The notes beneath the pieces are model-generated. The model ran no database searches and was not told where the DNA came from. It saw only the letters and a program-made list of their open reading frames with translations. A stretch of 64,000 bases of DNA, taken from contig NC_086108.1 in NCBI RefSeq assembly GCF_963921235.1, forward strand, positions 88,786,001 through 88,850,000, in the 5' to 3' direction. The DNA comes from Mobula hypostoma. Lineage: Eukaryota. This document shows, piece after piece, positions 1-64,000 of the stretch. Position numbers and translations under genes: made by a program. Every line of letters starts with the position of its first letter. The first letter of the stretch is position 1.

Positions 1-292
1 TTCTCTGGAGACACAGAATTATTGGGAACTAATTTTATGCATATCCTGAACACAGATAATGAATGGCCAACTAACTGAATTTGCATGCAAGAATTTGGGT
101 GCAGTGTTATCATGCCTTAGACAGTTTTATCATTTTTAAAAAATATACATGAAGTTTCAAGGATAATATATTTTAGTAAGAACCAAATTATAGTTATGTA
201 GGTGAAAATCAAAAAGTTGCAGGTGCTGGAAATGTGAACTCACTTCTGAGCAATGAGTAACTTTCTCTCAACAGCACATGTGGAAGTCTTAC

Positions 293-374
293 CATAATCT
301 AGTGTTTCATGGTGATTTGCAACACACTGATAGAACTCCAGTAAGCTACTCCTGATATGCGTCCTTGAATGGTC
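293..374 (-). CDS. Putative coding exon of an unidentified minus-strand gene (DHSRTHIRSSLLEFYQCVANHHETLDY)
   Basis: Pyrimidine-rich tract then AAG| acceptor (exon starts 374), TATG|GTAAGA donor (exon ends 293). 82 bp, open in phase 0, matching the phase-0 donor of the 657-784 exon. Confidence 0.45.
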
Positions 375-656
375 CTTTGTATTATTATAGAAAGATACAT
401 GAGAGATGAGGTGAGAAAATGTATTAATACATTAATTTAAATGTATTAATTTAACAGTTCTTAACAAGTAACCATTTATACTATCTATCAAGTTCAATGT
501 TGAAGTATTGTTGCCTAAGAACATATTAAAATACGTATTTATTTTTAATTTATGACTAATAATCTCCAAACGCACAGAAAGATGATCTCCCACTCCATGG
601 TAACACAACAAAAAAGAAGTGTTTGCATCAGCTTTTTCTCTTCCCTTTAAGCCCAC

Positions 657-784
657 CTCCTCCATTTCTGAAACATTCGTTCTGCATGTTTTTAGTGGGC
701 TTTCCTCTCTTTTCTCATCGCCAGCCTCCCTAAGACCTGCAGCTTCAACATCTGCATTGCAGGGGGATCTCCCTGGCCACGTAA
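657..784 (-). CDS. Putative exon of the same unidentified gene, ending ATG GAG GAG (possible start MEE)
   Basis: TTTTCAG| acceptor at 785-791 and GAG|GTGGGC donor at 656. Purine-rich, lies inside the 432-806 ORF. GAAATGG is a good Kozak context. Confidence 0.4.
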
Positions 785-1170
785 CTGAAAATGGAGAAGG
801 CTGCACTACTGGACAGTATGGGCTGGAATGGGTTTATTACACAGCCTGGAGCAGGCTGTGAGGCCAGAGAGAATTATTACCCAATTAACCAGGTGTGCGG
901 TGAGAGGAACAGGGTGCTTGACAATGGGCAGAGTAAATATGACAACTGCACATGGACCCAAACTTGTAGCAAACACCAGGAGGGAAGTTGCTTACTGTAA
1001 TGAGATGTTAGAGATTAAAGTTTTCTTAAACTAGTGCAAGCTATCCCTGAGTTAGGAATACCCAATTTAAGGACACCTAAACATAGGAACAAGCTCCGAT
1101 AATACTAAATCCAGTGTTTGTTCCTATGAGCAGAAGTAGTTTTCTCACTCCACTTTTTAGCAAATGTTAC

Positions 1171-1341
1171 ATAGAAACATAGAAACATAGAAAATAGGTG
1201 CAGGAGTAGGCCATTCGGCCCTTCGAGCCTGCACCGCCATTCAGTATGATCATGGCTGATCATCCAACTCAGAACCCTGTACCAGCCTTCCCTCCATACC
1301 CCCTGATCTCTTTAGCCACAAGGGGCATATCTAACTCCCTC
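1171..1341 (-). mobile_element. CR1 LINE 3' terminal fragment (same young family as 48573-51535)
   Basis: (ATAGAAAC)n terminal repeat and near identity to 48573-48743. Confidence 0.9.
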
Positions 1342-2669
1342 ATGTTCTTCTGTTATAAATCTTACGTGCTTTTGATGTTATACATCGGAGGTATGGGTAC
1401 CATACCAAGTAATTTTTGCGTATTTTCCGACTTTCGGATTAAAAATAAACGACTTATGGATGTCTGTAAAAACAGAACCCATTTATTCTCCAAGGACGAT
1501 GTGTATAAGAGACTTAAAATGCTGCACCGTACAACGACCAGCGCCTCCAACTAAATACAAAAGCAGAATACTACAGATGCTGGAAAACTGAAACAAAACA
1601 GAAATACAATGGCATCGATACGTAAAGAAATAAAATTACCATTTAAGGTTCATGACCTTGCATCAGAACTGTTCAATATTCTGTTTTGTTCCAGAATCCT
1701 AGACCTCAAGAGAAATACCAATTGGAATGTACTTATAATTAGGTCATTCAGATGAATAATTGCATTATCAAGCGTCAATATCAATATAAACTTGTCAACA
1801 TTATTTGCTGATCTGTCATCTTATGGGCGGCATTCTTGACATGGCATCTGAAAGGCAGCGATTTAAAAAAACCATTCCTACTCTATAAAAGAATGGTTGA
1901 ATTAGTGGCCCTTTTAAACGTGACCTTGTTTGAATTTTAATATTTTGAATATTTTTGGAGCATGAATGGTCCCTTGAATTCTGGAAATCCGTGTGCCTTC
2001 ATTTCTCTTGGCCCCCAAAGAGACAACGGCATGGGGAAAATAAATGCTTTGGTTAGCACGCAGAAGCACATTATAAATCTGCAGTGGCTACAAGAAGTCA
2101 ATCAGGCATCCTAGGATCCTTCCACAAGTGGTTTGGTAGGCTGTTGTGGAAAGCAGACTGACTTCTGCACCACATCTGTTGGAACAAGGGTGGTATGTGG
2201 GCATCTTCTATAAAACGTGACCCATTTGTAAAATTAAACGCGTTAAGTATTCTTGCGGAAGACCTCGGGTTTTGGAAAGGGTAACGGATCAAGTAGATCA
2301 ATTGTAAGGTCAGAAAGGAGCTCCCATTTACCTCCAGCCACTCATGCAAAGCCTCGCACCATTGTCAACCGGTGGTGGTGGTGGTGGGGGGGGGGGGTGC
2401 GGAAATTCCCCCGATTCTTCAGTTCCTTCAGACTCGGACCTCTCCTTACATCCCTGCTCCCACCCCTTATTCTGCATTAAATCTAAATTCCTTCAAATTA
2501 GCTTTAAAACACGCTAAATGGAAGCGATGCCTTTTTAAAAAAAAGTTAAATGAACTTTTATTTGGTGATTTAGATCACACTTGTACAATCCGTTATACGC
2601 AAAATCCTGAAACTTCAAATCATCTCCAGGGAGATGGCTGACTGAAGGCATCCATTACCCTTTACTTAC

Positions 2670-2826
2670 CCGGTTCACTGCGGACAGCCTCCGGGCGTCA
2701 ACACCTTTAATCCAGCTGCCAACTGTGGACCAGACCGTTTATTAAAGCTGCATGCTAATGTCTGGGCTCCTTCACAGCGACAGCCTCGCACGAGTCAAGG
2801 TTGTATCAACGTATCTCCATGGAAAC
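2670..2826 (-). promoter_or_regulatory. Candidate promoter / non-coding first exon with RFX X-box-like site
   Basis: Locally CpG-rich. Strong donor CCGG|GTAAGT at 2669. GTTTCCATGGAGAT (minus, 2813-2826) resembles the X-box GTTNCCATGGNAAC. Confidence 0.4.
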
Positions 2827-5800
2827 TGCGGAAACGAATTTTTTTTGCGCTGCCTTTAAGTATGGGTGAAGTTACACATGGACTTCTGTGCCCTAAAATT
2901 TTCTCCGAATCAGACCTATGACCGCAGTCTACTTAAAGACACATTTTTTTCTGGTTTTGATCTGCCTGTGATGGTGACGGGAATACCCTCAGAACTGGGT
3001 GCACACTTTAAGCAAAATAGTCTATAGATGAACATGTAAAGGGAAGAGAGTAGGGCTGAATTAACCAGATCTAGAAGATGTTGTCAAGAGCTTGATGGCA
3101 TGAGTGGCCTCATTCTAGGCAATACTGATACAATGCCTGATATTGCCCAGAGATTATATTTTAGAAGAAAGTGAGGGAGAGTTGTCAGTTCTTGTTTAAT
3201 AACATGATGAAGTAAACAAAGTTAAAGAGAACAAGCAGGTTTAGAACCTTCTATTTACAGCATTTTCCCAATTTGTTTAGTGAAAGGACAAAGCCACCAA
3301 CCATTAGAAATATGAATGAGCATTTTCATGTGCCACTATGATATTTCTTCAACCTCTAGACTGCTACATTCAGGACAGATCAATGGCTCAGCAAGTGGAG
3401 ATCATGCCAGCAGCCTTGGCTCTATTCTAACCTGGTGTTGTTTGGCTGGAGTTTGCACTTTGGGTTCTCCATTTTCCTACCACATCCCAACAATGTGCAG
3501 GCTGATAGGTTCACTGCAAATTGCTTCAAGTAGGTTACATGGTCGGCACAACATTGTGGGCTGAAAGGCCTGCAATATGCTGTGGATTTTCTATGTCTTA
3601 TGCTCTGAGTGTACAGTTGAATGGTAGAATGAAAGGAAAATTGAAATGATTATCAGGAAAATAAATGTTATTGGTGCAGGATTAATATAAATGAATGCTT
3701 GATGGACGAAGCAGACCTGATAGATTAAAGGATCGGATTTCTGTACTGTATGAGTAGGCCTATGATTTTCTTTTCATTTTCTTTTATGTTACAGAACATA
3801 GGACATTACAGCACAATACAGGCCCTTTGGTCCATGATGTTGGGCTGACCTTTTACCCTATTCCAAGGTCAATCTAACGTTCACTCCTTTAGAGTTCTCC
3901 ATTCTTTATCATTCATGTGCCTACCTAACAGTTTCTTAAATGTCCATGGTATATGTTCCTCTACCACCATCTCTGCAGGCATGTTCCACCACCCACTATT
4001 TTCTGTGTAAAGATTAAGGAATATCTCAGGAAACTCTATAAATGTATTGAGTAAAAGGGTGGTTAGGGAGAGAGTAAGCCTCCTCGGAGATCCACAGTGT
4101 TGTATATGTCTTCAGCTGCAGGTGGGTGGGATTGTTAATGAATATTTCTCCCTAGTGCTTACTGAGAAGAAAATCAAGATTGCTCAATAAATGAGGGAAA
4201 CGAGTGGAGATGTTGTGGAGAATATTCATATTACCAAGGCTGTTGTGAGGGCAGCAGCTTAGTGGTCCTGGTCGATCTAAACTGGCTATTGGCGAGTAGG
4301 TGCTGCTGAATGGCACTTTAACTAATATTTTCCATCACTTTGCTGATGATTAACCATAGACTGATTGAACCATAATTAACTGGATTGGATGGGTCCTGAT
4401 TTTTGAGAAACTGATGCACTTGAGCAATTTTCCACATTCTTTACTTGACCTTTGTGTTTTAATGGTACTGGAACAAGTCAGATATTTCTGAAGTATAACG
4501 CTTCAGGCTGCAACTGGGCTTTGACATTCCCTAATCTTACATACCTTGAATAGTGCTTCCTTTTCCTTTCTATCTCATGGAGTTGGTTAAAGAACGCCTT
4601 CTGAGTTAATGGTGGTCTTTGAAGGTAGTGGATATGGATAATTCGCTCCACATTTCTGGTTCAACCTGATTTGTGAATATTTCAGCTTCTACCTTCACAC
4701 TCATGTACCAGGTCCTGCCATCACAGAAGATGCAGAGATCCTAGAATAGGTTAAAAGGTCAGCACAACAAAGGTCAGCTGAAGAACATTACTGTAATGTA
4801 ATGTTCTGTGTACTATACCCTTTGGGTAGAAGTCACTTTGTGGACCAAAAATGGAAATCCTGAACTAATTTTCAAGTTCAAGTTTAAATTTAAATATCAT
4901 TCAACCATACATGAACACCCATGATTATAGCCAACGAAACAGTGTTACTTCGGGGCCAAGGTGCAAAACACAGTACCAACAATCATATACAACAGAAGGC
5001 GCATATAGCACATATAACATAGCAAGCACATATAGATAGAATCACATATAAGATATCAGTAAAATACAGTCACTCAAAAAAATGTAGTTCAAAACCCTGA
5101 GTCCATAAATTCTGCAGCGATCTGCAGTTGAACACAAAACAGCTTGTCTTCTGCCAAGCGAACACTGGGGGAAGCACTAACTTCAGCTTGGATACTGCGC
5201 CAAACCGTCTCCAGTGGAGTGCACCAACACTGACACCTCTCTCCTGGGTGGTTGTAAACGGGTGACACTACAGCTTGAGATCTAGTCCTTGCTATGATCG
5301 AGGCCACAAAACTGCCCCGTCGTCTTTCCCTGCTACCCACTAATAAATCAGTGAATCAGGCTTGCATCATTCCATATTAACAATGTCTAGAATCATAAGA
5401 AAAGCGATTAAGGTGATCACTTGCTTTTAAACTGCACACTGTCTTCGCATACCGACCCCTCTGATGCCTCTCCGACGCAGCACGATCGCACCAAGTCTAG
5501 CTCCTTCAGTTTCTCCGCCAATGAGCAACTTGCTGAAGAGGTAGACTTGCAGTATTTTAAGTACTTAATGTCCAGCAGGGTCTTGCAATTGTAAAATGTA
5601 TGTTTAAAAAGGTTGACCCCGTAGAGTCGATGTGTTACCACCGCTTTCAAGGTTAGTTTTATTAGCTGTTTAACATACCTGTTGCCTTGTCTTAAATGTA
5701 TATGTTCAGAAAGCTAAGGCTCGCTACACAGGGCAGATTCTGTACATTTTCAAATTCAGTACTTCCTCCTTGTGTTGATCAAATGACAGTGTGCTGATGC

Positions 5801-7288
5801 ATCAGTTGAGGGAGCTGTGGATGGTAATCAGCCAGAGGTTTCCTTGCTGTACTGAGCTGATTCCCTAAGCGGGTGTTGTGGACCTTTGAAGATTCCCATG
5901 GCTTCTGTGCTGCTCCTTTTTGCTATATTGCTATTGTGCCTTCACCCAAAACATTCATCATAGATCTAAAGTATGCTAATAAATTTGTGGATTTGAATCT
6001 TAACATGTTAATTTAAATCACAATGTGGCAACTAGGACTTTAAATTCAAGTCATTACATGCTTCAGAAATAAAAATGTAATAATAATATTGAATATAAAA
6101 TCACCAGGTTGTTCTACAAATCCTTCTGGTTTACTAATGTCCTTAAGCATCTTCCCTAGCACAGTCTTAATGCAAATCTAGACTCATTTATGTGACCAAC
6201 AGTTAACAGCCATGAGAAATGTCTGACTAAAACTACTCACTGGGGTAATTAAGGGGTGCTAATAAAAGCTGGAATTACAGTGCAGTCTACAAGATGAGAA
6301 TGAACATCAACAACATTCTACTAAATAAAATTGACACAACAGCCAAGGTTTTAAATCTAAACTTTGTTACATTAAAAAAAGTTTCACCCCTCCTAATGCT
6401 TCTTGAAACAACTGTAAACCTTAAATTACTTTGATGGTTAATTCTGTAAATATTATGTTAATTTTCAAAGTACAAACCTGTATTTTGTTGAGTTGTTTAA
6501 ATCATTTAAGTATTTACCATTATATTTGGCATTTACTGGGTTCATACTTCAATATGCATTTTAGATTTCAGCTCCAAATTATTTACTATTCTGATGGGAG
6601 AGTTGCTGGTTTGCAATTTCCACACTGAGCTTGTGACATTTCTTAGCAAAATTACCAGTAAGTCTTTAGGTCATTCGAAATTCTCCGGTGACATTCTAGT
6701 TGTACTTTATTGCCAAATTCATCACAAATCCAAATCAAGAAACCCCCTGAGATCGCCCAACTGTGCAATTTCTCCTCTAATCCTCCATCTGGTGGACTAG
6801 TCCTGGGATCAACAAACATCTTCATTTGAATAGGAGTAGAGAAGAATAAGATAATCAGTTGTTTATTGCACTCAGTATTTTTATTTTTAAGCAGTTTTAA
6901 GTTAATTTATTTTTGTTTTTTAAATTAGCATTGTTCTAAAAATTATTTATGTTCAATGGTTTAAAAGGTTTCCAAATGTCATAGATATTAAAAAGTATTG
7001 AACGTGACATAAATTATTTTAAAACTTATTCTGGCCTCCTCATTTTATGTTTAGTGCTGTTTGCTCCTAGGACATGTGGGCCTGTGTGATTGATTTCCAC
7101 AGTAGAAGATACATTTGGAAGAATGAGGAATGCAGTGAATCTTTTCTGAAACAAATACAAAGCACCTTTCAAAATAGGTTTTTTACCTTTTATTTTCTGA
7201 CCCAAAATTCCCCATGACTCATTATTTATAAAGGTATAAATCTGATTTGGTCAAATTGTACACAGAATGTGAATTAAACTCATCTTTT

Positions 7289-7445
7289 ATCACAAACAAA
7301 AGAAAATGTGCAGATGCTGGAAATCTGAGCAACACACACAAAATGCTGGAGGGTGAAGGGTTTAGGCCCGAAACGTCAAGTGTACTTTTATCCATAGGTG
7401 CTGCCTGGCCTGCTGAGTTCCTCCAGCATTTTCTGTGTGTTGCTC
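7289..7445. mobile_element. Penelope-derived short module in inverted arrangement, partial hammerhead
   Basis: Left arm GCAACACACACAAAATGCTGGAGG pairs imperfectly with right arm CCTCCAGCATTTTCTGTGTGTTGC. Contains GAAGGG-TTTAGG-CCC-GAAACGTC but lacks CTGA. Confidence 0.7.
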
Positions 7446-8089
7446 ATCTTTTATATGAGTTTTTTTTTAAGATGAGTCATAAGGTTATTTTGTTAACAAA
7501 TAATGGATTATGATAGAGAATTTTTTCCATCCTTTGAAACTAGATAATTTCATCTCAATAAGGAAATTGTTTGATTGAGAAAAGGCTAGAAATGCTCAGA
7601 AATTCCTGCGATGAAGTCTTGCGTTCATCTTGATTTGCATGTTGCTGAGAGTCACGCTTACTTCATTAGACTACAGATTCTAAAACACCAACAAGTGGAA
7701 GAAGCTGCCAACTGAAATGATAGATGTAAATACAATTGTAACATTTAAGAAACATTTGGATAGCTATGTAGGCGAGAGCAGTATGGGGGCCTATGCTCCC
7801 TGTGTAGGTAGATGGGACTAGACAGATGACCTGGCCAGTATGGACTAGATGGACTGAGGTGTCTGTTTCTGTACTGTAGTGCTCTATGACTCTATAACAA
7901 CTTCAAGCAGCGCCTAAGTTTCTAGTTATGTAAAATTAAGCCTTCAAGGTGTATGGAAAGAGAATAGGAATTTGGTATTCAGACAGAGAATCGACCATGG
8001 TGGGTCAAAGTGCCAAATGGTTTATTCCTGGTCCAGATTTTAAGTATCAATGATAAGTGCATCTATAATTGTGTGAAAATAAAAGGAAT

Positions 8090-8457
8090 ATTTTATATTC
8101 TGTCTAGGTAGCATCCAACCTGATGGCATGAACTTTGATTTTTCTAACTTCTGGTAATTTTTTTTCCCACTGCCCCCTCCCTCATCTTCATTTCTCCACT
8201 CTGGCCCTCCTCTTATCTCTTCTCTTCCCTTGCCTATCACCTCCCTCTGGTTCCTCTCCTCCTTCCCCTTCTTTCATGATCACTCCCCTCTCCTATTAGA
8301 TTCCTTCTTCTCCAGCCCCTTACCTTTTCCAGCTATCACCTCCCTGCTTTTACTTTATCTTCCCCGCCCCCCCCACCCAGCTGGCCTCACTTATCACCTC
8401 TAGCTTGTCGGCCTTCCCCATCCCTCCCCTTCCTTTCCAGTCCTGATGAAGCATCTC
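8090..8457 (+). mobile_element. Penelope-like element 3' end (GIY-YIG tail, pyrimidine tract, 5' half of hammerhead), continuing at about 12638-12720
   Basis: Encodes FCLGSIQPDGMNFDFSNF, similar to the 32003-32209 ORF end. Stops at CAGTCCTGATGAAGCATCTC and resumes at TTGGCCCGAAATGTC after the CR1 block. Confidence 0.75.
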
Positions 8458-11400
8458 CATAAGACCATAAGATTTAGGAGCAGAATTAGGCCATTCGGCC
8501 CATCGAATTTGCTCTGCCATTTCATTATGGCTGATTCAATTTTTCTCTCAGCCCCAATCTTCTACCTTCTCCCCGTATCCCTACATGCCCTGACCAATCA
8601 AGAATCTATCAACATCTGACTTAAGTATAAATTAAAGAATTGCCCGCCACAGCTGCCTGTGGCAAAGAATTCTGCAGATTCACCACTCTCTGGCTAAAGA
8701 AATCCCTCTTCATCTCCATTCTAAAAAGACACCCCTTTATACCGAGGCTGTGGCCTTTCACCATTCAACAAATTTCATTGAGGTCACCCCTCATTCTTCT
8801 GAATTCCAGTGAATACAGGCCCAGATCCATCAAATGCTTTTCATATGACAAACCAGTCAACCTTGGAATAATTTTCTAAAATCTCCTCTGAAACTTCCCC
8901 AGTTTCAGCACGTTCTATTTATGATAAGGGGCCCAAAACTGCTCACAAATCTCCAAGTGAGCCCTCACCAGTGCTTTATAAAGTCTCAACATCCTTGTTT
9001 TATATTCTAGTCCTTTTGAAATGAATGCTAACATCACATTTGCATTCCTCTCCACAGATTAAACCTGCAAATTATAGACCATAGACCTTAAAACCATAAA
9101 ACATAGGAGAAAAATTAGGCCATCTGGCCCGTTGAGTCTGCTCTGCCATTCAGTCATGGCTAAACGTTTTTTTATATGTCCTCCTCACCCCAGTTCCCGT
9201 CCTTCTTCCCATAACCTTTGATGCCATATCCAATCAAGAACCTATCAATCTCTGCCTTAAATACACCCAACAATCTGGCCTCCACAGCTGCATGTGGCAA
9301 CAAATTCCACAAATTCTCCACCCTTTGGCTAAAGAAATTTCTCCGCATCTCTGTTTTGAAAGGATGCTTCTCTTTCCTGAGGCTGTGCCCTCTTGTCTGA
9401 GACTCTCCCACCATGGGAAACATCCTTTCCGCATCTACTCTTTCTAGCCCTTTCACCATTCAAAAGGTTTCAATGAGATCCCCCCTTATCCTTCTGAATT
9501 CCAGCGAGTACAGACCCAGAGCCATCAAACGTTCCTCGCATGATAACCCTTTCATTCCTGGAATCATCCTTGTGAACCTCCTCTGGACCATCTTCAATGC
9601 CAGCACATCTTTTCTAAGGTAATGGGCCCAAAACTGTTTATTATACGCAAGGTAAGGCCTCACCAGTGCCTTATAAAGCCTCAGCATCATATCCCTGCTC
9701 TTGTATTCTAGACCTCTTGAAATGAATGCCAACATGGCATTTGCCTTCCTCACCACGAACCCAACCTGCAAGTTAACTTTCAGGGTGTTCGGCACCAGGA
9801 CTCCCAAGTCCCTCTGCATCTCCGATTTCTGGATTTTCTCCCTGTTTAGAAAATAGTCCGCACATTTATTTCTACTACCAAAGTGCATGACCATGCATTT
9901 TCCAACATTGTATTTCATTTGCCATTTTCTTGCCCATTCTCCTAATCTGTCGAAGTCCTGCATTCTACCTGTTTCCTCAACACTACCTGCCCTTTCACCA
10001 ATCTTTATATCATCTGCAAACTTGGCAACAAAGCCATCTATTCCATCATCTAAATCATTTATATACAGCATAAAGAGAAGCGGTCCCAACATCGACCCCT
10101 GCAGAACACCACTAGTCACTGACAACCAACCAGAAAAGGATCTTTTTATTCCCACTTGCTGCCTCCTACCAATCAGCCAATGCTCTAACCATGTTAGTAA
10201 CTTTCCTGTAATACCATGGGCTCTTAACTTGGTAAGCATTCTCATGTGTGGCACCTTGTCAAAGGCCTTCTGAAAATCCATATATACAACATCCACTGTA
10301 TCCCTTTTATCTATGCTACTTGTAATTTCCTCAAAGAGTTCCAACAGGTTTGTCAGGCAGGATTTTCCCTCAAGGAAACCATGCTGACTTTGTACTATCT
10401 TGCCCTGTGTCACCAAGTACTCCATCACCTCATCCTTAACAATTGACTGTAACATCTTCCCAACCACTGAGGTCAGGCTACCCATCACTTTTGAACAGGT
10501 CATACCTCCCTTAGAATAGATCCCAATTATCCAAGAACCTGAAGCCCTGCCCCCTGCATCAGCTTCTCAGCCACACATTTATCTGCCGAATTATCCTGAT
10601 TTTACCCTCACTGGTGTGTGGTACAGGCAACAATCCTGAAATTAGTACCCAGGAGGTCCTGCTTCTCAGCTTTCTACCTAGCTCTCTAAATTCTCTTTTC
10701 TGAACCTCATTGCTTTTCCTTCCTATGTCATTGGTACCAATGTGTACCAAGACATCTGGCTGCTCCCCCTCCCTCTCCAAATTTTGTGGACATGACCTGA
10801 GACATCCCTGACTCTGTCACCTGGGAGGCAACGTACCATCTGGGTGTCCTGTTCACGTCCACTGAATCGCCTGTCCGTTCCCCTCACTATCGAGTCCTCT
10901 ATCACTACCACTCCCTTCTTCCCTCTCCTTCCCTTCTGCACTATGGACCCATGTTCAGTGCCTGTAACCCGGTCGCCATGGTATTTCCTTGGGAGGTCAT
11001 CCACCACAAAAGTACCCAAAGCGGTATACTTGTTTTTGAGGGGAATGGCCATAGGGGTGCTCTGCTCTAATGGCCTCTTTCCAGTTCTCCTGACGGTCCC
11101 CCAGCTACTCGCCTCCTGCAACTTCGGGGTGACTACTTCCCTGTAACTTTGACCAATTAAATCCTCGCTCTCCCGTACAAGCCAAAGGTCATCCAGTTGC
11201 TGCTCCAGATCCCTAACACAGTCTTCAAGGAGCTGCAGCCAGATGCATTTCATGCAGATGTAGTTCTCCAGGAGATTCTGGGTCTCCCAGTTCTCCAACA
11301 TCTGGCACGAAGAACACACCACAGCCATTTTAAATGGCAAAGAGAGGAAGGAAAAAAAAACAAAAAGGGAACCTTATCAGATGCTTTACACAGAGCTGAC

Positions 11401-12635
11401 ACCTCATCTGAGCCAAAGCCTGTCGATTCTACTCTTACTGCTGGCCTACTCCCAACAATGGGCAATCCTCTTATCCATTCTGTAATTTTATTTCATTCTT
11501 AGAGCTCTGTTGACATCGCTGATCTTTTGGGAATCCTGTACAAGCACTCCCAAGTCCTTTGCACGCCAGTTTTTTTTTGTATTTTCTCTCCATTTAGAAA
11601 ATAGTCAACAGTTTCATTTCTTCTACCAAAGTGCATGACCCTACACTTCCTGACACTGTATTCCATCTGCCATTTCTTTGCCCGTTCTCATAATCTGTCT
11701 AAATCCTTCTGTAGCCTCTCTACTTTCTCAAAACTACCCGCCCTTCCACCTATCTTCATATCATCTGCAAGCTTTGCAACAAAGCCTTCAATTCCATCAT
11801 CCAAATCACTGACATATAATGGAAAAAGAATCAACTCAAACCCCTGTGGAACACCACTAATCACCGGCAGGCCAGCCAAAAAAGGCTCCCACTCTTTGCC
11901 TCCTGCCAATACACCATTGCTTTACCCTTGCTAGAATATTTCCTGTAATGCTATGGGCTCGTAGCTTGTTAGGCAGCCTCGTGTGGGACCTTGTCAAAGG
12001 TCTTCTGAAGGTCAAAGTACACAACATCAACCAATTCTCCTTTGTCTATTCTGCTTATTTTTTCAAAGAATTCCTACAGATTTGTCAGGCAAGATTTTCC
12101 ATTGAGGAAATCATGCTGACTAGTCTATTTTATCATGTGCTTCCAAATACCCTGAGACCTCATCCTTAATAATCGACTCCAATGTCTTCCCAACCACGGA
12201 GGTCAGACTAACTAGCCTATAGTTTCCTTTCTTCTGCCTCTCTTCCTTCTTGAAGAGTGGAGTGACATTTGTAATTTTCCAGTCTTCCAGAATCATTCCA
12301 GAATCTAGTGCTTCCTGAAAGATTATTACTTATTCATCCACAGCTCTTCAGCCACCTCTTTCAGAACTCTTGGCTTTATTCCATCTGGTCCAGGTGACTT
12401 ATTCACCTTCAGACCTTTCAGTTTTCAAACAGCCTTCTCTCTAGTTATGGTAACTTCACACACTTCATGCCCCTTGACACCTTGAACTTCTACCATACTG
12501 CTAGTGTCTTTTGCAGGGAAGACTGATGTAAAATACTCATTCAGTTCATCCGCTATTTCATTGTGCCCCATTACTAACTCTCCAGCATTGTTTTCCACTG
12601 GTCTGATATCCACACTCGCCTCTCCTTTACACTTC
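8458..12635 (-). mobile_element. Degenerate CR1 LINE (outer; 8458-9073 and about 11521-12635), interrupted by a second CR1
   Basis: 3' end CATAAGACCATAAGA. RT remnants (DLDDGIEGFVAKLADD). The break AAACCTGCAAATT|...CTTTTGGGAATCC is contiguous in the related copy at about 59795-59825. Confidence 0.8.
9074..11520 (-). mobile_element. Internally deleted CR1 LINE: ORF1 (Zn-finger/leucine zipper plus SGNH-esterase-like) joined to the RT half of ORF2
   Basis: ORFs 10723-11340 (CSSC..CMKC, VIEDSIVR, CLPG), 10559-10780 (VHIGTND), 9460-10503 (DFQKAFDKV, YINDLDD, FADD) and 9172-9459. Endonuclease region absent at the junction near 10490. Confidence 0.85.
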
Positions 12636-13212
12636 TCTTCTTGGCCCGAAATGTCAGCAGTTTACTCTATTCCATAGATGCTGCCTGATCTGTTGAATTT
12701 CACCAGAATTTTGTGTGTGGTTTTGCTCAGGAAAAGTATATTGTTGATTCATAATGCAGTTCCAAATGGAAATTGATTGAGTTACAAGAATCTAACTACA
12801 GTAACACAATTTAGAAACTATGAATCCATCATGATTTGGAAAAAAATGTACAGGGCAGATAGTTTGCCAGGAATATTTTATTATTTAAGAACACAGGGAA
12901 CCAAAGTAAAAAGCAGTTCCAAAGATTAACAACAACTTAACATTATTTTTCAATAGCTAATTGAATCAATTATTAGTTTTCTATTAGAATATTGAATACA
13001 TACATACTGTAACAGAGTTATATTTGGGTAAATGATAGCTATAACAAATGCAGTGGATATCACAATTTGAATGCATACATATTGTGAATGAATAGTAGCA
13101 GTACAACTTTGATACATGTTCATTTTAACTTGCCTGTCCTGTATTAAGTTCCAATACCTCCCGTAGTTCCAGGTAGAAGCAATGGCCTTTGTTATGGATG
13201 TATCGCTCCACT

Positions 13213-13259
13213 TTACATCAGCACTTTTTTACCTAGCCTGGCCATTTTAGTTTCTAAGG
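13213..13259 (-). CDS. PALMD: PALMD alternative terminal exon, (A)LETKMARLGKKVLM*
   Basis: TTTCCTCTTCAATCAACAG| acceptor at 13260-13261. Phase 1 matches the internal donor at 21777. Resembles the mammalian PALMD end ALRMRMAKLGKKVI. AATAAA (minus) at 12877-12882. Confidence 0.88.
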
Positions 13260-14209
13260 CTGTTGATTGAAGAGGAAACAAAGATGATTATTGTTACTTA
13301 TCATTCCAGGAAATGTTATAAACTTAACTAAATTTTGAAACTTAATGGCATAAGAAGAAATATACATACCACAGTATTATGCTGAAGCCTTAAGCACATG
13401 ATTAGTTGTGAGAAGCTGCCATGCGCTTAGAGCATAGAAAGGATATGTGCAAAGGTATTAGCGTATTAGATTAGTGAAGACTGAAGTTCCTGTTGTAACA
13501 GAGAACATTAACAGATTCTAAGTTCCTGTTGATTCAATATATTCTGTAAATAAAATCTTCAATTCATACTTCACATTAATTTTGAAACGCTCTGGGTTAA
13601 ATAACACCCAACACAATATCAATAATATTACCACTTTCATTGAAGTGCTACTGAAACAAACACACAATCCAAATTGTTGTCCATCAGAATGTGTCTGCCT
13701 TTGTCAGTCAAAATGTAATGACATAGTATATTTTGGAAAGGCAGAGTAATCCTATGCTGGGCTGAAATGGTATTTGTGAGCCTCTGCCAGTAGTTATTGT
13801 ATTAGACAAGGTATATATTTTGAAGCCAAGGTGGTATGTGACAGGCAGCTGCAAAACCTAAAGATAGTTAATTAAGTAATCTTGAATTTGACAAGAAAAA
13901 CATTGAAACATGTTTGCTTCACTAATATTATTCTGGGAAGGATATCTGCTGACCTTACCTGGTTTGGCCCAAATATGACTCCTGACTTATAGTAATCAGA
14001 TTGACTCAGAACTACTCTCCAAGTATCAAAATGCTACATTCACTATCACTTATTTATAATAACATTTTCTTGAATATTTAAAGTCAGAAAACAACTAAAG
14101 AATTTTCAACTTATTGTAATAACTTAAATAATTACATGTTTTATTTGTCTGCTTAAAGGCAAATGGGAAAGGCAAAGGATTCAGTATTTACCATTTTGCT
14201 TCAGTATTG

Positions 14210-15047
14210 CATAGAACCATAGAACCATAGAAACTACAGCACAGAAACAGGCCTTTTGGCCCTTCTTGGCTGTGCCGAACCATTTTCTGCCTAGCCCCAC
14301 TGACCTGCACACGGACCGTATCCCTCCATACACCTTCCATCCATGTATCTGTCTAATTTATTCTTAAATGTTAATAAAGAACCCGCATTTACCACCTCAT
14401 CTGGCAGCTCATTCCACACTCCCACCACTCTGTGTGAAGAAGCCCCCCCTAATGTTCCCTTTAAACTTTTCCCCCCTCACCCTTAACCCATGTCCTCTGG
14501 TTTTTTTCTCCCCTTGCCTCAGTGGAAAAAGCCTGCTTGTATTCACTCTATCTATACCCATCATAATTTTATATACCTCTATCAAATCTCCTGTCATTCT
14601 TCTACGCTCCAGGGAATAAAGTCCTAACCTATTCAACCTTTCTCTGTAACTGAGTTTCTCAAGTCCTGGCAACATCCTTGTAAACCTTCTCTGCACTCTT
14701 TCAACCTTATTTATATCCTTCCTGTAATTTGGTGACCAAAACTGAACACAGTACTCCAGATTCGGCCTCACCAATGCCTTATACAACCTCATCATAACAT
14801 TCCAACTCTTATACTCAATACTTTGATTAATAAAGGCCAATGTACCAAACGCTCTCTTTACGACCCTATCTACTTGTGACGCCACTTTTAGGGAATTTTG
14901 TATCTGTATTCCCAGATCCCTCTGTTCTACTGCACTCCTCAGTGCCTTACCATTAACCCTGTATGTACTACCTTGGTTTGTCCTTCCAACGTGCAATACC
15001 TCACACTTGTCTGTATTAAACTCCATCTGCCATTTCTCAGCCCATTC
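14210..15047 (-). mobile_element. Young 5'-truncated CR1 LINE
   Basis: ORF 14409-15026 (LVRPNLEYCVQFWSP) and (ATAGAACC)n terminal repeat. Confidence 0.88.
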
Positions 15048-16688
15048 ACCAGTGAAAATGGCCTTGGCAATTGTAGGGATGACTTAAAGCAGATTGAAAT
15101 GCTTGAGTGTATAGACATTAAGAAAGAGGATGTGCCAGAGCTGTTAAAGGTATTAAGTTAGGTAAGTCACTGGGACTGGACAAGAGATACCCTACAGTGG
15201 GAAGCGATGGAGGAGATCGCCGAGCCTCTGGCAATGGTCTTAACGGATGGAAAAGTACCAGAGGATTGGAAGGTTGTAAATGTTGTTCCCGTGTTCAAGA
15301 AAGGGTGTAGAGATAACCCAGAAAATTATAGAACAATGAGTCTTACTTCAGTGGTGGGCAAATTGTTGGAGAAGATCCTGAGAGACAGGATTTACGAGCA
15401 TTTGGAGAGATATAATCTAATTAGGATACTCAACATGGCTTTGTCAAGGCCATTTCGTGCCTTACAAGCCTGATTGAATTCGTTGAGGAGGAAACATAAT
15501 ACATTGATGAAGGTAGAGCAGTGAATGTAGTGTATATGGATTTCAGTCAGGCATTTAATAAGGTTCCCCATGCAAGGCTCATTCAGAAAGTAAGGAGGCA
15601 TGGGATCCAAGGAGACCTTGGTTTGTGAATCGAAAATTGGCCTGCACACAGAAGGGAAAGGCTGGTTGTAGATGGTTCGTACTCTGCATGGAGGACAGTG
15701 ACCAGTGGTGTTCTACAGGGATCTTTTCTGGGATCCCCTCCTCATTGTGATTTTTATAAATGACTTGGAGGAGGAAGTAGAAGGGTGGGTTAGTAAGTTT
15801 GCTGTTGACACAAAAGTTGGGGGTGTTGTGGATAGACTGGAGGGTTGTTAGAAGTTACAGCGGGACATCAATAGGATGCAGAACTGGGCTGCGAAGTGAC
15901 AGGTGGAATTCAACCCAGATAAGTGCGAAGTGTTCAATTTGGTAGGTCCAATGTGAAGCCAGAATATAATATTAATGATAAAACTCAGGGCAGCGTGGAG
16001 GATCAGTGAGATCTTGGGGTCCATGTCCATAGGGCACTCAAAGCTGCTGCGCAGGTTGACAGTGTTGTTAAGAAGGCGTATGGCATGATCGCCTTCATCA
16101 ACTTTGGGATTGAGTTCAAGAGCTGTGAGGTAATGTTAAAGCTATATAAAACCTCAGTTAGACCCCACTTGCAGTACTGTGTTCAGTTCTGGTCACCTCA
16201 CTACAGGAAGGATGTGGATAGTATAGAGAGAGTGCAGAGGAGATTTACAATGACGTTGGTTGGATTGGAGAGCAAGCCTTATGAGAATAGGTTGAGTGAA
16301 CTTTGCTGTTTCTCCTTGGAGCAATGGAGGATGAGAGATGACCTGATAGAGGTGTATAAGATGAAGAGAGACATTGATTTTGTGGATAGCCAGAGGCTTT
16401 TCCCCAGGCTTGAAATGGCTAACATGCGGGGGCATAGTTTTAAGGTGCTGAGAAGTAGGTACTCGGGGGATGTCAGAGGTAAGTGTGTGGAATGCTCTGC
16501 CAGCAACGGTGGTAGAGGCGGATACAATAGGGTCTTTTAAGAGACTCATAGATAGGTACATGGAGCTTAGAAAAATAGAGGGCTATGCAGTAGGGTAATT
16601 CTAGGCAATTCCTAGAGTAGATTACATGGTTGGTACAACATTGTGGGCTGAAGGGCTTGTAATGTGCTGTAGATTTCTATGATTCTAA
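15048..16688 (+). mobile_element. Degenerate CR1 LINE ORF2 fragment
   Basis: Frameshifted RT pieces (PENYRTMSLTSVVGK, VRPHLQYCVQFWSP) and 3' tail ...TTTCTATGATTCTA. Confidence 0.85.
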
Positions 16689-18234
16689 GAATAAGAGCTA
16701 TTACTTATTATTTGCAACAAATTATAAACTGAACTTGTATCTTTGCACTAAGTTCTTTTTACAATGGGAAGTGAGGTTATTTTCCAGGCAAAAGAGTGCA
16801 AACGTTTAACATAACATTCAGACTGAATAAAGGAAAAGGAAGAATACTTGCATATTTTTAAAGTTTATAACATATTTGTATTTAATCATTATCACTGTCA
16901 ACTGTGAATAGGGACATTTTAGTTTATTAAAGGAAGTATTGTGAGAGACAGTTGTCCATTTAAAGCAGTACTTTGTAAACTCAAAGTGAATTGACTTGCA
17001 GCTGAAAAGTGAGTTTCATGTCTTTTGCTAAAATCATCCTACAACCTGCATTAATATTTTACATAATAGCATATATTTTAGAAAGCTTAGGTATTAGAAT
17101 TATTAATGTGGACCAGACATAATGTATGTTAAATAGAGCATAGGATGTATAACATTAAAACACAGTAAGGCCCTTCGGTCCACAAGATTGTACTGACCTT
17201 TAATTTACTCTAAGATCAATCTAACTCTTCCTTCTTGCATCACTGCCCCTAATTTTCTATCATTCATGTATCTATCTAAGACTTTAATACTCCTAATGTA
17301 TCTGCTTTTACCTCTATCCCTGACAGGGCATACCATGGACCAACTACTCTTTCCCTGACATTCCCCCCCCCCCCCCACTTTCCTCCAATCACTTTAAAAT
17401 TATGCCACCTTGTATTAACCATTTCCACCCTTGAAAAAGGGCTCTGGCTGTCCTCTCCATCTATGCCTCTTATCATCTTGTCTACCTCTATCAGGTCACA
17501 TCTCATCCTCTTTCATTATAAATAATGTAATTATATTATAATAAAATCTGTTTTTGTCACTTTACATTTAATGCTGCGAAGTGAGTTGGTAAATTACAAA
17601 TTTTACACATATTGTTATATTTGCATACACATGCACTTAGAATTCCCTGATTTTCTCATCTTGTTAAGGTTCATGGATCAGTGGAATCAGAATTTTGCGC
17701 AATACTGACGCTGATTAATGCTCAGAGAGTTCAGTATTGGTGTGGTTAGCTGTACATACAGCAGATGTGCACATGTTTTTTTTTAAGACACACTGTCCTA
17801 TCTTGGCAAAATGTAGGTTCTAAGTTCCTTTACGTCTAACTGGAGCACATTTTCAGGCCATTGCTAAAGGGGAAGGTGTTAAGTATGAAAGCAAGGTAAC
17901 TAACCTTCCATGTCTAACTAATGGGAACAGTGGCAAAGTCTCAGAGAAATAATTAAACAAACATACAAGCATTTGGAAAGGCTCCTACATTCTCTTCTAG
18001 CATCTCATTTCATAAGCCATCCTGAAGACACTCATCCCACAAATTAATGAAGAGCTGGGGCATTTCTTTCTGAGATTACACCCCCACCAGCCAGCCACCC
18101 TGAGTTTCTGATCAGTAAATGATGTGGAGCTTGTGCATGAATGCAGTGCATTAAAATTACCCAGTACTTCTGCAGCTCAAGGTAGCTCTATTCTGCTCTC
18201 TAGACTAGTACAGGGCTTTATTTCCAATATATAA

Positions 18235-18510
18235 TTATTTGTTGGGATACAGCGTGGAATGGGCCCTTCCAGCCCTTGGAGATGTGCCCAGCAATCCCAG
18301 CAATTAAACCCTAGCCTAATCACAGGACAATTTACAATGACCAATTAACCTACTAGCCAGTACGTCTTTGGACTGTGGGAGGAAACTGGAGCACCTGGAG
18401 GAAACCCATGTGGTCATGGGGAGAACTTACATACTCCTTACAGGCAGCGTTGGGAATTAAACCTATGTCACTGGTTCTGTAAAGCATTGTGCTAACCACT
18501 GTGCCACAGT
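18235..18510 (-). mobile_element. tRNA-derived V-SINE (HE1-like)
   Basis: Minus-strand head GTGGCACAGTGGTTAGC and V-domain-like GGGTTTCCTCCAGGTGCTCCAGTTTCCTCCCACAG. Similar copies at about 24445-24610 and 60665-60968. Confidence 0.75.
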
Positions 18511-18716
18511 GTCACACCTATCACCATCCTTTCTCATAAATTATATTGTTTAATGGATGAAAAGCATATTAAAATAAAAAATAGAAATAAACTATTGATG
18601 ATAATCAACTGATTTGTTATGTATAGTAATGATGCATCTTGTATTCTTTTCATACAAAATAATCAGAAATATAAAGTAAATATGAAATCATAACAAAAGC
18701 AACTTCTTGAAAGCAA

Positions 18717-19199
18717 ACATGAGAAAATCTGCAGATGCTGGAAATTCAAGCAACACACATAAAATGCTGGTGGAACGCAGCAGGCCAGACAGCATCAATA
18801 GGAAGAAGCACAGTCGACGCTTCGGGTCGAGACCCTTTGTCAGGACAAATGGGAAAAAGAGATAGTAAGTGATTTGAAAGTGCGAGGTGGAGGGGGAGAC
18901 CCAAAATGATAGGAGAAGACAGGAGGGGGAGGGACGAAACTAAGGGCTAGGAAGTTGATTGGCAAAAGGAATACAAGGCTGGAGAATGGGGAGTATCAAA
19001 TTCCCAGGTCTTAGCTTCGTCCCTCCCCCTCCTGTCTTCTCCCATCATTTCGGGTCTCCCCCTCCCCCTTCCACTTCCAAATCACTTACTACCTCTTTTC
19101 TCCATTAGTCCTGACGAAGGGCCTCGACCCGAAATGTCGACTGTACTTCTTCCTATTGATGCTGCCTGGCCTGCTGCGTTCCACCTGCATTTTGTGTGT
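18717..19199. mobile_element. Penelope-derived inverted-repeat element, one hammerhead motif per arm, 13-bp TSD
   Basis: Arms about 18752-18953 and 19001-19199 are diverged reverse complements. TTCTTGAAAGCAA at 18704-18716 and 19200-19212. Confidence 0.85.
19107..19142 (+). ncRNA. Minimal type I hammerhead ribozyme motif
   Basis: AGTC-CTGACGA-AGGG-CCTCGA-CCC-GAAA-TG-TC-GACT. Core intact; the stem III palindrome is ATGT rather than ACGT. Confidence 0.55.
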
Positions 19200-19227
19200 T
19201 TCTTGAAAGCAACTTTAAATTATTTAA

Positions 19228-19305
19228 GCAACACACATAAAAGTTGCTGGTGAACGTAGCAAGCCAGGTAGCATCTCTAAGAAGAGGTACAGTCGTTTGT
19301 GTTTA
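19228..19305 (-). mobile_element. Short Penelope-derived insertion with 12-bp TSD
   Basis: TAAATTATTTAA at 19216-19227 and 19306-19317. Body matches the left arm of 61139-61231. Confidence 0.75.
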
Positions 19306-21088
19306 TAAATTATTTAAACATTGCAGTCCAAAAGCACGAACAATTAGGAATATTTTCCAGGCAGTTAATTGTCTTACACATCAAAAGTATAATACAGTCA
19401 TTATTTATGTTGCATCAGATATTTGTGGAGGTATGTCAATGCTGCAGAATATTTTTGTTTATATAACTATCAATAATTACGACAAGAATAAGAAGTTAAA
19501 TGAAATGTTTATTTACAGAAAGATGATCACATGAAAATTTATTTTACAATGTAATAGTGTTAGTGGTATGTTCAAACTACAGATCTACAGCATTATACCA
19601 GAATCAAGTGTACAAAAGTAGAAAAGCAAAAGAAGATTATTTGTATAGTTTGCATTTGATTTGCTGTTTGTCACTGACCGGTATTAATTTCAGAGATACT
19701 TTCAGAGTGATGAATTCTGTAGTGAAATGTTGACTGAGAGCAGCATATCTTCAGGATTATAGAATTAAGATTTTATTGTTTAAAGTTATAATTGGGATAG
19801 ATATTCAACACTGGATCACATTCCATGAAAAAGACAGAGATCAAGGTTTATCTGTACTTTAACTCTGTTGAATCCTAGCATTGACAATCAAAAACATCTA
19901 TCAGCTAGTCTTATCAAGTTCAATTTACCCATTCTTAACAGCATTGCAGTCAAGAAAGCTCCAAATTTTTGCTATCCCCTGTGCAAATAACTGCTTGCTG
20001 ACATCTTTGTCATAGGGTCACATCGTCATACAGGCCCTTTCGCCCATCAATTCCATGCTAATCATTAAGTATTTGTACTAATGCTATTTACCAGCACTTA
20101 TTCAGTTCTCTGCCTCAGCAGTTCATTGTGGGTTATCTCCATCCATTTCCCCATCAGATAGTGTATTCTAGATTCTAACCACACACTCTCTGAGGGAGAA
20201 AAGGTCTTCCTTAGATTTCCTTTCATCCCTTATCCTAACCCTATGCCATCTAGTTGTGGATACAGTGCAATGGGGAGAATCTTCCATCTCCATGATCCTC
20301 ATAATTTTGTGTATGCATACAGATCTCCCTGCAAACTCTTCCACTCCACGGAAAACAAAACCCGGTCCATTCAGTTTCTCCTTGAAACTGAAAACTCACA
20401 GGCAACAACCTCTGCGTCCTTAATAATGCAATGCTGTCATTGCTAAAGTGTGATGGCTAGAACTGTACACAGTACTCCATTGTGGCCTAACAATGCTACT
20501 GTAACTTCCCTGTTCTTATATTCTATGCCTTAGTCAATGAAGGAAATATCCCTCTGCCTCATTCACTACATTATCTACCTGTGCTGACATCTGTACAGAT
20601 AACATCATGTACAATTTGGTCTCCTTTCCTTCTGGAAAAGACTGATTGCAGAAAGAGTGAAGCAAAAATTCACCAGACTGGTTCCTGAGTTATCAGTCAT
20701 GTCTTACATGCTGTTATTGAGCAGACCTGAGCTCTAATCTCCAGAGTTTGAAAGGTTGAGATGTGTCCTCATTGAAGAACAGAAAATATTTTGAGGGCTT
20801 GACATAGGGCAGGTGCAGGGAGGGTGTTTCCCCTGGCTACTGAGTCTAGAATTAGCGGTAAGTGACAGGATATTCAAGAGGGAAATGAGTAAAGATTTCA
20901 TCATTCATTGGGAGATGCATATTTGAAATTCTCTATACTGGAGGAGTATGGAAGCTCAGATACTGTTACATTTAAAATAAAGATTGTAGATTTCTAGATA
21001 TTAGGGGGATGGGAAGGAAAACAATGTCTGAGGTAGAAGGTCTCATGTTTGTGGTAATGGAACAATGAGTGTGTGTATGCATATCAGC

Positions 21089-21152
21089 TCTCTCTCTCTC
21101 ACACACACACAAACTACATACACAACCATTTACACACACACACACACACACA
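21089..21152. repeat. (CT)n/(CA)n microsatellite
   Basis: Visible dinucleotide runs. Confidence 0.9.
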
Positions 21153-21733
21153 CCCTAGAGTCACACTCTTCATACTCATACACACAAACCACACAAAAGG
21201 CAGTTTGAAAGTAGATGGTGTTTGCAAGTTCAAGAGGGAATTTCTTAGAAATTTGTAAAGCAAATGATTAGAAGTCTTGGAAAATGCTGCGGTATAGATT
21301 GTTCTTCAAATGCTGGGAAAAGTGATGATAGACTTTTCTGTTCCTGTGAATTCTAATGTGCTCAGTGCAAAGTAGGACTTCCCTTCCTGTTATGCCATGG
21401 AGCCTTGCCATTAACCAAGGGGTCCGTGAATTCAAGGTTGGGAGCCCCTGGTGTAAAGCATGAAATATACCAGGAAGGTACGATTCCTGGTCAGATGTTG
21501 CAGAAGTGGACACTATGGAGTCTGTGCAATTGATAAGGTTTCCCATGCACAGTTAGGTTTTAATTACTTTCTTTGCCTTAAAGCTTGTTAGTGGATGAGT
21601 GGCGTAACATTAAAGAAAATAATAACCAGTAGCTTTACATTCAGGATACATGTTGTCCATTCTGCACAAGATTAACCCATTAGTAAGTAACAGCAAGAAA
21701 GGCTTTCCATTTCAAATATAGCTCAATAATTTG

Positions 21734-22890
21734 TCACATAATAGAACAACAACGACACTTCTGTTTGTTATTTGTACCTGACACTGTGGAGTCACTGTAG
21801 ATTCCATCTTTATCCACCTGGTCACCAGAATAATTTCTGTAGGGAGAATGATTATTGTCTCGGCCTGAGATCAAAATGGATTTCCTTGGGAGAGAGTTAT
21901 TCCCTGCAGATAGAGTTATGGCAGCATATGATGTTTTATGTATCTCATTCCCAGTTGAAAGAGGAACGGGATGGAATACAGGATTAGTGAGGTCATTTGC
22001 TTGATGTGGATTCACTTCATCATCCTCATCATCATCATCGCTGATCATGACCAGTTCTGCTCGGATCGCTCCTTCAAACCCTAAAACTTTGCTGGTTTCA
22101 TTCTCGTCATTGACGTTGTGGTAGCCCATGAAGACCATAGTAACTGGTTCCTCAGTGTCAATGACAGAAGGCGAGGAACGGCAAACATTAAACCCACTGT
22201 CTAAATTTTCAGACATAGTAGTAGCTCTGCCATCATGATTGAGTTCAGAATTGACAAACACGGCCTTGCGGTAATTGTCCCTTGGCGGGTGACAAGGAAG
22301 CTGTGCTGAATTCGGCTCATTTTCAGGTAATGATGACTCATAACTTTGTCGACTCTGGCTTCGTGTGGAACTCGGAGACCAGCAATTAGATATTGGGCAG
22401 GATAAGGAAGTAGTAGGAGTGACCATTGCCTGTTGATAACTGGGCAAATTCCTTTCCAGATCTGTGTCACCATCATTGGTTCGGTAAACTTGAGCCTTCA
22501 CTGGGTCATGCCTCTCAATTCCTTCACTTTCAGCCATGTTTTCTTGAATCCTCGGCTCAGAGTCCATCTGCTCATTGATAAACATTTTAGGATAGTAGGA
22601 GCTGCTGTAGGAACTTGAGTAAACTGGGGCATGGCAAGCCACAGGAATATTCGTCTGTTTCTCACCAGCCTTTTGTAACAATGCTTCCACTTCCTCATGA
22701 GTCATGTCACTGACACCATTCTGAATCAGTCTCCCATCACTATGCAAAGCATATACTGATTTCACCCCATCTTCATAGACCTTCACACCTTTGTTTTGGA
22801 TTTCATCGATCATCACTGGTGCAGTCGACAGAACGGTGCTTTCTCCTGTCTTCATATCCTTTTGGACATTGATTTCCACCGCAAACAAAG
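21734..22890 (-). CDS. PALMD: PALMD large exon. Read-through ends in the CaaX motif KQKCRCCSIM*; an internal donor at 21777 leads to the 13213-13259 exon
   Basis: TAG| acceptor at 22891-22893. Paralemmin-family motifs LFAVEINVQKDMKTGESTVLS, GVKVYEDG, EEVEALL, EPVTMVFMGY, IRAELVMI. Confidence 0.95.
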
Positions 22891-23194
22891 CTATTCAGAA
22901 AATATTTATAAAGATTAGCAAAAACTTTTTCCTTAATCATCACAAGATCAATTCTTATTGTTATAAAAAAGTTGTTTCTTGACTGACTAATAATCAAAAC
23001 GATTTCTCATTGTTTTGGGAAAAAATGTGCCCATTCTTTCTATCATTGGGCTTTGTTACTGACTTTCTTTATTTCGCATTTCTTTGGTGAAGCATATTTA
23101 AACTTAACATGTTTACTGAAAAATACTATGTTATTGTGTAACATATAAGAAAGTAAATGCAAAATGAACTGAAGCAATTTCCAAAAATGAAACA

Positions 23195-23650
23195 GATGAG
23201 ACAGGTGCAGGAGTAGGCCAGATGGCCTGTCAAACCTCCTGCGCCATTCAGTACGATTATGTCTGAACTGGCTGTGCTACCTTACTTTTCCCCATAACTC
23301 ATAATACCCCTGCTATGCAAAAATCTAACTAACTGTTTCTTAAATATATTTAGTGAGGTAGCCTCTATTGTTCACTGAGCAGAGAATTCCATAGATTCAC
23401 TACTCTCTGGAGAAAGCAGTTTCTCCTCATCTCCATCTTAAACCTATACGCCCAAATCTTGAGGCTATGTCCTCTAGTTCTAGTTTCACTTACCAGTAGA
23501 ACTAACGTTCCTGACTCTATCTTATTTATCTCTCACATTTTTTCATATGTTTCTTTAAGATCTCCTCTCATTCATCTGAATTCCAGCAGGTAGAGCTCCA
23601 GGCAACTCAATTTCTCTTCCTAGGTTAACCCTCATCTCCAGAAACAACTT
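23195..23650 (-). mobile_element. Old CR1 LINE 3' fragment
   Basis: Begins AGGTGCAGGAGTAGGCCA and follows the other CR1 3' ends (AGAATTCCATAGATTCACTACTCTCTG). Confidence 0.7.
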
Positions 23651-23683
23651 CAGAGAATCTGCCAGTCTGGTATGGTGTTTTAT

Positions 23684-23986
23684 AGGCATCCGTTAGTCTC
23701 GTGAGACCATGGATTTGCGCCTTGGAAGGTTTCCAGGGCGCAGGCCTGGGCAAGGTTGTATGGAAGACCGGCAGTTGCCCATGCTGCAAGTCTCCCCTCT
23801 CCACGCCACCGATGTTGTCCAAGGGAAGGGCATTACGACCCAGACAGCTTGGCACCGGTGTCGTCGCAGAGCAATGTGTGGTTAAGTGCCTTGCTCAAGG
23901 ACACACACGCTGCCTCAGCCAAGGCTCGAACTAGCGACCTTCAGATCACTAGATGAACACCTTAACCACTTGGCCATGTGCCAACA
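23684..23986 (-). mobile_element. tRNA-derived SINE with CORE-like central motif
   Basis: A box TGGCCAAGTGG, B box GTTCGAGCC, GTCCTTGAGCAAGGCACTTAACC. Second copy at 39972-40282. Confidence 0.8.
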
Positions 23987-25072
23987 CAGTGTAAATCCTA
24001 AGCATACTGGATTAACAGAGTTCCACTGTAACTAATGGTGCTGATTTTCAGTGGTTGGCAATCTATAGCAGGTCATTGAATCCAACAGCACGAAGCATGT
24101 TTTTCCAGCCAATCAGACCACACCGACATTTAAGTAGCACTAACACCACTCCGATCCCATTTTAGTCTTTACGCAGTCCTATTAATTCCCTCCGCAGAAG
24201 AATAGAAAAACATCTTTAAATGGAGAGGGACAGCTGAATGCTGCTATCCAGAATGCTCCAGCTGTCTTTGTAGCCTGCAGTTACAGTCAACAACTAGCAA
24301 GGTGAATGGTCTTAATTGTAAAGGGAATCTTGTGCAAAAGTAAGATAATCTAGCTTTAACTATACAGGATATTTGTGAAATCATTGAAGGAGTACAGTAA
24401 GAATTTTGCCTCTTTGGTGAGAGGGATATACTCACTCTACTTCTGTATTTATTTATTTAGGAAAATAGCGTGGAACAGAACCTTCTGGCACCTTGAGCCG
24501 CATCGTCCAGCAACCCACCGATTTAACCCTAAACCTAATCACAGGACAATTTACAATGACCAATTAACCTATGAAGCAGTATGTCTTTGGAATGTGTGAA
24601 GAAACAGGAGTAAAGTCTTTAAAAGTCTTGTTGAATGAAGTGGAATTAAGTTTTTAAATCACATCCTGTTACAGTTGAACAAATTCTCAGGCCATGAAAG
24701 ATTAAATTTGTCCAGATAGATTGTGATTGAATAATGTTTAAACATTTACGGTTTCAAAAATTAGTATTTTTAAGAACTCATATTTCATATTTTATGATGT
24801 TTCTCTGTATATATGATCCAACTTTTATTTTGTTCTCTATTACATGCACTGGGTATTTTTTCTTGCTTCCTGATATTCTCCTTATAAGAATTCTTTAGCC
24901 CAGTTATGCAGTTAGCTTTCTCCACATTGCTGCTGGATGGCACAGAGTTTGATTCGGTGTTAATAAGCAGAAAAGTTCCTTCAAGATCAGCAAAGATCCT
25001 GGTTTTCATTGTTCCCCATAAAATCTGAGCCTTTGGAAAGAAATGAAAGGTACCCCAATCACATGAACCCAC

Positions 25073-25192
25073 CTGCTTTGGAACCTCCTGAGCCTTGTGT
25101 TTCAAATTCTGGACTTGCTTTTCTCTGCTTTACCTGAGACTGATATTTTTTTGCAGGATTTGAAAATTCCGAGTGTACAGACTTTACCTGAT
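25073..25192 (-). CDS. PALMD: PALMD internal exon (NQVKSVHSEFSN...GSGGSKA)
   Basis: CATAG| acceptor, CAG|GTGGGT donor, 120 bp, phase 1-1. Joins in frame to give SKAALFAVEI (mammalian RKALYAMEI). Confidence 0.82.
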
Positions 25193-25289
25193 CTATGAAC
25201 AGGGATACAATAGTCATCAATATAATGCAGAAATTAGCAGAACATAATTGAAAATTACTATGAAGCAAATATTAACATGGTTTTCTTAC

Positions 25290-25314
25290 TTCGATCACTC
25301 TCGGCCTGTGCTGC
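25290..25314 (-). CDS. PALMD: PALMD 25-bp micro-exon (AAQAESDR)
   Basis: TTTACAG| acceptor and GAA|GTAAGA donor. Phase 0 to 1, which is needed to join the flanking exons. Confidence 0.78.
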
Positions 25315-25524
25315 CTGTAAAGAGATAATAAAAATAAATTTTTATAAAAATTGATTGTGTTCCTGGAAAAAAAATGATCTTATATTAAATACAAATGATC
25401 TTATGTTAAATACAAGCCTCGCTGTATTGCATTGACCTTATTAAGAATTCATTAAAAAAAATCTTGTAAGAGAAATACGTAACTTGTTAATAAATGACAA
25501 GTTCTTGGATCGCAATTTCCTCAC

Positions 25525-26465
25525 TTGCAGACCCTAGTAAGTTTGGATTGACAACAACATCTCCTCCACAGTTTCCATCAGCACTGATGCACCACAAGGC
25601 TGTGTGCTTACCCCCTGCTCTATTCGCTTCACACTTATGACTATGTGGCTAAGCACAGCTCTAAGGCCATATTCAAGTTTGTTGATGAAACCAGTATTGT
25701 AGGCCAAATCAAAGGTGGTGATGAATTACCATATATATGAGGGAGATTGAAAATCTGGCTGCGTGGTGCCATAACAATAACGTCTTACTTAATGTCAGCA
25801 AGGCCAAGGAGCTGATTATTGACTTCAGGAGAACAAACCAGAAGTCCATGAGCCAGTCATCATTGGAGGGTCAGAGATGGAGAGGGTCAGCAACTTTAAA
25901 TTCCTTGGTGTTATTATTTCTGAGGACCTGTTCTGCCCAGCACGTAAGTGTAACTTTGAACAAAGCACGTCAAAGCATCTACTTCCTTAGGAGTTTGCGA
26001 AGATTCAGCATGACATCTAAAACTTTGACAAACATCTATTGATGTGTAGTGGGGAGTACATTGGCTGGTTATGTCACAGCCTGATACGGAAACACTAATT
26101 CCTTTAAATGGAAAATCCTACAAGTAGTAGTAGATATGGTCCAGTCCCTCACAGGTAAAGCCTCCCCACCACTGAGCACATCTACATGAAACGCTGTCAC
26201 AGGAAAGCAGCTTCCATCGTCAGGGACCTGCTCTCTTCTCGCTGCTGCTATCAGGAAGGAGGAACAGCAGCTTCAGGACTCTCACAACCATGTTCAGCAA
26301 CAGTTCATTATCATCAGGCTCTTGAACCGAAGGGGTGCAGTATTTCATTGATTCTGCCGTGGGTCATTATTCCACAGATTTATTGAGTATGCTCACAAAT
26401 AAATCTCAATGGTGTATATGGTGACATATATGTGTTTTGATAATAAATTTACTTTGAACTTTTAG
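25525..26465 (+). mobile_element. Rex1/Babar-like LINE 3' fragment
   Basis: RT remnants (PQGCVL, FKFVDE, LNVSKAKELIIDFRR, YFLRSLRRF) and tail AATAAATTTACTTTGAACTTT. Confidence 0.75.
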
Positions 26466-27074
26466 CTTTGAAGTCTGAAGCCTGAAGACTGGGAACTGGA
26501 AACTGAAGCCCTGTCCTGGACTTGAAGGATTTTCCAAGTGTGCGGGTGGGTAGGAGGAAGGAAAGAGTCTTATTTTGCTGTTGATGCTTGGTTGCTTGTT
26601 GCGCTCTGTTTTGATGTTTCTGCTGAGCATTGTGAGTATGATACGTTAAGCCGGAATTAGAGGCGACACTCGCAGGCTGCCACCACCAAGTCCTTAGATA
26701 TGTTGATTGTTAATGCAAATGACACATTTCACTGTATGTTTCCATGTACACGTGATCAATAAAGTCTGAATTGGAGATCTAAAGAGCTTAAGAATATGAG
26801 ATAGTGGTCCTTTGAATGACATGTAAATGAGTATTTCCATTATATATTCATAGAATGACTTCTATTTCCTAATACTTACTGACAGGGTCAGCAACCACTC
26901 ATATATCCCAAAATATGAGCTAAAGTATTTCAGTTTCTAAGTAGCATGCTTACATTTGGGATGAGGATGATTTTGGGAAGTATAAAAGGCTATTCTATTT
27001 AATAGTATGTTGGTTACTAAACATTTACTTTATGTATGGGCTACCAGTAAGGAGTGAACCAGGTGTGACTTGCG

Positions 27075-29725
27075 GAGGGCTATTTCAAGGGTGAAGAGAC
27101 AATTTCAAATGAGGTTGGAGGTGACATCAGATGTATGACAACTCTAGCAGGGTTTGCAAGACATTCAAGCGAAACCCAATAGCATGAATGGCAGTGATGC
27201 TTTACTACCAGATGAACTCAATGCCTTCTATGCCCACTTTGATAAGGAGAATATAACTACAGCTGTGAAGATCCCTGCTGCACCAGATGACAGTGTGTGT
27301 CTCAGAGGCCGATGTTAGACTGTCTTTAAAGAGAGTGAACCCTCGCAAGGCGGAAGCTCCAGGTGGAGTACCTGGAAAAACTCTGAATACCTTTGTCAAC
27401 CAATTGGCAGGGGCATTCAAGGACATTTTCAAACTCTCACTGCTATGGGCGGAAGTTCCCACTTGCTTCAAAAAGGCAACTATTATGCCAGTGCCTAAGA
27501 AGAATAATGTGAGCTGCTTTAATGACTGTCGCTCAGTAGCATGCACATCTACAGTGATGAAATGCTTTGAGAGGTCGGTCATGACTAGACTGAACTCCTG
27601 CCTCGGCAAGGACCTGGACCCACTGCAATTTGCCTATCGCCACAATAGGTCAATAGCAGATGCAATCTCAATGGCTCGTCACACAGCCTTAGACCACCTG
27701 GACAACACAAACACCTACATCAGGATGCTGTTCATTGACTATAGCTCAGCATTTAATACCATCATTCCCACAATCCTGGTTGAGAAGTTGCAGAACCTGG
27801 GCCTCTGTAGCTCACTCTGCAACTGGATCCTCAGCTTCCTAACTGGAAGACCACAATCTGTGCGGATTGGTGATAATATATCCTCCTTGCTGATGATCAA
27901 CACTGGTGCACCTCTACTGTTCTACTCTCCATATACACATGACTGCGTGGCTAGGCATAGCTCAAATACCATCTATAAATTTGCTGATGATGTAACCATT
28001 GTTGATTGAATCTCGGATGGTGGCGAGAGGGTGTACAGGAGTGAGATATGCCAACAAGTGGAATGGGGCCGCAGCAACAACCTGGCACTCAACGTCAGTA
28101 AGACGAAAAAGTTGATTGTGGCCTTCAGGAAGGGTAACGAAATAACACATACCAATTCTCATAGAAGGATCAGAAGTGGAGAGAGTGAGCAGCTTCAAAC
28201 TCCTGGGTGTCAAGATCTCTGAAGATCCAACCTGGTCCCAACATATTGATGCCGTTATAAAGAAGGAACGACAGCGACTATACTTCATTAGGAGTTTGAA
28301 GAAATTTGGTATGTCAACAAATACACTTGTTACATGCCTCATGGATATCTTGTGACTATCTTATGACCATGATGTAATTGGGTATCTTATGAGCATGATG
28401 TAATGGTCTTGTGGAGGTCACATGGTGTAATTTTCCCACCGATGTGAGGTCATGTGATGACATGTTCACCACAGGTATAAAAGGGAGACCCCTGGGGTAA
28501 CATAGTTAGTTTTAAGTTTAGTTCGTTATTTAATTCATCAGATACTCCGTTATGCTGCGTATTTGTCTTATGATGCAGTTTCATTTTAAAGTGCAGTTCT
28601 ACTTTCTATTGTAAGTAGTATTGGAGAGTGAAGACCTTACTAAAGTACAGGAACTCGCAGAATCGAGTAAAGCTGATATCGTTCGGCGGTTTTGGAAAGG
28701 ATCGACCTTTATTGATTTTTCGTTCAAGAAATAGTGACCTGCATCTGAGATATCCTGTGCTAAAGCAGGAAGGATTGTGCAGTGTCTATTCTCCAGAGGA
28801 AAATGTCAGTTCCTTTAAAGCGTTTTATTTCCGTCGTCGTGAACCCTGCAGATAAGGCAAGTTTCGGCTGGGATCAGCAGTAACGTCACGTCTTTGAGGA
28901 AAGCTTTACTTCAGAAAAGTCTCTCCTTAATTGACTGTATAAATCTCTTGGACTTTCGAATTTACCATTCTAAGAACTGTGTTCAAATTTACCACTTTAA
29001 GAACTGTTTTCGCATTCACCCTTTCAAGAACTGTTCCAGAGTTGCCATATTGCAGTTAACTTCCGGTTAAATTAGTTGTTTGAATATTTTTCGTTATTGT
29101 TGAGCAGAGTTTAATAAATGTTTGTTTGTTTTTATAAAATCTGACTCAATTGATATTCATTGTTGCTGGTCACGTGACACACTCAAAAACTTCTATAGAT
29201 GTACCGTGGAGACAATTCTGACAGGCTACATCGCTGTCTGGTATGGAGGGGCTACTGCACAGGGCCGAAAGAAGCTGCAGAGGGTTGTAAATTTAGTTGG
29301 CTCCATTGTGGGTACTAGCCTACAAAGTAACCAGGACATCTTCAAGGAGCAATGTCTCAGAAAGGCAGTGTACATTATTAAAGGCCTCCAGAACCCAGGG
29401 CATGCCCTTTTCTCACTGTTACCATCAGGTAGGAGGTACAGAAGCCTGAAGGCACACACTCAGTGATTCAGGAACAGCTTATTCCCCTCTGCTAGCTGAT
29501 TCCTAAATGGACATTGAACCCTTCAACACTACATCACTTTTTAAATATGTATTATTTCTGTTTTTTGCATGAGTTTTAATATCTGTTCAATATACATATA
29601 CTCTTTATTTATTATTATTATTTTATTTAGTTTTATTTCTTCTATATTATGTTTTGCATTGAATTGCTGCTGCTAAGTTAACAAATTTCACGACACATGC
29701 CGGCGATAATAAACCTGTTTCTGAT
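27075..29725 (+). mobile_element. Rex1/Babar-like LINE (degenerate RT) interrupted by a solo LTR
   Basis: ORF 27287-28009 (LQFAYRHNRS, MLFIDYSSAFNTIIP, KFADD). Coding similarity continues after 29180 (TLKNFYRCTVE, LLPSGRRYRS). Confidence 0.85.
28328..29179 (+). mobile_element. Solo LTR, 852 bp, 4-bp TSD
   Basis: TG...CA ends with imperfect inverted termini TGTTACATG/CACGTGACA. CACT at 28324-28327 and 29180-29183. TATAAAA at 28476 and AATAAA at 29113. Confidence 0.88.
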
Positions 29726-29980
29726 CCAGGAATGCAACAGATCATTGTAACTCCTTGTAGCATTTAAAATTAATAGCTTGAAAGTTCTTTTACAGATTCC
29801 ACATAAGCAGCAATAAATTGAGAAATACGGTAATTGACTCCTAGTAGCAAAGTCAGCCAAGCCTACGAGAGAATTTAGCTCTTTGTTCTTTGATAAGTAT
29901 TTGTGCAAGGTTGTTAAAATCATACAGTGCTGTTTCAGGCAACTTAGTGTTGCATCCAAATACAACACCAGTGATTGAAG

Positions 29981-30432
29981 TAACACGCAAGAAATCCTGG
30001 AGGAACGCTGCAGGTCAATCAACATCTATGGAGAGGAATGAACAGTTGGCGTTTCAGGCCAAGACCTCATCAGGACTGGAATGGAAGGGGAAAGAAGCCA
30101 GAATAGATGGGGGGGTGGGGAGTACAAGCTGTAGGAGTGATCAGGGAAGCCAGATGGACAAAAATAAGTGGGGGGGAGGGGGAATAAACTGAGAAGCTGT
30201 GAGGTGGTAGGTGGAAAATTTAAAGAGCTGGGGAAGAAGGAACCCGATAGAAGAAGAGAGAGAGGACCATGGAAGAGAGGGAAGGAAGATAGAGGGAGGT
30301 GATAGGCATGTGAGGAGATGAGAAGGGGTAAAACGGGAGCCAAAATGGGGAATGGGAAAAGATGTGGGGGGGGGGAGAAACTACTGGAAGTTAGAGAAAT
30401 CAATGTACATGCCGTCAGGTTGGGGGCTACCT
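29981..30432 (-). mobile_element. Penelope-like element 3' end with degenerate hammerhead
   Basis: Minus strand: GSPQPDGMYIDFSNF tail, pyrimidine tract, then AGTC-CTGATGA-GG-TCTTGG-CCT-GAAA-CGCC-AACT. Confidence 0.75.
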
Positions 30433-30946
30433 AAAAATTCCTGTACTGCTTCGTTGACTCAATCTGGAAAACCTGCTCAGTTTGGGGAGGATTTTAGCCT
30501 CCTAATTTTTGACAATTTATAGTACGTAAGACATGAAATTCCAAACATTAAATAATAGGAAGAAAAACAATTATTGCAAGCAACGCACACTCAGCTTCAG
30601 CTTGCCTTTGAATATGTGCAATTGTTCGTTAGGTAGGTTTATTGTTTCCCTTTAACTGATCAGTGTAGATTGAAAAACCCTGGACTCTACAGACTGCTTA
30701 AAACACCTCTTATCTGTCTGGAAAGTTTGGCTCCTTGAAATAGGGTTACTTTCCTGGAAACGGTTCAGAAGTTTAAGACTAATTAAGGTAGTGAACAGCC
30801 AATCAAATAAATAGCTCGTGTGCAACACTTTTATACATTCAACATGTGCAAACAATTTGAAGGCAAAATTATACAGTATTATATTATCCTCCAGTAACAA
30901 CATATTAGAACTATTAATGTATCATGAATAACACTGGATAATTTAC

Positions 30947-31061
30947 CTTAATTATATCTGCTGTCGATCTTTCTGTTGCTTTCAGTTTTTTCAGTAACAG
31001 TTGTTCATTAGATGAAATTTGGGCTTCTTGGTTTTCAAGAGCTTTTATTTCTTCTTCGAGC
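30947..31061 (-). CDS. PALMD: PALMD coiled-coil exon (RLEEEIKALENQEAQISSNEQLLLKKLKATERSTADIIK)
   Basis: TTTACAG| and AAG|GTAAAT, 115 bp, phase 2 to 0. Similar to mammalian RLEKEIQDLEKAELQISTKEEAILKKLKSIERTTEDIIR. Not in the ORF track. Confidence 0.93.
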
Positions 31062-31944
31062 CTGTAAATAACACTTAGCTTTAGAGAGTGGGAATTCTAC
31101 TCAGATGTACAATCTGAATGCAGTTTCAATTTCAACGTTTAAGAGAAACTTGGATGGGAGAGGGATGGAGGGCAACGGTCTGGGTGCAGGACAATGGAAA
31201 TTGGCAGTTTAAATGGTTCAGCATCAACTAGCTGAGCCGAATGGCCTGTTTCTGTGCTGTAGCTTTCGATGATTATGTAAATATCACATAGGACATGCCT
31301 TTAAGGTGAGAAGGGAAAGTTTAAAGGAGATGTGAAGGGCACGTTACTTTTTCTTTTACACAGTTATTGGTAAGTGTTCGGGGTGGGTTACTGGGGTACT
31401 GGTGGAAGCAGATATGATAGTGGCATTTCAGAGGCTGTTAGACACATGAATATGCAGGGAATGGCAGAATATGGGTTATGTACAGGCTGAAAAGTTTTTA
31501 TCTAATTCGGGTTCTTCTGGGCTGAAAAGCCTGTTTCTGTGCTGTTCTGTTCTCTTGTTCTATGCTGGTGATAGTTTGTACATTTGCTGCATTGTAACCT
31601 GCTGTTAAATGTATCTGCTTTCATCTGGCACATATCGAGAGAGGAAGGTCAAATTTACACTCCATAGAAATTTGCTGTGAACTCAGTTCCCAGAACAGAA
31701 GTTTTTACATGTTAAATCTATTAACTGGATAACAAATTTGTCATCTTTACCTTTGTAGTCTAATAAGCATGTTGGGGATATTAATGAACGGGCTATTGTA
31801 TTGTCTCTATTGTATTTATCCTCTGTAGTCTATATCATATGTGATGATACTTCCAGCGCTTGCATATTATGTCATACATATACTACACTGCAATGTGTTT
31901 ATTACCATTTAATCTTCACAATCATAAATATCCCAAAGCAAAGG

Positions 31945-33005
31945 TAAAGACAGGGAAAAAGGGATGGGAAATGGAGAAGGGGGTTGGTGTTGGGGGGCAT
32001 TACTAGAACTTTGAGAAATTGATGTACATGCCATCAGGTTGGAGGCTACCCAAACAGAACATAAGGTGTTGTTCCTCCAACTTAAGTGTGGCCTCAGCAC
32101 GACAGTGGAGGAGGCCATGGATGGACATATCGGAATGGGAATGTGAATTGGAATTAAAATGGGTGGCCACTGGGAGATCCGCTTGTTCTGGTGGACGGAG
32201 TGTAGACACTTGGTGAAGCAGTATCTCAATCTACAGTTGGGTCTCACTGATGTACAGAAGGCCACACCAGGTGCACCAAGGACAGTAAGTGACTGCAACA
32301 GACTCACAGGTGAAGTGTCACCTCATCTGGAAGGACTGTTAGGGTCCTGGATGGTAGTGAGGGAGGAACTGTGGGGGCAGGTGTAGCACTTGTTCCACTT
32401 ACAAGGATAAGTGCTAGGAGGGGGAATCAGTGCGGAGGGATGAATGTACAAGGGAGTTGCATAGGGAGTAATTCCAGTGGAAAGCAGAAAATGGGGCGGG
32501 AGGGGTGGTGTGATTCCATTGGAGGCGGTGGTAATTTCGGAGATTTATGTGCTGGATGTGGAGGCTGGTGGGGTGGTAGGTGAGGACAAGAGGAACCCTA
32601 TCCCTGATAGGGTGGCAGGAGGATGGGTTAAGAGCAGACGTGTGTAAAATGGAAGAGATGCGGTTGAGGGCAGTGTTGATGGTGGAGGAAGGGAAGCCCC
32701 TTTCTTTGAAAAAAGAGGACATCTCCTTTGGTCTAGAGTGAAAAGCCTCATCCTGAGTGCAGATGCGGTGCAGACAGGAATTGAGAGAAGAGGATGATGT
32801 TTTAACGAGTAGCAGGTGGGACGAGGTATAGTCCAGGTAGCTGTGAGAGTCCGTGGGTTTGTAATAGATATCGGTGGATAAGCTGTTTCCAGAGATAGAG
32901 ACAGTGAGATCAAGAGAGGGGAGGGAAGTGTAGGAAATGGACCTGGTGAATTTGAGGGCAGGGTGGAAGTTGGAGGCAGAGAGGATGAAGTTGACGAGTT
33001 CAGCA
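31945..33005 (-). mobile_element. Penelope-like element fragment (RT C-terminus plus GIY-YIG endonuclease), frameshifted
   Basis: ORF pieces MSSFFKERGFPSSTI..RVPLVLTYHP and DLPVATHFNS..EQHLMFCLGSLQPDGMYINFS. Confidence 0.82.
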
Positions 33006-33184
33006 AAACAGAGGATGATGGCTTAAACTGTGATGACAAAACCCCCAAGCCATCAAACTCCTTAATATCCAGAATCTAGACTGACATCTACATCATTTAT
33101 TCTTATATTGTAATTTTTCCTCAACTGTGCCTATTGTCTTGTTTATTATTTATTGTACTGCCTTGCACTGTTTTGTGCACTTTA

Positions 33185-33393
33185 TGTAGTCCTGTGTAGG
33201 TCTGTAGTCTAGTGTAGTTTTTGTGTTGTCTTACGTAGTCTAGTGTAGCCTTGTGTTGTCTCACTTAGTCTAGTGTAGTTGTGTGTTGTTTCACATAGCA
33301 CCAATGTTTCGTTTTTACTGTGTACTATACCAGAAGTTCATGGTCAAAATGACAATAAAAAGCAACTTGACTTGACTTGACTTGACTTGACTT
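33185..33393 (+). repeat. Degenerate ~31-bp tandem repeat followed by a (CTTGA)n tail after AATAAA; likely LINE 3' UTR
   Basis: TAGTCTAGTGTAG..TGTGTTGT units, AATAAA at about 33354, (CTTGA) x5. Confidence 0.65.
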
Positions 33394-33447
33394 AGCTAGC
33401 AGGTGAAGTCAGATGCTAATACAATCCATTCTGTCTCTGGATCCACA

Positions 33448-34100
33448 TTTCATTTCTTTCACGTCTTTTATGTTTGTTTTTAATCTTGAGTATGATCCTG
33501 GGACTGTTGGGAGTCTGTGATTTGCAGTTTGGAGATCGCTTGTGTGTTTCAGCGCTCTGCAGTCTCCAAGAGGATTCTGGGAGACAGAGGCAGAGAAGGC
33601 TGCAAGACAAGGCGCGAGCTGATGTTTGACTCCATTTCACCGATTAAAGCTTCCATTTCCCTGAATAAAATGATGAGGGAGATTGAAATAATGTGGAAGG
33701 TTAGCGCTGGCTGCCTGATTTTTGATAGCTGGTGGGATTTCTTTGCTACCAGAGAGGGGAGACCACCTTTTGATTGCTGGTGGGATCACTCTACTGCCAG
33801 AGAAGGACAGGCTGTCAATCTGGCCATTGAATTTTACCCAGGTTTTCTGCGTTTTGGACATGGACTCCGTCCATGGACTTTTTTGCAGTCTTATAGTTTT
33901 TTTATATTCTGTGTTTTTCGCTTGATTTTTCTTGTTTGTTTGTGTGTGGGTGAGGGGGATTTGTGGATCGCTGTGCCTGTTCCATTTTTGTTCATTTTTT
34001 GTGCAGGGAAGGGAAACTTAGGGATTTCTTGGTTCTGTGGCTATCTGGAGAAGAATTTCAGAGTTGTTACTTTGATATTAAATGAGCCTTTGAAACTTTG
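33448..34100 (+). mobile_element. Unclassified non-coding interspersed repeat with Rex1-like 3' tail (related copy at about 61030-61830)
   Basis: 33835-34100 aligns by eye with 61065-61830. Splits a locally duplicated segment. Confidence 0.55.
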
Positions 34101-34973
34101 ATTCAGTAATGAAACAGCAACTTCCTGAAGAGAGATTCATGATGTTTTACATTTGGAAGGACTGCCTGCGCACAGCTGCCTCATTGGTTAGATTAGAGTT
34201 GCTTACCCTTTCAGAAAAGGTCAGGGAAGATAAGTATTTAAATTATTTTACCTTGATTTTTAAATTGTCTGTTTCATTCAAAAGTTTTCAATTTAATTTA
34301 GTTTTCATTTTTAAATATATTTTATATTATTTAATCCTATTTGAAAAGCTATTAAATGTTGCAGTCAAAGATACTTAAAATTGTGAAAAAACAACCTTTG
34401 GCAGCTAGAAGACTGTCAGGATATTCTGGGTAGGATCTCAACTTATCTTCCCTGGTGCCTGCTCATGATTTGGAACCCACTTGACTTTCCCCACAAACTC
34501 CATTTTGTCCAAAGGTCTGCTGAATATATCGTGCCTGTTCAGCTTGCTATATTCATCAGCCTATAGCAGTTGAGGCCAGACACTAATGCCCTCACCAGTC
34601 CATTCTGTCTCTGGATCCACCACTGATTCTGTAATGGTACCACGACTTGCTGAAGAGAAGCTCATGATGTTTTACACCCAGAAGGACTGCATATGAACAA
34701 CTGCCTCATTGGTTAGATTGGAGTTGCTTACCCTTTCGGGAAAGGGAAGGGAAGATAAATATTTAAGTTTAAAACATCAAACCCTGTCTTCAGCAAATCA
34801 CCTATTACCTTAAATTGACAATATACTTCTTTATATTTAGAATCTCTCCTTGACTTTATCCATTCTTCCCCTGGATATGCTTCCGATGCTCTGTCCCTGT
34901 GTATTCTAATCCCTCCATAGCTAATATTGGCCGCATATCCATTCTTCTATTCTGGCATTAAAACCGTATTATT

Positions 34974-37900
34974 AGAAACATAGAAACATAGAAACCCTAC
35001 AGTACAATACAGGCCCTTCAACCCACAATGCTGTGCCGAACATGTGCTTACTTTAAAAATTACCTAGGGTTACCCATTGCCCTCTGTTCTTCTAAGCTCC
35101 AGGTACCTAGCCAACAGTCTCTTGGAAGACGATATTGTATTTGCCTCCACCACCATCACTGGCAGCCCATTCCACACGCTCTCCACTCTCTGCGTAAAAA
35201 AACTTACCCCTGACTTCTCCTCTGTACCTGCTTCTAAGCACCTAAAAACTCAGTCCTCTCGTGTAGCCCTAGGAAAAAGCCTCTGACTATCCACATGACC
35301 AATCCCCCTTATCATCTTATATACCTATCAGGTCACCTCTCATCCTCCGTTGCTCCAAGGAGAAAAGGTCAAGTTCACTTAACCTATTCTTATAAGGCAT
35401 GCTCTCCAATCCAGGCAACATCCTTGCACTCTTTCTATAGTTTCCACATCCTTTCTGTAGCGAGATGAACAGAACTGAACACAGTACTCCAAGTGGGGTC
35501 TGACCAGGGTCCTAAAAAACTGCAACATTACCTCTCAGCTCTTGAGCTCAATCTCACGGTTGATGAAGGCCGATACACCCTATGCCTTCTTAAACACACA
35601 GTTAACTTGCGCAGCAGCTTTGAGTATCCTATGGACTCGAACCCCAAGATCCCTCTGATCCTTCACACTGCCAAGAGTCTTACCATTAATACTATATTCT
35701 GCCATCATATTTGACCTACCAAAATGAACCACTTCACACTTATCTGGCTTAAACTCCATCTGCCACTTCTCAGCCCATTATTGCATCCTATTGATGTCCC
35801 GCTGTAACCTCTGACACTCCTCCACACTATCCACAACACTCCCAACCTTTGTGTCACCAGCAAATTTACTAACTCATTCCTCCACTTCCTCATCCAAGTC
35901 ATTTATAAAAATCATGAAGAGAAGGGGTCTCAGAACAGATCCCTGGGGCACACCACTGGTCACCAACCTCCATGCAGGATATGACCCATCTACAACCACT
36001 CTTTGCCTTCTGTGGGCAAACCAATTCTGGATCCACAAAGCAACGTCCCCTTGGATCCCATGCCTCCTTACTTTCTCAATAAGCCTAGCATGGGGTACTT
36101 TATCAAATGCCTTGCTGAAATTCATATACACTACATCTACTGCCCTACTTTCATCAACATGTTTAGTCACATCCTCAAAAAATTCAGCCAGGCTCATAAG
36201 GCATGCCCTGCCTTTGCCAAAGCCATGCTGACTATTGCTAATCATATTATGCCTTTCCAAATGTTCACAAATTCTGCATCTCAGGATCTTCTCCATCAAA
36301 TTACCAACCACTGAAGCAAGAATCACTGGTCTATAATTTCCAGGGCTATCTCTACTCCCTCTCTTGAATAATGGAGCAACATCTGCAATCCTCTAATTCC
36401 CCAGAACCTGCCCCATCCCCATTGATGATCATTGCCAAAGGCTCAGCAATTTCCTCCCTCGCCTCCCACAGCAGCCCGGGGTATATCTTGTTCAGTTCCG
36501 GTGACTTATCCAACTTGATGAATTCCAAAAGCTCTAGCATATCCTCTTTCTTAATATCTATATGCTCAAGCTTTTCAGTCCACTGTAAGTCATCCCTACA
36601 ATTGCCAAGGTCCTTTTCCATAATGAATACTGAAGCAAAGTATTCATTAAGTAACTCAGCTGCCTTCTCCAGTTCCATACACACTTTTCCACTGTCATAC
36701 TTGATTGGTCCTATTCTCTCACATCTTATCCTCTTGCTCTTCACATTCTTGTAGAATGCCTTGGGGTTTTCCTTAATCCTACCCACCAAGGCCTTCTCTT
36801 GGCCCCTTCTGGCTCTCCTAATTTCAATCTTAAGCTCCATCCTACTAGCCTTATAATTTTCTAGATCTCTATTATTACCTAGTTCTTTGAACCTTTCGTA
36901 AGCTTTTCTTTTCTTCTTGGCTAGATTTACAACAGCCTTTGATTAGCATGGTCCTTGTACCCTACCATCCTTCTCCTGTCTCATTGGAACATACCTGTGC
37001 AGAATGCCAAGCATATATCTGCTGAACATTTACCACATTTCTGCCGTACATTTGCCTGAGAACATCTGCTCCCAATTTATGCTTCCAAGTTCCTGCCTGC
37101 TATGGTGAAGGAGGTAGAATCATGATCACTGTCTCCAAAATGCTCTCCCGTTGAGAGTCCTGACACTTGACCAGGTTCATATCCCAATACCAGATCAAGT
37201 ACAGCCTCTCCTCCTGTAGGTTTATCTACATGTTGTGTCAGAAAACCTTCCTGAACATACCTAACAAGCTTCACCCCATCTAAACTCTTTGCTCTAGGGA
37301 GATACCAATCAATATTGGGGAAATTAAAATCTCCCATCACGACAACCCTTTTATTATTGCACTGTTCCAGAATATGTCTCCCTATCTGCGCTTCGATGTC
37401 CCTGTTACTATTGGGTGGTCTATAAAAAACACCCAGTAGAGTTATTGACTCCTTCCTGTTTCTAATTCCCACCCACAGAGATTCAGTAGACAATCCCTCC
37501 ATGACTTCCTCCTTTTCTTCAGCTGTAACACTATCTCTGATCAACAGTGCCATGCCCCCAACTCTTTTGCCTCCCTCCCTGTCCTTTCTGAAACATCTAA
37601 AGCCTGGCACTCTAAGTAGCCATTCCTGCCCCTGAGCCATCCAAGTCTCTGTAATGGCCATAACATCATAGCTCCAAGTACTGATCCACGCTCTAAGCTC
37701 ATCCGCTTTGTTCATGATACTCTTTGCATTAAAATAGATACAACCCAATCCATCAGTCTGAGCGTATCCCTTCTCTATCACCTACCTATGCTCCCTCTCG
37801 CACTGTCTTCAAGCTTCCTCTATTTGTGAGACAACCACCCTTTCCTCCGTCTCTTCAGTTTGGTTCCCATCCCTCATCAATTTTAGTTTAAATCTCCCCA

Positions 37901-38756
37901 GCAGCCTTAGCAAACCTCTCTGCCAAGATATTGGTCCCCCTCGTACAACCCACCCATTCAAGTACAACCCATCCTTATTGTGCAAGTCATGCCTGCCCCA
38001 AAAGATGTCCCAATGATCCAGAAATCGGAATCCCTGTCCCCTGCTCCAATCTCTCAGCCACACATTTATCCTCCACCTTACTCTATTGCTATACTCACTG
38101 TCACGTGGCACAGGAAGTAATCCCGAGATTACTACCCTTGTAGTCCTGCTTCTCAGCTTCTTTCCTAACTTCCTGCAGTCTGTTTTCAGGACCTCTTCCC
38201 TTTTCCTACATATGTCGTTGGTACCAATATGTGCCACGACCTCTGGCTGTTCATCCTCCCACTGCAGGATATCGTGGACGCGATCAGAAACATTCTGGGC
38301 CCTGGCACCTGGGAGGCAAACTGCCATTTATCTTTCTTTCCTGCGTCCGTAGAATTGTCTGTCTAACCCCCTAACTATAGAGTTCCCTATCACTGCTGCA
38401 ATCCTCTTCCTTTCCCTACCCTTCTGAGCCAGAGGCACGGCCACTGTCGCTTCCCCCAGGTAGGCCGTCCCCCCCCAAATGCACTCAAACAGGGGTACTT
38501 ATTGTTTAGGGGGACAGCCACAGGGGTACTCTCTAGTACCTGACTCCTGCCCTTCCCTCTCCTGACTGCTACCCACTTATCTGTCTCCTGAGGCCCGGGT
38601 ATGACTACTTGCCTATAGCTCCTCTCTATCACCTCCTCACTTTCTGTGACCAGACGAAGGTCTTTGAACTGCATCTCCAGTTCCCTAACCTGGTCCCTAT
38701 GGAGCTGCAGCTCGACGCACCTGGCACAGATGAGGCCGTCCGGGAGGCTGGGAGTC
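34974..38756 (-). mobile_element. Near full-length degenerate CR1 LINE (ORF1 esterase, ORF2 APE and RT)
   Basis: ORFs 37809-38327 (CLPG, HIGTND), 37077-37781 (AITETW, YRPP, MGDFN), 36352-36840 and 35874-36326. (AGAAACAT)n tail. Possible TSD TATTATT at 34967-34973 and 38757-38763. Confidence 0.9.
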
Positions 38757-39971
38757 TATTATTCTAATCTCTTTATTATATTTGCATGCCATAAATGAGT
38801 ACAGGTTAGTTGGTCACATGAGGGTTGGATTGGAAGGGCCAGTTACCGCATTGTTTCTCTTAAGAAATAGACCATTCTCCTTATACAAATGTTTGTAATT
38901 ATCTACTTAATTCCTCTCGTGTACAGCTCCATCTCTCTCTCTTAACAATCCTTTATAAATTCCATTGCTTGTCCAAATAGAGCAATTAGAAATTTAGCAA
39001 TTTTAGATGACTGGAGACATTATATATTAAAAGAATTAAGCAGTTCATATGATTCAGATGAATCAAATCTCTACACTTTGAAGTGCTTAATGTAATACAC
39101 AACTAATCTCAAGTAAAAATACGTCTAATGACCTTGTATGTCATCCTCAGCATTACAGGACTTGCAATTATTGCAACAAATTAAAACTAATTACAAATTA
39201 CTTCAAAGAGGCATGCCTGAAATTTTGCTATAAATTAAAAATAATTACGTTTTTCGGCATTGAACCAGGTTTCAACTTCTTACAATAGGCAGCCAGAAAG
39301 ATTTGAGTACTGGCGATTTGAATTTTTGTACTATGATTGTCATGTTTTGACATTATTCTTGCAGATATTCCGAGAGTAGCCTGTTGAGTTCTCAATCTGC
39401 ATTCCCAGCAATTGTGTCAAGTGTAGAGATTCACAGCAGACTGCACCTAGTGATAATACTCAAGCTAATGAGGGTTGCTGGGGATCAAACTGTTATAAGT
39501 GGCTACGAATGAATTTATGGACATAATTAGAATATAACTATCTGTCATGCACTGCATTTTTCCAGAGAAACTGTTTTGTTTTTAAAGAGCAAAACTTTCC
39601 GCGGTTTCTATTTCCTTCCTGCTTTAAGTAAATTAACTAGGTTGTGGTGAATTATATTCCCTGCCCCAGCTCCAACTCATTGGCTGATTCATTATTGTCA
39701 ATGCTCTGTTCATATAAATACCCCTAAACTATTCCATGTTCCCTAAACTGCACAAATACCATCCCTACTTTAGAGTTGGGATGTTAAAGGGAACCAGGGA
39801 GTCATTTTGATTAACTTATGAGAACTTATGAGACTATGTGTTGCACAATGGTTGCTTGAGTATGGTTATTTTCTGGAGTATTTACTGACGTTAACTTCTC
39901 CCAGCTGCATTGATAACTCTTCCAGTTCCTCTAAGTTTAGAAATGGAACATGTATCCCTCATGAATTAAAG

Positions 39972-40282
39972 GCAGATTAAAGGCATCCGTTAGTCTTGTG
40001 AGACCATGGATCTGTACCTGGAAAGTCTTCACTCTCCAGGGCACAGGCCTGGGCAAGGTTGTATGGAAGACCAGCAGCTGCCCATGCTGCAAGCATCCCC
40101 TCTCCACGACACCAATGTTGTCCAAGGGAAGGGCATTAGGACCCATACAGCTTGGCACCAGTGTCGTCGCTGAGCACTGTGTAATTAAGTGCCTTGCTCA
40201 AAGACACAACATGCTGCCTCGGCTGGGGCTCGAACTCTCGACCTTCAGATCGTTAGTCGAATGCCTTAACCATTTGGCCATG
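39972..40282 (-). mobile_element. tRNA-derived SINE (same family as 23684-23986) with 10-bp TSD
   Basis: TGAATTAAAG at 39962-39971 and 40283-40292; A and B boxes present. Confidence 0.82.
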
Positions 40283-41339
40283 TGAATTAAAGTGCTAAGA
40301 ATCAAGTCAATTCATTTATGATTGGAAAATCATCAGTCTGAAATGTTTACCAGTTCTTTCTTCAATTGCATTGCAGCATTTTCAATTTTTATTAACTGGT
40401 ATTTGCCTCTGGTCACTCCAAAGTCAATGTTGTTTTAAATCAAGAAGGACTGGAAATGACTCTGAGGCAATTGATTTTTGAACAGTCATTGAGCTCAGCA
40501 GAATGAGCCATTTAAACAATTAGAAAATGCTGATTTCATCACACGTTCTTTCAAATGACCCTCAACCACTTCACAGAGAAATGTTACTAGTGATCTATAA
40601 AAATGCTTGCCTTCTGAATTGTGCTGAATCTAATGCAATAGGTAATGCATTTTTAACAGAGCTCTACTAGTCGACTTTACGGACAAGCTGCTCAGAATGG
40701 GGGAAATTTAGTGAGATTGGAAACCTTGCTGAAAGATAGTTACTATTTGCTACTTCTAGGACAGTTACAGAGGAGTTCTTTTGGAATACATTTGTAGAAA
40801 GTAACCCTTGGGTGCTATGGTTCCAATCTCATTAATATGGATGTAGAGAGAGGCAAGTAGGCTCCCCCCATGTATGTTACAGAAGTATTCCACTGGCTGC
40901 AAAATGTGCAAAGTCAATACAGTATACTTCATTTTTTCAAGTAAACATACTTCAGCGTATGAATTCTAAAAGTTGACCTCAACTGAACCTGAAATGCTTC
41001 AATAAATTGTCTTTCACTGCTTTTCTGTGGTTTAGTATCATTGAATGATGTTAGCGGTTCACTTCATAGTATTAACACAGGAGATTCTGCTGGAAATCCA
41101 GAGTAGCACACATAGAATGCTGGAGGAACTCAGCAGGTCGGGCAACATCTATGGAGGGGAATAATGAGCTGATATTTCAGGTCAAGACACCTCATAGCTT
41201 TAATGTTTCAGCTACTAATGGGGAATTTTGATATGTAGTTTTATTGATAATTACAATTACTCCTAATCTAGTGCGTTGCAGTAGAATTAGGGGAGGTTAT
41301 AAGCATATAAGAGAGAGTAGGACGTAAGTAGGGAGTGGA

Positions 41340-42298
41340 ACCTGCTTCAAAAGGGCAACAGTTATACCAGTGGCCAAGAAGACTCGGGTGAGCTGCTTCA
41401 ATGACTATCGTCTAGTAGTACTCACATCTATGGTGATGGTGCTTTAAAAGGTGGGTTATGGCTGGAATGAACTCCTGCCTCAGCAAGGGCCTGGACCCAC
41501 TGCAGTTTGCATATCACCACAACAGGTCAACGGCAGGCGTGATCTCATCAGTTTTCTGGACAATACAAATACCTATGTCAGGATGTTGTTTATTGACTGC
41601 AGCTCAGTTTTTAACTGTAATGGTGTCTCAAAAATGCAGCGTCCATCATTAAGGACCCTCATCACCCAGCTCATAGCCTCTTCTCATTGCTACCATCAGG
41701 AAGGAGGTACAGGAGCTTGAAGGCACACACTCAATGATTCACGAACAGCTTCTTTCTCTCTGCCATCCGATTTCTGAATGGGCACTAAACCAATGAACGT
41801 GACCTCAATAGAAACTTAGAAACATAGAAAATAGGTGCAGGAGTAGGCCATTCGGCCCTTCGAGCCTGCACCGCCATTTATTATGATCATGGCTGATCAT
41901 CCAACTCAGAACCCCGCCCCAGCCTTCCCTCCATACCCGCTGACCCCCGTAGCCACAAGGGCCATATCTAATTCCCTCTAAAATATAGCCAATGAACTGG
42001 CCTCAACAGTTTCCTGTGGCAGAGAATTCCACAGATTCACCACTCTCTGTGTGAAGAAGTTTTTCCTAATCTCGGTCCTAAAAGGCTTCCCCTCTATCCT
42101 CAAACTGTGGCCCCTCGTTCTGGAATACGTTTTATTTCTTTTTTTTTAATGTACTACTTATTTAAATTAACTATTTAGTATATATATTCATACCGTAATT
42201 CAGATTTTTTCTATTATTATGCATTACATTGTACTGCTGCTGCAAAGTTAACAAATTTCACGACATATGCCGGTATTATTAATCCTGATTCTGATTCT
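41340..42298 (+). mobile_element. Deleted Rex1-like LINE with a young CR1 3' fragment nested at 41808-42124 (minus)
   Basis: LDPLQFAYHHNRS and MLFIDCSS remnants. 3' end matches 29470-29725. The insert is nearly identical to 48573-48889. Confidence 0.78.
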
Positions 42299-44286
42299 AA
42301 AACGATAAGACTGATCTGAGAGCTAGTGTGAACTCAATGGGCCAAATGTACTCCTTCAATATTGTAAGGAAATATGAAAAATGCATTTAAATATTTTCAC
42401 AAAATATTTTAAAACGAACCTGATAAGTTGTCAATTGAAAGAACTTTATATTTTACTCAAATTTTAAAAGTTTTATAGTATATTAGGCATAAACTCAACC
42501 ATTAGAATCTTGAACGAGAGGGGTAACTTAATTCGCCTCGTCACTGAACTGTACCCACAACCTGTGGACTCACTTTCAAGAATTCTTCATCTCATATTCC
42601 GATATTTATTGCTTATTTATTTTTTATTATTATTGTTATTATTTTTCTCTTTTGTATTTGCTTATTTTTTTTATCTTTTGCATGTTGGTTGTTTGGCCAT
42701 TCTATTGTGTGCAGTGTTTCATTGATTCTATCGCTTCTTGGATTTACCATGTATGCCTGCAAGAGAACGAATCTCAGATTTGTAAAGGTGATATATAGTC
42801 CTTCGATAATAAATTTACTTTGAACTCATTCAACAGAACAGAATTAAATTAATTTATTTTGACTATAACACAGGATCAGAATAACCTCAACACAGTATAG
42901 TAGTTTATTGAATGAACATTAAATCCAAAGTTATTAGTCATGATTAGATTCTGATTTAATTTAAATGCTGGGCTGATGGATTCCATGTCTTCAGGGTAAA
43001 CAGCTTGTTGTTGGCTGCTTTGCAGTTCTTGCGAAGTGCTCTAGTGCCATACAGTGGTAGAAAGAATGTTTACTGCTAACCTACTCTTTGTGCTATGGGC
43101 TAGAAGTTGTTCATGCTGGGAAAGGCAGACTGAATGCAATGCACAGTGGGCCAGCTAGTGTTGAATTAGTTATTAGTCTACTTGGTACTAATGGAAGAAG
43201 CCCACCCACCAATCAAAAAATCATTTGTTTACATGGCATTATACCTTGCGTGTTTAATGCAATGAAAGCCCTTTCCTCTGCTCACTGTACCTTTGTAGAG
43301 TAAGGGCCAGGTCGTGCAGAAGATGGTGAAGAGAAGCTCAAGGATGAGGAAGTAGAGAGTGATACCCGTGGGTGTGTGTGCAAGAGTAATGGTGAGACAA
43401 TGTGAGAAAGTTGAAGTTGAGTGGAAGTCGGGTGTCAGGGTCAGAGAGAGTTGCGTGAGGCTGTTCAGTTGGTTTAGGGGAGGCTGGGGGCAAGGAGGAG
43501 CCAGGGAAGTTTTGTCACTGAAAGGCAGGTTCCCAGGCTACACTGCATGGACAGGGGAGTGGCTAGGCTCCCTGAAGGTAACCTCGTATTCATTTAGAAA
43601 GCTGCTGCCACACAAATGCACGCGGGAGTGAATCCTGTGGAGGTGACATCCAGAGACATATTGTAACTTATTGCATGCCACTCTGCTCATGCACAATTGC
43701 CTCTGTGCGTGAGCACATCAGCGAACCCAGAGGAAACTCCCTAAGCTCGAGTTTGATGTACTATGTTGGTGATAGGTGAATGCAATTGGTTTTCTGACGA
43801 AGTTCCACCCTGAAACCTGTAGAAATGTTAAATGCTACAACAGGCCACAGTTGGAAGCTAGTCAGGAAACATCAACCCGCATGAGTGCCATTGCTCTGAT
43901 AGCTACTTAACAAGCACTATACTGTAAAGGATTTTATAGAGAGAGAAGCGATTTGACTCCTTTGCCTGAAGGTAACGCAGTTATCAATCTCACAGCATGG
44001 TAAACCACAATGTAGAACAAACTAATTAAAAACAGATTGCTAAGGTGGCCTCCGAGACTGTTGCAAACATTTTACAAACTTCTGCTCGAAGAAATCGTGC
44101 AGTGCAGGAAATCAAGCCTTGAATCGACCTTAAAGATAAGTAGCTGAAGTGGTTTCTTTTGATTTGTTTACACTAGCCTGATGTAGAGGAACTATTTTTA
44201 TTGCACAAGGAGTCTATGATCATGGCATAAAAGTTATAGCTAAGTCACTTAAGAGTGAAATTAACAAAACAAGTTAACACACAAAT

Positions 44287-44380
44287 GTCCTGACGAAGGG
44301 TCTTGGTCCAAAACATTGGTTCTTTATTCTTCTCCATAGATGCTGCCTGATCTGCTGAGTTCCTCCAGATTTTCTGTGTG
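44287..44380 (+). mobile_element. Penelope-derived short module with degenerate hammerhead
   Basis: GTCCTGACGAAGGGTCTTGGTCCAAAACATTG followed by the ATAGATGCTGCCTGATCTGCTGAGTTCCTCCAG body. Confidence 0.7.
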
Positions 44381-45892
44381 ACTCTACACACATAGGCTGC
44401 CCCAATACTTCCTCCCTCTCTCCACTGACTTTCAGTAGCACCTGTCACTTGTGTGCTTAGACCAAGTTTAGCTCAGGATTGCTACAGAAGGGAGCTCTTT
44501 TAATCAGTTGCGTCATGCAGTCCTGCAGGGGCAAATTACTTCATAAATCTATTCTCTGATCAGAGCAGATATAGTCTATCTACAGAAAATGGTGCAAGCA
44601 TCTTGAGAGAGAGAGAGAGAGAAAAAAATCACATATAAGCATTCAAACATTGTAAATATTCCAAATCATATATAAAATTTGTTAAGAAAAAATTGTTTTC
44701 AAACGGAAAAGGTATGTGTTTGATGAGTGTGATAACTGAAGTATGCACTTAATTTTAACCAGGCAGTGAGTTGGCTGCACTCATTCCAAACATGTCATCA
44801 GGAAAGCTATTTGAATGACTGCATTACTTGATATATTTGTGCAGCTACTAGAATTGGTTGTACAGTACTTGTCAATGTTTAAATATAGGAGCAGAATTTG
44901 ACATATTTTCCATATTAATCATTTTAATTTCAGTGCTTCCTGTTATTGAGAAAGTCACAAAAGAAATGGAAAGTAGGAACTTTATATTAATGGAAAGCCA
45001 GTTAGTTGAAACACCCTCTTCAGTGTGATTCATATTTATCTCACAATGGACATAACATTCTGTCAATGGGTTAAAGGAACATTTTAACCTTCAAATATGC
45101 TATCAAACAGAACATGGTCTAATTTTATCCTTGGAAGACCAAAACACATTCTGCAATACTTCTCAAATAATAAACTTCATTACTCAAGGCAACTTACTTC
45201 TTTTTAATTTGCAGATTCAGGACCCTAATGCCATTTAATATTGATAGCAACATGTGTTATTTTATCCCTTTTTGTAATAGCAACCTTCAGTAACTTTCAG
45301 CCTTGTATAACTAAGCTGCAAAGGAATTCAAACTATCTTCTGTAGCAGCTACGGCTGAATAATCCTCTGCTTCCTGAAAACACATCCAGAGAAATGAAGC
45401 AACAAGAGGCTTGCAATCTAGGACAAGGTTAGATATCCTGCAGCTTGCTGCGACCACTGGGCAGGAGTGCTGCATCTAAACATACTCATTATCATCACTT
45501 TTTACCGTTAACTCACGCTTGGAAATCATACATTTTCTAGCACATGGATTAAACTAATAGGGTAAATGTAAAGCATTCAATCATTCTTTGCTATACTGTT
45601 CCATTGTGCAGTGTACAATACATTTGAAAGGAATTAATAGCATGCTATCTGTAGTATTAGAGCCACTGGAGAGTACTCCCTATTAAAGATGAGCAGAGTC
45701 CATGACAGGGTAGAGAATAGATGGACTATGCCTGACTGATGGGATAACTTTACATTCCTTGAGCAAGATTGCTTTTTATCAGCCTTGTGCATATATGGGT
45801 TATGTTGCTAAGCTTTATGTTTTAAAACAAAGAAATAACTGTCAGATTGAACCACTCTGGTCCATGAAATTTAATACATCTATTTTCATTTT

Positions 45893-46775
45893 AGAACGTA
45901 GAACATAGAGCCCTGTACAGGCCCTTTGGTCGATTATATTGTGCCAACTTTTTAACCTACTCCAAGGTCAATCAGCTGCTTCCCTCCCACATGTTTCTTT
46001 CACCTTTCACCCGTGTGCCTGTCTAAGAGTGTCTTAAATGTCCCTAATGTGTCTGTCTTTACCATCATTGCTGGCAACGCATTCCATGCACCCACCACTC
46101 TCCGTGTAAAAAACCTGCCTCTGACATCCCCCCTATACATTTCTCCAATCCCTTTAAAATTACCTCCTCTCGTATTAGCAATTTCTGCCCTGTAAAAAAA
46201 AGGCACTGGCTGTCTACTCAATCTACGTCTTTTACCATCTGATACACATCTATCAAGTCATTGCTCATTCTTCTCCACTCCAAATTGAAAAGCCCTAGCT
46301 TGGTCAGCCTTTCTTCATGATAAGCACTCTCTAATGTACATAGCATTGTGGTAAATCTTCTCTACACCCTCTCTAAAGCTTCCACATCCTTCCTATAATG
46401 AGGTGACCAGAACTGAACACAATTTTGCCAGAGTGGTCTAACCATAGTTTTATACAGCTGCAACATTACCTTATGGCTCTTTTACTCAACTGCCTAACTA
46501 ATGAAGGCCAACACACCACGTGCCTTCTTAACTACCCTATCAACTTGTGCTGCAACTTTGAGGGATCTGTGGCTGTGGACTCCAAGACCCCTCTGTTCCT
46601 CCACACTGTTAAAAATCCTGTACTCTGCCTTCAAGTTCAACCTTCTGAAGCGAATCACTTCATACCTCTCCAGATAGAACTCCATCTACTACCTCTCAGC
46701 CCAGCTTTGCACCCTATCAATGTCCCATTGTAACCTGTGACAACTTCTACACAATCCAAGCATCACCAACTTTCA
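45893..46775 (-). mobile_element. CR1 LINE 3' fragment
   Basis: ORF remnants VEEQRGLGVH..VDRVVKKA and RFFTRRVVGAWNALP. Confidence 0.8.
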
Positions 46776-47047
46776 TATTTTACTTCCAGAGAAACTAAGT
46801 ATTCTAAATAAAGGCAAAACTATATGTTAAGCTTGAACCATCATTGTGGAATGGCCCAATTTTGCTAATGCCATCAGAAGTAATATTGGGTAGAGGGTAA
46901 AATCAGCACACGACTCCCCAGCCCGCTATATAAAAGGAATATGGGCGGAAGGGCCTGTACTGAGCAGTCTTGTTAAATGTTCTACATTGAAGTGGAATTT
47001 CCGTTTTAGTAATAGAATTACAAGCTGCACTCATAAATTTAGCTTAC

Positions 47048-47178
47048 CGGAGAATCTTTTGTTCCATTTGCTTGGATTGGTGCTGGTCTTCCAGATGCTG
47101 CTTTCTTATTGCCTCTTGTTCTTGAGGAGTGATGTTGGCCACTCCTTCCAGAAGCCATTGTTCTCTCAAAGTCTTTGA
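47048..47178 (-). CDS. PALMD: PALMD exon (SKTLREQWLLEGVAN...QMEQKILR)
   Basis: AACAG| and CCG|GTAAGC, 131 bp, phase 0 to 2. Paralemmin motif LRE.WLL.G. Confidence 0.93.
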
Positions 47179-48130
47179 CTGTTCAGAACAGCACAGTGTT
47201 AGAAATTTCCAGTATTAGCACAATGCATTTTATTGTTTTCATTCAGTAATTTTCCAACGAAGTTTGGCTTCATTCTGAGGTCACCATGAGTAATAGCCAC
47301 TGGTCTAGAAGGTGAAAGCATGTAGGAGGAGGAGTAATTCACCTGCACATTTAGTAAGATCATAAGAGACTGGATTTTCATCTCAGCTCTTTTTCTAATC
47401 TACCTTTCGTTAACTTTCACTCCCTTATTTATCAAGAATCTATTTCTGCTTTTAAGAAGATTCAAAGACTCTGCTTGAGGAAGAGAATTCCATGTAATCA
47501 TGATGCTGTGAGGGGACATATTGTTGCAGTCTCACTGCATGAAGTTGGAGACCTCCTATTTTTAAACAGTGAACTCATAGCCTGGATTCTCCACCAGAAG
47601 AGACACCCTCTCCATGTCCACCCTGTCAGAACTCCTCTGGGTCTTATATTTCTGAATTAAATCTTCCTGCATTCTGACTGATAAGAGGAGTCGTCTTCAT
47701 TTCTGTTACTCTATCCTTTCATGCCATTGGAAGTACAAAATCCTCCTCCAGCCTTGATTTTCTTTATGTTGCATGGACAAAACGTTTTTCAACCGGAGGA
47801 AGAGCAATGTCAGATTAATAATAACTGATATTTATTGAGGCAGCTTCATACAGGATTCACAGTGATCAGAAAGTCTGATAGATACCTTTATTTTATTTTG
47901 GCCAATCTATAAACCAGATCAATGTTGATCTGAACTGATTGATAAACAAAATCACTAATAACAGTGTGAACGACCAGATCAATTAACTGAACAGAAAGTC
48001 CAAACTGAATCTATCTGTTCAAATTTCATTGTAATTGAATTAATCTTTAATGCTTCATTGTATATAATGTTCTTCATATATTTATCCATTCCTCCATGGA
48101 CAAAAACAGAACATTTACTAACTGCTGTAC

Positions 48131-48211
48131 CTTTAAGTGCTTAAGCTTCAGCTTCTCCTCATCCACTTCAAACCGTTGTCTTGTGATTTTCTCCTGGACT
48201 TTCCTTTTTTC
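48131..48211 (-). CDS. PALMD: PALMD exon (EKRKVQEKITRQRFEVDEEKLKLKHLK)
   Basis: GGCAG| and AAG|GTACAG, 81 bp, phase 0-0. Similar to mammalian DKRKIQEEISQKRLKIEEDKLKHQHLK. Confidence 0.93.
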
Positions 48212-48572
48212 CTGCCAAGTTAGAATTGAAATGTGAGAATGCTGTCCAGCCATTTTAATTAGTTTTCTAATGCTACTTGGTAAAGTTGTGCATATCGAAG
48301 ATGGACGCCTTTCCTCACTGAATAATGTAACATTCCATAGTGTAATCATATACAGGTATATTAATTATTATCCCTTTTCACTGTTTAGTATCACTCTTTA
48401 CTTGGAAACTATACAATCTCTAGCACCAATGAATTAAACTAACTGGGTAACTGTAAAATTTCAGTCAATTTTTTCTGTATTATCTCACTATGAAGTGCAT
48501 AATGCCTGATATTGTGGCTGTATTCTGTCATTAAAATTATTTTAATTTGATGTATAAAACTGATTTTATTAT

Positions 48573-51535
48573 ATAGAAACATAGAAACATAGAAAATAGG
48601 TGCAGGGGTAGGCCATTCGGCCCTTCGAGCCTGCACCGCCATTTATTATGATCATGGCTGATCATCCAACTCAGAACCCCGCCCCAGCCTTCCCTCCATA
48701 CCCCCTGACCCCTGTAGCCACAAGGGCCATATCTAACTTCCTCTTAAACACAGCCAATGAACCGGCCTCAACAGTTTGCTGTGGCAGAGAATTCCACAGA
48801 TTCACCACTCTCTGTGTGAAGAAGTTTTTCCTAATCTCGGTCCTAAAAGGCTTCCCCTCTATCCTCAAACTGTGACCCCTCGTTCTGGACCTCCCCAACA
48901 TCGGGAACAATCTTCCCGCATCTAGCCTGTCCAATCCCTTTAGGATCTTATACGTTTCAATCAGATCCCCCCTCAATCTTCTAAATTCCAACGAGTACAA
49001 GCCCAGTTCATCCAGTCTTTCTTCATATGAAAGACCTGCCATCCCAGGAATCAATCTGGTGAACCTTCTTTGTACTCCCTCTATGGCAAAGATGTCTTTC
49101 CTCAGATTAGGGGACCAAAACTGCACACAATACTCCGGGTGTGGTCTCACCAAGGCCTTGTACAACTGCAGTAGTACCTCCCTGCTCCTGTACTCGAATC
49201 CTCTCGCTATAAATGCCAGCATACCGTTCGCCTTTTTCACCGCCTGCTGTACCTGCATGCCCACTTTCAATGACTGGTGTATAATGACACCCAGGTCTCG
49301 TTGCACCTCCCCTTTTCCTAATCGGCCACCATTCAGATAATAATCTGTTTTCCTATTTTTGCCACCAAAGTGGATAACTTCACATTTATCCACATTAAAT
49401 TGCATCTGCCATGAGTTTGCCCACTCACCCAACCTATCCAAGTCACCCTGCATCCTCTTAGCATCCTCCTCACTGCTAACACTGCCACCCAGCTTCGTGT
49501 CATCCGCAAACTTGGAGATGCTGCATTTAATTCCCTCATCCAAGTCATTAATATATATTGTAAACAACTGGGGTCCCAGCACTGAGCCTTGCGGTACCCC
49601 ACTAGTCACCGCCTGCCATTCTGAAAAGGTCCCGTTTATTCCCACTCTTTGCTTCCTGTCTGCTAACCAATTCTCCACCCACACCAATACCTTACCCCCA
49701 ATATCGTGTGCTTTAAGTTTGCACACTAATCTCCTGTGTGGGACCTTGTCAAAAGCCTTTTGAAAATCCAAATATACCACATCCACTGGTTCTCCCCTAT
49801 CCACTCTACTAGTTACATCCTCAAAAAATTCTATGAGATTCGTCAGACATGATTTTCCTTTCACAAATCCATGCTGACTTTGTCCGATCATTTCACCGCT
49901 TTCCAAATGTGCTGTTATCACATCCTTGATAACTGACTCCAGCAGTTTCCCCACCACCGACGTTAGGCTAACCGGCCTATAATTCCCCGGTTTCTCTCTC
50001 CCTCCTTTTTTAAAAAGTGGGGTTACATTAGCCACCCTCCAATCCTCAGGAACTAGTCCAGAATCTAACGAGTTTTGAAAAATTATCACTAATGCATCCA
50101 CTATTTCTTGGGCTACTTCCTTAAGCACTCTGAGATGCAGACCATCTGGCCCTGGGGATTTATCTGCCTTCAATCCCTTCAATTTACCTAACACCACTTC
50201 CCTACTAACATGTATTTCACTCAGTTCCTCCATCTCACTGGACCCTCTGTCCCTTACTATTTCTGGAAGATTATTTATGTCCTCCTTAGTGAAGACAGAA
50301 CCAAAGTAATTATTCAATTGGTCTGCCATGTCCTTGCTCCCCATAATCAATTCACCTGTTTCTGTCTGCAGGGGACCTACATTTGTCTTTATCAGTCTTT
50401 TCCTTTTTACATATCTATAAAAGCTTTTACAGTCCGTTTTTATGTTCTCTGCCAGTTTTCTCTCATAATCTTTTTTCCCCTTCCTAATTAAGCCCTTTGT
50501 CCTCCTCTGCTGAACTCTGAATTTCTCCCAGTCCTCAGGTGAGCCACTTTCTCTGGCTAATTTGTATGCTACTTCTTTGGAATTGATACTATCCCTAATT
50601 TCTCTTGTCAGCCACGGGTGCACTACCTTCCTTGATTTATTCTTTTGCCAAACTGGGATGAACAATTGTTGTAGTTCATCCATGCAACCTTTAAATGCCT
50701 GCCATTGCATATCCACCGTCAATCCTTTAAGTGTCATTTGCCAGTCTATCTTAGCTAATTCACGACTCATACCTTCAAAGTTACCCCTCTTTAAGTTCAG
50801 AACCTTTGTTTCTGAATTAACTATGTCACTCTCCATGTTAATGAAGAATTCCACCATATTATGGTCACTCTTACCCAAGGGGCCTCTCACGACAAGATCG
50901 CTAATTAACCCTTCCTCATTGCTCAAAACCCAGTCCAGAATAGCCTGCTCTCTAGTCGGTTCCTCGACATGTTGGTTCAAAAAACCATCCCACATACATT
51001 CCAAGAAATCCTCTTCCTCAGCACCTTTACCAATTTGGTTCACCCAGTCTACATGTAGATTGAAGTCACCCATTATAACTGCTGTTCCTTTATTGCACAC
51101 ATTTCTAATTTCCTGTTTAATACCATCTCCGACCTCACTACTACTGTTAGGTGGCCTGTACACAACTCCCACCAGCGTCTTCTGCCCCTTAGTGTTACGC
51201 AGCTCTACCCATATCGATTCCACATCTTCCCGGCTTATGTCCTTCCTTTCTATTGCGTTAATCTCTTTTTTAACCAGCAACGCCACCCCACCTCCCCTTC
51301 CTTCATGTCTATCCCTCCTGAATATTGAATATCCCTGAATGTTGAGCTCCCATCCCTGGTCACCCTGGAGCCATGTCTCTGTGATCCCAACTATATCATA
51401 ATCATTAATAACAATCTGCACTTTCAATTCATCCACCTTATTACGAATGCTCCTTGCATTGACACATAAAGCCTTCAGGCGCTCTTTTACAACTCTCTTA
51501 GCCCTTTTTAATGCTTGCCCTGGATTTGTCGGCCT
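48573..51535 (-). mobile_element. Young CR1 LINE, 5'-truncated just upstream of the endonuclease domain
   Basis: (ATAGAAAC)n 3' repeat, 3' UTR and uninterrupted ORF2; no ORF1. The 5' boundary is approximate. Confidence 0.93.
48671..51436 (-). CDS. CR1 ORF2: APE endonuclease plus reverse transcriptase, 921 aa, no stops
   Basis: [50 protein letters not shown]. The frame stays open upstream (LCVNARSIRNK). Confidence 0.95.
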   Translation of the reverse strand: MDELKVQIVINDYDIVGITETWLQGDQGWELNIQGYSIFRRDRHEGRGGGVALLVKKEINAIERKDISREDVESIWVELRNTKGQKTLVGVVYRPPNSSSEVGDGIKQEIRNVCNKGTAVIMGDFNLHVDWVNQIGKGAEEEDFLECMWDGFLNQHVEEPTREQAILDWVLSNEEGLISDLVVRGPLGKSDHNMVEFFINMESDIVNSETKVLNLKRGNFEGMSRELAKIDWQMTLKGLTVDMQWQAFKGCMDELQQLFIPVWQKNKSRKVVHPWLTREIRDSINSKEVAYKLARESGSPEDWEKFRVQQRRTKGLIRKGKKDYERKLAENIKTDCKSFYRYVKRKRLIKTNVGPLQTETGELIMGSKDMADQLNNYFGSVFTKEDINNLPEIVRDRGSSEMEELSEIHVSREVVLGKLKGLKADKSPGPDGLHLRVLKEVAQEIVDALVIIFQNSLDSGLVPEDWRVANVTPLFKKGGREKPGNYRPVSLTSVVGKLLESVIKDVITAHLESGEMIGQSQHGFVKGKSCLTNLIEFFEDVTSRVDRGEPVDVVYLDFQKAFDKVPHRRLVCKLKAHDIGGKVLVWVENWLADRKQRVGINGTFSEWQAVTSGVPQGSVLGPQLFTIYINDLDEGIKCSISKFADDTKLGGSVSSEEDAKRMQGDLDRLGEWANSWQMQFNVDKCEVIHFGGKNRKTDYYLNGGRLGKGEVQRDLGVIIHQSLKVGMQVQQAVKKANGMLAFIARGFEYRSREVLLQLYKALVRPHPEYCVQFWSPNLRKDIFAIEGVQRRFTRLIPGMAGLSYEERLDELGLYSLEFRRLRGDLIETYKILKGLDRLDAGRLFPMLGRSRTRGHSLRIEGKPFRTEIRKNFFTQRVVNLWNSLPQQTVEAGSLAVFKRKLDMALVATGVRGYGGKAGAGF

Positions 51536-51824
51536 GTTTTGGTTTGTTTATCAACGTAACCATCTTGATTGTTTTTGAAGCTATCATTAGTGATGCTGTA
51601 TTATTCAGGAGGTGGGAGTCAGAGATTCTTGGTGTCTTACATGTTAAGAGATACGAAGAGAGCTGTCAGAACACACGCAGGGCAGGTTTCCATCGCAACG
51701 CTGCTCTTGTGGTCACATATCGATGTTGGATGCAGCTCAAATCCATTTATAGTGCACATAAGTTCAGTTTGCAAAGGAAACTGCTCAGTCACAGGTTTTG
51801 TAGTGGGGGATTACAGACGAATAC

Positions 51825-52400
51825 GTGAAACCAGAAGCAGCAGACTCAAGAGACTGCAGATACTTGAATCTGAAACAACATTCTATCTGCCGCAGGAACA
51901 CGGCAGGCTGAGAGCAGGCTCAGAGGGCCGAGGGGTGGTTGGTGAGGAAAGAAACCACAAACGTTTCAAGTTGAAACCCTGCTAACACTGCCTGAAACTT
52001 CCCCTGCCTTGCTGTAGATGTAACACTTGTCCTTACACCTGCTCTTTCACCACCACCCAGTCCTCAGCAGGTCAGGCAGCATCTGAAGGGGAATAAATAG
52101 TTGATATTTTGGAAAGATAACAGCCCGCATCACAACTGTTTATTTCCCCTCCATAGATACTGCCTGACCTGCTGCGTTCCTCCAGCATTTTGTGTGTGTA
52201 GCTCTGGATTTCCAGCATCTGCAGAATATTTTGTGTTTAGATTAAACAGTCCTTCCAGGTGAGGCAAAAGTTCACATGGATTTCCTTCAATCTCGCCGAT
52301 TGCATTTGGTGCCCCCAACGTAGCCTCCTCTATATTGGTGAGATCAAACACAGACTCAGTCACTGTTTTGCTGACCACCTACGCTCAGTTTGCAAAGGAG
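51825..52400. mobile_element. Cluster of Penelope-like fragments
   Basis: Short modules in both orientations, plus a GIY-YIG remnant on the plus strand (CIWCPQRSLLYIGEIKHRLSHCFADHLRSV). Confidence 0.7.
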
Positions 52401-52409
52401 AGAATAAAA

Positions 52410-52810
52410 ACAGTAGGATAGAAGCTGTCATTGTGCCTGGTGGTGTGTGCTTTCAGGCTTTTGCGTCTTCTTCCCTATGGGAGAGGGGAGAAAAGAGAAT
52501 GCCCAGGGTGGTGGGGTCTTTGCTTATGCTGACTGCTTTACTGAGGGATCAAGAAGTATAGATAGAGCCCATAGAGGGGAGGCTGGTTTTCATGAAGTGT
52601 CGAGCTGTGTCCACAACATTCTGTGGTTTCTTGCGGTCACATGTAGAGCAGTTGCCATACCAAGCCATTATGCATCCAGACAGAATGCTTTCTGTGGTGC
52701 ATCAATAAAAGTTGTTGAGAGTTGACAGAGACTTGCTGAATTTCTTCAGCTTCCTGAGGAAGTTGAGGAGATGGTGCACTTTCATGGCCGTGACATCAAG
52801 GCAGTTGCAC
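52410..52810 (-). mobile_element. Rex1-like LINE fragment
   Basis: Reverse complement resembles 29185-29480 (GHSLFSPLP.GRRRKSLKAHT). Confidence 0.6.
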
Positions 52811-54295
52811 CAGGACAGGGTTTTGGTCTGAAATGTCAGCAACTTCCTTCCTTGTTCCAATGTTGCTCAACCCTTGGTGTTCCTCCAGCAGATTGTGGTC
52901 TGCTCCAAAAGTAGGGGTTGGCAACTGTCCCCTCACACCTACCGTGTCATTAAATATGATCCTGTCCAATGTGCCTCAGACCTCAGCTCTTACAGTGTGC
53001 CAATTCCACATAGTTCAGAATTCCTCAGCCTTCCAAAAATGTAGGATATCTACCTCCTCTCTAAATACCCCCAGTGACCTAACATACGTAGCACACTGGG
53101 GTAGAGAATTCCAGAGGTTCACTGGCGTCTGTGTGAAATAATTCCTACAAATTTCAGTTTTAAATGACTCCTCTTTTGCTCTTTTATCTTACAAGTACAT
53201 CTTCTCATTCAAGTCACTCCCACTAGTGGAAATGTTTCAGTACCAACCTAGTCATGCTTCTGATATTCATGTCCCCTTATTCAGAATCAGATTTAATATC
53301 ACCAGTAAACGTTGTGATATTTGTCATGTTTGTAACAGCAGTACATAATAATGGAGAAAAAAACACTGCACTTTACAGTAAGTGTATACATACATATATG
53401 TATTATGATTACATAATATTTCTCTATTTCTAAACTTCTGTTCCACTTGCAACAACAGCCAGTAAAGGCTCTTTGTAGCCAATACAACCTTTCTGAAATT
53501 TAGTTTCAGTTGTAAAGAATTGGATGACTACTTAAAGAATAAAATGTTTAAGATAAAACCTTCACACATAAATATATTTTATCATTCTAATAGTTAGAAA
53601 ACACCTGAATGACATTGAAAACATCATCAAGCATTTTTACCTCATAAGGGAAACACTGTATATTAGTAAAGAGATCTTAGCATAGTGTTTGGTAAAGTGA
53701 GTTAATTACCTTGACCATGAGAGCACCACACCACAGGAATACAGACTTCTTCATTTCATAAAACTAATTTTATGCCTTTAACAGTTATGCATTTAATAAG
53801 GGTACTTATCTGTAAAATGACAGCAAAGGAAATTTGTGCATGGAAATTTAATTTTCTTCACACAGTTTTATCCATTCATTAGTCACTCATTTAATTGGAT
53901 ATGACTGGACTAAATTTGCCTGAAATCTGCAGTAATGAATTTCCATATCAGTAAAGACCTAACTGCAAATAAAACTAAAATTTTAAATACCGTGCATAAT
54001 TGGTCCATACGTGGCTAATTGTTCTCTTTAGAGAGTTTGAATCTAGAACCGGATCTCTAAAAGATATAAAAGGCTGTTTTGGAGAATACGTAAATAAAAC
54101 AATTAAAAGGACTGTACCAGGTTGCAGGACGCTACATTAAGAGGAGATGGCTCTGTTTCCTGTGGAGAAGCAACGACTCCAAGGGGGTATAATTGATGTA
54201 TGGTAGGATAAAGTACTTCCTTTGTGCTAGTTTATCCTTTATTAATCCTACTTACACTCCCATGTACGGAAATATCAACACTTATGATCTGGGCC

Positions 54296-54525
54296 ACACA
54301 CAGAAAATGCTGGAGGAACTCAGTAGACCAGGCAGCATCTATGGAAAAGAGTAAACAGTCAACATTTTGGGCCGAGACTCTTCTTCAGGACTGATGAAGG
54401 GTCTCGGTCCAAAATGTCGATTGCTTACTCTTTTCCATAGATGCTGCCTGGCCTGCTGAGTTTCCCTGGCGTTTTCCATGTGTTGCTTTGGATTTCCGGT
54501 GTCTGCAGATTTTCTTGTGTTTGTG
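54296..54525. mobile_element. Penelope-derived palindrome with two back-to-back degenerate hammerheads
   Basis: Centre TTCAG-GA-CTGATG at about 54385-54396. Arms of about 90 bp are imperfect reverse complements. Confidence 0.8.
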
Positions 54526-55363
54526 GAACATTTATGACCTATTCTTATTTAGAGTAAAAAAAAAATCACTATTTTGGAAATAGGTTAGATTAGAGGGACA
54601 GTTTTATAAGACTACATTTCTAGTGGGTATCCTCTGCTGCCTTTCTGTCCAAGTACCCGTCCAAAAGTCTTCTAAATGCCACTGCTACCAGTTTGTTCCA
54701 AATATTCACCACACTCTGAGGAAAATGCCCCTCAGGTCTTCTTTAAATTTCTCCCCTCTCACCTTAAATTTATGCCGTCCAGTTCTAGATTCCCCCACCT
54801 TGGGGAAAAGTTTCTATCTCCTATCTATACTGCTCATTGTTGTAAACCTGTATAAAGTCATTCAACAGTCTCCTATCTTCCTGAGACAATAAACCCAGTT
54901 TATTCAAACAATTCTTATAACTACAGCTCTTCATTGCAGGCACATAGTGCTGAACCCCTTCTGCATTCTCTCTGTTGCTACCATATCCTTCCTGTGGTAT
55001 TGTAAAAGAACTGAATGGAACATGTACGGTCTAACCAATGTTTTCTTACAGTTGTAACATTACATCCCTACTTTTATTCTCAATGCCTCTGAAGGTAAGC
55101 ATTCCCAATGTCTTTTTCACTATCCTATCCACTTCTTCTCTATATATCCTTGGAGAATTTGACTCCCCAAACTACATTACCTCACAATTGTACCATTGAA
55201 CCATTGAATTGTCTGGATTATATTCCATCTGCCATTACAGATGATCTATGTAACACTGTATCTTTAAAGAACCATTTTCCTTATCTCTGAGTTCAGTAAC
55301 TTCTGTGTCATCTGCAAGTTTACTAATCAGTCTGCTACATTCTCATCCAAATCATTTAATTAA

Positions 55364-55910
55364 TACTCAGTGGCCACTTTATCAGGTGACTCTTGTACCT
55401 AAAAAAGTGGCCACTGAGTGTATGTCCATGGTCTTCTGCTGCTGTAGCCCAACCACTTCAAAGTTCAACGTGTTGTACATTCAGAGATGCTCTTCTGTTC
55501 TCTACTGTTGAGTTACTGTCACCTTCATGTCAGCTTGAACCAGCCTGATCATTTTCCTCTGACCTCTCTCATTAACAAGGCATTTTTGTCCACAGAACTG
55601 CCACTCCCTGGATGTTTGTTTGTTTCTCACACCATTCTCTGTAACCTCCAGAGACTGTTGTGCACGGAAATCCCAGGAGATCAACAGTTCCTGAGATACC
55701 CCAATCTCCTCCCCCCACCCCCCATTCTAGCACTAACAACCATTCCACAATCAAAGTCACTTAGATCATATTTCTTCCCCATTCTGATTTTTGGTCTGAA
55801 CCATGTCTAGATGCCGTTATGCATTGAATTGCTGCCACATGATTGGCCGATTAGATATTTGCATTAACAAGCAAGTATACAGGTATACCTAATAAAGTGG
55901 TCACTGAGTG
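55364..55910 (-). mobile_element. Non-autonomous Tc1/mariner DNA transposon
   Basis: TIRs ACTCAGTGGCCACTTTAT / ATAAAGTGGTCACTGAGTG followed by TA. Frameshifted HTH transposase remnant (DLLGFPCTTVSGGYREWCEKQ; LVNERGQRKMIRLVQAD). Confidence 0.85.
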
Positions 55911-56421
55911 TAAATTTCAAGCAACAAAATTCCCAGCACCAATACTTCTGCTATGTCACTTGTTACAGCTTTCCAGGCAGCAAAGCACCCATTCACCACT
56001 AACCTCTGCTTGGTAACAAGCGGCCAATTTTGAAACCAGTTTGCCCACTCACATTGGATTATCTGTGCCTTAATCGTCTGTACTAATATATCAAGAGTAA
56101 TTTTGTTAAAAGCCTCACTACAGTCCATATAAACAGCATCTACTATCCTGCCTTCATAAATCACTTTGGTTACCTCCTTAAAGAGTCTATCAGATTTGCG
56201 AGACGCTGCCTCCCCTACACAAAACTGTGCTGAATCCTTTTAATCAGTCCCTGCTCTTTCAAGTGACATAAATCCTGTCCCTCAAACATCATCCCAACAA
56301 CTTTCTGTCTGTCTGTCTGTATCTAGTTTTACGGCGGTTGGCATCCAGCTTAATGGTGCATTACCGCCACCCTCTGCTCCAGAATGTGCACTAGACATAC
56401 ATTCTAAATCCCTTCACCCAA

Positions 56422-56438
56422 TCGCTCGCTCGCACGCA

Positions 56439-56494
<56 letters not shown>
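56422..56494. repeat. Compound microsatellite (CGCA)n(CA)n(TA)n
   Basis: Visible runs. Confidence 0.9.
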
Positions 56495-57326
56495 CAAACC
56501 TACACTTCACCCTCCCATCTTTGACCATCCTAGTATCCTATTCCTGTTTATTCAACAACTTTCTGACTACCGATGAAAAGCTCCTTGGCCAATAGTTTCC
56601 AGGCTTATATTGATGGCCCTTTATGTACAAAGGACAATGTAGGCTATCCACCAGTCTTCCAGAATCTCACCTATGGTTAACAAATATGCAAAAATTTCCA
56701 ACACAAAGAAAAATGGGCGGCTTTGGGGAGTGGAAGGGAAGGATTAGATTGATCTTAGATTAGGTTAGAAGGTCAGAAGAACATTGTGGGCTGAAGAACC
56801 TGTACTGTGTTCTTTCTTCCCTGAGCATCCTGGGCATTTATCCATAATGCCATAAGATATGGATACGATAGGGTCTTTCAAGTGACTCCTAGTCAGCTAC
56901 ATGGAGCTCAGAAAAATAGAGGGCTATGGGTAACACTAGGTAATTTCTAAGGTGAGGACATGTTCGGCCTGGTAGGCAAGCCACACGGTAGGCTTATTCA
57001 GAAAGTCAGAAGGCATGGGATCCAGGGAAGTTTGGCCAGGTGGATTCAGAATTGGCTTGCCTGCAGAAGGCAGAGGGTGGTGGTGGAGGGAGTACATTCA
57101 GATTGGAGGATTGTGACTAGTGGTGTCCCACAAGGATCTGTTCTGGGACCTCTACTTTTTGTGATTTTTATTAACGACCTGGATGTGGGGGTTGAAGGGT
57201 GGGTTGGCAAGTTTGCAGACGACACAAAGGTTGGTGATGTTGCAGATAGTGTAGAGGAATGTCAAAGATTGCAGAGAGACATTGATAGGATGCAGAAGTG
57301 GGCTGAGAAGTGGCCGGAGAAGTGTG

Positions 57327-57362
57327 AGTCCTGACGAAGGGTCTCGGCCTGAAACGTCGACT
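57327..57362 (+). ncRNA. Minimal type I hammerhead ribozyme motif (best copy)
   Basis: Stem I AGTC/GACT, core CTGACGA, stem II AGG/CCT, GAAA, palindromic ACGT stem III, GTC triplet. Predicted cut after 57358. Confidence 0.7.
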
Positions 57363-57470
57363 GCACCTCTTCCTAGAGATGCTGCCTGGCCTACTGCGTT
57401 CACCAGCAACTTTGATGTGTGTTGCTTGAATTTCCAGCATCTGCAGAATTCCTGTTGTTTGCGTTTTTAA
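57329..57470 (+). mobile_element. 142-bp Penelope-derived insertion with 9-bp TSD
   Basis: AAGTGTGAG at 57320-57328 and 57471-57479. Confidence 0.88.
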
Positions 57471-58247
57471 AAGTGTGAGGTGGTACACTTTGGAAGGACA
57501 AACTCCAAGGCAGAGTACAAAGTAAATGGCAGGATACTTGGTAGTGTGGAGGAGCAGAGGGATCTCGGGGTACATGTCCACAGATTCCTGAAAGTTGCCT
57601 CACAGGTGGATAGGGTAGTTAAGAAAGCTTATGGGGTGTTAGCTTTCATAAGTCGAGGGATAGAGTTTAAGAGTCACGATGTAATGATGCAGCTCTATAA
57701 AACTCTGGTTAGGCCACACTTGGAGTATTGTGTCCAGTTCTGGTCACCTCACTATAGGAAGGATGTGGAAGCATTGGAAAGGGTACAGAGGAGATTTACC
57801 AGGATGCTGCCTGGTTTAGAAAGTGTGCAATATGATCAGAGATTAAGGGAGCTAGGGCATTACTCTTTGGAGAGAAGGAGGATGAGAGGAGACATGATAG
57901 AGGTGTACAAGATAATAAGAGGAATAGATAGAGTGGATAGCCAGCACTTCTTCCCCAGGGCACCACTGCTCAGTACAAGAGGGCATGGCTTTAAGGTAAG
58001 GGGTGGGAAGTTCAAGGGGGACGTTAGAGGAAGGTTTTTTACTCAGAGAGTGGTTGGTGCGTGGAATGCACTGCCTGAGGCAGTGGTGGAGGCAGATACA
58101 CTAGTGAAGTTTAAGAGACTACTGGACAGGTATATGGAGGAATCTAAGGTGGGGGCTTATATGGGAGGCAGGGTTTGAGGGTCGGCACAACATTGTGGGC
58201 CGAAGGGCCTGTATTGTGCTGTAGGTTTTCTATGTTTTTATGTCTAT

Positions 58248-60485
58248 ATAGGAGCAGAATTAGGCCATTTGGCCCATCAAATCTGCTCCACCATTTCATC
58301 ATGTCTGGTCCATTTCATTCTGAGCCCCAATTTCCTGCCTTCTCCCCATATCCCTTCATGTCCTGACTAATCAAAAATCTATCAACCTCCACCTTAAATA
58401 TATATAAAGACTTGGCCTCCACAGCCACCTGTGGCAACAAATTCCACAGATTCATCACTCTCTTAGTAAAGAAATTTCTCCTCTGTGTTGGGACCGCTGC
58501 TTTTTACGATGTATGTCAATGATTTGGACTATGGTATTAATGGATTTATGGCTAAATTTGCCGATGATACAAAGATAAGTGGAGGAGCGGGTAGTTTTGA
58601 GGAAACAGGGAGCCTACAGAGAGACTTAGGTAGTTTAGGGGAACAGGCAAAGAAGTGGCAAATGAAATACAATGTTGGAAAGCAAAGATCATGTACTTTG
58701 GTGGAAGAAATAAACGGGCAGGCTATTATTTAGGTGGGGAGAGAATTCAAAATGCAGAGATGCAAAGGGACTTAGGAGTCTTTGTGCAAGATACACTAAA
58801 GGTTAACCTCCAGGTTGAGTCAGTTGTGAAGGAGGCGAATGCAATGTTGGCATTCATTTCTAGAGGTATAGAATACAACAGCAGCGATGTGATCTTGAGC
58901 CTCTATAAGGCACTCGTGAGACTGCACTTGGAGTATTGTGTGCAGTTTTGGGCTCCTTATTTTAGAAAGGATATACTGACATTGGAGAGGGTTCATAGAA
59001 GATTCATGAGAATGATTCCAGGAATGAAAGGATTACTGTATGATGAACGTTTGGCAGCTCTTGGACTGTATTCCCTGGAGTTCAGGAGAATGCGGGGGGG
59101 GGGGGGAGGAGGAAATCTCATAGAAACATTCCGAATGTTAAAAGGCCTGAACAGTTTAGATATAGCAAAGTTATTTCCCATGGGTGGGGGAGACTAGGAC
59201 AAGAGGGCACGACTTCAGGATTAAAGGACGTCCTTTTAGAACTGAGGTGTGGAGAGTCAGAGGGTGGTAGATCTGTGGAATTTGTTACCACAAGCGGCTG
59301 TGGAGGCCAAGTCATTGGGTGCATTTAAGGCAGAGATAGATAGGTTCTTGTTTAGCCAGGGCATCAAAGGGTATGGGGTGAAAGCAGGGGAGTGGGGATG
59401 ACTGGAAGAATTGGAACAGCCCATTATTGAATGGTGGAGCAGACTTGATGGGCTGAATGGCCTACTTCTGCTTCTATATCTCTTTGGTCTTATGGTCTCA
59501 TATCCATTCTAAATGGACTTACTTCCAGTCTGAATTCCAGTGAGTACACGCCCAGAGCCATCAAATGCTCCTCCTATGAATAAGCCTTTCAATCCAGGAA
59601 TAAGTTTCGTGAACCTCCTTTGAACCATCTCCAGTTTCAGCACATCCTTTCTAAGATAAGGAGCCCAAAACTACTCATAATACCAAATGAGGCCTCACCG
59701 GTGCTTTATTGTCTCTATATTATATTTTGTTTTTATATTCTAATCCTTTTGAAATGAATGTTAGCATCGCATTTGCCTTCCTCACCAGAGACTCAACCTG
59801 CAAATTAACCTTTTGGGAATCCTGGACAAGGACTCTCAAATCCCTTTGAACACTTTATTTTATTTTCTCTCCATTCATTTCTTCTACCAAAGTGCATGAC
59901 CATTCACCTCTCAACACTGTATTCCATCTACCACTTATTTGCCCATTCTCCTAATCTGCCTCAGTCCTTCTGTAGCCTTTATACTTCCTCAAAACTACCT
60001 AATTCTGCACCTATCTTCAGATCATCTGCAAACTTTGCAACAAAGCACTCAATTCCATCCAAATCATTGATATATCCCATCCCAGACCCCTCTGAAACAC
60101 CATTAGTCACTAGCAGCCAATCAGAAATGGCTCTCTTTACTCCTACTGTTCTTCTTTCCCATCAGCCACTACTTTATCCATGCAAGAATCTTTCTTGTAA
60201 TACCATGGGGTTGTAGCATGTTAAACAGTCTCATGTATGGCCCTTTGAAAATCCAAGTACACAACTTCAACCAATTCTCCTTTGTCTATTCTGCTTGTTA
60301 TTTCTTCAAAAAATTCCAACAGATTTGTCAGGCAAGGCTTTCCCTTGAGGAAAGCATGCTGACTGTGGCCTATTTTGTCATGTGCCTCCAAGTACCCTGG
60401 ACTTCATCCTTAATAATCGACTCCATCATCTTCCCAACCACTGACATCAGACTAACTGGCCTATAATTTCATTTCTTCTGCCTCA
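58248..60485 (-). mobile_element. Degenerate CR1 (minus) with a plus-strand CR1 nested at about 58484-59498
   Basis: Outer copy resembles 8458-9073 and 11521-12240. Inner ORFs 58485-58733 (YVNDLD, FADD) and 58655-59197. Confidence 0.82.
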
Positions 60486-60664
60486 CAGTCACAACCTGCC
60501 AATCTGAGATTGATCCATTTATTTCCACTCTTTGCTTTCTGTCCAATACCAATTCTCGAACATTATCCCCAGTTCCACATGGTCCAACTTGGTCGACCAA
60601 ACTCCTGTGGGACCTCACCAGAAGCTTTTTGAAAATCCAAAATGTGAACCTATTTCAGTTTGTG

Positions 60665-60968
60665 GTGTACTGGAGTTCGGGCTTCTGTTATGGTGGCATC
60701 TGTAAGGAGTTTGTACATTCTCCCCATGAACCGCATGGGTTTCCTCTTGGGACTCCTGTTATCTCCCACAGTCCAAAGATGTATCTTTTAGTTGGCTAAT
60801 TGGTCATTGTAAATTGTCCAGTGATTAGGCTAGTGCTAAATAGGTGGGTTGCTGGGCGGTGTGGCTTGTCGGGCTGGAAGGGCCTGTTCCACACTGTATT
60901 TCCAAATAAACAAAAAAAAATAAAAATAAAAATAATAAAATAAAATAAAATAAAATAAGATAAATAAG
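60665..60968 (+). mobile_element. V-SINE (HE1-like) with (AAAAT)n tail
   Basis: Reverse complement of the 18235-18510 family. Confidence 0.75.
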
Positions 60969-61138
60969 ACACACTCTCTAGCCCAGGCAGCATCCTGGTA
61001 CATCTCCTTTGCACCCTCTCAAAAGCTTCCACACCCTTCTTATAATGGGCTTGGAGACTGTTCCCCAGGTTTTCTGTATTTTGGATGTGGACTTGGACTA
61101 TAGAGTTTTTTATTCAAATCTTATAATTTTTTATATAC

Positions 61139-61363
61139 GCAACACACATAAAAGTTGCTGGTGAACGCAGCAGGCCAGGCAGCATCTCTAGGAAGAGGTG
61201 CAGTCAACGTTTCAGGTCTGAATATACCTGATGATCAGGTATATTCAGACCTGAATCGTCGACTGCACCTCTTCCTAGAGATGATGCCTGGCCTGCTGCG
61301 TTCACCAGCAACTTTTATGTGTGTTGCTTGAATTTCCAGCATCTGCAGAATTCCTGTTGTTTG
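61139..61363. mobile_element. Penelope-derived near-perfect palindrome with 14-bp TSD
   Basis: 93-bp arms at 61139-61231 and 61235-61327, 3 mismatches by eye. AATTTTTTATATAC at 61125-61138 and 61364-61377. Confidence 0.9.
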
Positions 61364-61419
61364 AATTTTTTATATACTTCTGGTTTTTCGCCCAATCTTT
61401 CATGTTTTTCATGCAGAGA

Positions 61420-61725
61420 CGGGGATTTGGGGGTTGATGTACCTTTTATGCTTTTGTTCATTTTTTTGTGTGAGGAGGGAGATGGGGGGGGGTTTGATGT
61501 GCCTGTTATGTTTTCACTCATTTTTTTGTGTGGGAGGGGGGATTTGGGGACTGATGTGCCTGTTTCGTTTTGTTCATTTTTTGTGTGGGGGAGAAAATGG
61601 GGGCGGGGGTCGATGTGTCTGTTCTGTTTTGTTTGTTTTTTTTTGTGAAAGGAGGAGGATTTGGGATTGATATGCCTGTTCTGGTTTTTTTTGTGCAGGT
61701 AGGGGATATTTTTGGGGATTGATGA
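61420..61725 (+). repeat. Degenerate ~58-bp G/T-rich minisatellite, 5-6 units
   Basis: Repeated GGATTTGGGG..TGATGTGCCTGTT..TTTTTTGTG. Confidence 0.7.
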
Positions 61726-63599
61726 TCATGCTGTCTTTCTTTTCTTTCTTGGTCTCATGGCTACTCAGAGAGGAAGAATTTCAAGTTGTATACCTTGATA
61801 GTAAATGACCCTTTGGATCTTTTGAACTTTACACAATATTCCAACTGTTGTCCAACCATGGTTTTATAGACCTGCACATTACCTTGTGACTCTTTAATAA
61901 AGAAAGTCATAACAGAATACCTTGGAAAGAATAATGGAATTGAACAAGGTTGACATGGATTCAAGATGGGAAAATTACATTTGATTAATCTACTGGATTC
62001 TTTGAGGACATGCCTAGTTTAGAGAACAATTGGATGCTGCATCTTTGGATTTTCAGAACGCTTCTGATAAGATCCTACAGGAGTTTGGTCAACCAAGTTA
62101 GACGACATGGAACTGGGGATAATGTTCGAGAATTGGTGTTGGACAGATAGCAAAGAGAAAGAAAGGAAATAAATGGATCAATCTCAAGTTGGCAGGTTAT
62201 GAGTGGTGAGGTAAATTGTACTGAGGTAGCAGATCAGCTATAGTCTTAATGAATAGTAGAGCAGGCCCACTGGGACAGATAGTCTACGCCTGTTCCTATC
62301 TATTGTTTTAAATTGTTAAAACTACCTGTACAATTCTAAAACTGGTTCTTGAGGGTTTGGAAGGAAGAGGAGAAGTCAGGCAGGGAAAATATTGTGAAAT
62401 GTAATCAGGAAACTATAAATGGAAGATTCAGTTGAGTACTTTAATGGATAGGAAGGTTTCAGGGACAAGGATTTCAAAAAAAATTTATTATCCAAGTACA
62501 TTTACATCACCAAGATTCGTTTTCTTGCTGACCCGACAGAATCAATGGAAAATCACAAAAGATAGGCAAACAACAATTGTAAGGGACTACTGAGAAAACA
62601 ATGATCTACATTTGTATGTAAATGGAATGGATTATTAGATCAAATGGTCTTTTTCCTGTTCACAAAAGCATCTGCTTCTGGTCCCTTCAAAACATAATAG
62701 CTACTTGACAGCCAGAGGTGGGCTATGACACCAACTCTATTGAAGTTCTGAACTTCAATAAGGAGCACAACGATTCCAAGTTCAAACCTCCAGTAAATGC
62801 ACCAAACTTTCTGTCCCAGAATGCTACAAGGAATCAGGGATCTGTGATGAACTTGTAAAAGAGGCTGTGAACTGAGAAGCACTGAGCAGGCAATTTCATA
62901 CAAACACAAACTGGATGCTATTGGAACATAATCAGTTGTGACCTTCTCTGAAACGCTGCAGTGAAGCTGTCAACAGATAAGTGAATGTATAGGTCACAAA
63001 GATGGTCCCAGTTTTGACTCCAAGGCCCTTTGAAGTTACAAAATGTCAGAAATGCCATAAGAGTAAAGCATTAATCTGCTTTTAGAGGTGCTGATAAACT
63101 CAGACCTTTCCTCAATGTTTTTGTTGATCATCAAACAGGTGGCGTTCCTATTTCAACCATTGCATGGACTTAGAACAGACAGGAAAGAGGTGATAAGATA
63201 GCATAGGAGGATCCTGTATTAATTAAACAATTAAAGGTATGATTTTTATATTATAAAATGGGGTGGGGGAAGGCAGAACCAGGGAAAACTTTGCAATTTG
63301 CAGGGAACAATAGATAGGATTGATTCCCTGCACAAATGGTAACATATTCTTCCATGTGTTCACCAGTGTGTTATTAAAAATCAGAGTTAAGTAATGAGTA
63401 ACTTGGAAATGTGAAAGGCAGTTTGCAAGGGAATTAATTACTAGCTTTGCAGATGATGACAAATTTCTTCAACTGATCACCGGTTTCAAATGTGTTCAGA
63501 GTCAGAGTTAGAGAGAAATGTAAGTAAGCAGAGTTTACAGTTATAGTTGAGGATTAAAGCTATTTCAACTCATTAATGCATAGAAGACATATTGGTCCA

Positions 63600-64000
63600 C
63601 AACACTCACAACACGCTGGAGGAACTCAGCAGGTTGGGCAGCATCCGTGGAAAAGATCGGTCGACGTTTCGGGCTGGAACCCTTTGTCAGGGACTGTAGA
63701 GGGAAGGGGCAGAGGCCCTATAAAGAAGGTGGGGGGAGAGTGGGAAGGAGAAGGCTGGTAGGTTCCAGGTGAAAAACCAGTAAGGGGAAAGATAAAGGGG
63801 TGAGGGAGGGGAGTCAGGGAGGTGATAGGCAGGAAAGGTGAAGAAAGAATAGGGGAAAACACAATGGGTCGTAGAAGGAGGCGGAACCATGAGGGAGGTG
63901 ATAGGCAGCTGGGGGAGGGGGCAGAGTGACATACGAATAGTGGAAGGGAGGGGGAGGGAATTACCGGAAGTAGGAGAATTCTATGTTCATACCAAGGGGC
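63600..64000 (-). mobile_element. Penelope-like element 3' end with hammerhead variant; continues beyond the window
   Basis: Minus strand: GMNIEFSYF tail, pyrimidine tract, then GTCC-CTGACAA-AGGG-TTCCAG-CCC-GAAA-CGTC-GAC. Confidence 0.8.

Follow-up and report, generated by a model that had tools for sequence, protein, structure and literature searches.

Gene structure and identity

The window, that is, the whole stretch of 64,000 nucleotides analysed here, carries on its minus strand a gene that by tree position and exon structure is the devil ray orthologue of PALMD and not PALM1, PALM2 or PALM3. Its features, in the direction of transcription, are:

48131..48211, minus strand: PALMD coding exon, 81 bp, the most 5' of those within the window; AG/GT boundaries, identical to the RefSeq model
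47048..47178, minus strand: PALMD coding exon, 131 bp; matches the RefSeq model
30947..31061, minus strand: PALMD coding exon, 115 bp; matches the RefSeq model
25290..25314, minus strand: PALMD coding micro-exon, 25 bp; matches the RefSeq model
25073..25192, minus strand: PALMD coding exon, 120 bp, with a phase-1 donor into the large exon; matches the RefSeq model
21778..22890, minus strand: large exon G, portion common to both forms, 1113 bp, preceded at 22890 by ...TTTTCTGAATAG; PF03285, MIF-type MVFMG at about 22138-22124
21772..21780, minus strand: internal phase-1 splice donor CAG/GTACAA; last exonic base 21778, GT at 21777-21776
21734..21777, minus strand: read-through tail GTNNKQKCRCCSIM-stop with a basic stretch, two upstream Cys and the CaaX box CSIM; stop at 21736-21734
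21559..21564, minus strand: ATTAAA, nearest candidate poly(A) signal of the read-through form (motif match only)
13260..21777, minus strand: alternative intron, 8.5 kb, containing LINE fragments and a MITE-like inverted repeat
13213..13259, minus strand: exon H, coding part, 47 bp, ALETKMARLGKKVLM-stop, with a pyrimidine-rich ...TTTCCTCTTCAATCAACAG acceptor ahead
12877..12882, minus strand: AATAAA as candidate poly(A) signal of the exon H form (motif match only), about 330 nt past the stop and ahead of a T-rich stretch

Translated, the seven minus-strand exons are identical to the RefSeq Mobula hypostoma model across 543 amino acids; the initial 15 PALMD residues, upstream of the 81-bp exon, were not found within the 64-kb window, and an Rfam search of the window gave no match. 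Paralemmins are recognised by small 5' exons ahead of a large exon G, by a MIF motif and by a CaaX box with three cysteines (PMC3405040). In the window, five small exons (25-131 bp) precede the 1113 bp up to the donor, the invariant F and G of the MIF motif lie in PVTMVFMGY at about 22147-22121, and read-through of the donor places three cysteines among the final seven residues (CRCCSIM-stop). Exon G contains the Paralemmin domain PF03285 (Pfam; 151 bits, cut-off 27.3, E 6.4e-44), and the combination that marks PALMD, an internal donor in exon G and a downstream exon H, is present with KKVL replacing KKVI.

In a paralemmin tree (quick search, 39 rows, midpoint root, sequences trimmed to the first 700 residues) the gene falls into a PALMD clade of 21 rows with an SH-aLRT value of 98, separate from the clades of PALM1 (100) and PALM2 (99); this grouping, and an exon H tail common to named PALMD proteins, bear out the name given in the first-pass annotation. 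That the gene is PALM1 or PALM2 with a superficial resemblance to PALMD, as the name 'paralemmin-1' of the identical M. hypostoma RefSeq model and the names 'paralemmin-1-like' or 'paralemmin-2' of further shark and ray models would suggest, is already contradicted by the tree, by the exon H tail and by the restriction of high exon H profile scores to PALMD-type proteins among 146 further representatives, and its probability is negligible.

Two possible C-termini

The first-pass annotation had described a donor within the large exon, read-through of which yields a CaaX tail, and an alternative splice over 8.5 kb to a distal exon; all of this was recovered from the window sequence. The donor sits 14 codons upstream of the CaaX stop, and the G/GT codon at the junction encodes the first Gly of the three-cysteine CaaX tail. 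Both sides of the long splice are in phase 1, so that exon H is joined in frame. The minus strand of the window has 288 AG/GT sites. Three of them run into a Cxxx-stop within 30 codons, and only the internal donor of PALMD (1/288) is followed by a tail whose final seven residues include three Cys.

The distal exon had also been called easy to miss. It indeed has no entry in the list of open reading frames, but it is publicly annotated and ends all six Mobula models seen; the form that annotation misses is the CaaX form.

Three side observations concern this region. A second donor-like site after 21818 fits the consensus as well (6/9) and is used by no model seen. The next AATAAA beyond the ATTAAA of the read-through form is found at 19777. 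Four sequencing runs of one organism share 0.76 of the words sampled from 21400-22890; as the pre-donor part alone predicts about 0.74 (1083/1461), this figure does not count as evidence for read-through.

A proposed splice switch

A splice switch between CaaX and KKVI tails has already been described for mammals (PMC3405040; PMC8589083), and both tails are published for tetrapods, the CaaX tail from exon G and the KKVI tail from 'exon H' (PMC3405040). Tetrapod PALMD resembles the ray gene: small 5' exons are followed by a large exon G with a donor just ahead of the CaaX tail, read-through leads to a three-cysteine CaaX, and the downstream exon H encodes an AL...K/RM..LGKKV tail. We propose, with a probability of roughly 0.85, that devil ray PALMD has a composite last exon of the mammalian type, in which the splice choice would decide between a lipid-anchored and a soluble tail. 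Use of the internal donor would join exon H and provide a basic protein tail without cysteines; if the donor is ignored, translation would continue to K-C-R-C-C-S-I-M. As in other members of the family, the read-through protein would be prenylated on the CaaX cysteine, palmitoylated at the two upstream cysteines and located at the plasma membrane, and the exon H protein would carry no lipid, stay mainly in the cytosol and make up the major form. The choice itself presumably arises as recognition of this donor, which is of moderate strength, competes with cleavage and polyadenylation just within the intron.

In lamin A/C and in secreted/membrane IgM, too, the terminal exon is composite: whether a membrane anchor is encoded depends on competition between an internal donor and a poly(A) site close by. 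These genes are unrelated to PALMD, and their spliced form gains the anchor, whereas the spliced form of PALMD loses it.

For tetrapod PALMD, expression and localisation have been tested in mammals, whereas the ray case is known from sequence: the exon H form of rays from RefSeq models and the CaaX form from conservation. We infer from the latter that the read-through form is used in this ray; a membrane versus cytosol localisation of the two ray tails is carried over from mammals by analogy.

Conservation and possible functions of exon H

Exon H tails of eight other vertebrates were used as tblastn queries, and for seven of them the best match in the 64 kb was the 47-bp exon, with E-values of 1e-8 (shark), 7e-4 to 1e-3 (three tetrapods), 0.004 (chimaera), 0.016 (lungfish) and 0.09 (sturgeon); for the gar query it was not. 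Among 60 chondrichthyan sequences the tail was found in 47, covering all 23 named species. Chondrichthyan exon H comprises 15 residues, of which the last is Met (KKVLM, KKVMM, KKLVM), whereas the tetrapod exon has 14 and ends in KKVI; positions 3-4 read ET in chondrichthyans and RM in tetrapods. The query matches and the tails found support homology of the distal ray exon to tetrapod exon H. The gene models compared are automatic predictions throughout.

An amphipathic helix was considered for exon H and rejected: all six tails examined stayed within their shuffles (p 0.21 to 0.77). By eye, the exon H and CaaX tails are alike in ending aliphatic-aliphatic-Met, which prompted the thought of exon H as a decayed copy of the CaaX tail, an origin not claimed here.

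It is possible, though clearly less probable than not, that both forms exist and that exon H is a conserved motif for binding a partner or, weakly, a membrane, so that the switch trades interactions as much as location. The strong conservation of exon H (13/14 residues across tetrapods, PMC3405040; still recognisable in rays), its basic character (net charge +3 in the ray, +4 to +5 in others) and the promotion of dendrite branching by the KKVI form (PMC10896979) are consistent with such a role, whereas the shuffle result and the description of the KKVI form as cytosolic (PMC8589083) speak against it. This role of exon H is compatible with the proposed anchor switch, and the two are not exclusive.

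Conservation of the CaaX tail

Two skate-type contigs contain a CaaX tail that shares 10 and 9 of 14 residues with the window; an elephant-shark model with a CaaX tail matches the window in 7 of its final 9 residues. The point of divergence from the exon H form is the same residue in all of these proteins. If unused, the conserved stretch would be intron sequence. In the skate-type contigs the CaaX protein begins at the exon G acceptor, and its source may be genomic DNA; these proteins thus attest conservation, not expression. Paired CaaX and exon H tails also occur in sturgeons and in models of two teleosts. No CaaX tail of a shark (Selachii) was seen among the chondrichthyan models compared, and neither of two candidates scored in a search for short chondrichthyan fragments with this tail.

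Rays could instead make the exon H form only, with the CaaX read-through left over from the ancestral paralemmin end and kept partly by its overlap with the donor. The CaaX tail is indeed carried by only one of 58 named chondrichthyan models (missing from 57) and by none of the six Mobula models, one Narcine model terminates directly after the junction Gly, so that the tail could have been lost in this lineage, and in human endothelial cells, one mammalian cell type, the KKVI form exceeds the very rare CaaX form 300-fold (PMC8589083). However, constraint from the donor reaches only about 6 bases into the intron and the cysteine cluster is still kept 20-40 bases beyond, the position of the stop is maintained among ray, skate and chimaera, and rare read-through forms are presumably easily overlooked by automatic annotation. 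We therefore consider a relic improbable and favour the composite last exon with two alternative tails.

Age of the two tails and of the donor

Exon H occurs at the same junction in chondrichthyans, non-teleost ray-finned fish, some teleosts, lungfish and tetrapods; the last common ancestor of jawed vertebrates thus presumably already possessed it. The two-tail arrangement of PALMD probably dates to this ancestor; with both tails kept in rays, skates and a chimaera, the earlier suggestion that both termini are intact and the switch as old as jawed vertebrates gains support. In the published view, teleosts lack exon H and divide the two roles between duplicate genes; PMC3405040 reports no exon H in five teleosts, and cartilaginous fish were outside its analysis.

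The donor may be older still. A Gly at position -13/-14 of the CaaX tail is found in 20/23 PALMD, 7/8 PALM2, 1/13 PALM1, 0/4 PALM3 and 0/3 cyclostome sequences. In the seven PALM2 sequences it lies 14 residues from the CaaX end. PALM2 has a donor at the corresponding place, and a coelacanth PALM2 model departs from the CaaX form at that Gly. A mouse long-read transcript joins the PALM2 last exon minus its final 14 codons to Akap2 (bioRxiv 10.64898/2026.08.18.745582). PALM2 exchanges its anchor for the product of a large downstream gene (PALM2-AKAP2), mostly through loss of the entire last exon by skipping (same source); unlike PALM2, PALMD exchanges it for an exon of 14-15 residues. AKAP2-like sequence was not found in the window, and for 12 long fusion models the AKAP2/PDG-like tails had no window match outside exon G. 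A candidate phase-1 exon at 784-657 was considered as a possible exon of a downstream gene (PDG4); a protein search supported it in none of 10 candidates, and its top atlas score of 0.76 lies below the useful range.

A history slightly favoured over its alternatives is that the donor predates PALMD and arose in the PALMD/PALM2 ancestor during the early vertebrate genome duplications, that exon H was then gained by PALMD before the jawed-vertebrate split, that both tails stayed selected in cartilaginous fish, and that, contrary to the published view, a diverged exon H persists in several teleost lineages.

Calcific aortic valve stenosis, the resilience of endothelial nuclei and the shape of neural progenitors have all been linked to PALMD, whose two tails have been given different roles (PMC8589083; PMC10896979). 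Retention of both tails in cartilaginous fish would make the rare CaaX form an ancient product of selection, not noise in splicing or an invention of mammals, and would make exon H a feature of jawed vertebrates rather than of tetrapods. The switch is known and its mechanism not new; its history is refined with an older date. New here are the chondrichthyan exon H tails, the conserved CaaX tail, the paired tails of two teleosts and the PALM2 donor at the same place. For shark and ray annotation, the results point to a missing isoform and to mislabelled RefSeq genes.

Two alternative C-termini of the devil ray PALMD gene

The palmdelphin gene (PALMD) of Mobula hypostoma carries an internal donor in its large exon G, around which the window encodes two mutually exclusive ends. 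The first-pass annotation had located both, and its coordinates were all correct when the boundaries were re-read on the sequence. The relevant features are as follows (^ marks the splice border).

48211-48131, minus strand: PALMD coding exon, AG/GT ends
47178-47048, minus strand: PALMD coding exon, AG/GT ends
31061-30947, minus strand: PALMD coding exon, AG/GT ends
25314-25290, minus strand: PALMD coding exon, AG/GT ends
25192-25073, minus strand: PALMD coding exon, AG/GT ends
22890, minus strand: start of exon G, TAG acceptor directly before
21778, minus strand: last exonic base before the internal donor CAG^GTACAA, from the sequence
21736-21734, minus strand: stop of the CaaX read-through tail GTNNKQKCRCCSIM, by translation
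21564, minus strand: ATTAAA motif, candidate poly(A) signal of the read-through form
13259-13213, minus strand: distal exon (exon H), 47 bp, pyrimidine-rich CAG acceptor, in frame
12882, minus strand: AATAAA motif, candidate poly(A) signal of the exon H form

Joined to the distal exon, the five upstream exons and exon G up to 21778 give an open frame that matches P0126, the RefSeq model of this species, with 543 identical residues; the identity begins at P0126 residue 16, and no coding match to residues 1-15 was found within the window. A Cxxx-stop within 30 codons of read-through occurs at 3 of the 288 AG^GT sites on the minus strand of the window, and three cysteines among the last seven residues at one, the exon G donor. 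In tblastn searches of the window the 47-bp exon was the best match for seven of eight exon-H tails of other vertebrates, the best match of the gar tail not lying on it. The two-tail feature of ray PALMD is real and had been read correctly.

Identity of the gene

The Pfam Paralemmin domain is recognised in exon G (E 6.4e-44). RefSeq labels P0126 'paralemmin-1', and its relatives palmdelphin, paralemmin-1-like or paralemmin-2. In a tree of 39 rows cut to 700 residues (quick IQ-TREE search, midpoint root), the window gene groups with chondrichthyan sequences (SH-aLRT 99), nested in a 21-row PALMD clade (98) that is separate from the clades with named PALM1 (100) and named PALM2 (99); the PALM3 rows group weakly (52). 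Eight chondrichthyan PALMD orthologues bear the RefSeq names paralemmin-1 or paralemmin-2 (P0124, P0126, P0127, P0002, P0006, P0010, P0013, P0016), and the five included in the tree all fall inside the PALMD clade.

Conservation and age of the switch

The chondrichthyan set comprised 60 sequences from 23 named species and two skate-type contigs, leaving out P0141, an unrelated 54-residue cluster member. Exon H ends were found in 47/60, CaaX ends in 3/60 and other ends in 10/60. The first-pass annotation had made its proposal depend on conservation of the distal exon in related species, and the exon H form is present in all 23 named species. The CaaX tails of the two contigs share 10/14 and 9/14 residues with the window, that of one elephant-shark model 7 of its last 9, and all three diverge from the exon H form at one common position. 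Because the cysteine cluster and a stop 20-45 bases past the donor are kept in rays, skates and chimaera, the sequences argue for CaaX read-through as a translated product. However, only 1/58 named chondrichthyan models has a CaaX tail, none of the 60 sequences shows one from a shark, the two contigs could derive from genomic DNA, and in one of the Narcine models the stop directly follows the junction glycine.

Outside the chondrichthyans, models of sturgeon, paddlefish, gar and lungfish carry an exon H tail as well, and bichir models a diverged version of it; sturgeons and bowfin have CaaX tails at the same junction as the window gene. Tails of chondrichthyans, other fish and tetrapods probably date the switch to the jawed-vertebrate ancestor, the age that had been proposed for it.

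The splice switch itself is already published; new here are its dating and the candidate CaaX isoform, missing from the annotation, to which the window gene points. The accessible text of PMC3405040 describes two PALMD variants, a CaaX form ending in exon G and a form with KKVI from downstream exon H, reports exon H in 4/4 tetrapods and 0/5 teleosts examined, proposes a division of both roles between the duplicate genes of teleosts, and treats elephant-shark fragments as not usable for analysis. No chondrichthyan treatment was found in the literature searched, in which nothing but that paper came up and coverage of subscription journals is thin. From what is accessible of two further papers, the KKVI form exceeds the CaaX form 300-fold in human endothelial cells (PMC8589083) and still promotes dendrite branching (PMC10896979).

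Exon H in teleosts and a donor shared with PALM2

When the C-terminal 20 residues of each of 146 cluster representatives were scored with an exon H profile, eight matched clearly, with scores from 30.6 to 46.0 against 11.1 for the next row and a median of -0.6. By their names, three of the eight are teleosts (Aldrovandia, Chanos, Triplophysa). RefSeq isoform pairs split at the same junction in Triplophysa (exon H-like and CaaX) and in Paramormyrops (a 13-residue tail with the weak score of 9.9, and CaaX). Among teleosts, the PALMD models that bear an exon H-like tail are P0172, P0176, P0184/P0318 and P0190/P0319, with paired CaaX isoforms in two species. These automatic models suggest that exon H loss is not universal in teleosts, which is at odds with the 2012 statement on five teleosts in the accessible text of PMC3405040.

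A donor-spanning glycine 13-14 residues from the end is found in 20/23 PALMD CaaX tails, which are not independent because many are from birds, and in 7/8 PALM2 CaaX tails, as against PALM1 1/13, PALM3 0/4 and cyclostome 0/3, rows outside the tree being assigned by likeness. A coelacanth PALM2 model departs from the CaaX form at the donor-position glycine. As far as the accessible parts of two preprints go, a long-read Palm2-Akap2 transcript of a mouse mutant lacks exactly the last 14 residues of Palm2 (10.64898/2026.08.18.745582), and the CaaX anchor is replaced through AKAP2 fusion (10.64898/2026.09.03.749080). The simplest reading of the protein ends would be one ancestral donor common to PALM2 and PALMD. 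For this shared donor and exon H retention in some teleosts, taken jointly, we put the probability a little above one half.

Proposed mechanism and further ends at the donor

By analogy with the family, the CaaX cysteine of the read-through form would be prenylated and anchor the protein, two upstream cysteines would be palmitoylated and add to the anchor, and the exon H form would be without lipid. In composite terminal exons the ratio of forms is decided by donor recognition versus polyadenylation within the intron, and the same competition may set the ratio in PALMD.

In models of other sharks and rays this donor is spliced to additional exons, of which one is LINE-like, and this shows the donor to be the decision point. 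Third C-termini at or near the junction are found in P0014, P0015 and P0159 (bamboo sharks), P0009 (Heptranchias) and P0132 and P0133 (Narcine). The bamboo-shark tail matches a LINE at 49029-49097 (E 3e-4 to 6e-3), which suggests an exonised repeat. The sturgeon model P0166 joins PALMD to a long downstream sequence, by eye AKAP2-like, that has no match within the window. Catshark models vary by one residue at the exon G/exon H junction. A second in-frame AG at 13253 lies 6 nt into exon H, and a donor-like CAG^GTGGAT at 21818 precedes the used donor by 40 nt (both minus strand); none of the models examined uses either site.

Other features in the window

Downstream of exon H, an exon-like stretch at 784-657 (minus strand; pyrimidine-rich CAG acceptor, GAG^GTGGGC donor) holds a purine-rich open frame in phase 1, to which the PALMD donors could be spliced in frame; it is single-copy in the window, and protein searches found no homologue. 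A PALMD intron contains an open frame of 958 codons (48671-51547, minus strand) whose motifs resemble those of endonucleases and reverse transcriptases; it appears to be a young LINE, probably CR1-like. Within the alternative intron lies an inverted repeat (18755-19199; 205-nt arms, 89% complementary) whose ends match several other window sites in a MITE-like manner and which might let the pre-mRNA fold into a long hairpin.

Follow-up and report, generated by a model that had tools for sequence, protein, structure and literature searches.

Minimal hammerhead ribozymes (min-HHRs) have been described in the terminal repeats (pLTRs) of metazoan Penelope-like elements (PLEs), including the fish elements Xena, Poseidon and Neptune (PMC4209133). 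Single minimal hammerheads did not cleave in vitro, dimers cleaved weakly, and in D. virilis the end of an intron meets helix I (PMC4209133). In the Poseidon element PAc of Anolis carolinensis, the hammerhead needs protein to cleave and is dispensable for insertion, as hammerhead mutants still insert; in vitro, reverse transcription begins at two internal sites that define the tail, and the main substrate is uncut RNA (PMC11167929). The origin of PLE repeats, inverted ends and tails, and the role of the hammerhead, are open questions (PMC8557442, PMC11167929).

Here we analyzed a 64-kb stretch of the Mobula hypostoma genome (64,000 nt, hereafter the window), for which a preliminary description had reported a mobile mini-element of about 140 bp, flanked by target-site duplications and built around a hammerhead. 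Our best explanation, to which we give a probability of about 0.85, is that this insert is a 5'-truncated terminal repeat left by a Penelope-like retrotransposon of very high abundance, of which only the tail end is present, and not a separate mobile element, and that the hammerhead rides in it as cargo. A minimal hammerhead in a truncated Penelope copy is an already known kind of motif and element. Coordinates are collected in Table 1.

Table 1. Features of the insert, of its surroundings and of related copies in the window (RT, reverse transcriptase).
Feature	Position	Strand	Evidence or remark
Left target-site duplication AAGTGTGAG	57320..57328	+	Terminal AG = stem I bases 1-2; one copy in CR1 relatives
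5'-truncated terminal repeat (pLTR), Neptune-type Penelope-like element	57329..57470	+	98.6% to L109 repeat positions 1-140
Predicted minimal type I hammerhead motif	57327..57362	+	Sequence pattern; stem II register from family alignment
Stem I, 4 bp	AGTC 57327-30 / GACT 57359-62	+	Motif read-out
CUGANGA box	CTGACGA 57331-37	+	Motif read-out
Unpaired base	A57338	+	Family register
Stem II	57339-42 / 57347-50	+	Family register
GAAA box	57351-54	+	Motif read-out
Loopless palindromic stem III	ACGT 57354-57	+	Motif read-out
CGTC, with C57358 as putative UH cleavage site	57355-58	+	Predicted cut after 57358
Conserved segment to short 3' end (~repeat position 97-103)	57363..57424	+	3'-end classes; putative first RT start site, by analogy with PMC11167929
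Penelope 'tail', 35-40 bp, to long 3' end (~134-140)	57425..57466	+	Putative second RT start site
Right target-site duplication AAGTGTGAG	57471..57479	+	Matches left copy
Host CR1-type LINE fragment (RT region) interrupted by insert	56961..58200	+	Pfam RVT_1 E 2.5e-11; 95-97% to relatives
Paralemmin-family gene exons	21734-22894, 30947-31072, 47041-47181	-	Pfam PF03285, E 6e-44; CaaX-like C-terminus
APE-RT (CR1-type) LINE, 958-codon stop-free frame, young near-complete ORF2	48671-51547	-	Open reading frame
Older inverted pair, short fragments	7293..7444	.	Similarity
Older copy: GIY-YIG C-terminus 8083-8154, 3' UTR, hammerhead first half near 8440	8083..12719	+	Similarity
Inverted pair of truncated copies, one tailed, one tailless	18710..19207	.	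Similarity
Older interrupted Penelope-like copy: RT/GIY-YIG pieces 33004-32006 and 30431-30386, 3' UTR, decayed hammerhead 30077	29983..33005	-	tblastn 58%, E 1e-98
Decayed solo fragment	41083..41195	-	Similarity
Decayed solo fragment starting at hammerhead edge	44287..44381	+	Similarity
Inverted pair joined at hammerhead 5' edge	54293..54523	.	Similarity
Young inverted pair truncated inside core, without CUGANGA, 14-bp target duplication	61139..61370	.	Similarity
Older copy: GIY-YIG coding end, 3' UTR, decayed hammerhead 63691	63601..63994	-	Similarity

The claim of a duplication-flanked insertion was confirmed. The 9-bp target duplication is found on both sides, and the closest relatives of the host LINE across this site show it empty, holding one uninterrupted AAGTGTGAG, so that the insert proper covers 57329-57470 (142 bp). 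The start formerly placed at AGTC holds for the motif but not for the insert, its AG being donated by the duplication: this is a 2-nt microhomology shared by the target duplication and stem I. The cut predicted after 57358 is correctly placed. The insertion event is recent, as had been proposed, since the host LINE is 95-97% identical to its relatives and the nearest sister copies of the insert are 99-100% identical to it over 134-140 bases. We take this LINE to be a CR1, following the preliminary description. Just 5' of the insertion site, around 57313-57314, it lacks about 15 bp that relatives have, a difference that could date from the insertion itself or from an unconnected event.

The motif reported in the insert, a minimal type I hammerhead with a palindromic stem III, is complete as to its boxes, stem I and loopless stem III. 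Stem II is present as well, but its register is better with A57338 unpaired and G57339 against T57350. At the position equivalent to 57350, older copies have C as often as T, and the A-T pair is kept in 43% of them against 76% for the G pair; the G57339/T57350 register is preferred because its pair is kept more often. In this family register, the energy of stems I and II is -6.0 kcal/mol, versus -4.6 in the register first proposed. Stem I pairs are kept in 93-100% of young copies, and 93-98% of copies have the unpaired A (repeat position 12). The G10.1-C11.1 pair, a highly conserved feature that stands outside the minimal-hammerhead descriptor, is absent: T is found at 11.1 in the window copy and in 130 of 149 young copies, giving G-U, or A-U if shifted by one, while G-C is commonest in older copies. 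Two-sided stem changes were few (7 from C-G to T-A and 9 from G-C to A-T, in 170-189 rows) and occurred at CpG-prone positions, none of them being convincing as a compensatory change; the stems are nearly invariant among the subfamilies here.

The bare core pattern was found 6 times in the window for 6.35 expected, i.e. at chance level. A scan with Rfam models did not recover the hammerhead: at E≤1, the window gave 20 matches, none of them to a hammerhead family. The reality of the motif thus rests on the whole fold, on the family and on the published minimal descriptor. Upon folding of the monomer (57327-57363), the minimum-energy fold was a single hairpin and not a hammerhead, a result that is uninformative on the dimer. 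Dimer cleavage of PLE hammerheads has reportedly been studied by Luense et al.

A Penelope origin had been proposed for the insert, and it matches the terminal repeat of a full-length, ORF-bearing element. In one such copy, L109, direct repeats 3512 bp apart surround an uninterrupted reading frame (1015 aa after the start Met), the first in-frame ATG lying at repeat position 171; the window's 144 bp are 98.6% and 97.8% identical to the two repeats. Upstream walking found two direct hammerhead repeats about 3.5-3.7 kb apart in 9 of 10 extended loci, and among the best 29 other genome copies, about 21 continue into a shared pyrimidine-rich 3' UTR, several of them reaching the GIY-YIG/RT ORF. The L109 protein has an RT, DKG and YIDD motifs, a CX4CxxC linker (CKRNKCYTC at residue 882) and, C-terminally, a GIY-YIG with two internal cysteines (GIY-CxxC-YIG). 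In a sister copy, Pfam matches to RVT_1 (E 1.5e-6) and GIY-YIG (E 0.016) were both below curated cut-offs, weak but consistent, and a PDB search with the 1015-aa protein gave no real match. The parent is an endonuclease-positive (EN+) PLE, with a single ORF between direct terminal repeats. Its linker and GIY-YIG motifs point to the Neptune/Nematis type, without settling between the two, since a CX2-5CxxC linker is absent in Penelope/Poseidon (PMC8557442). The label Poseidon was dropped because this linker zinc finger was found. The full-length copies of one subfamily (L103, L104, L105, L077, L085, L091 and L099) have in common an internal duplication, some 210 bp long, within the N-terminal, proline-rich portion of the ORF.

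All 11 relatives previously listed in the window show similarity to the insert, and a profile search found 17 family pieces. Three of the copies, at 8440, 30077 and 63691, had been said to follow directly a GIY-YIG C-terminus; the order is the same, but some 290-350 bp of 3' UTR lie in between. Both core boxes occur at the family spacing at 19111, 30052 and 57331 only, and the palindromic stem III is also intact only at 57331. The piece at 12639 is probably the remainder of the copy at 8083-8440, apparently split by a later insertion. Rfam microRNA-like matches at 18.9-19.1 kb and 54.3 kb correspond to inverted Penelope pairs. Between the arms of the young inverted pair lies a 33-bp palindromic spacer (61217-61249), where no match to the element reference was found. 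Another short inverted repeat, at 55359-55425, has a weak Rfam microRNA-hairpin score; our searches gave no link between it and the Penelope family, and it is possibly the end of a small DNA transposon.

The very high copy number that had been claimed holds: the exact 34-nt hammerhead form occurs 36,060 times genome-wide (17,985 forward, 18,075 reverse; reversed control 0). In a content-blind sample of 1,364,000 bp, for which the window and its neighbouring stretches were combined with twelve blocks of 100 kb, we counted 277 profile matches of all ages and 69 young 3' ends (at least 88% identity), the latter extrapolating to about 175,000 genome-wide. The young copies, which measure between 35 bp and 2.4 kb, make up a ladder of 5' truncations and share 3' ends of two classes (~97-103 and ~134-140, about 37 nt apart). 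Their 5' ends (69) range from +100 to -2341 relative to stem I, and only 15 of the 69 carry ORF sequence. Target duplications are 8-14 bp long. We found 17 inverted-pair insertions, all with exactly one tailed arm, and 16 of them with a target duplication of at least 9 bp. For solo short copies, such a duplication, abutting the hammerhead edge, was found in only 6 of 11, compared with 2 of 60 random sites. The two 3' classes and the one-tailed inverted pairs are published PLE anatomy, and the tail may be explained, by analogy, by the pair of internal sites at which the RT of the Anolis element starts in vitro (PMC11167929).

The ribozyme module had been thought to move as a non-autonomous family of its own, in which 140-nt copies would be transcribed and re-inserted in trans. 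The size class is distinct in that the hammerhead edge accounts for 24 of the 69 young 5' ends, every stub holds the presumed RT start region, and non-autonomous elements derived from pLTRs are published (10.64898/2026.07.22.740005; Chlamys families, PMC8557442). However, the stretch belongs, as terminal repeat, to an element with an ORF, and copies of either length class have haplotypes in common. Comparison of 149 young copies (38 short and 99 long, 12 intermediate being left out) showed that short copies had another short copy as nearest neighbour in 23% of cases, versus 27% in shuffles, and in 21% versus 48% when unbiased blocks alone were used. Common haplotypes occur in both classes, and no column had a variant present in at least 25% of short and less than 8% of long copies. 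In 2 of 8 polymorphic columns the two length classes differed (nominal p 0.03-0.04, uncorrected), to which we give little weight as the long set was partly picked as best hits. Moreover, 5' ends are variable, albeit with a strong mode at -1..+2, the upstream flanks of solo stubs share no sequence, and no shared short first exon was found upstream of them. Ladder and shared haplotypes thus speak against a separate lineage; the mini-element appears largely refuted by the haplotype test, and we consider it improbable.

Even harder to reconcile with the data is a retrozyme, in which tandem hammerhead units would self-cleave and the monomers circularise and retrotranspose. Retrozymes derive from PLE terminal repeats and are present in the one chondrichthyan sampled (10.64898/2026.07.22.740005). 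Outside the 69-copy sample, two inverted or deleted copies begin at or beside the cut (L074 at +32, the partner of L252 at +33). Against this, the window copy is solo, and its hammerhead is minimal, not canonical. A same-strand neighbour within 1.2 kb was found for only 12 of 214 hammerhead-spanning hits, at irregular spacing; no head-to-tail array was seen in the 1.364 Mb, and no run of three among the 214 hits. Finally, copy ends ignore the cut site: none of the 69 young 5' ends lies at +28..+38, around the cut, where about 3-4 were expected from the neighbouring density. We therefore retain a truncated terminal repeat, and regard a retrozyme as very unlikely.

What the hammerhead does in these copies can be approached through its conservation. 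The core is intact in 41 of 58 young copies, versus 23 of 138 old ones; in the latter, CpG core positions decay, and G12 is kept in 62%. This decay, together with the absence of young copies beginning at the predicted cut, is why we see the ribozyme as cargo. Conservation of the core was compared with that of the rest of the family, as the preliminary description had proposed. In the 138 old copies, mean conservation is 0.89 for the 10 non-CpG core columns and 0.78 for 25 columns downstream (p 0.002), but a conserved block at 51-61 reaches 0.86, a value close to that of the core, and no excess was found among the 58 young copies (p 0.43). As the core columns are conserved across subfamilies as well as the best downstream block, the pattern suggests constraint on source elements, and none on inserted copies. 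In an older subfamily, C replaces the core A6 in 13 of 137 old copies (for example, in the unbiased blocks, C36 92804 minus, C21 79439 plus and C2 30602 plus).

The insert is probably located in an upstream intron of a paralemmin-family gene, antisense to it. We presume this gene to be palmdelphin. An intact core upstream of these exons might evoke a working ribozyme kept to act on a host transcript. Yet the copy is opposite in strand to the gene and has no partner to form a dimer, its intactness is what its youth predicts from the above proportions, and single minimal hammerheads are left uncleaved in vitro (PMC4209133); such a function is thus hardly conceivable. Solo and antisense to the surrounding gene, the stub at 57329-57470, which has neither a promoter partner nor a second hammerhead, is probably inert.

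The accumulation of 5' ends at the hammerhead edge deserves closer attention. Among the 69 young copies, the 24 mentioned above begin at -5..+6 (12 nt), versus 16 in the flanking 72 nt (p 3e-11), and solo copies alone give 11 versus 7 (p 6e-6). Inside a continuous ladder, the ends have a strong mode at -1..+2 but are spread over some 12 nt, and a shoulder reaches -20. Of the copies reaching +1, 23/70 stop by -5 (0.047 per nt at +1..-5); this set combines the young sample with 30 consecutive exact matches from one contig, both arms of pairs being counted. Further upstream, the stop rate is 0.016 per nt to -20, 0.004 to -45, and 0.0006-0.001 beyond, so that the rate at the edge is about 50 times the upstream truncation rate. 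Older copies also begin often at -5..+6 (34/82), an observation that was set aside because the different 3' UTRs of older subfamilies break alignments there anyway.

We favour, at about even odds, run-off by an RT at the end of an RNA that has its start at the hammerhead edge. The competing view, that the edge is a barrier or a joining hot spot acting on copies of the same truncated origin, is a serious if somewhat doubtful possibility, and several candidates were considered: a folded or protein-bound hammerhead, a spliceosome at an acceptor-like site, or short inverted repeats favouring joining. In 14 copies the upstream repeat reaches the hammerhead, and 12 of these run at least 168 nt past it, 2 stopping at the edge; many templates thus include sequence upstream of the edge, which cannot be an absolute end, and these second-pass copies count against run-off and for a barrier. 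An RT would nevertheless run into the fold at its 3' side, and no excess of ends was seen there. Joining is suggested by several inverted junctions that overlap at a 2-4-nt palindromic microhomology, but solo copies without an inverted partner pile up as strongly (the 11 versus 7 above). A barrier or joining hot spot is also favoured by two copies, L091 and L096, in which the edge is followed at once by the ORF, with a few untemplated A's in between, their junctions (oriented) lying near 2356-2364 and 2533-2536. Together with L074 and L093, they are internally deleted copies in which the 3' repeat begins at -1, 0, -21 or -44 and adjoins sequence from the 5' part of the ORF; they resemble products of template jumping once a short initial stretch had been copied.

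As to splicing, every subfamily seen has, just before the hammerhead, a pyrimidine tract with YAG at its end; in copies with AG-TCC, the preceding base is a pyrimidine in 93/102 and the tract is pyrimidine-rich in 72/102. This sequence also fits the initiator consensus. By analogy with D. virilis (PMC4209133), it would fit a splice acceptor, and hence a spliceosome acting as the barrier. However, no donor-to-acceptor deletion was found in 48 short alignments or in 4 deletion junctions, i.e. no spliced copies, and a GT donor was not found in the two deletions ending at the edge (L091, L096).

On either view of the edge, the stub was likely made by the reverse transcriptase and GIY-YIG endonuclease of the element itself. 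The element protein would nick the target, and reverse transcription would start at either of two internal sites, 65-105 nt past the cut site, uncut RNA serving as a template that is copied backwards. When started in the 5' repeat of an edge-initiated transcript, synthesis would run off after 100-140 nt, leaving a stub. Tentatively, the stubs might then be the genomic record of a 'strong-stop'-like Penelope intermediate, formed on an RNA starting at the hammerhead's first bases, from which the RT runs off after 100-140 nt. There would be one RT start per target strand, both in the 5' repeat, and the product would either integrate as a stub or hairpin, or jump elsewhere on the template. If this is true, the start of the transcript and the two RT starts could be read to the base from copies numbering in the tens of thousands, which would also show that the hammerhead travels uncut at the extreme 5' end of the RNA. 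The ribozyme and the element themselves are ordinary, but the anatomy of the copies could matter: the abundance of 3' ends (the ~175,000 above), the intact full-length copies, the edge pile-up and the long/short asymmetry make questions of Penelope replication testable.

In the literature consulted, we found no description of this family in a shark or ray, nor of a pile-up at the hammerhead edge; published species tables and alignments may cover them, and the family may already be described. With the min-HHRs of metazoan PLEs (PMC4209133), the Mobula motif shares the CUGANGA and GAAA boxes, a stem I of 4-5 bp, the unpaired base before stem II, a palindromic stem III without a loop and its location within the terminal repeat, as well as the prevalence of single motifs, there attributed to truncated PLEs. 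It differs by its stem II, of 3-5 bp versus 6-8 in schistosome and fly min-HHRs, and, in the youngest subfamily, by G-U in place of the conserved G10.1-C11.1 pair (the 130/149 copies above; PMC4209133). As for copy number, the 36,060 exact 34-mers compare with about 4,000 copies in coelacanth and about 9,000 in Xenopus (PMC4209133), by differing counting methods. The non-LTR retrozymes (PMC7229834; 10.64898/2026.07.22.740005) are likewise short, non-coding, hammerhead-bearing and related to PLE repeats, but they form head-to-tail arrays with a hammerhead per unit, often canonical, and are expressed as circles, whereas the Mobula stub is solo and has no lineage of its own.

The parent most resembles the Neptune/Nematis EN+ PLEs, which have the same single ORF encoding an RT and, C-terminally, a GIY-YIG, the same DKG motif, CX2-5CxxC linker and two GIY-YIG cysteines, and also partial tandems, an inverted 5'-truncated partner, a 30-40-bp tail at one end and heavy 5' truncation (PMC8557442). 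The pile-up at the hammerhead edge is a feature of the Mobula copies that the consulted part of that paper does not describe for EN+ PLEs. PAc of A. carolinensis, a Poseidon element, has the same two tail-separated 3'-end classes, located 3' of the hammerhead, and its copies derive from uncut RNA (PMC11167929). Its ORF starts inside stem II (PMC11167929), instead of at repeat position 171 as in the Mobula element, and the linker zinc finger present in the Mobula element is absent in PAc by clade. Finally, the start sites of PAc show no strand difference in vitro (PMC11167929), whereas in Mobula each of the 17 inverted pairs combines one long and one short end.
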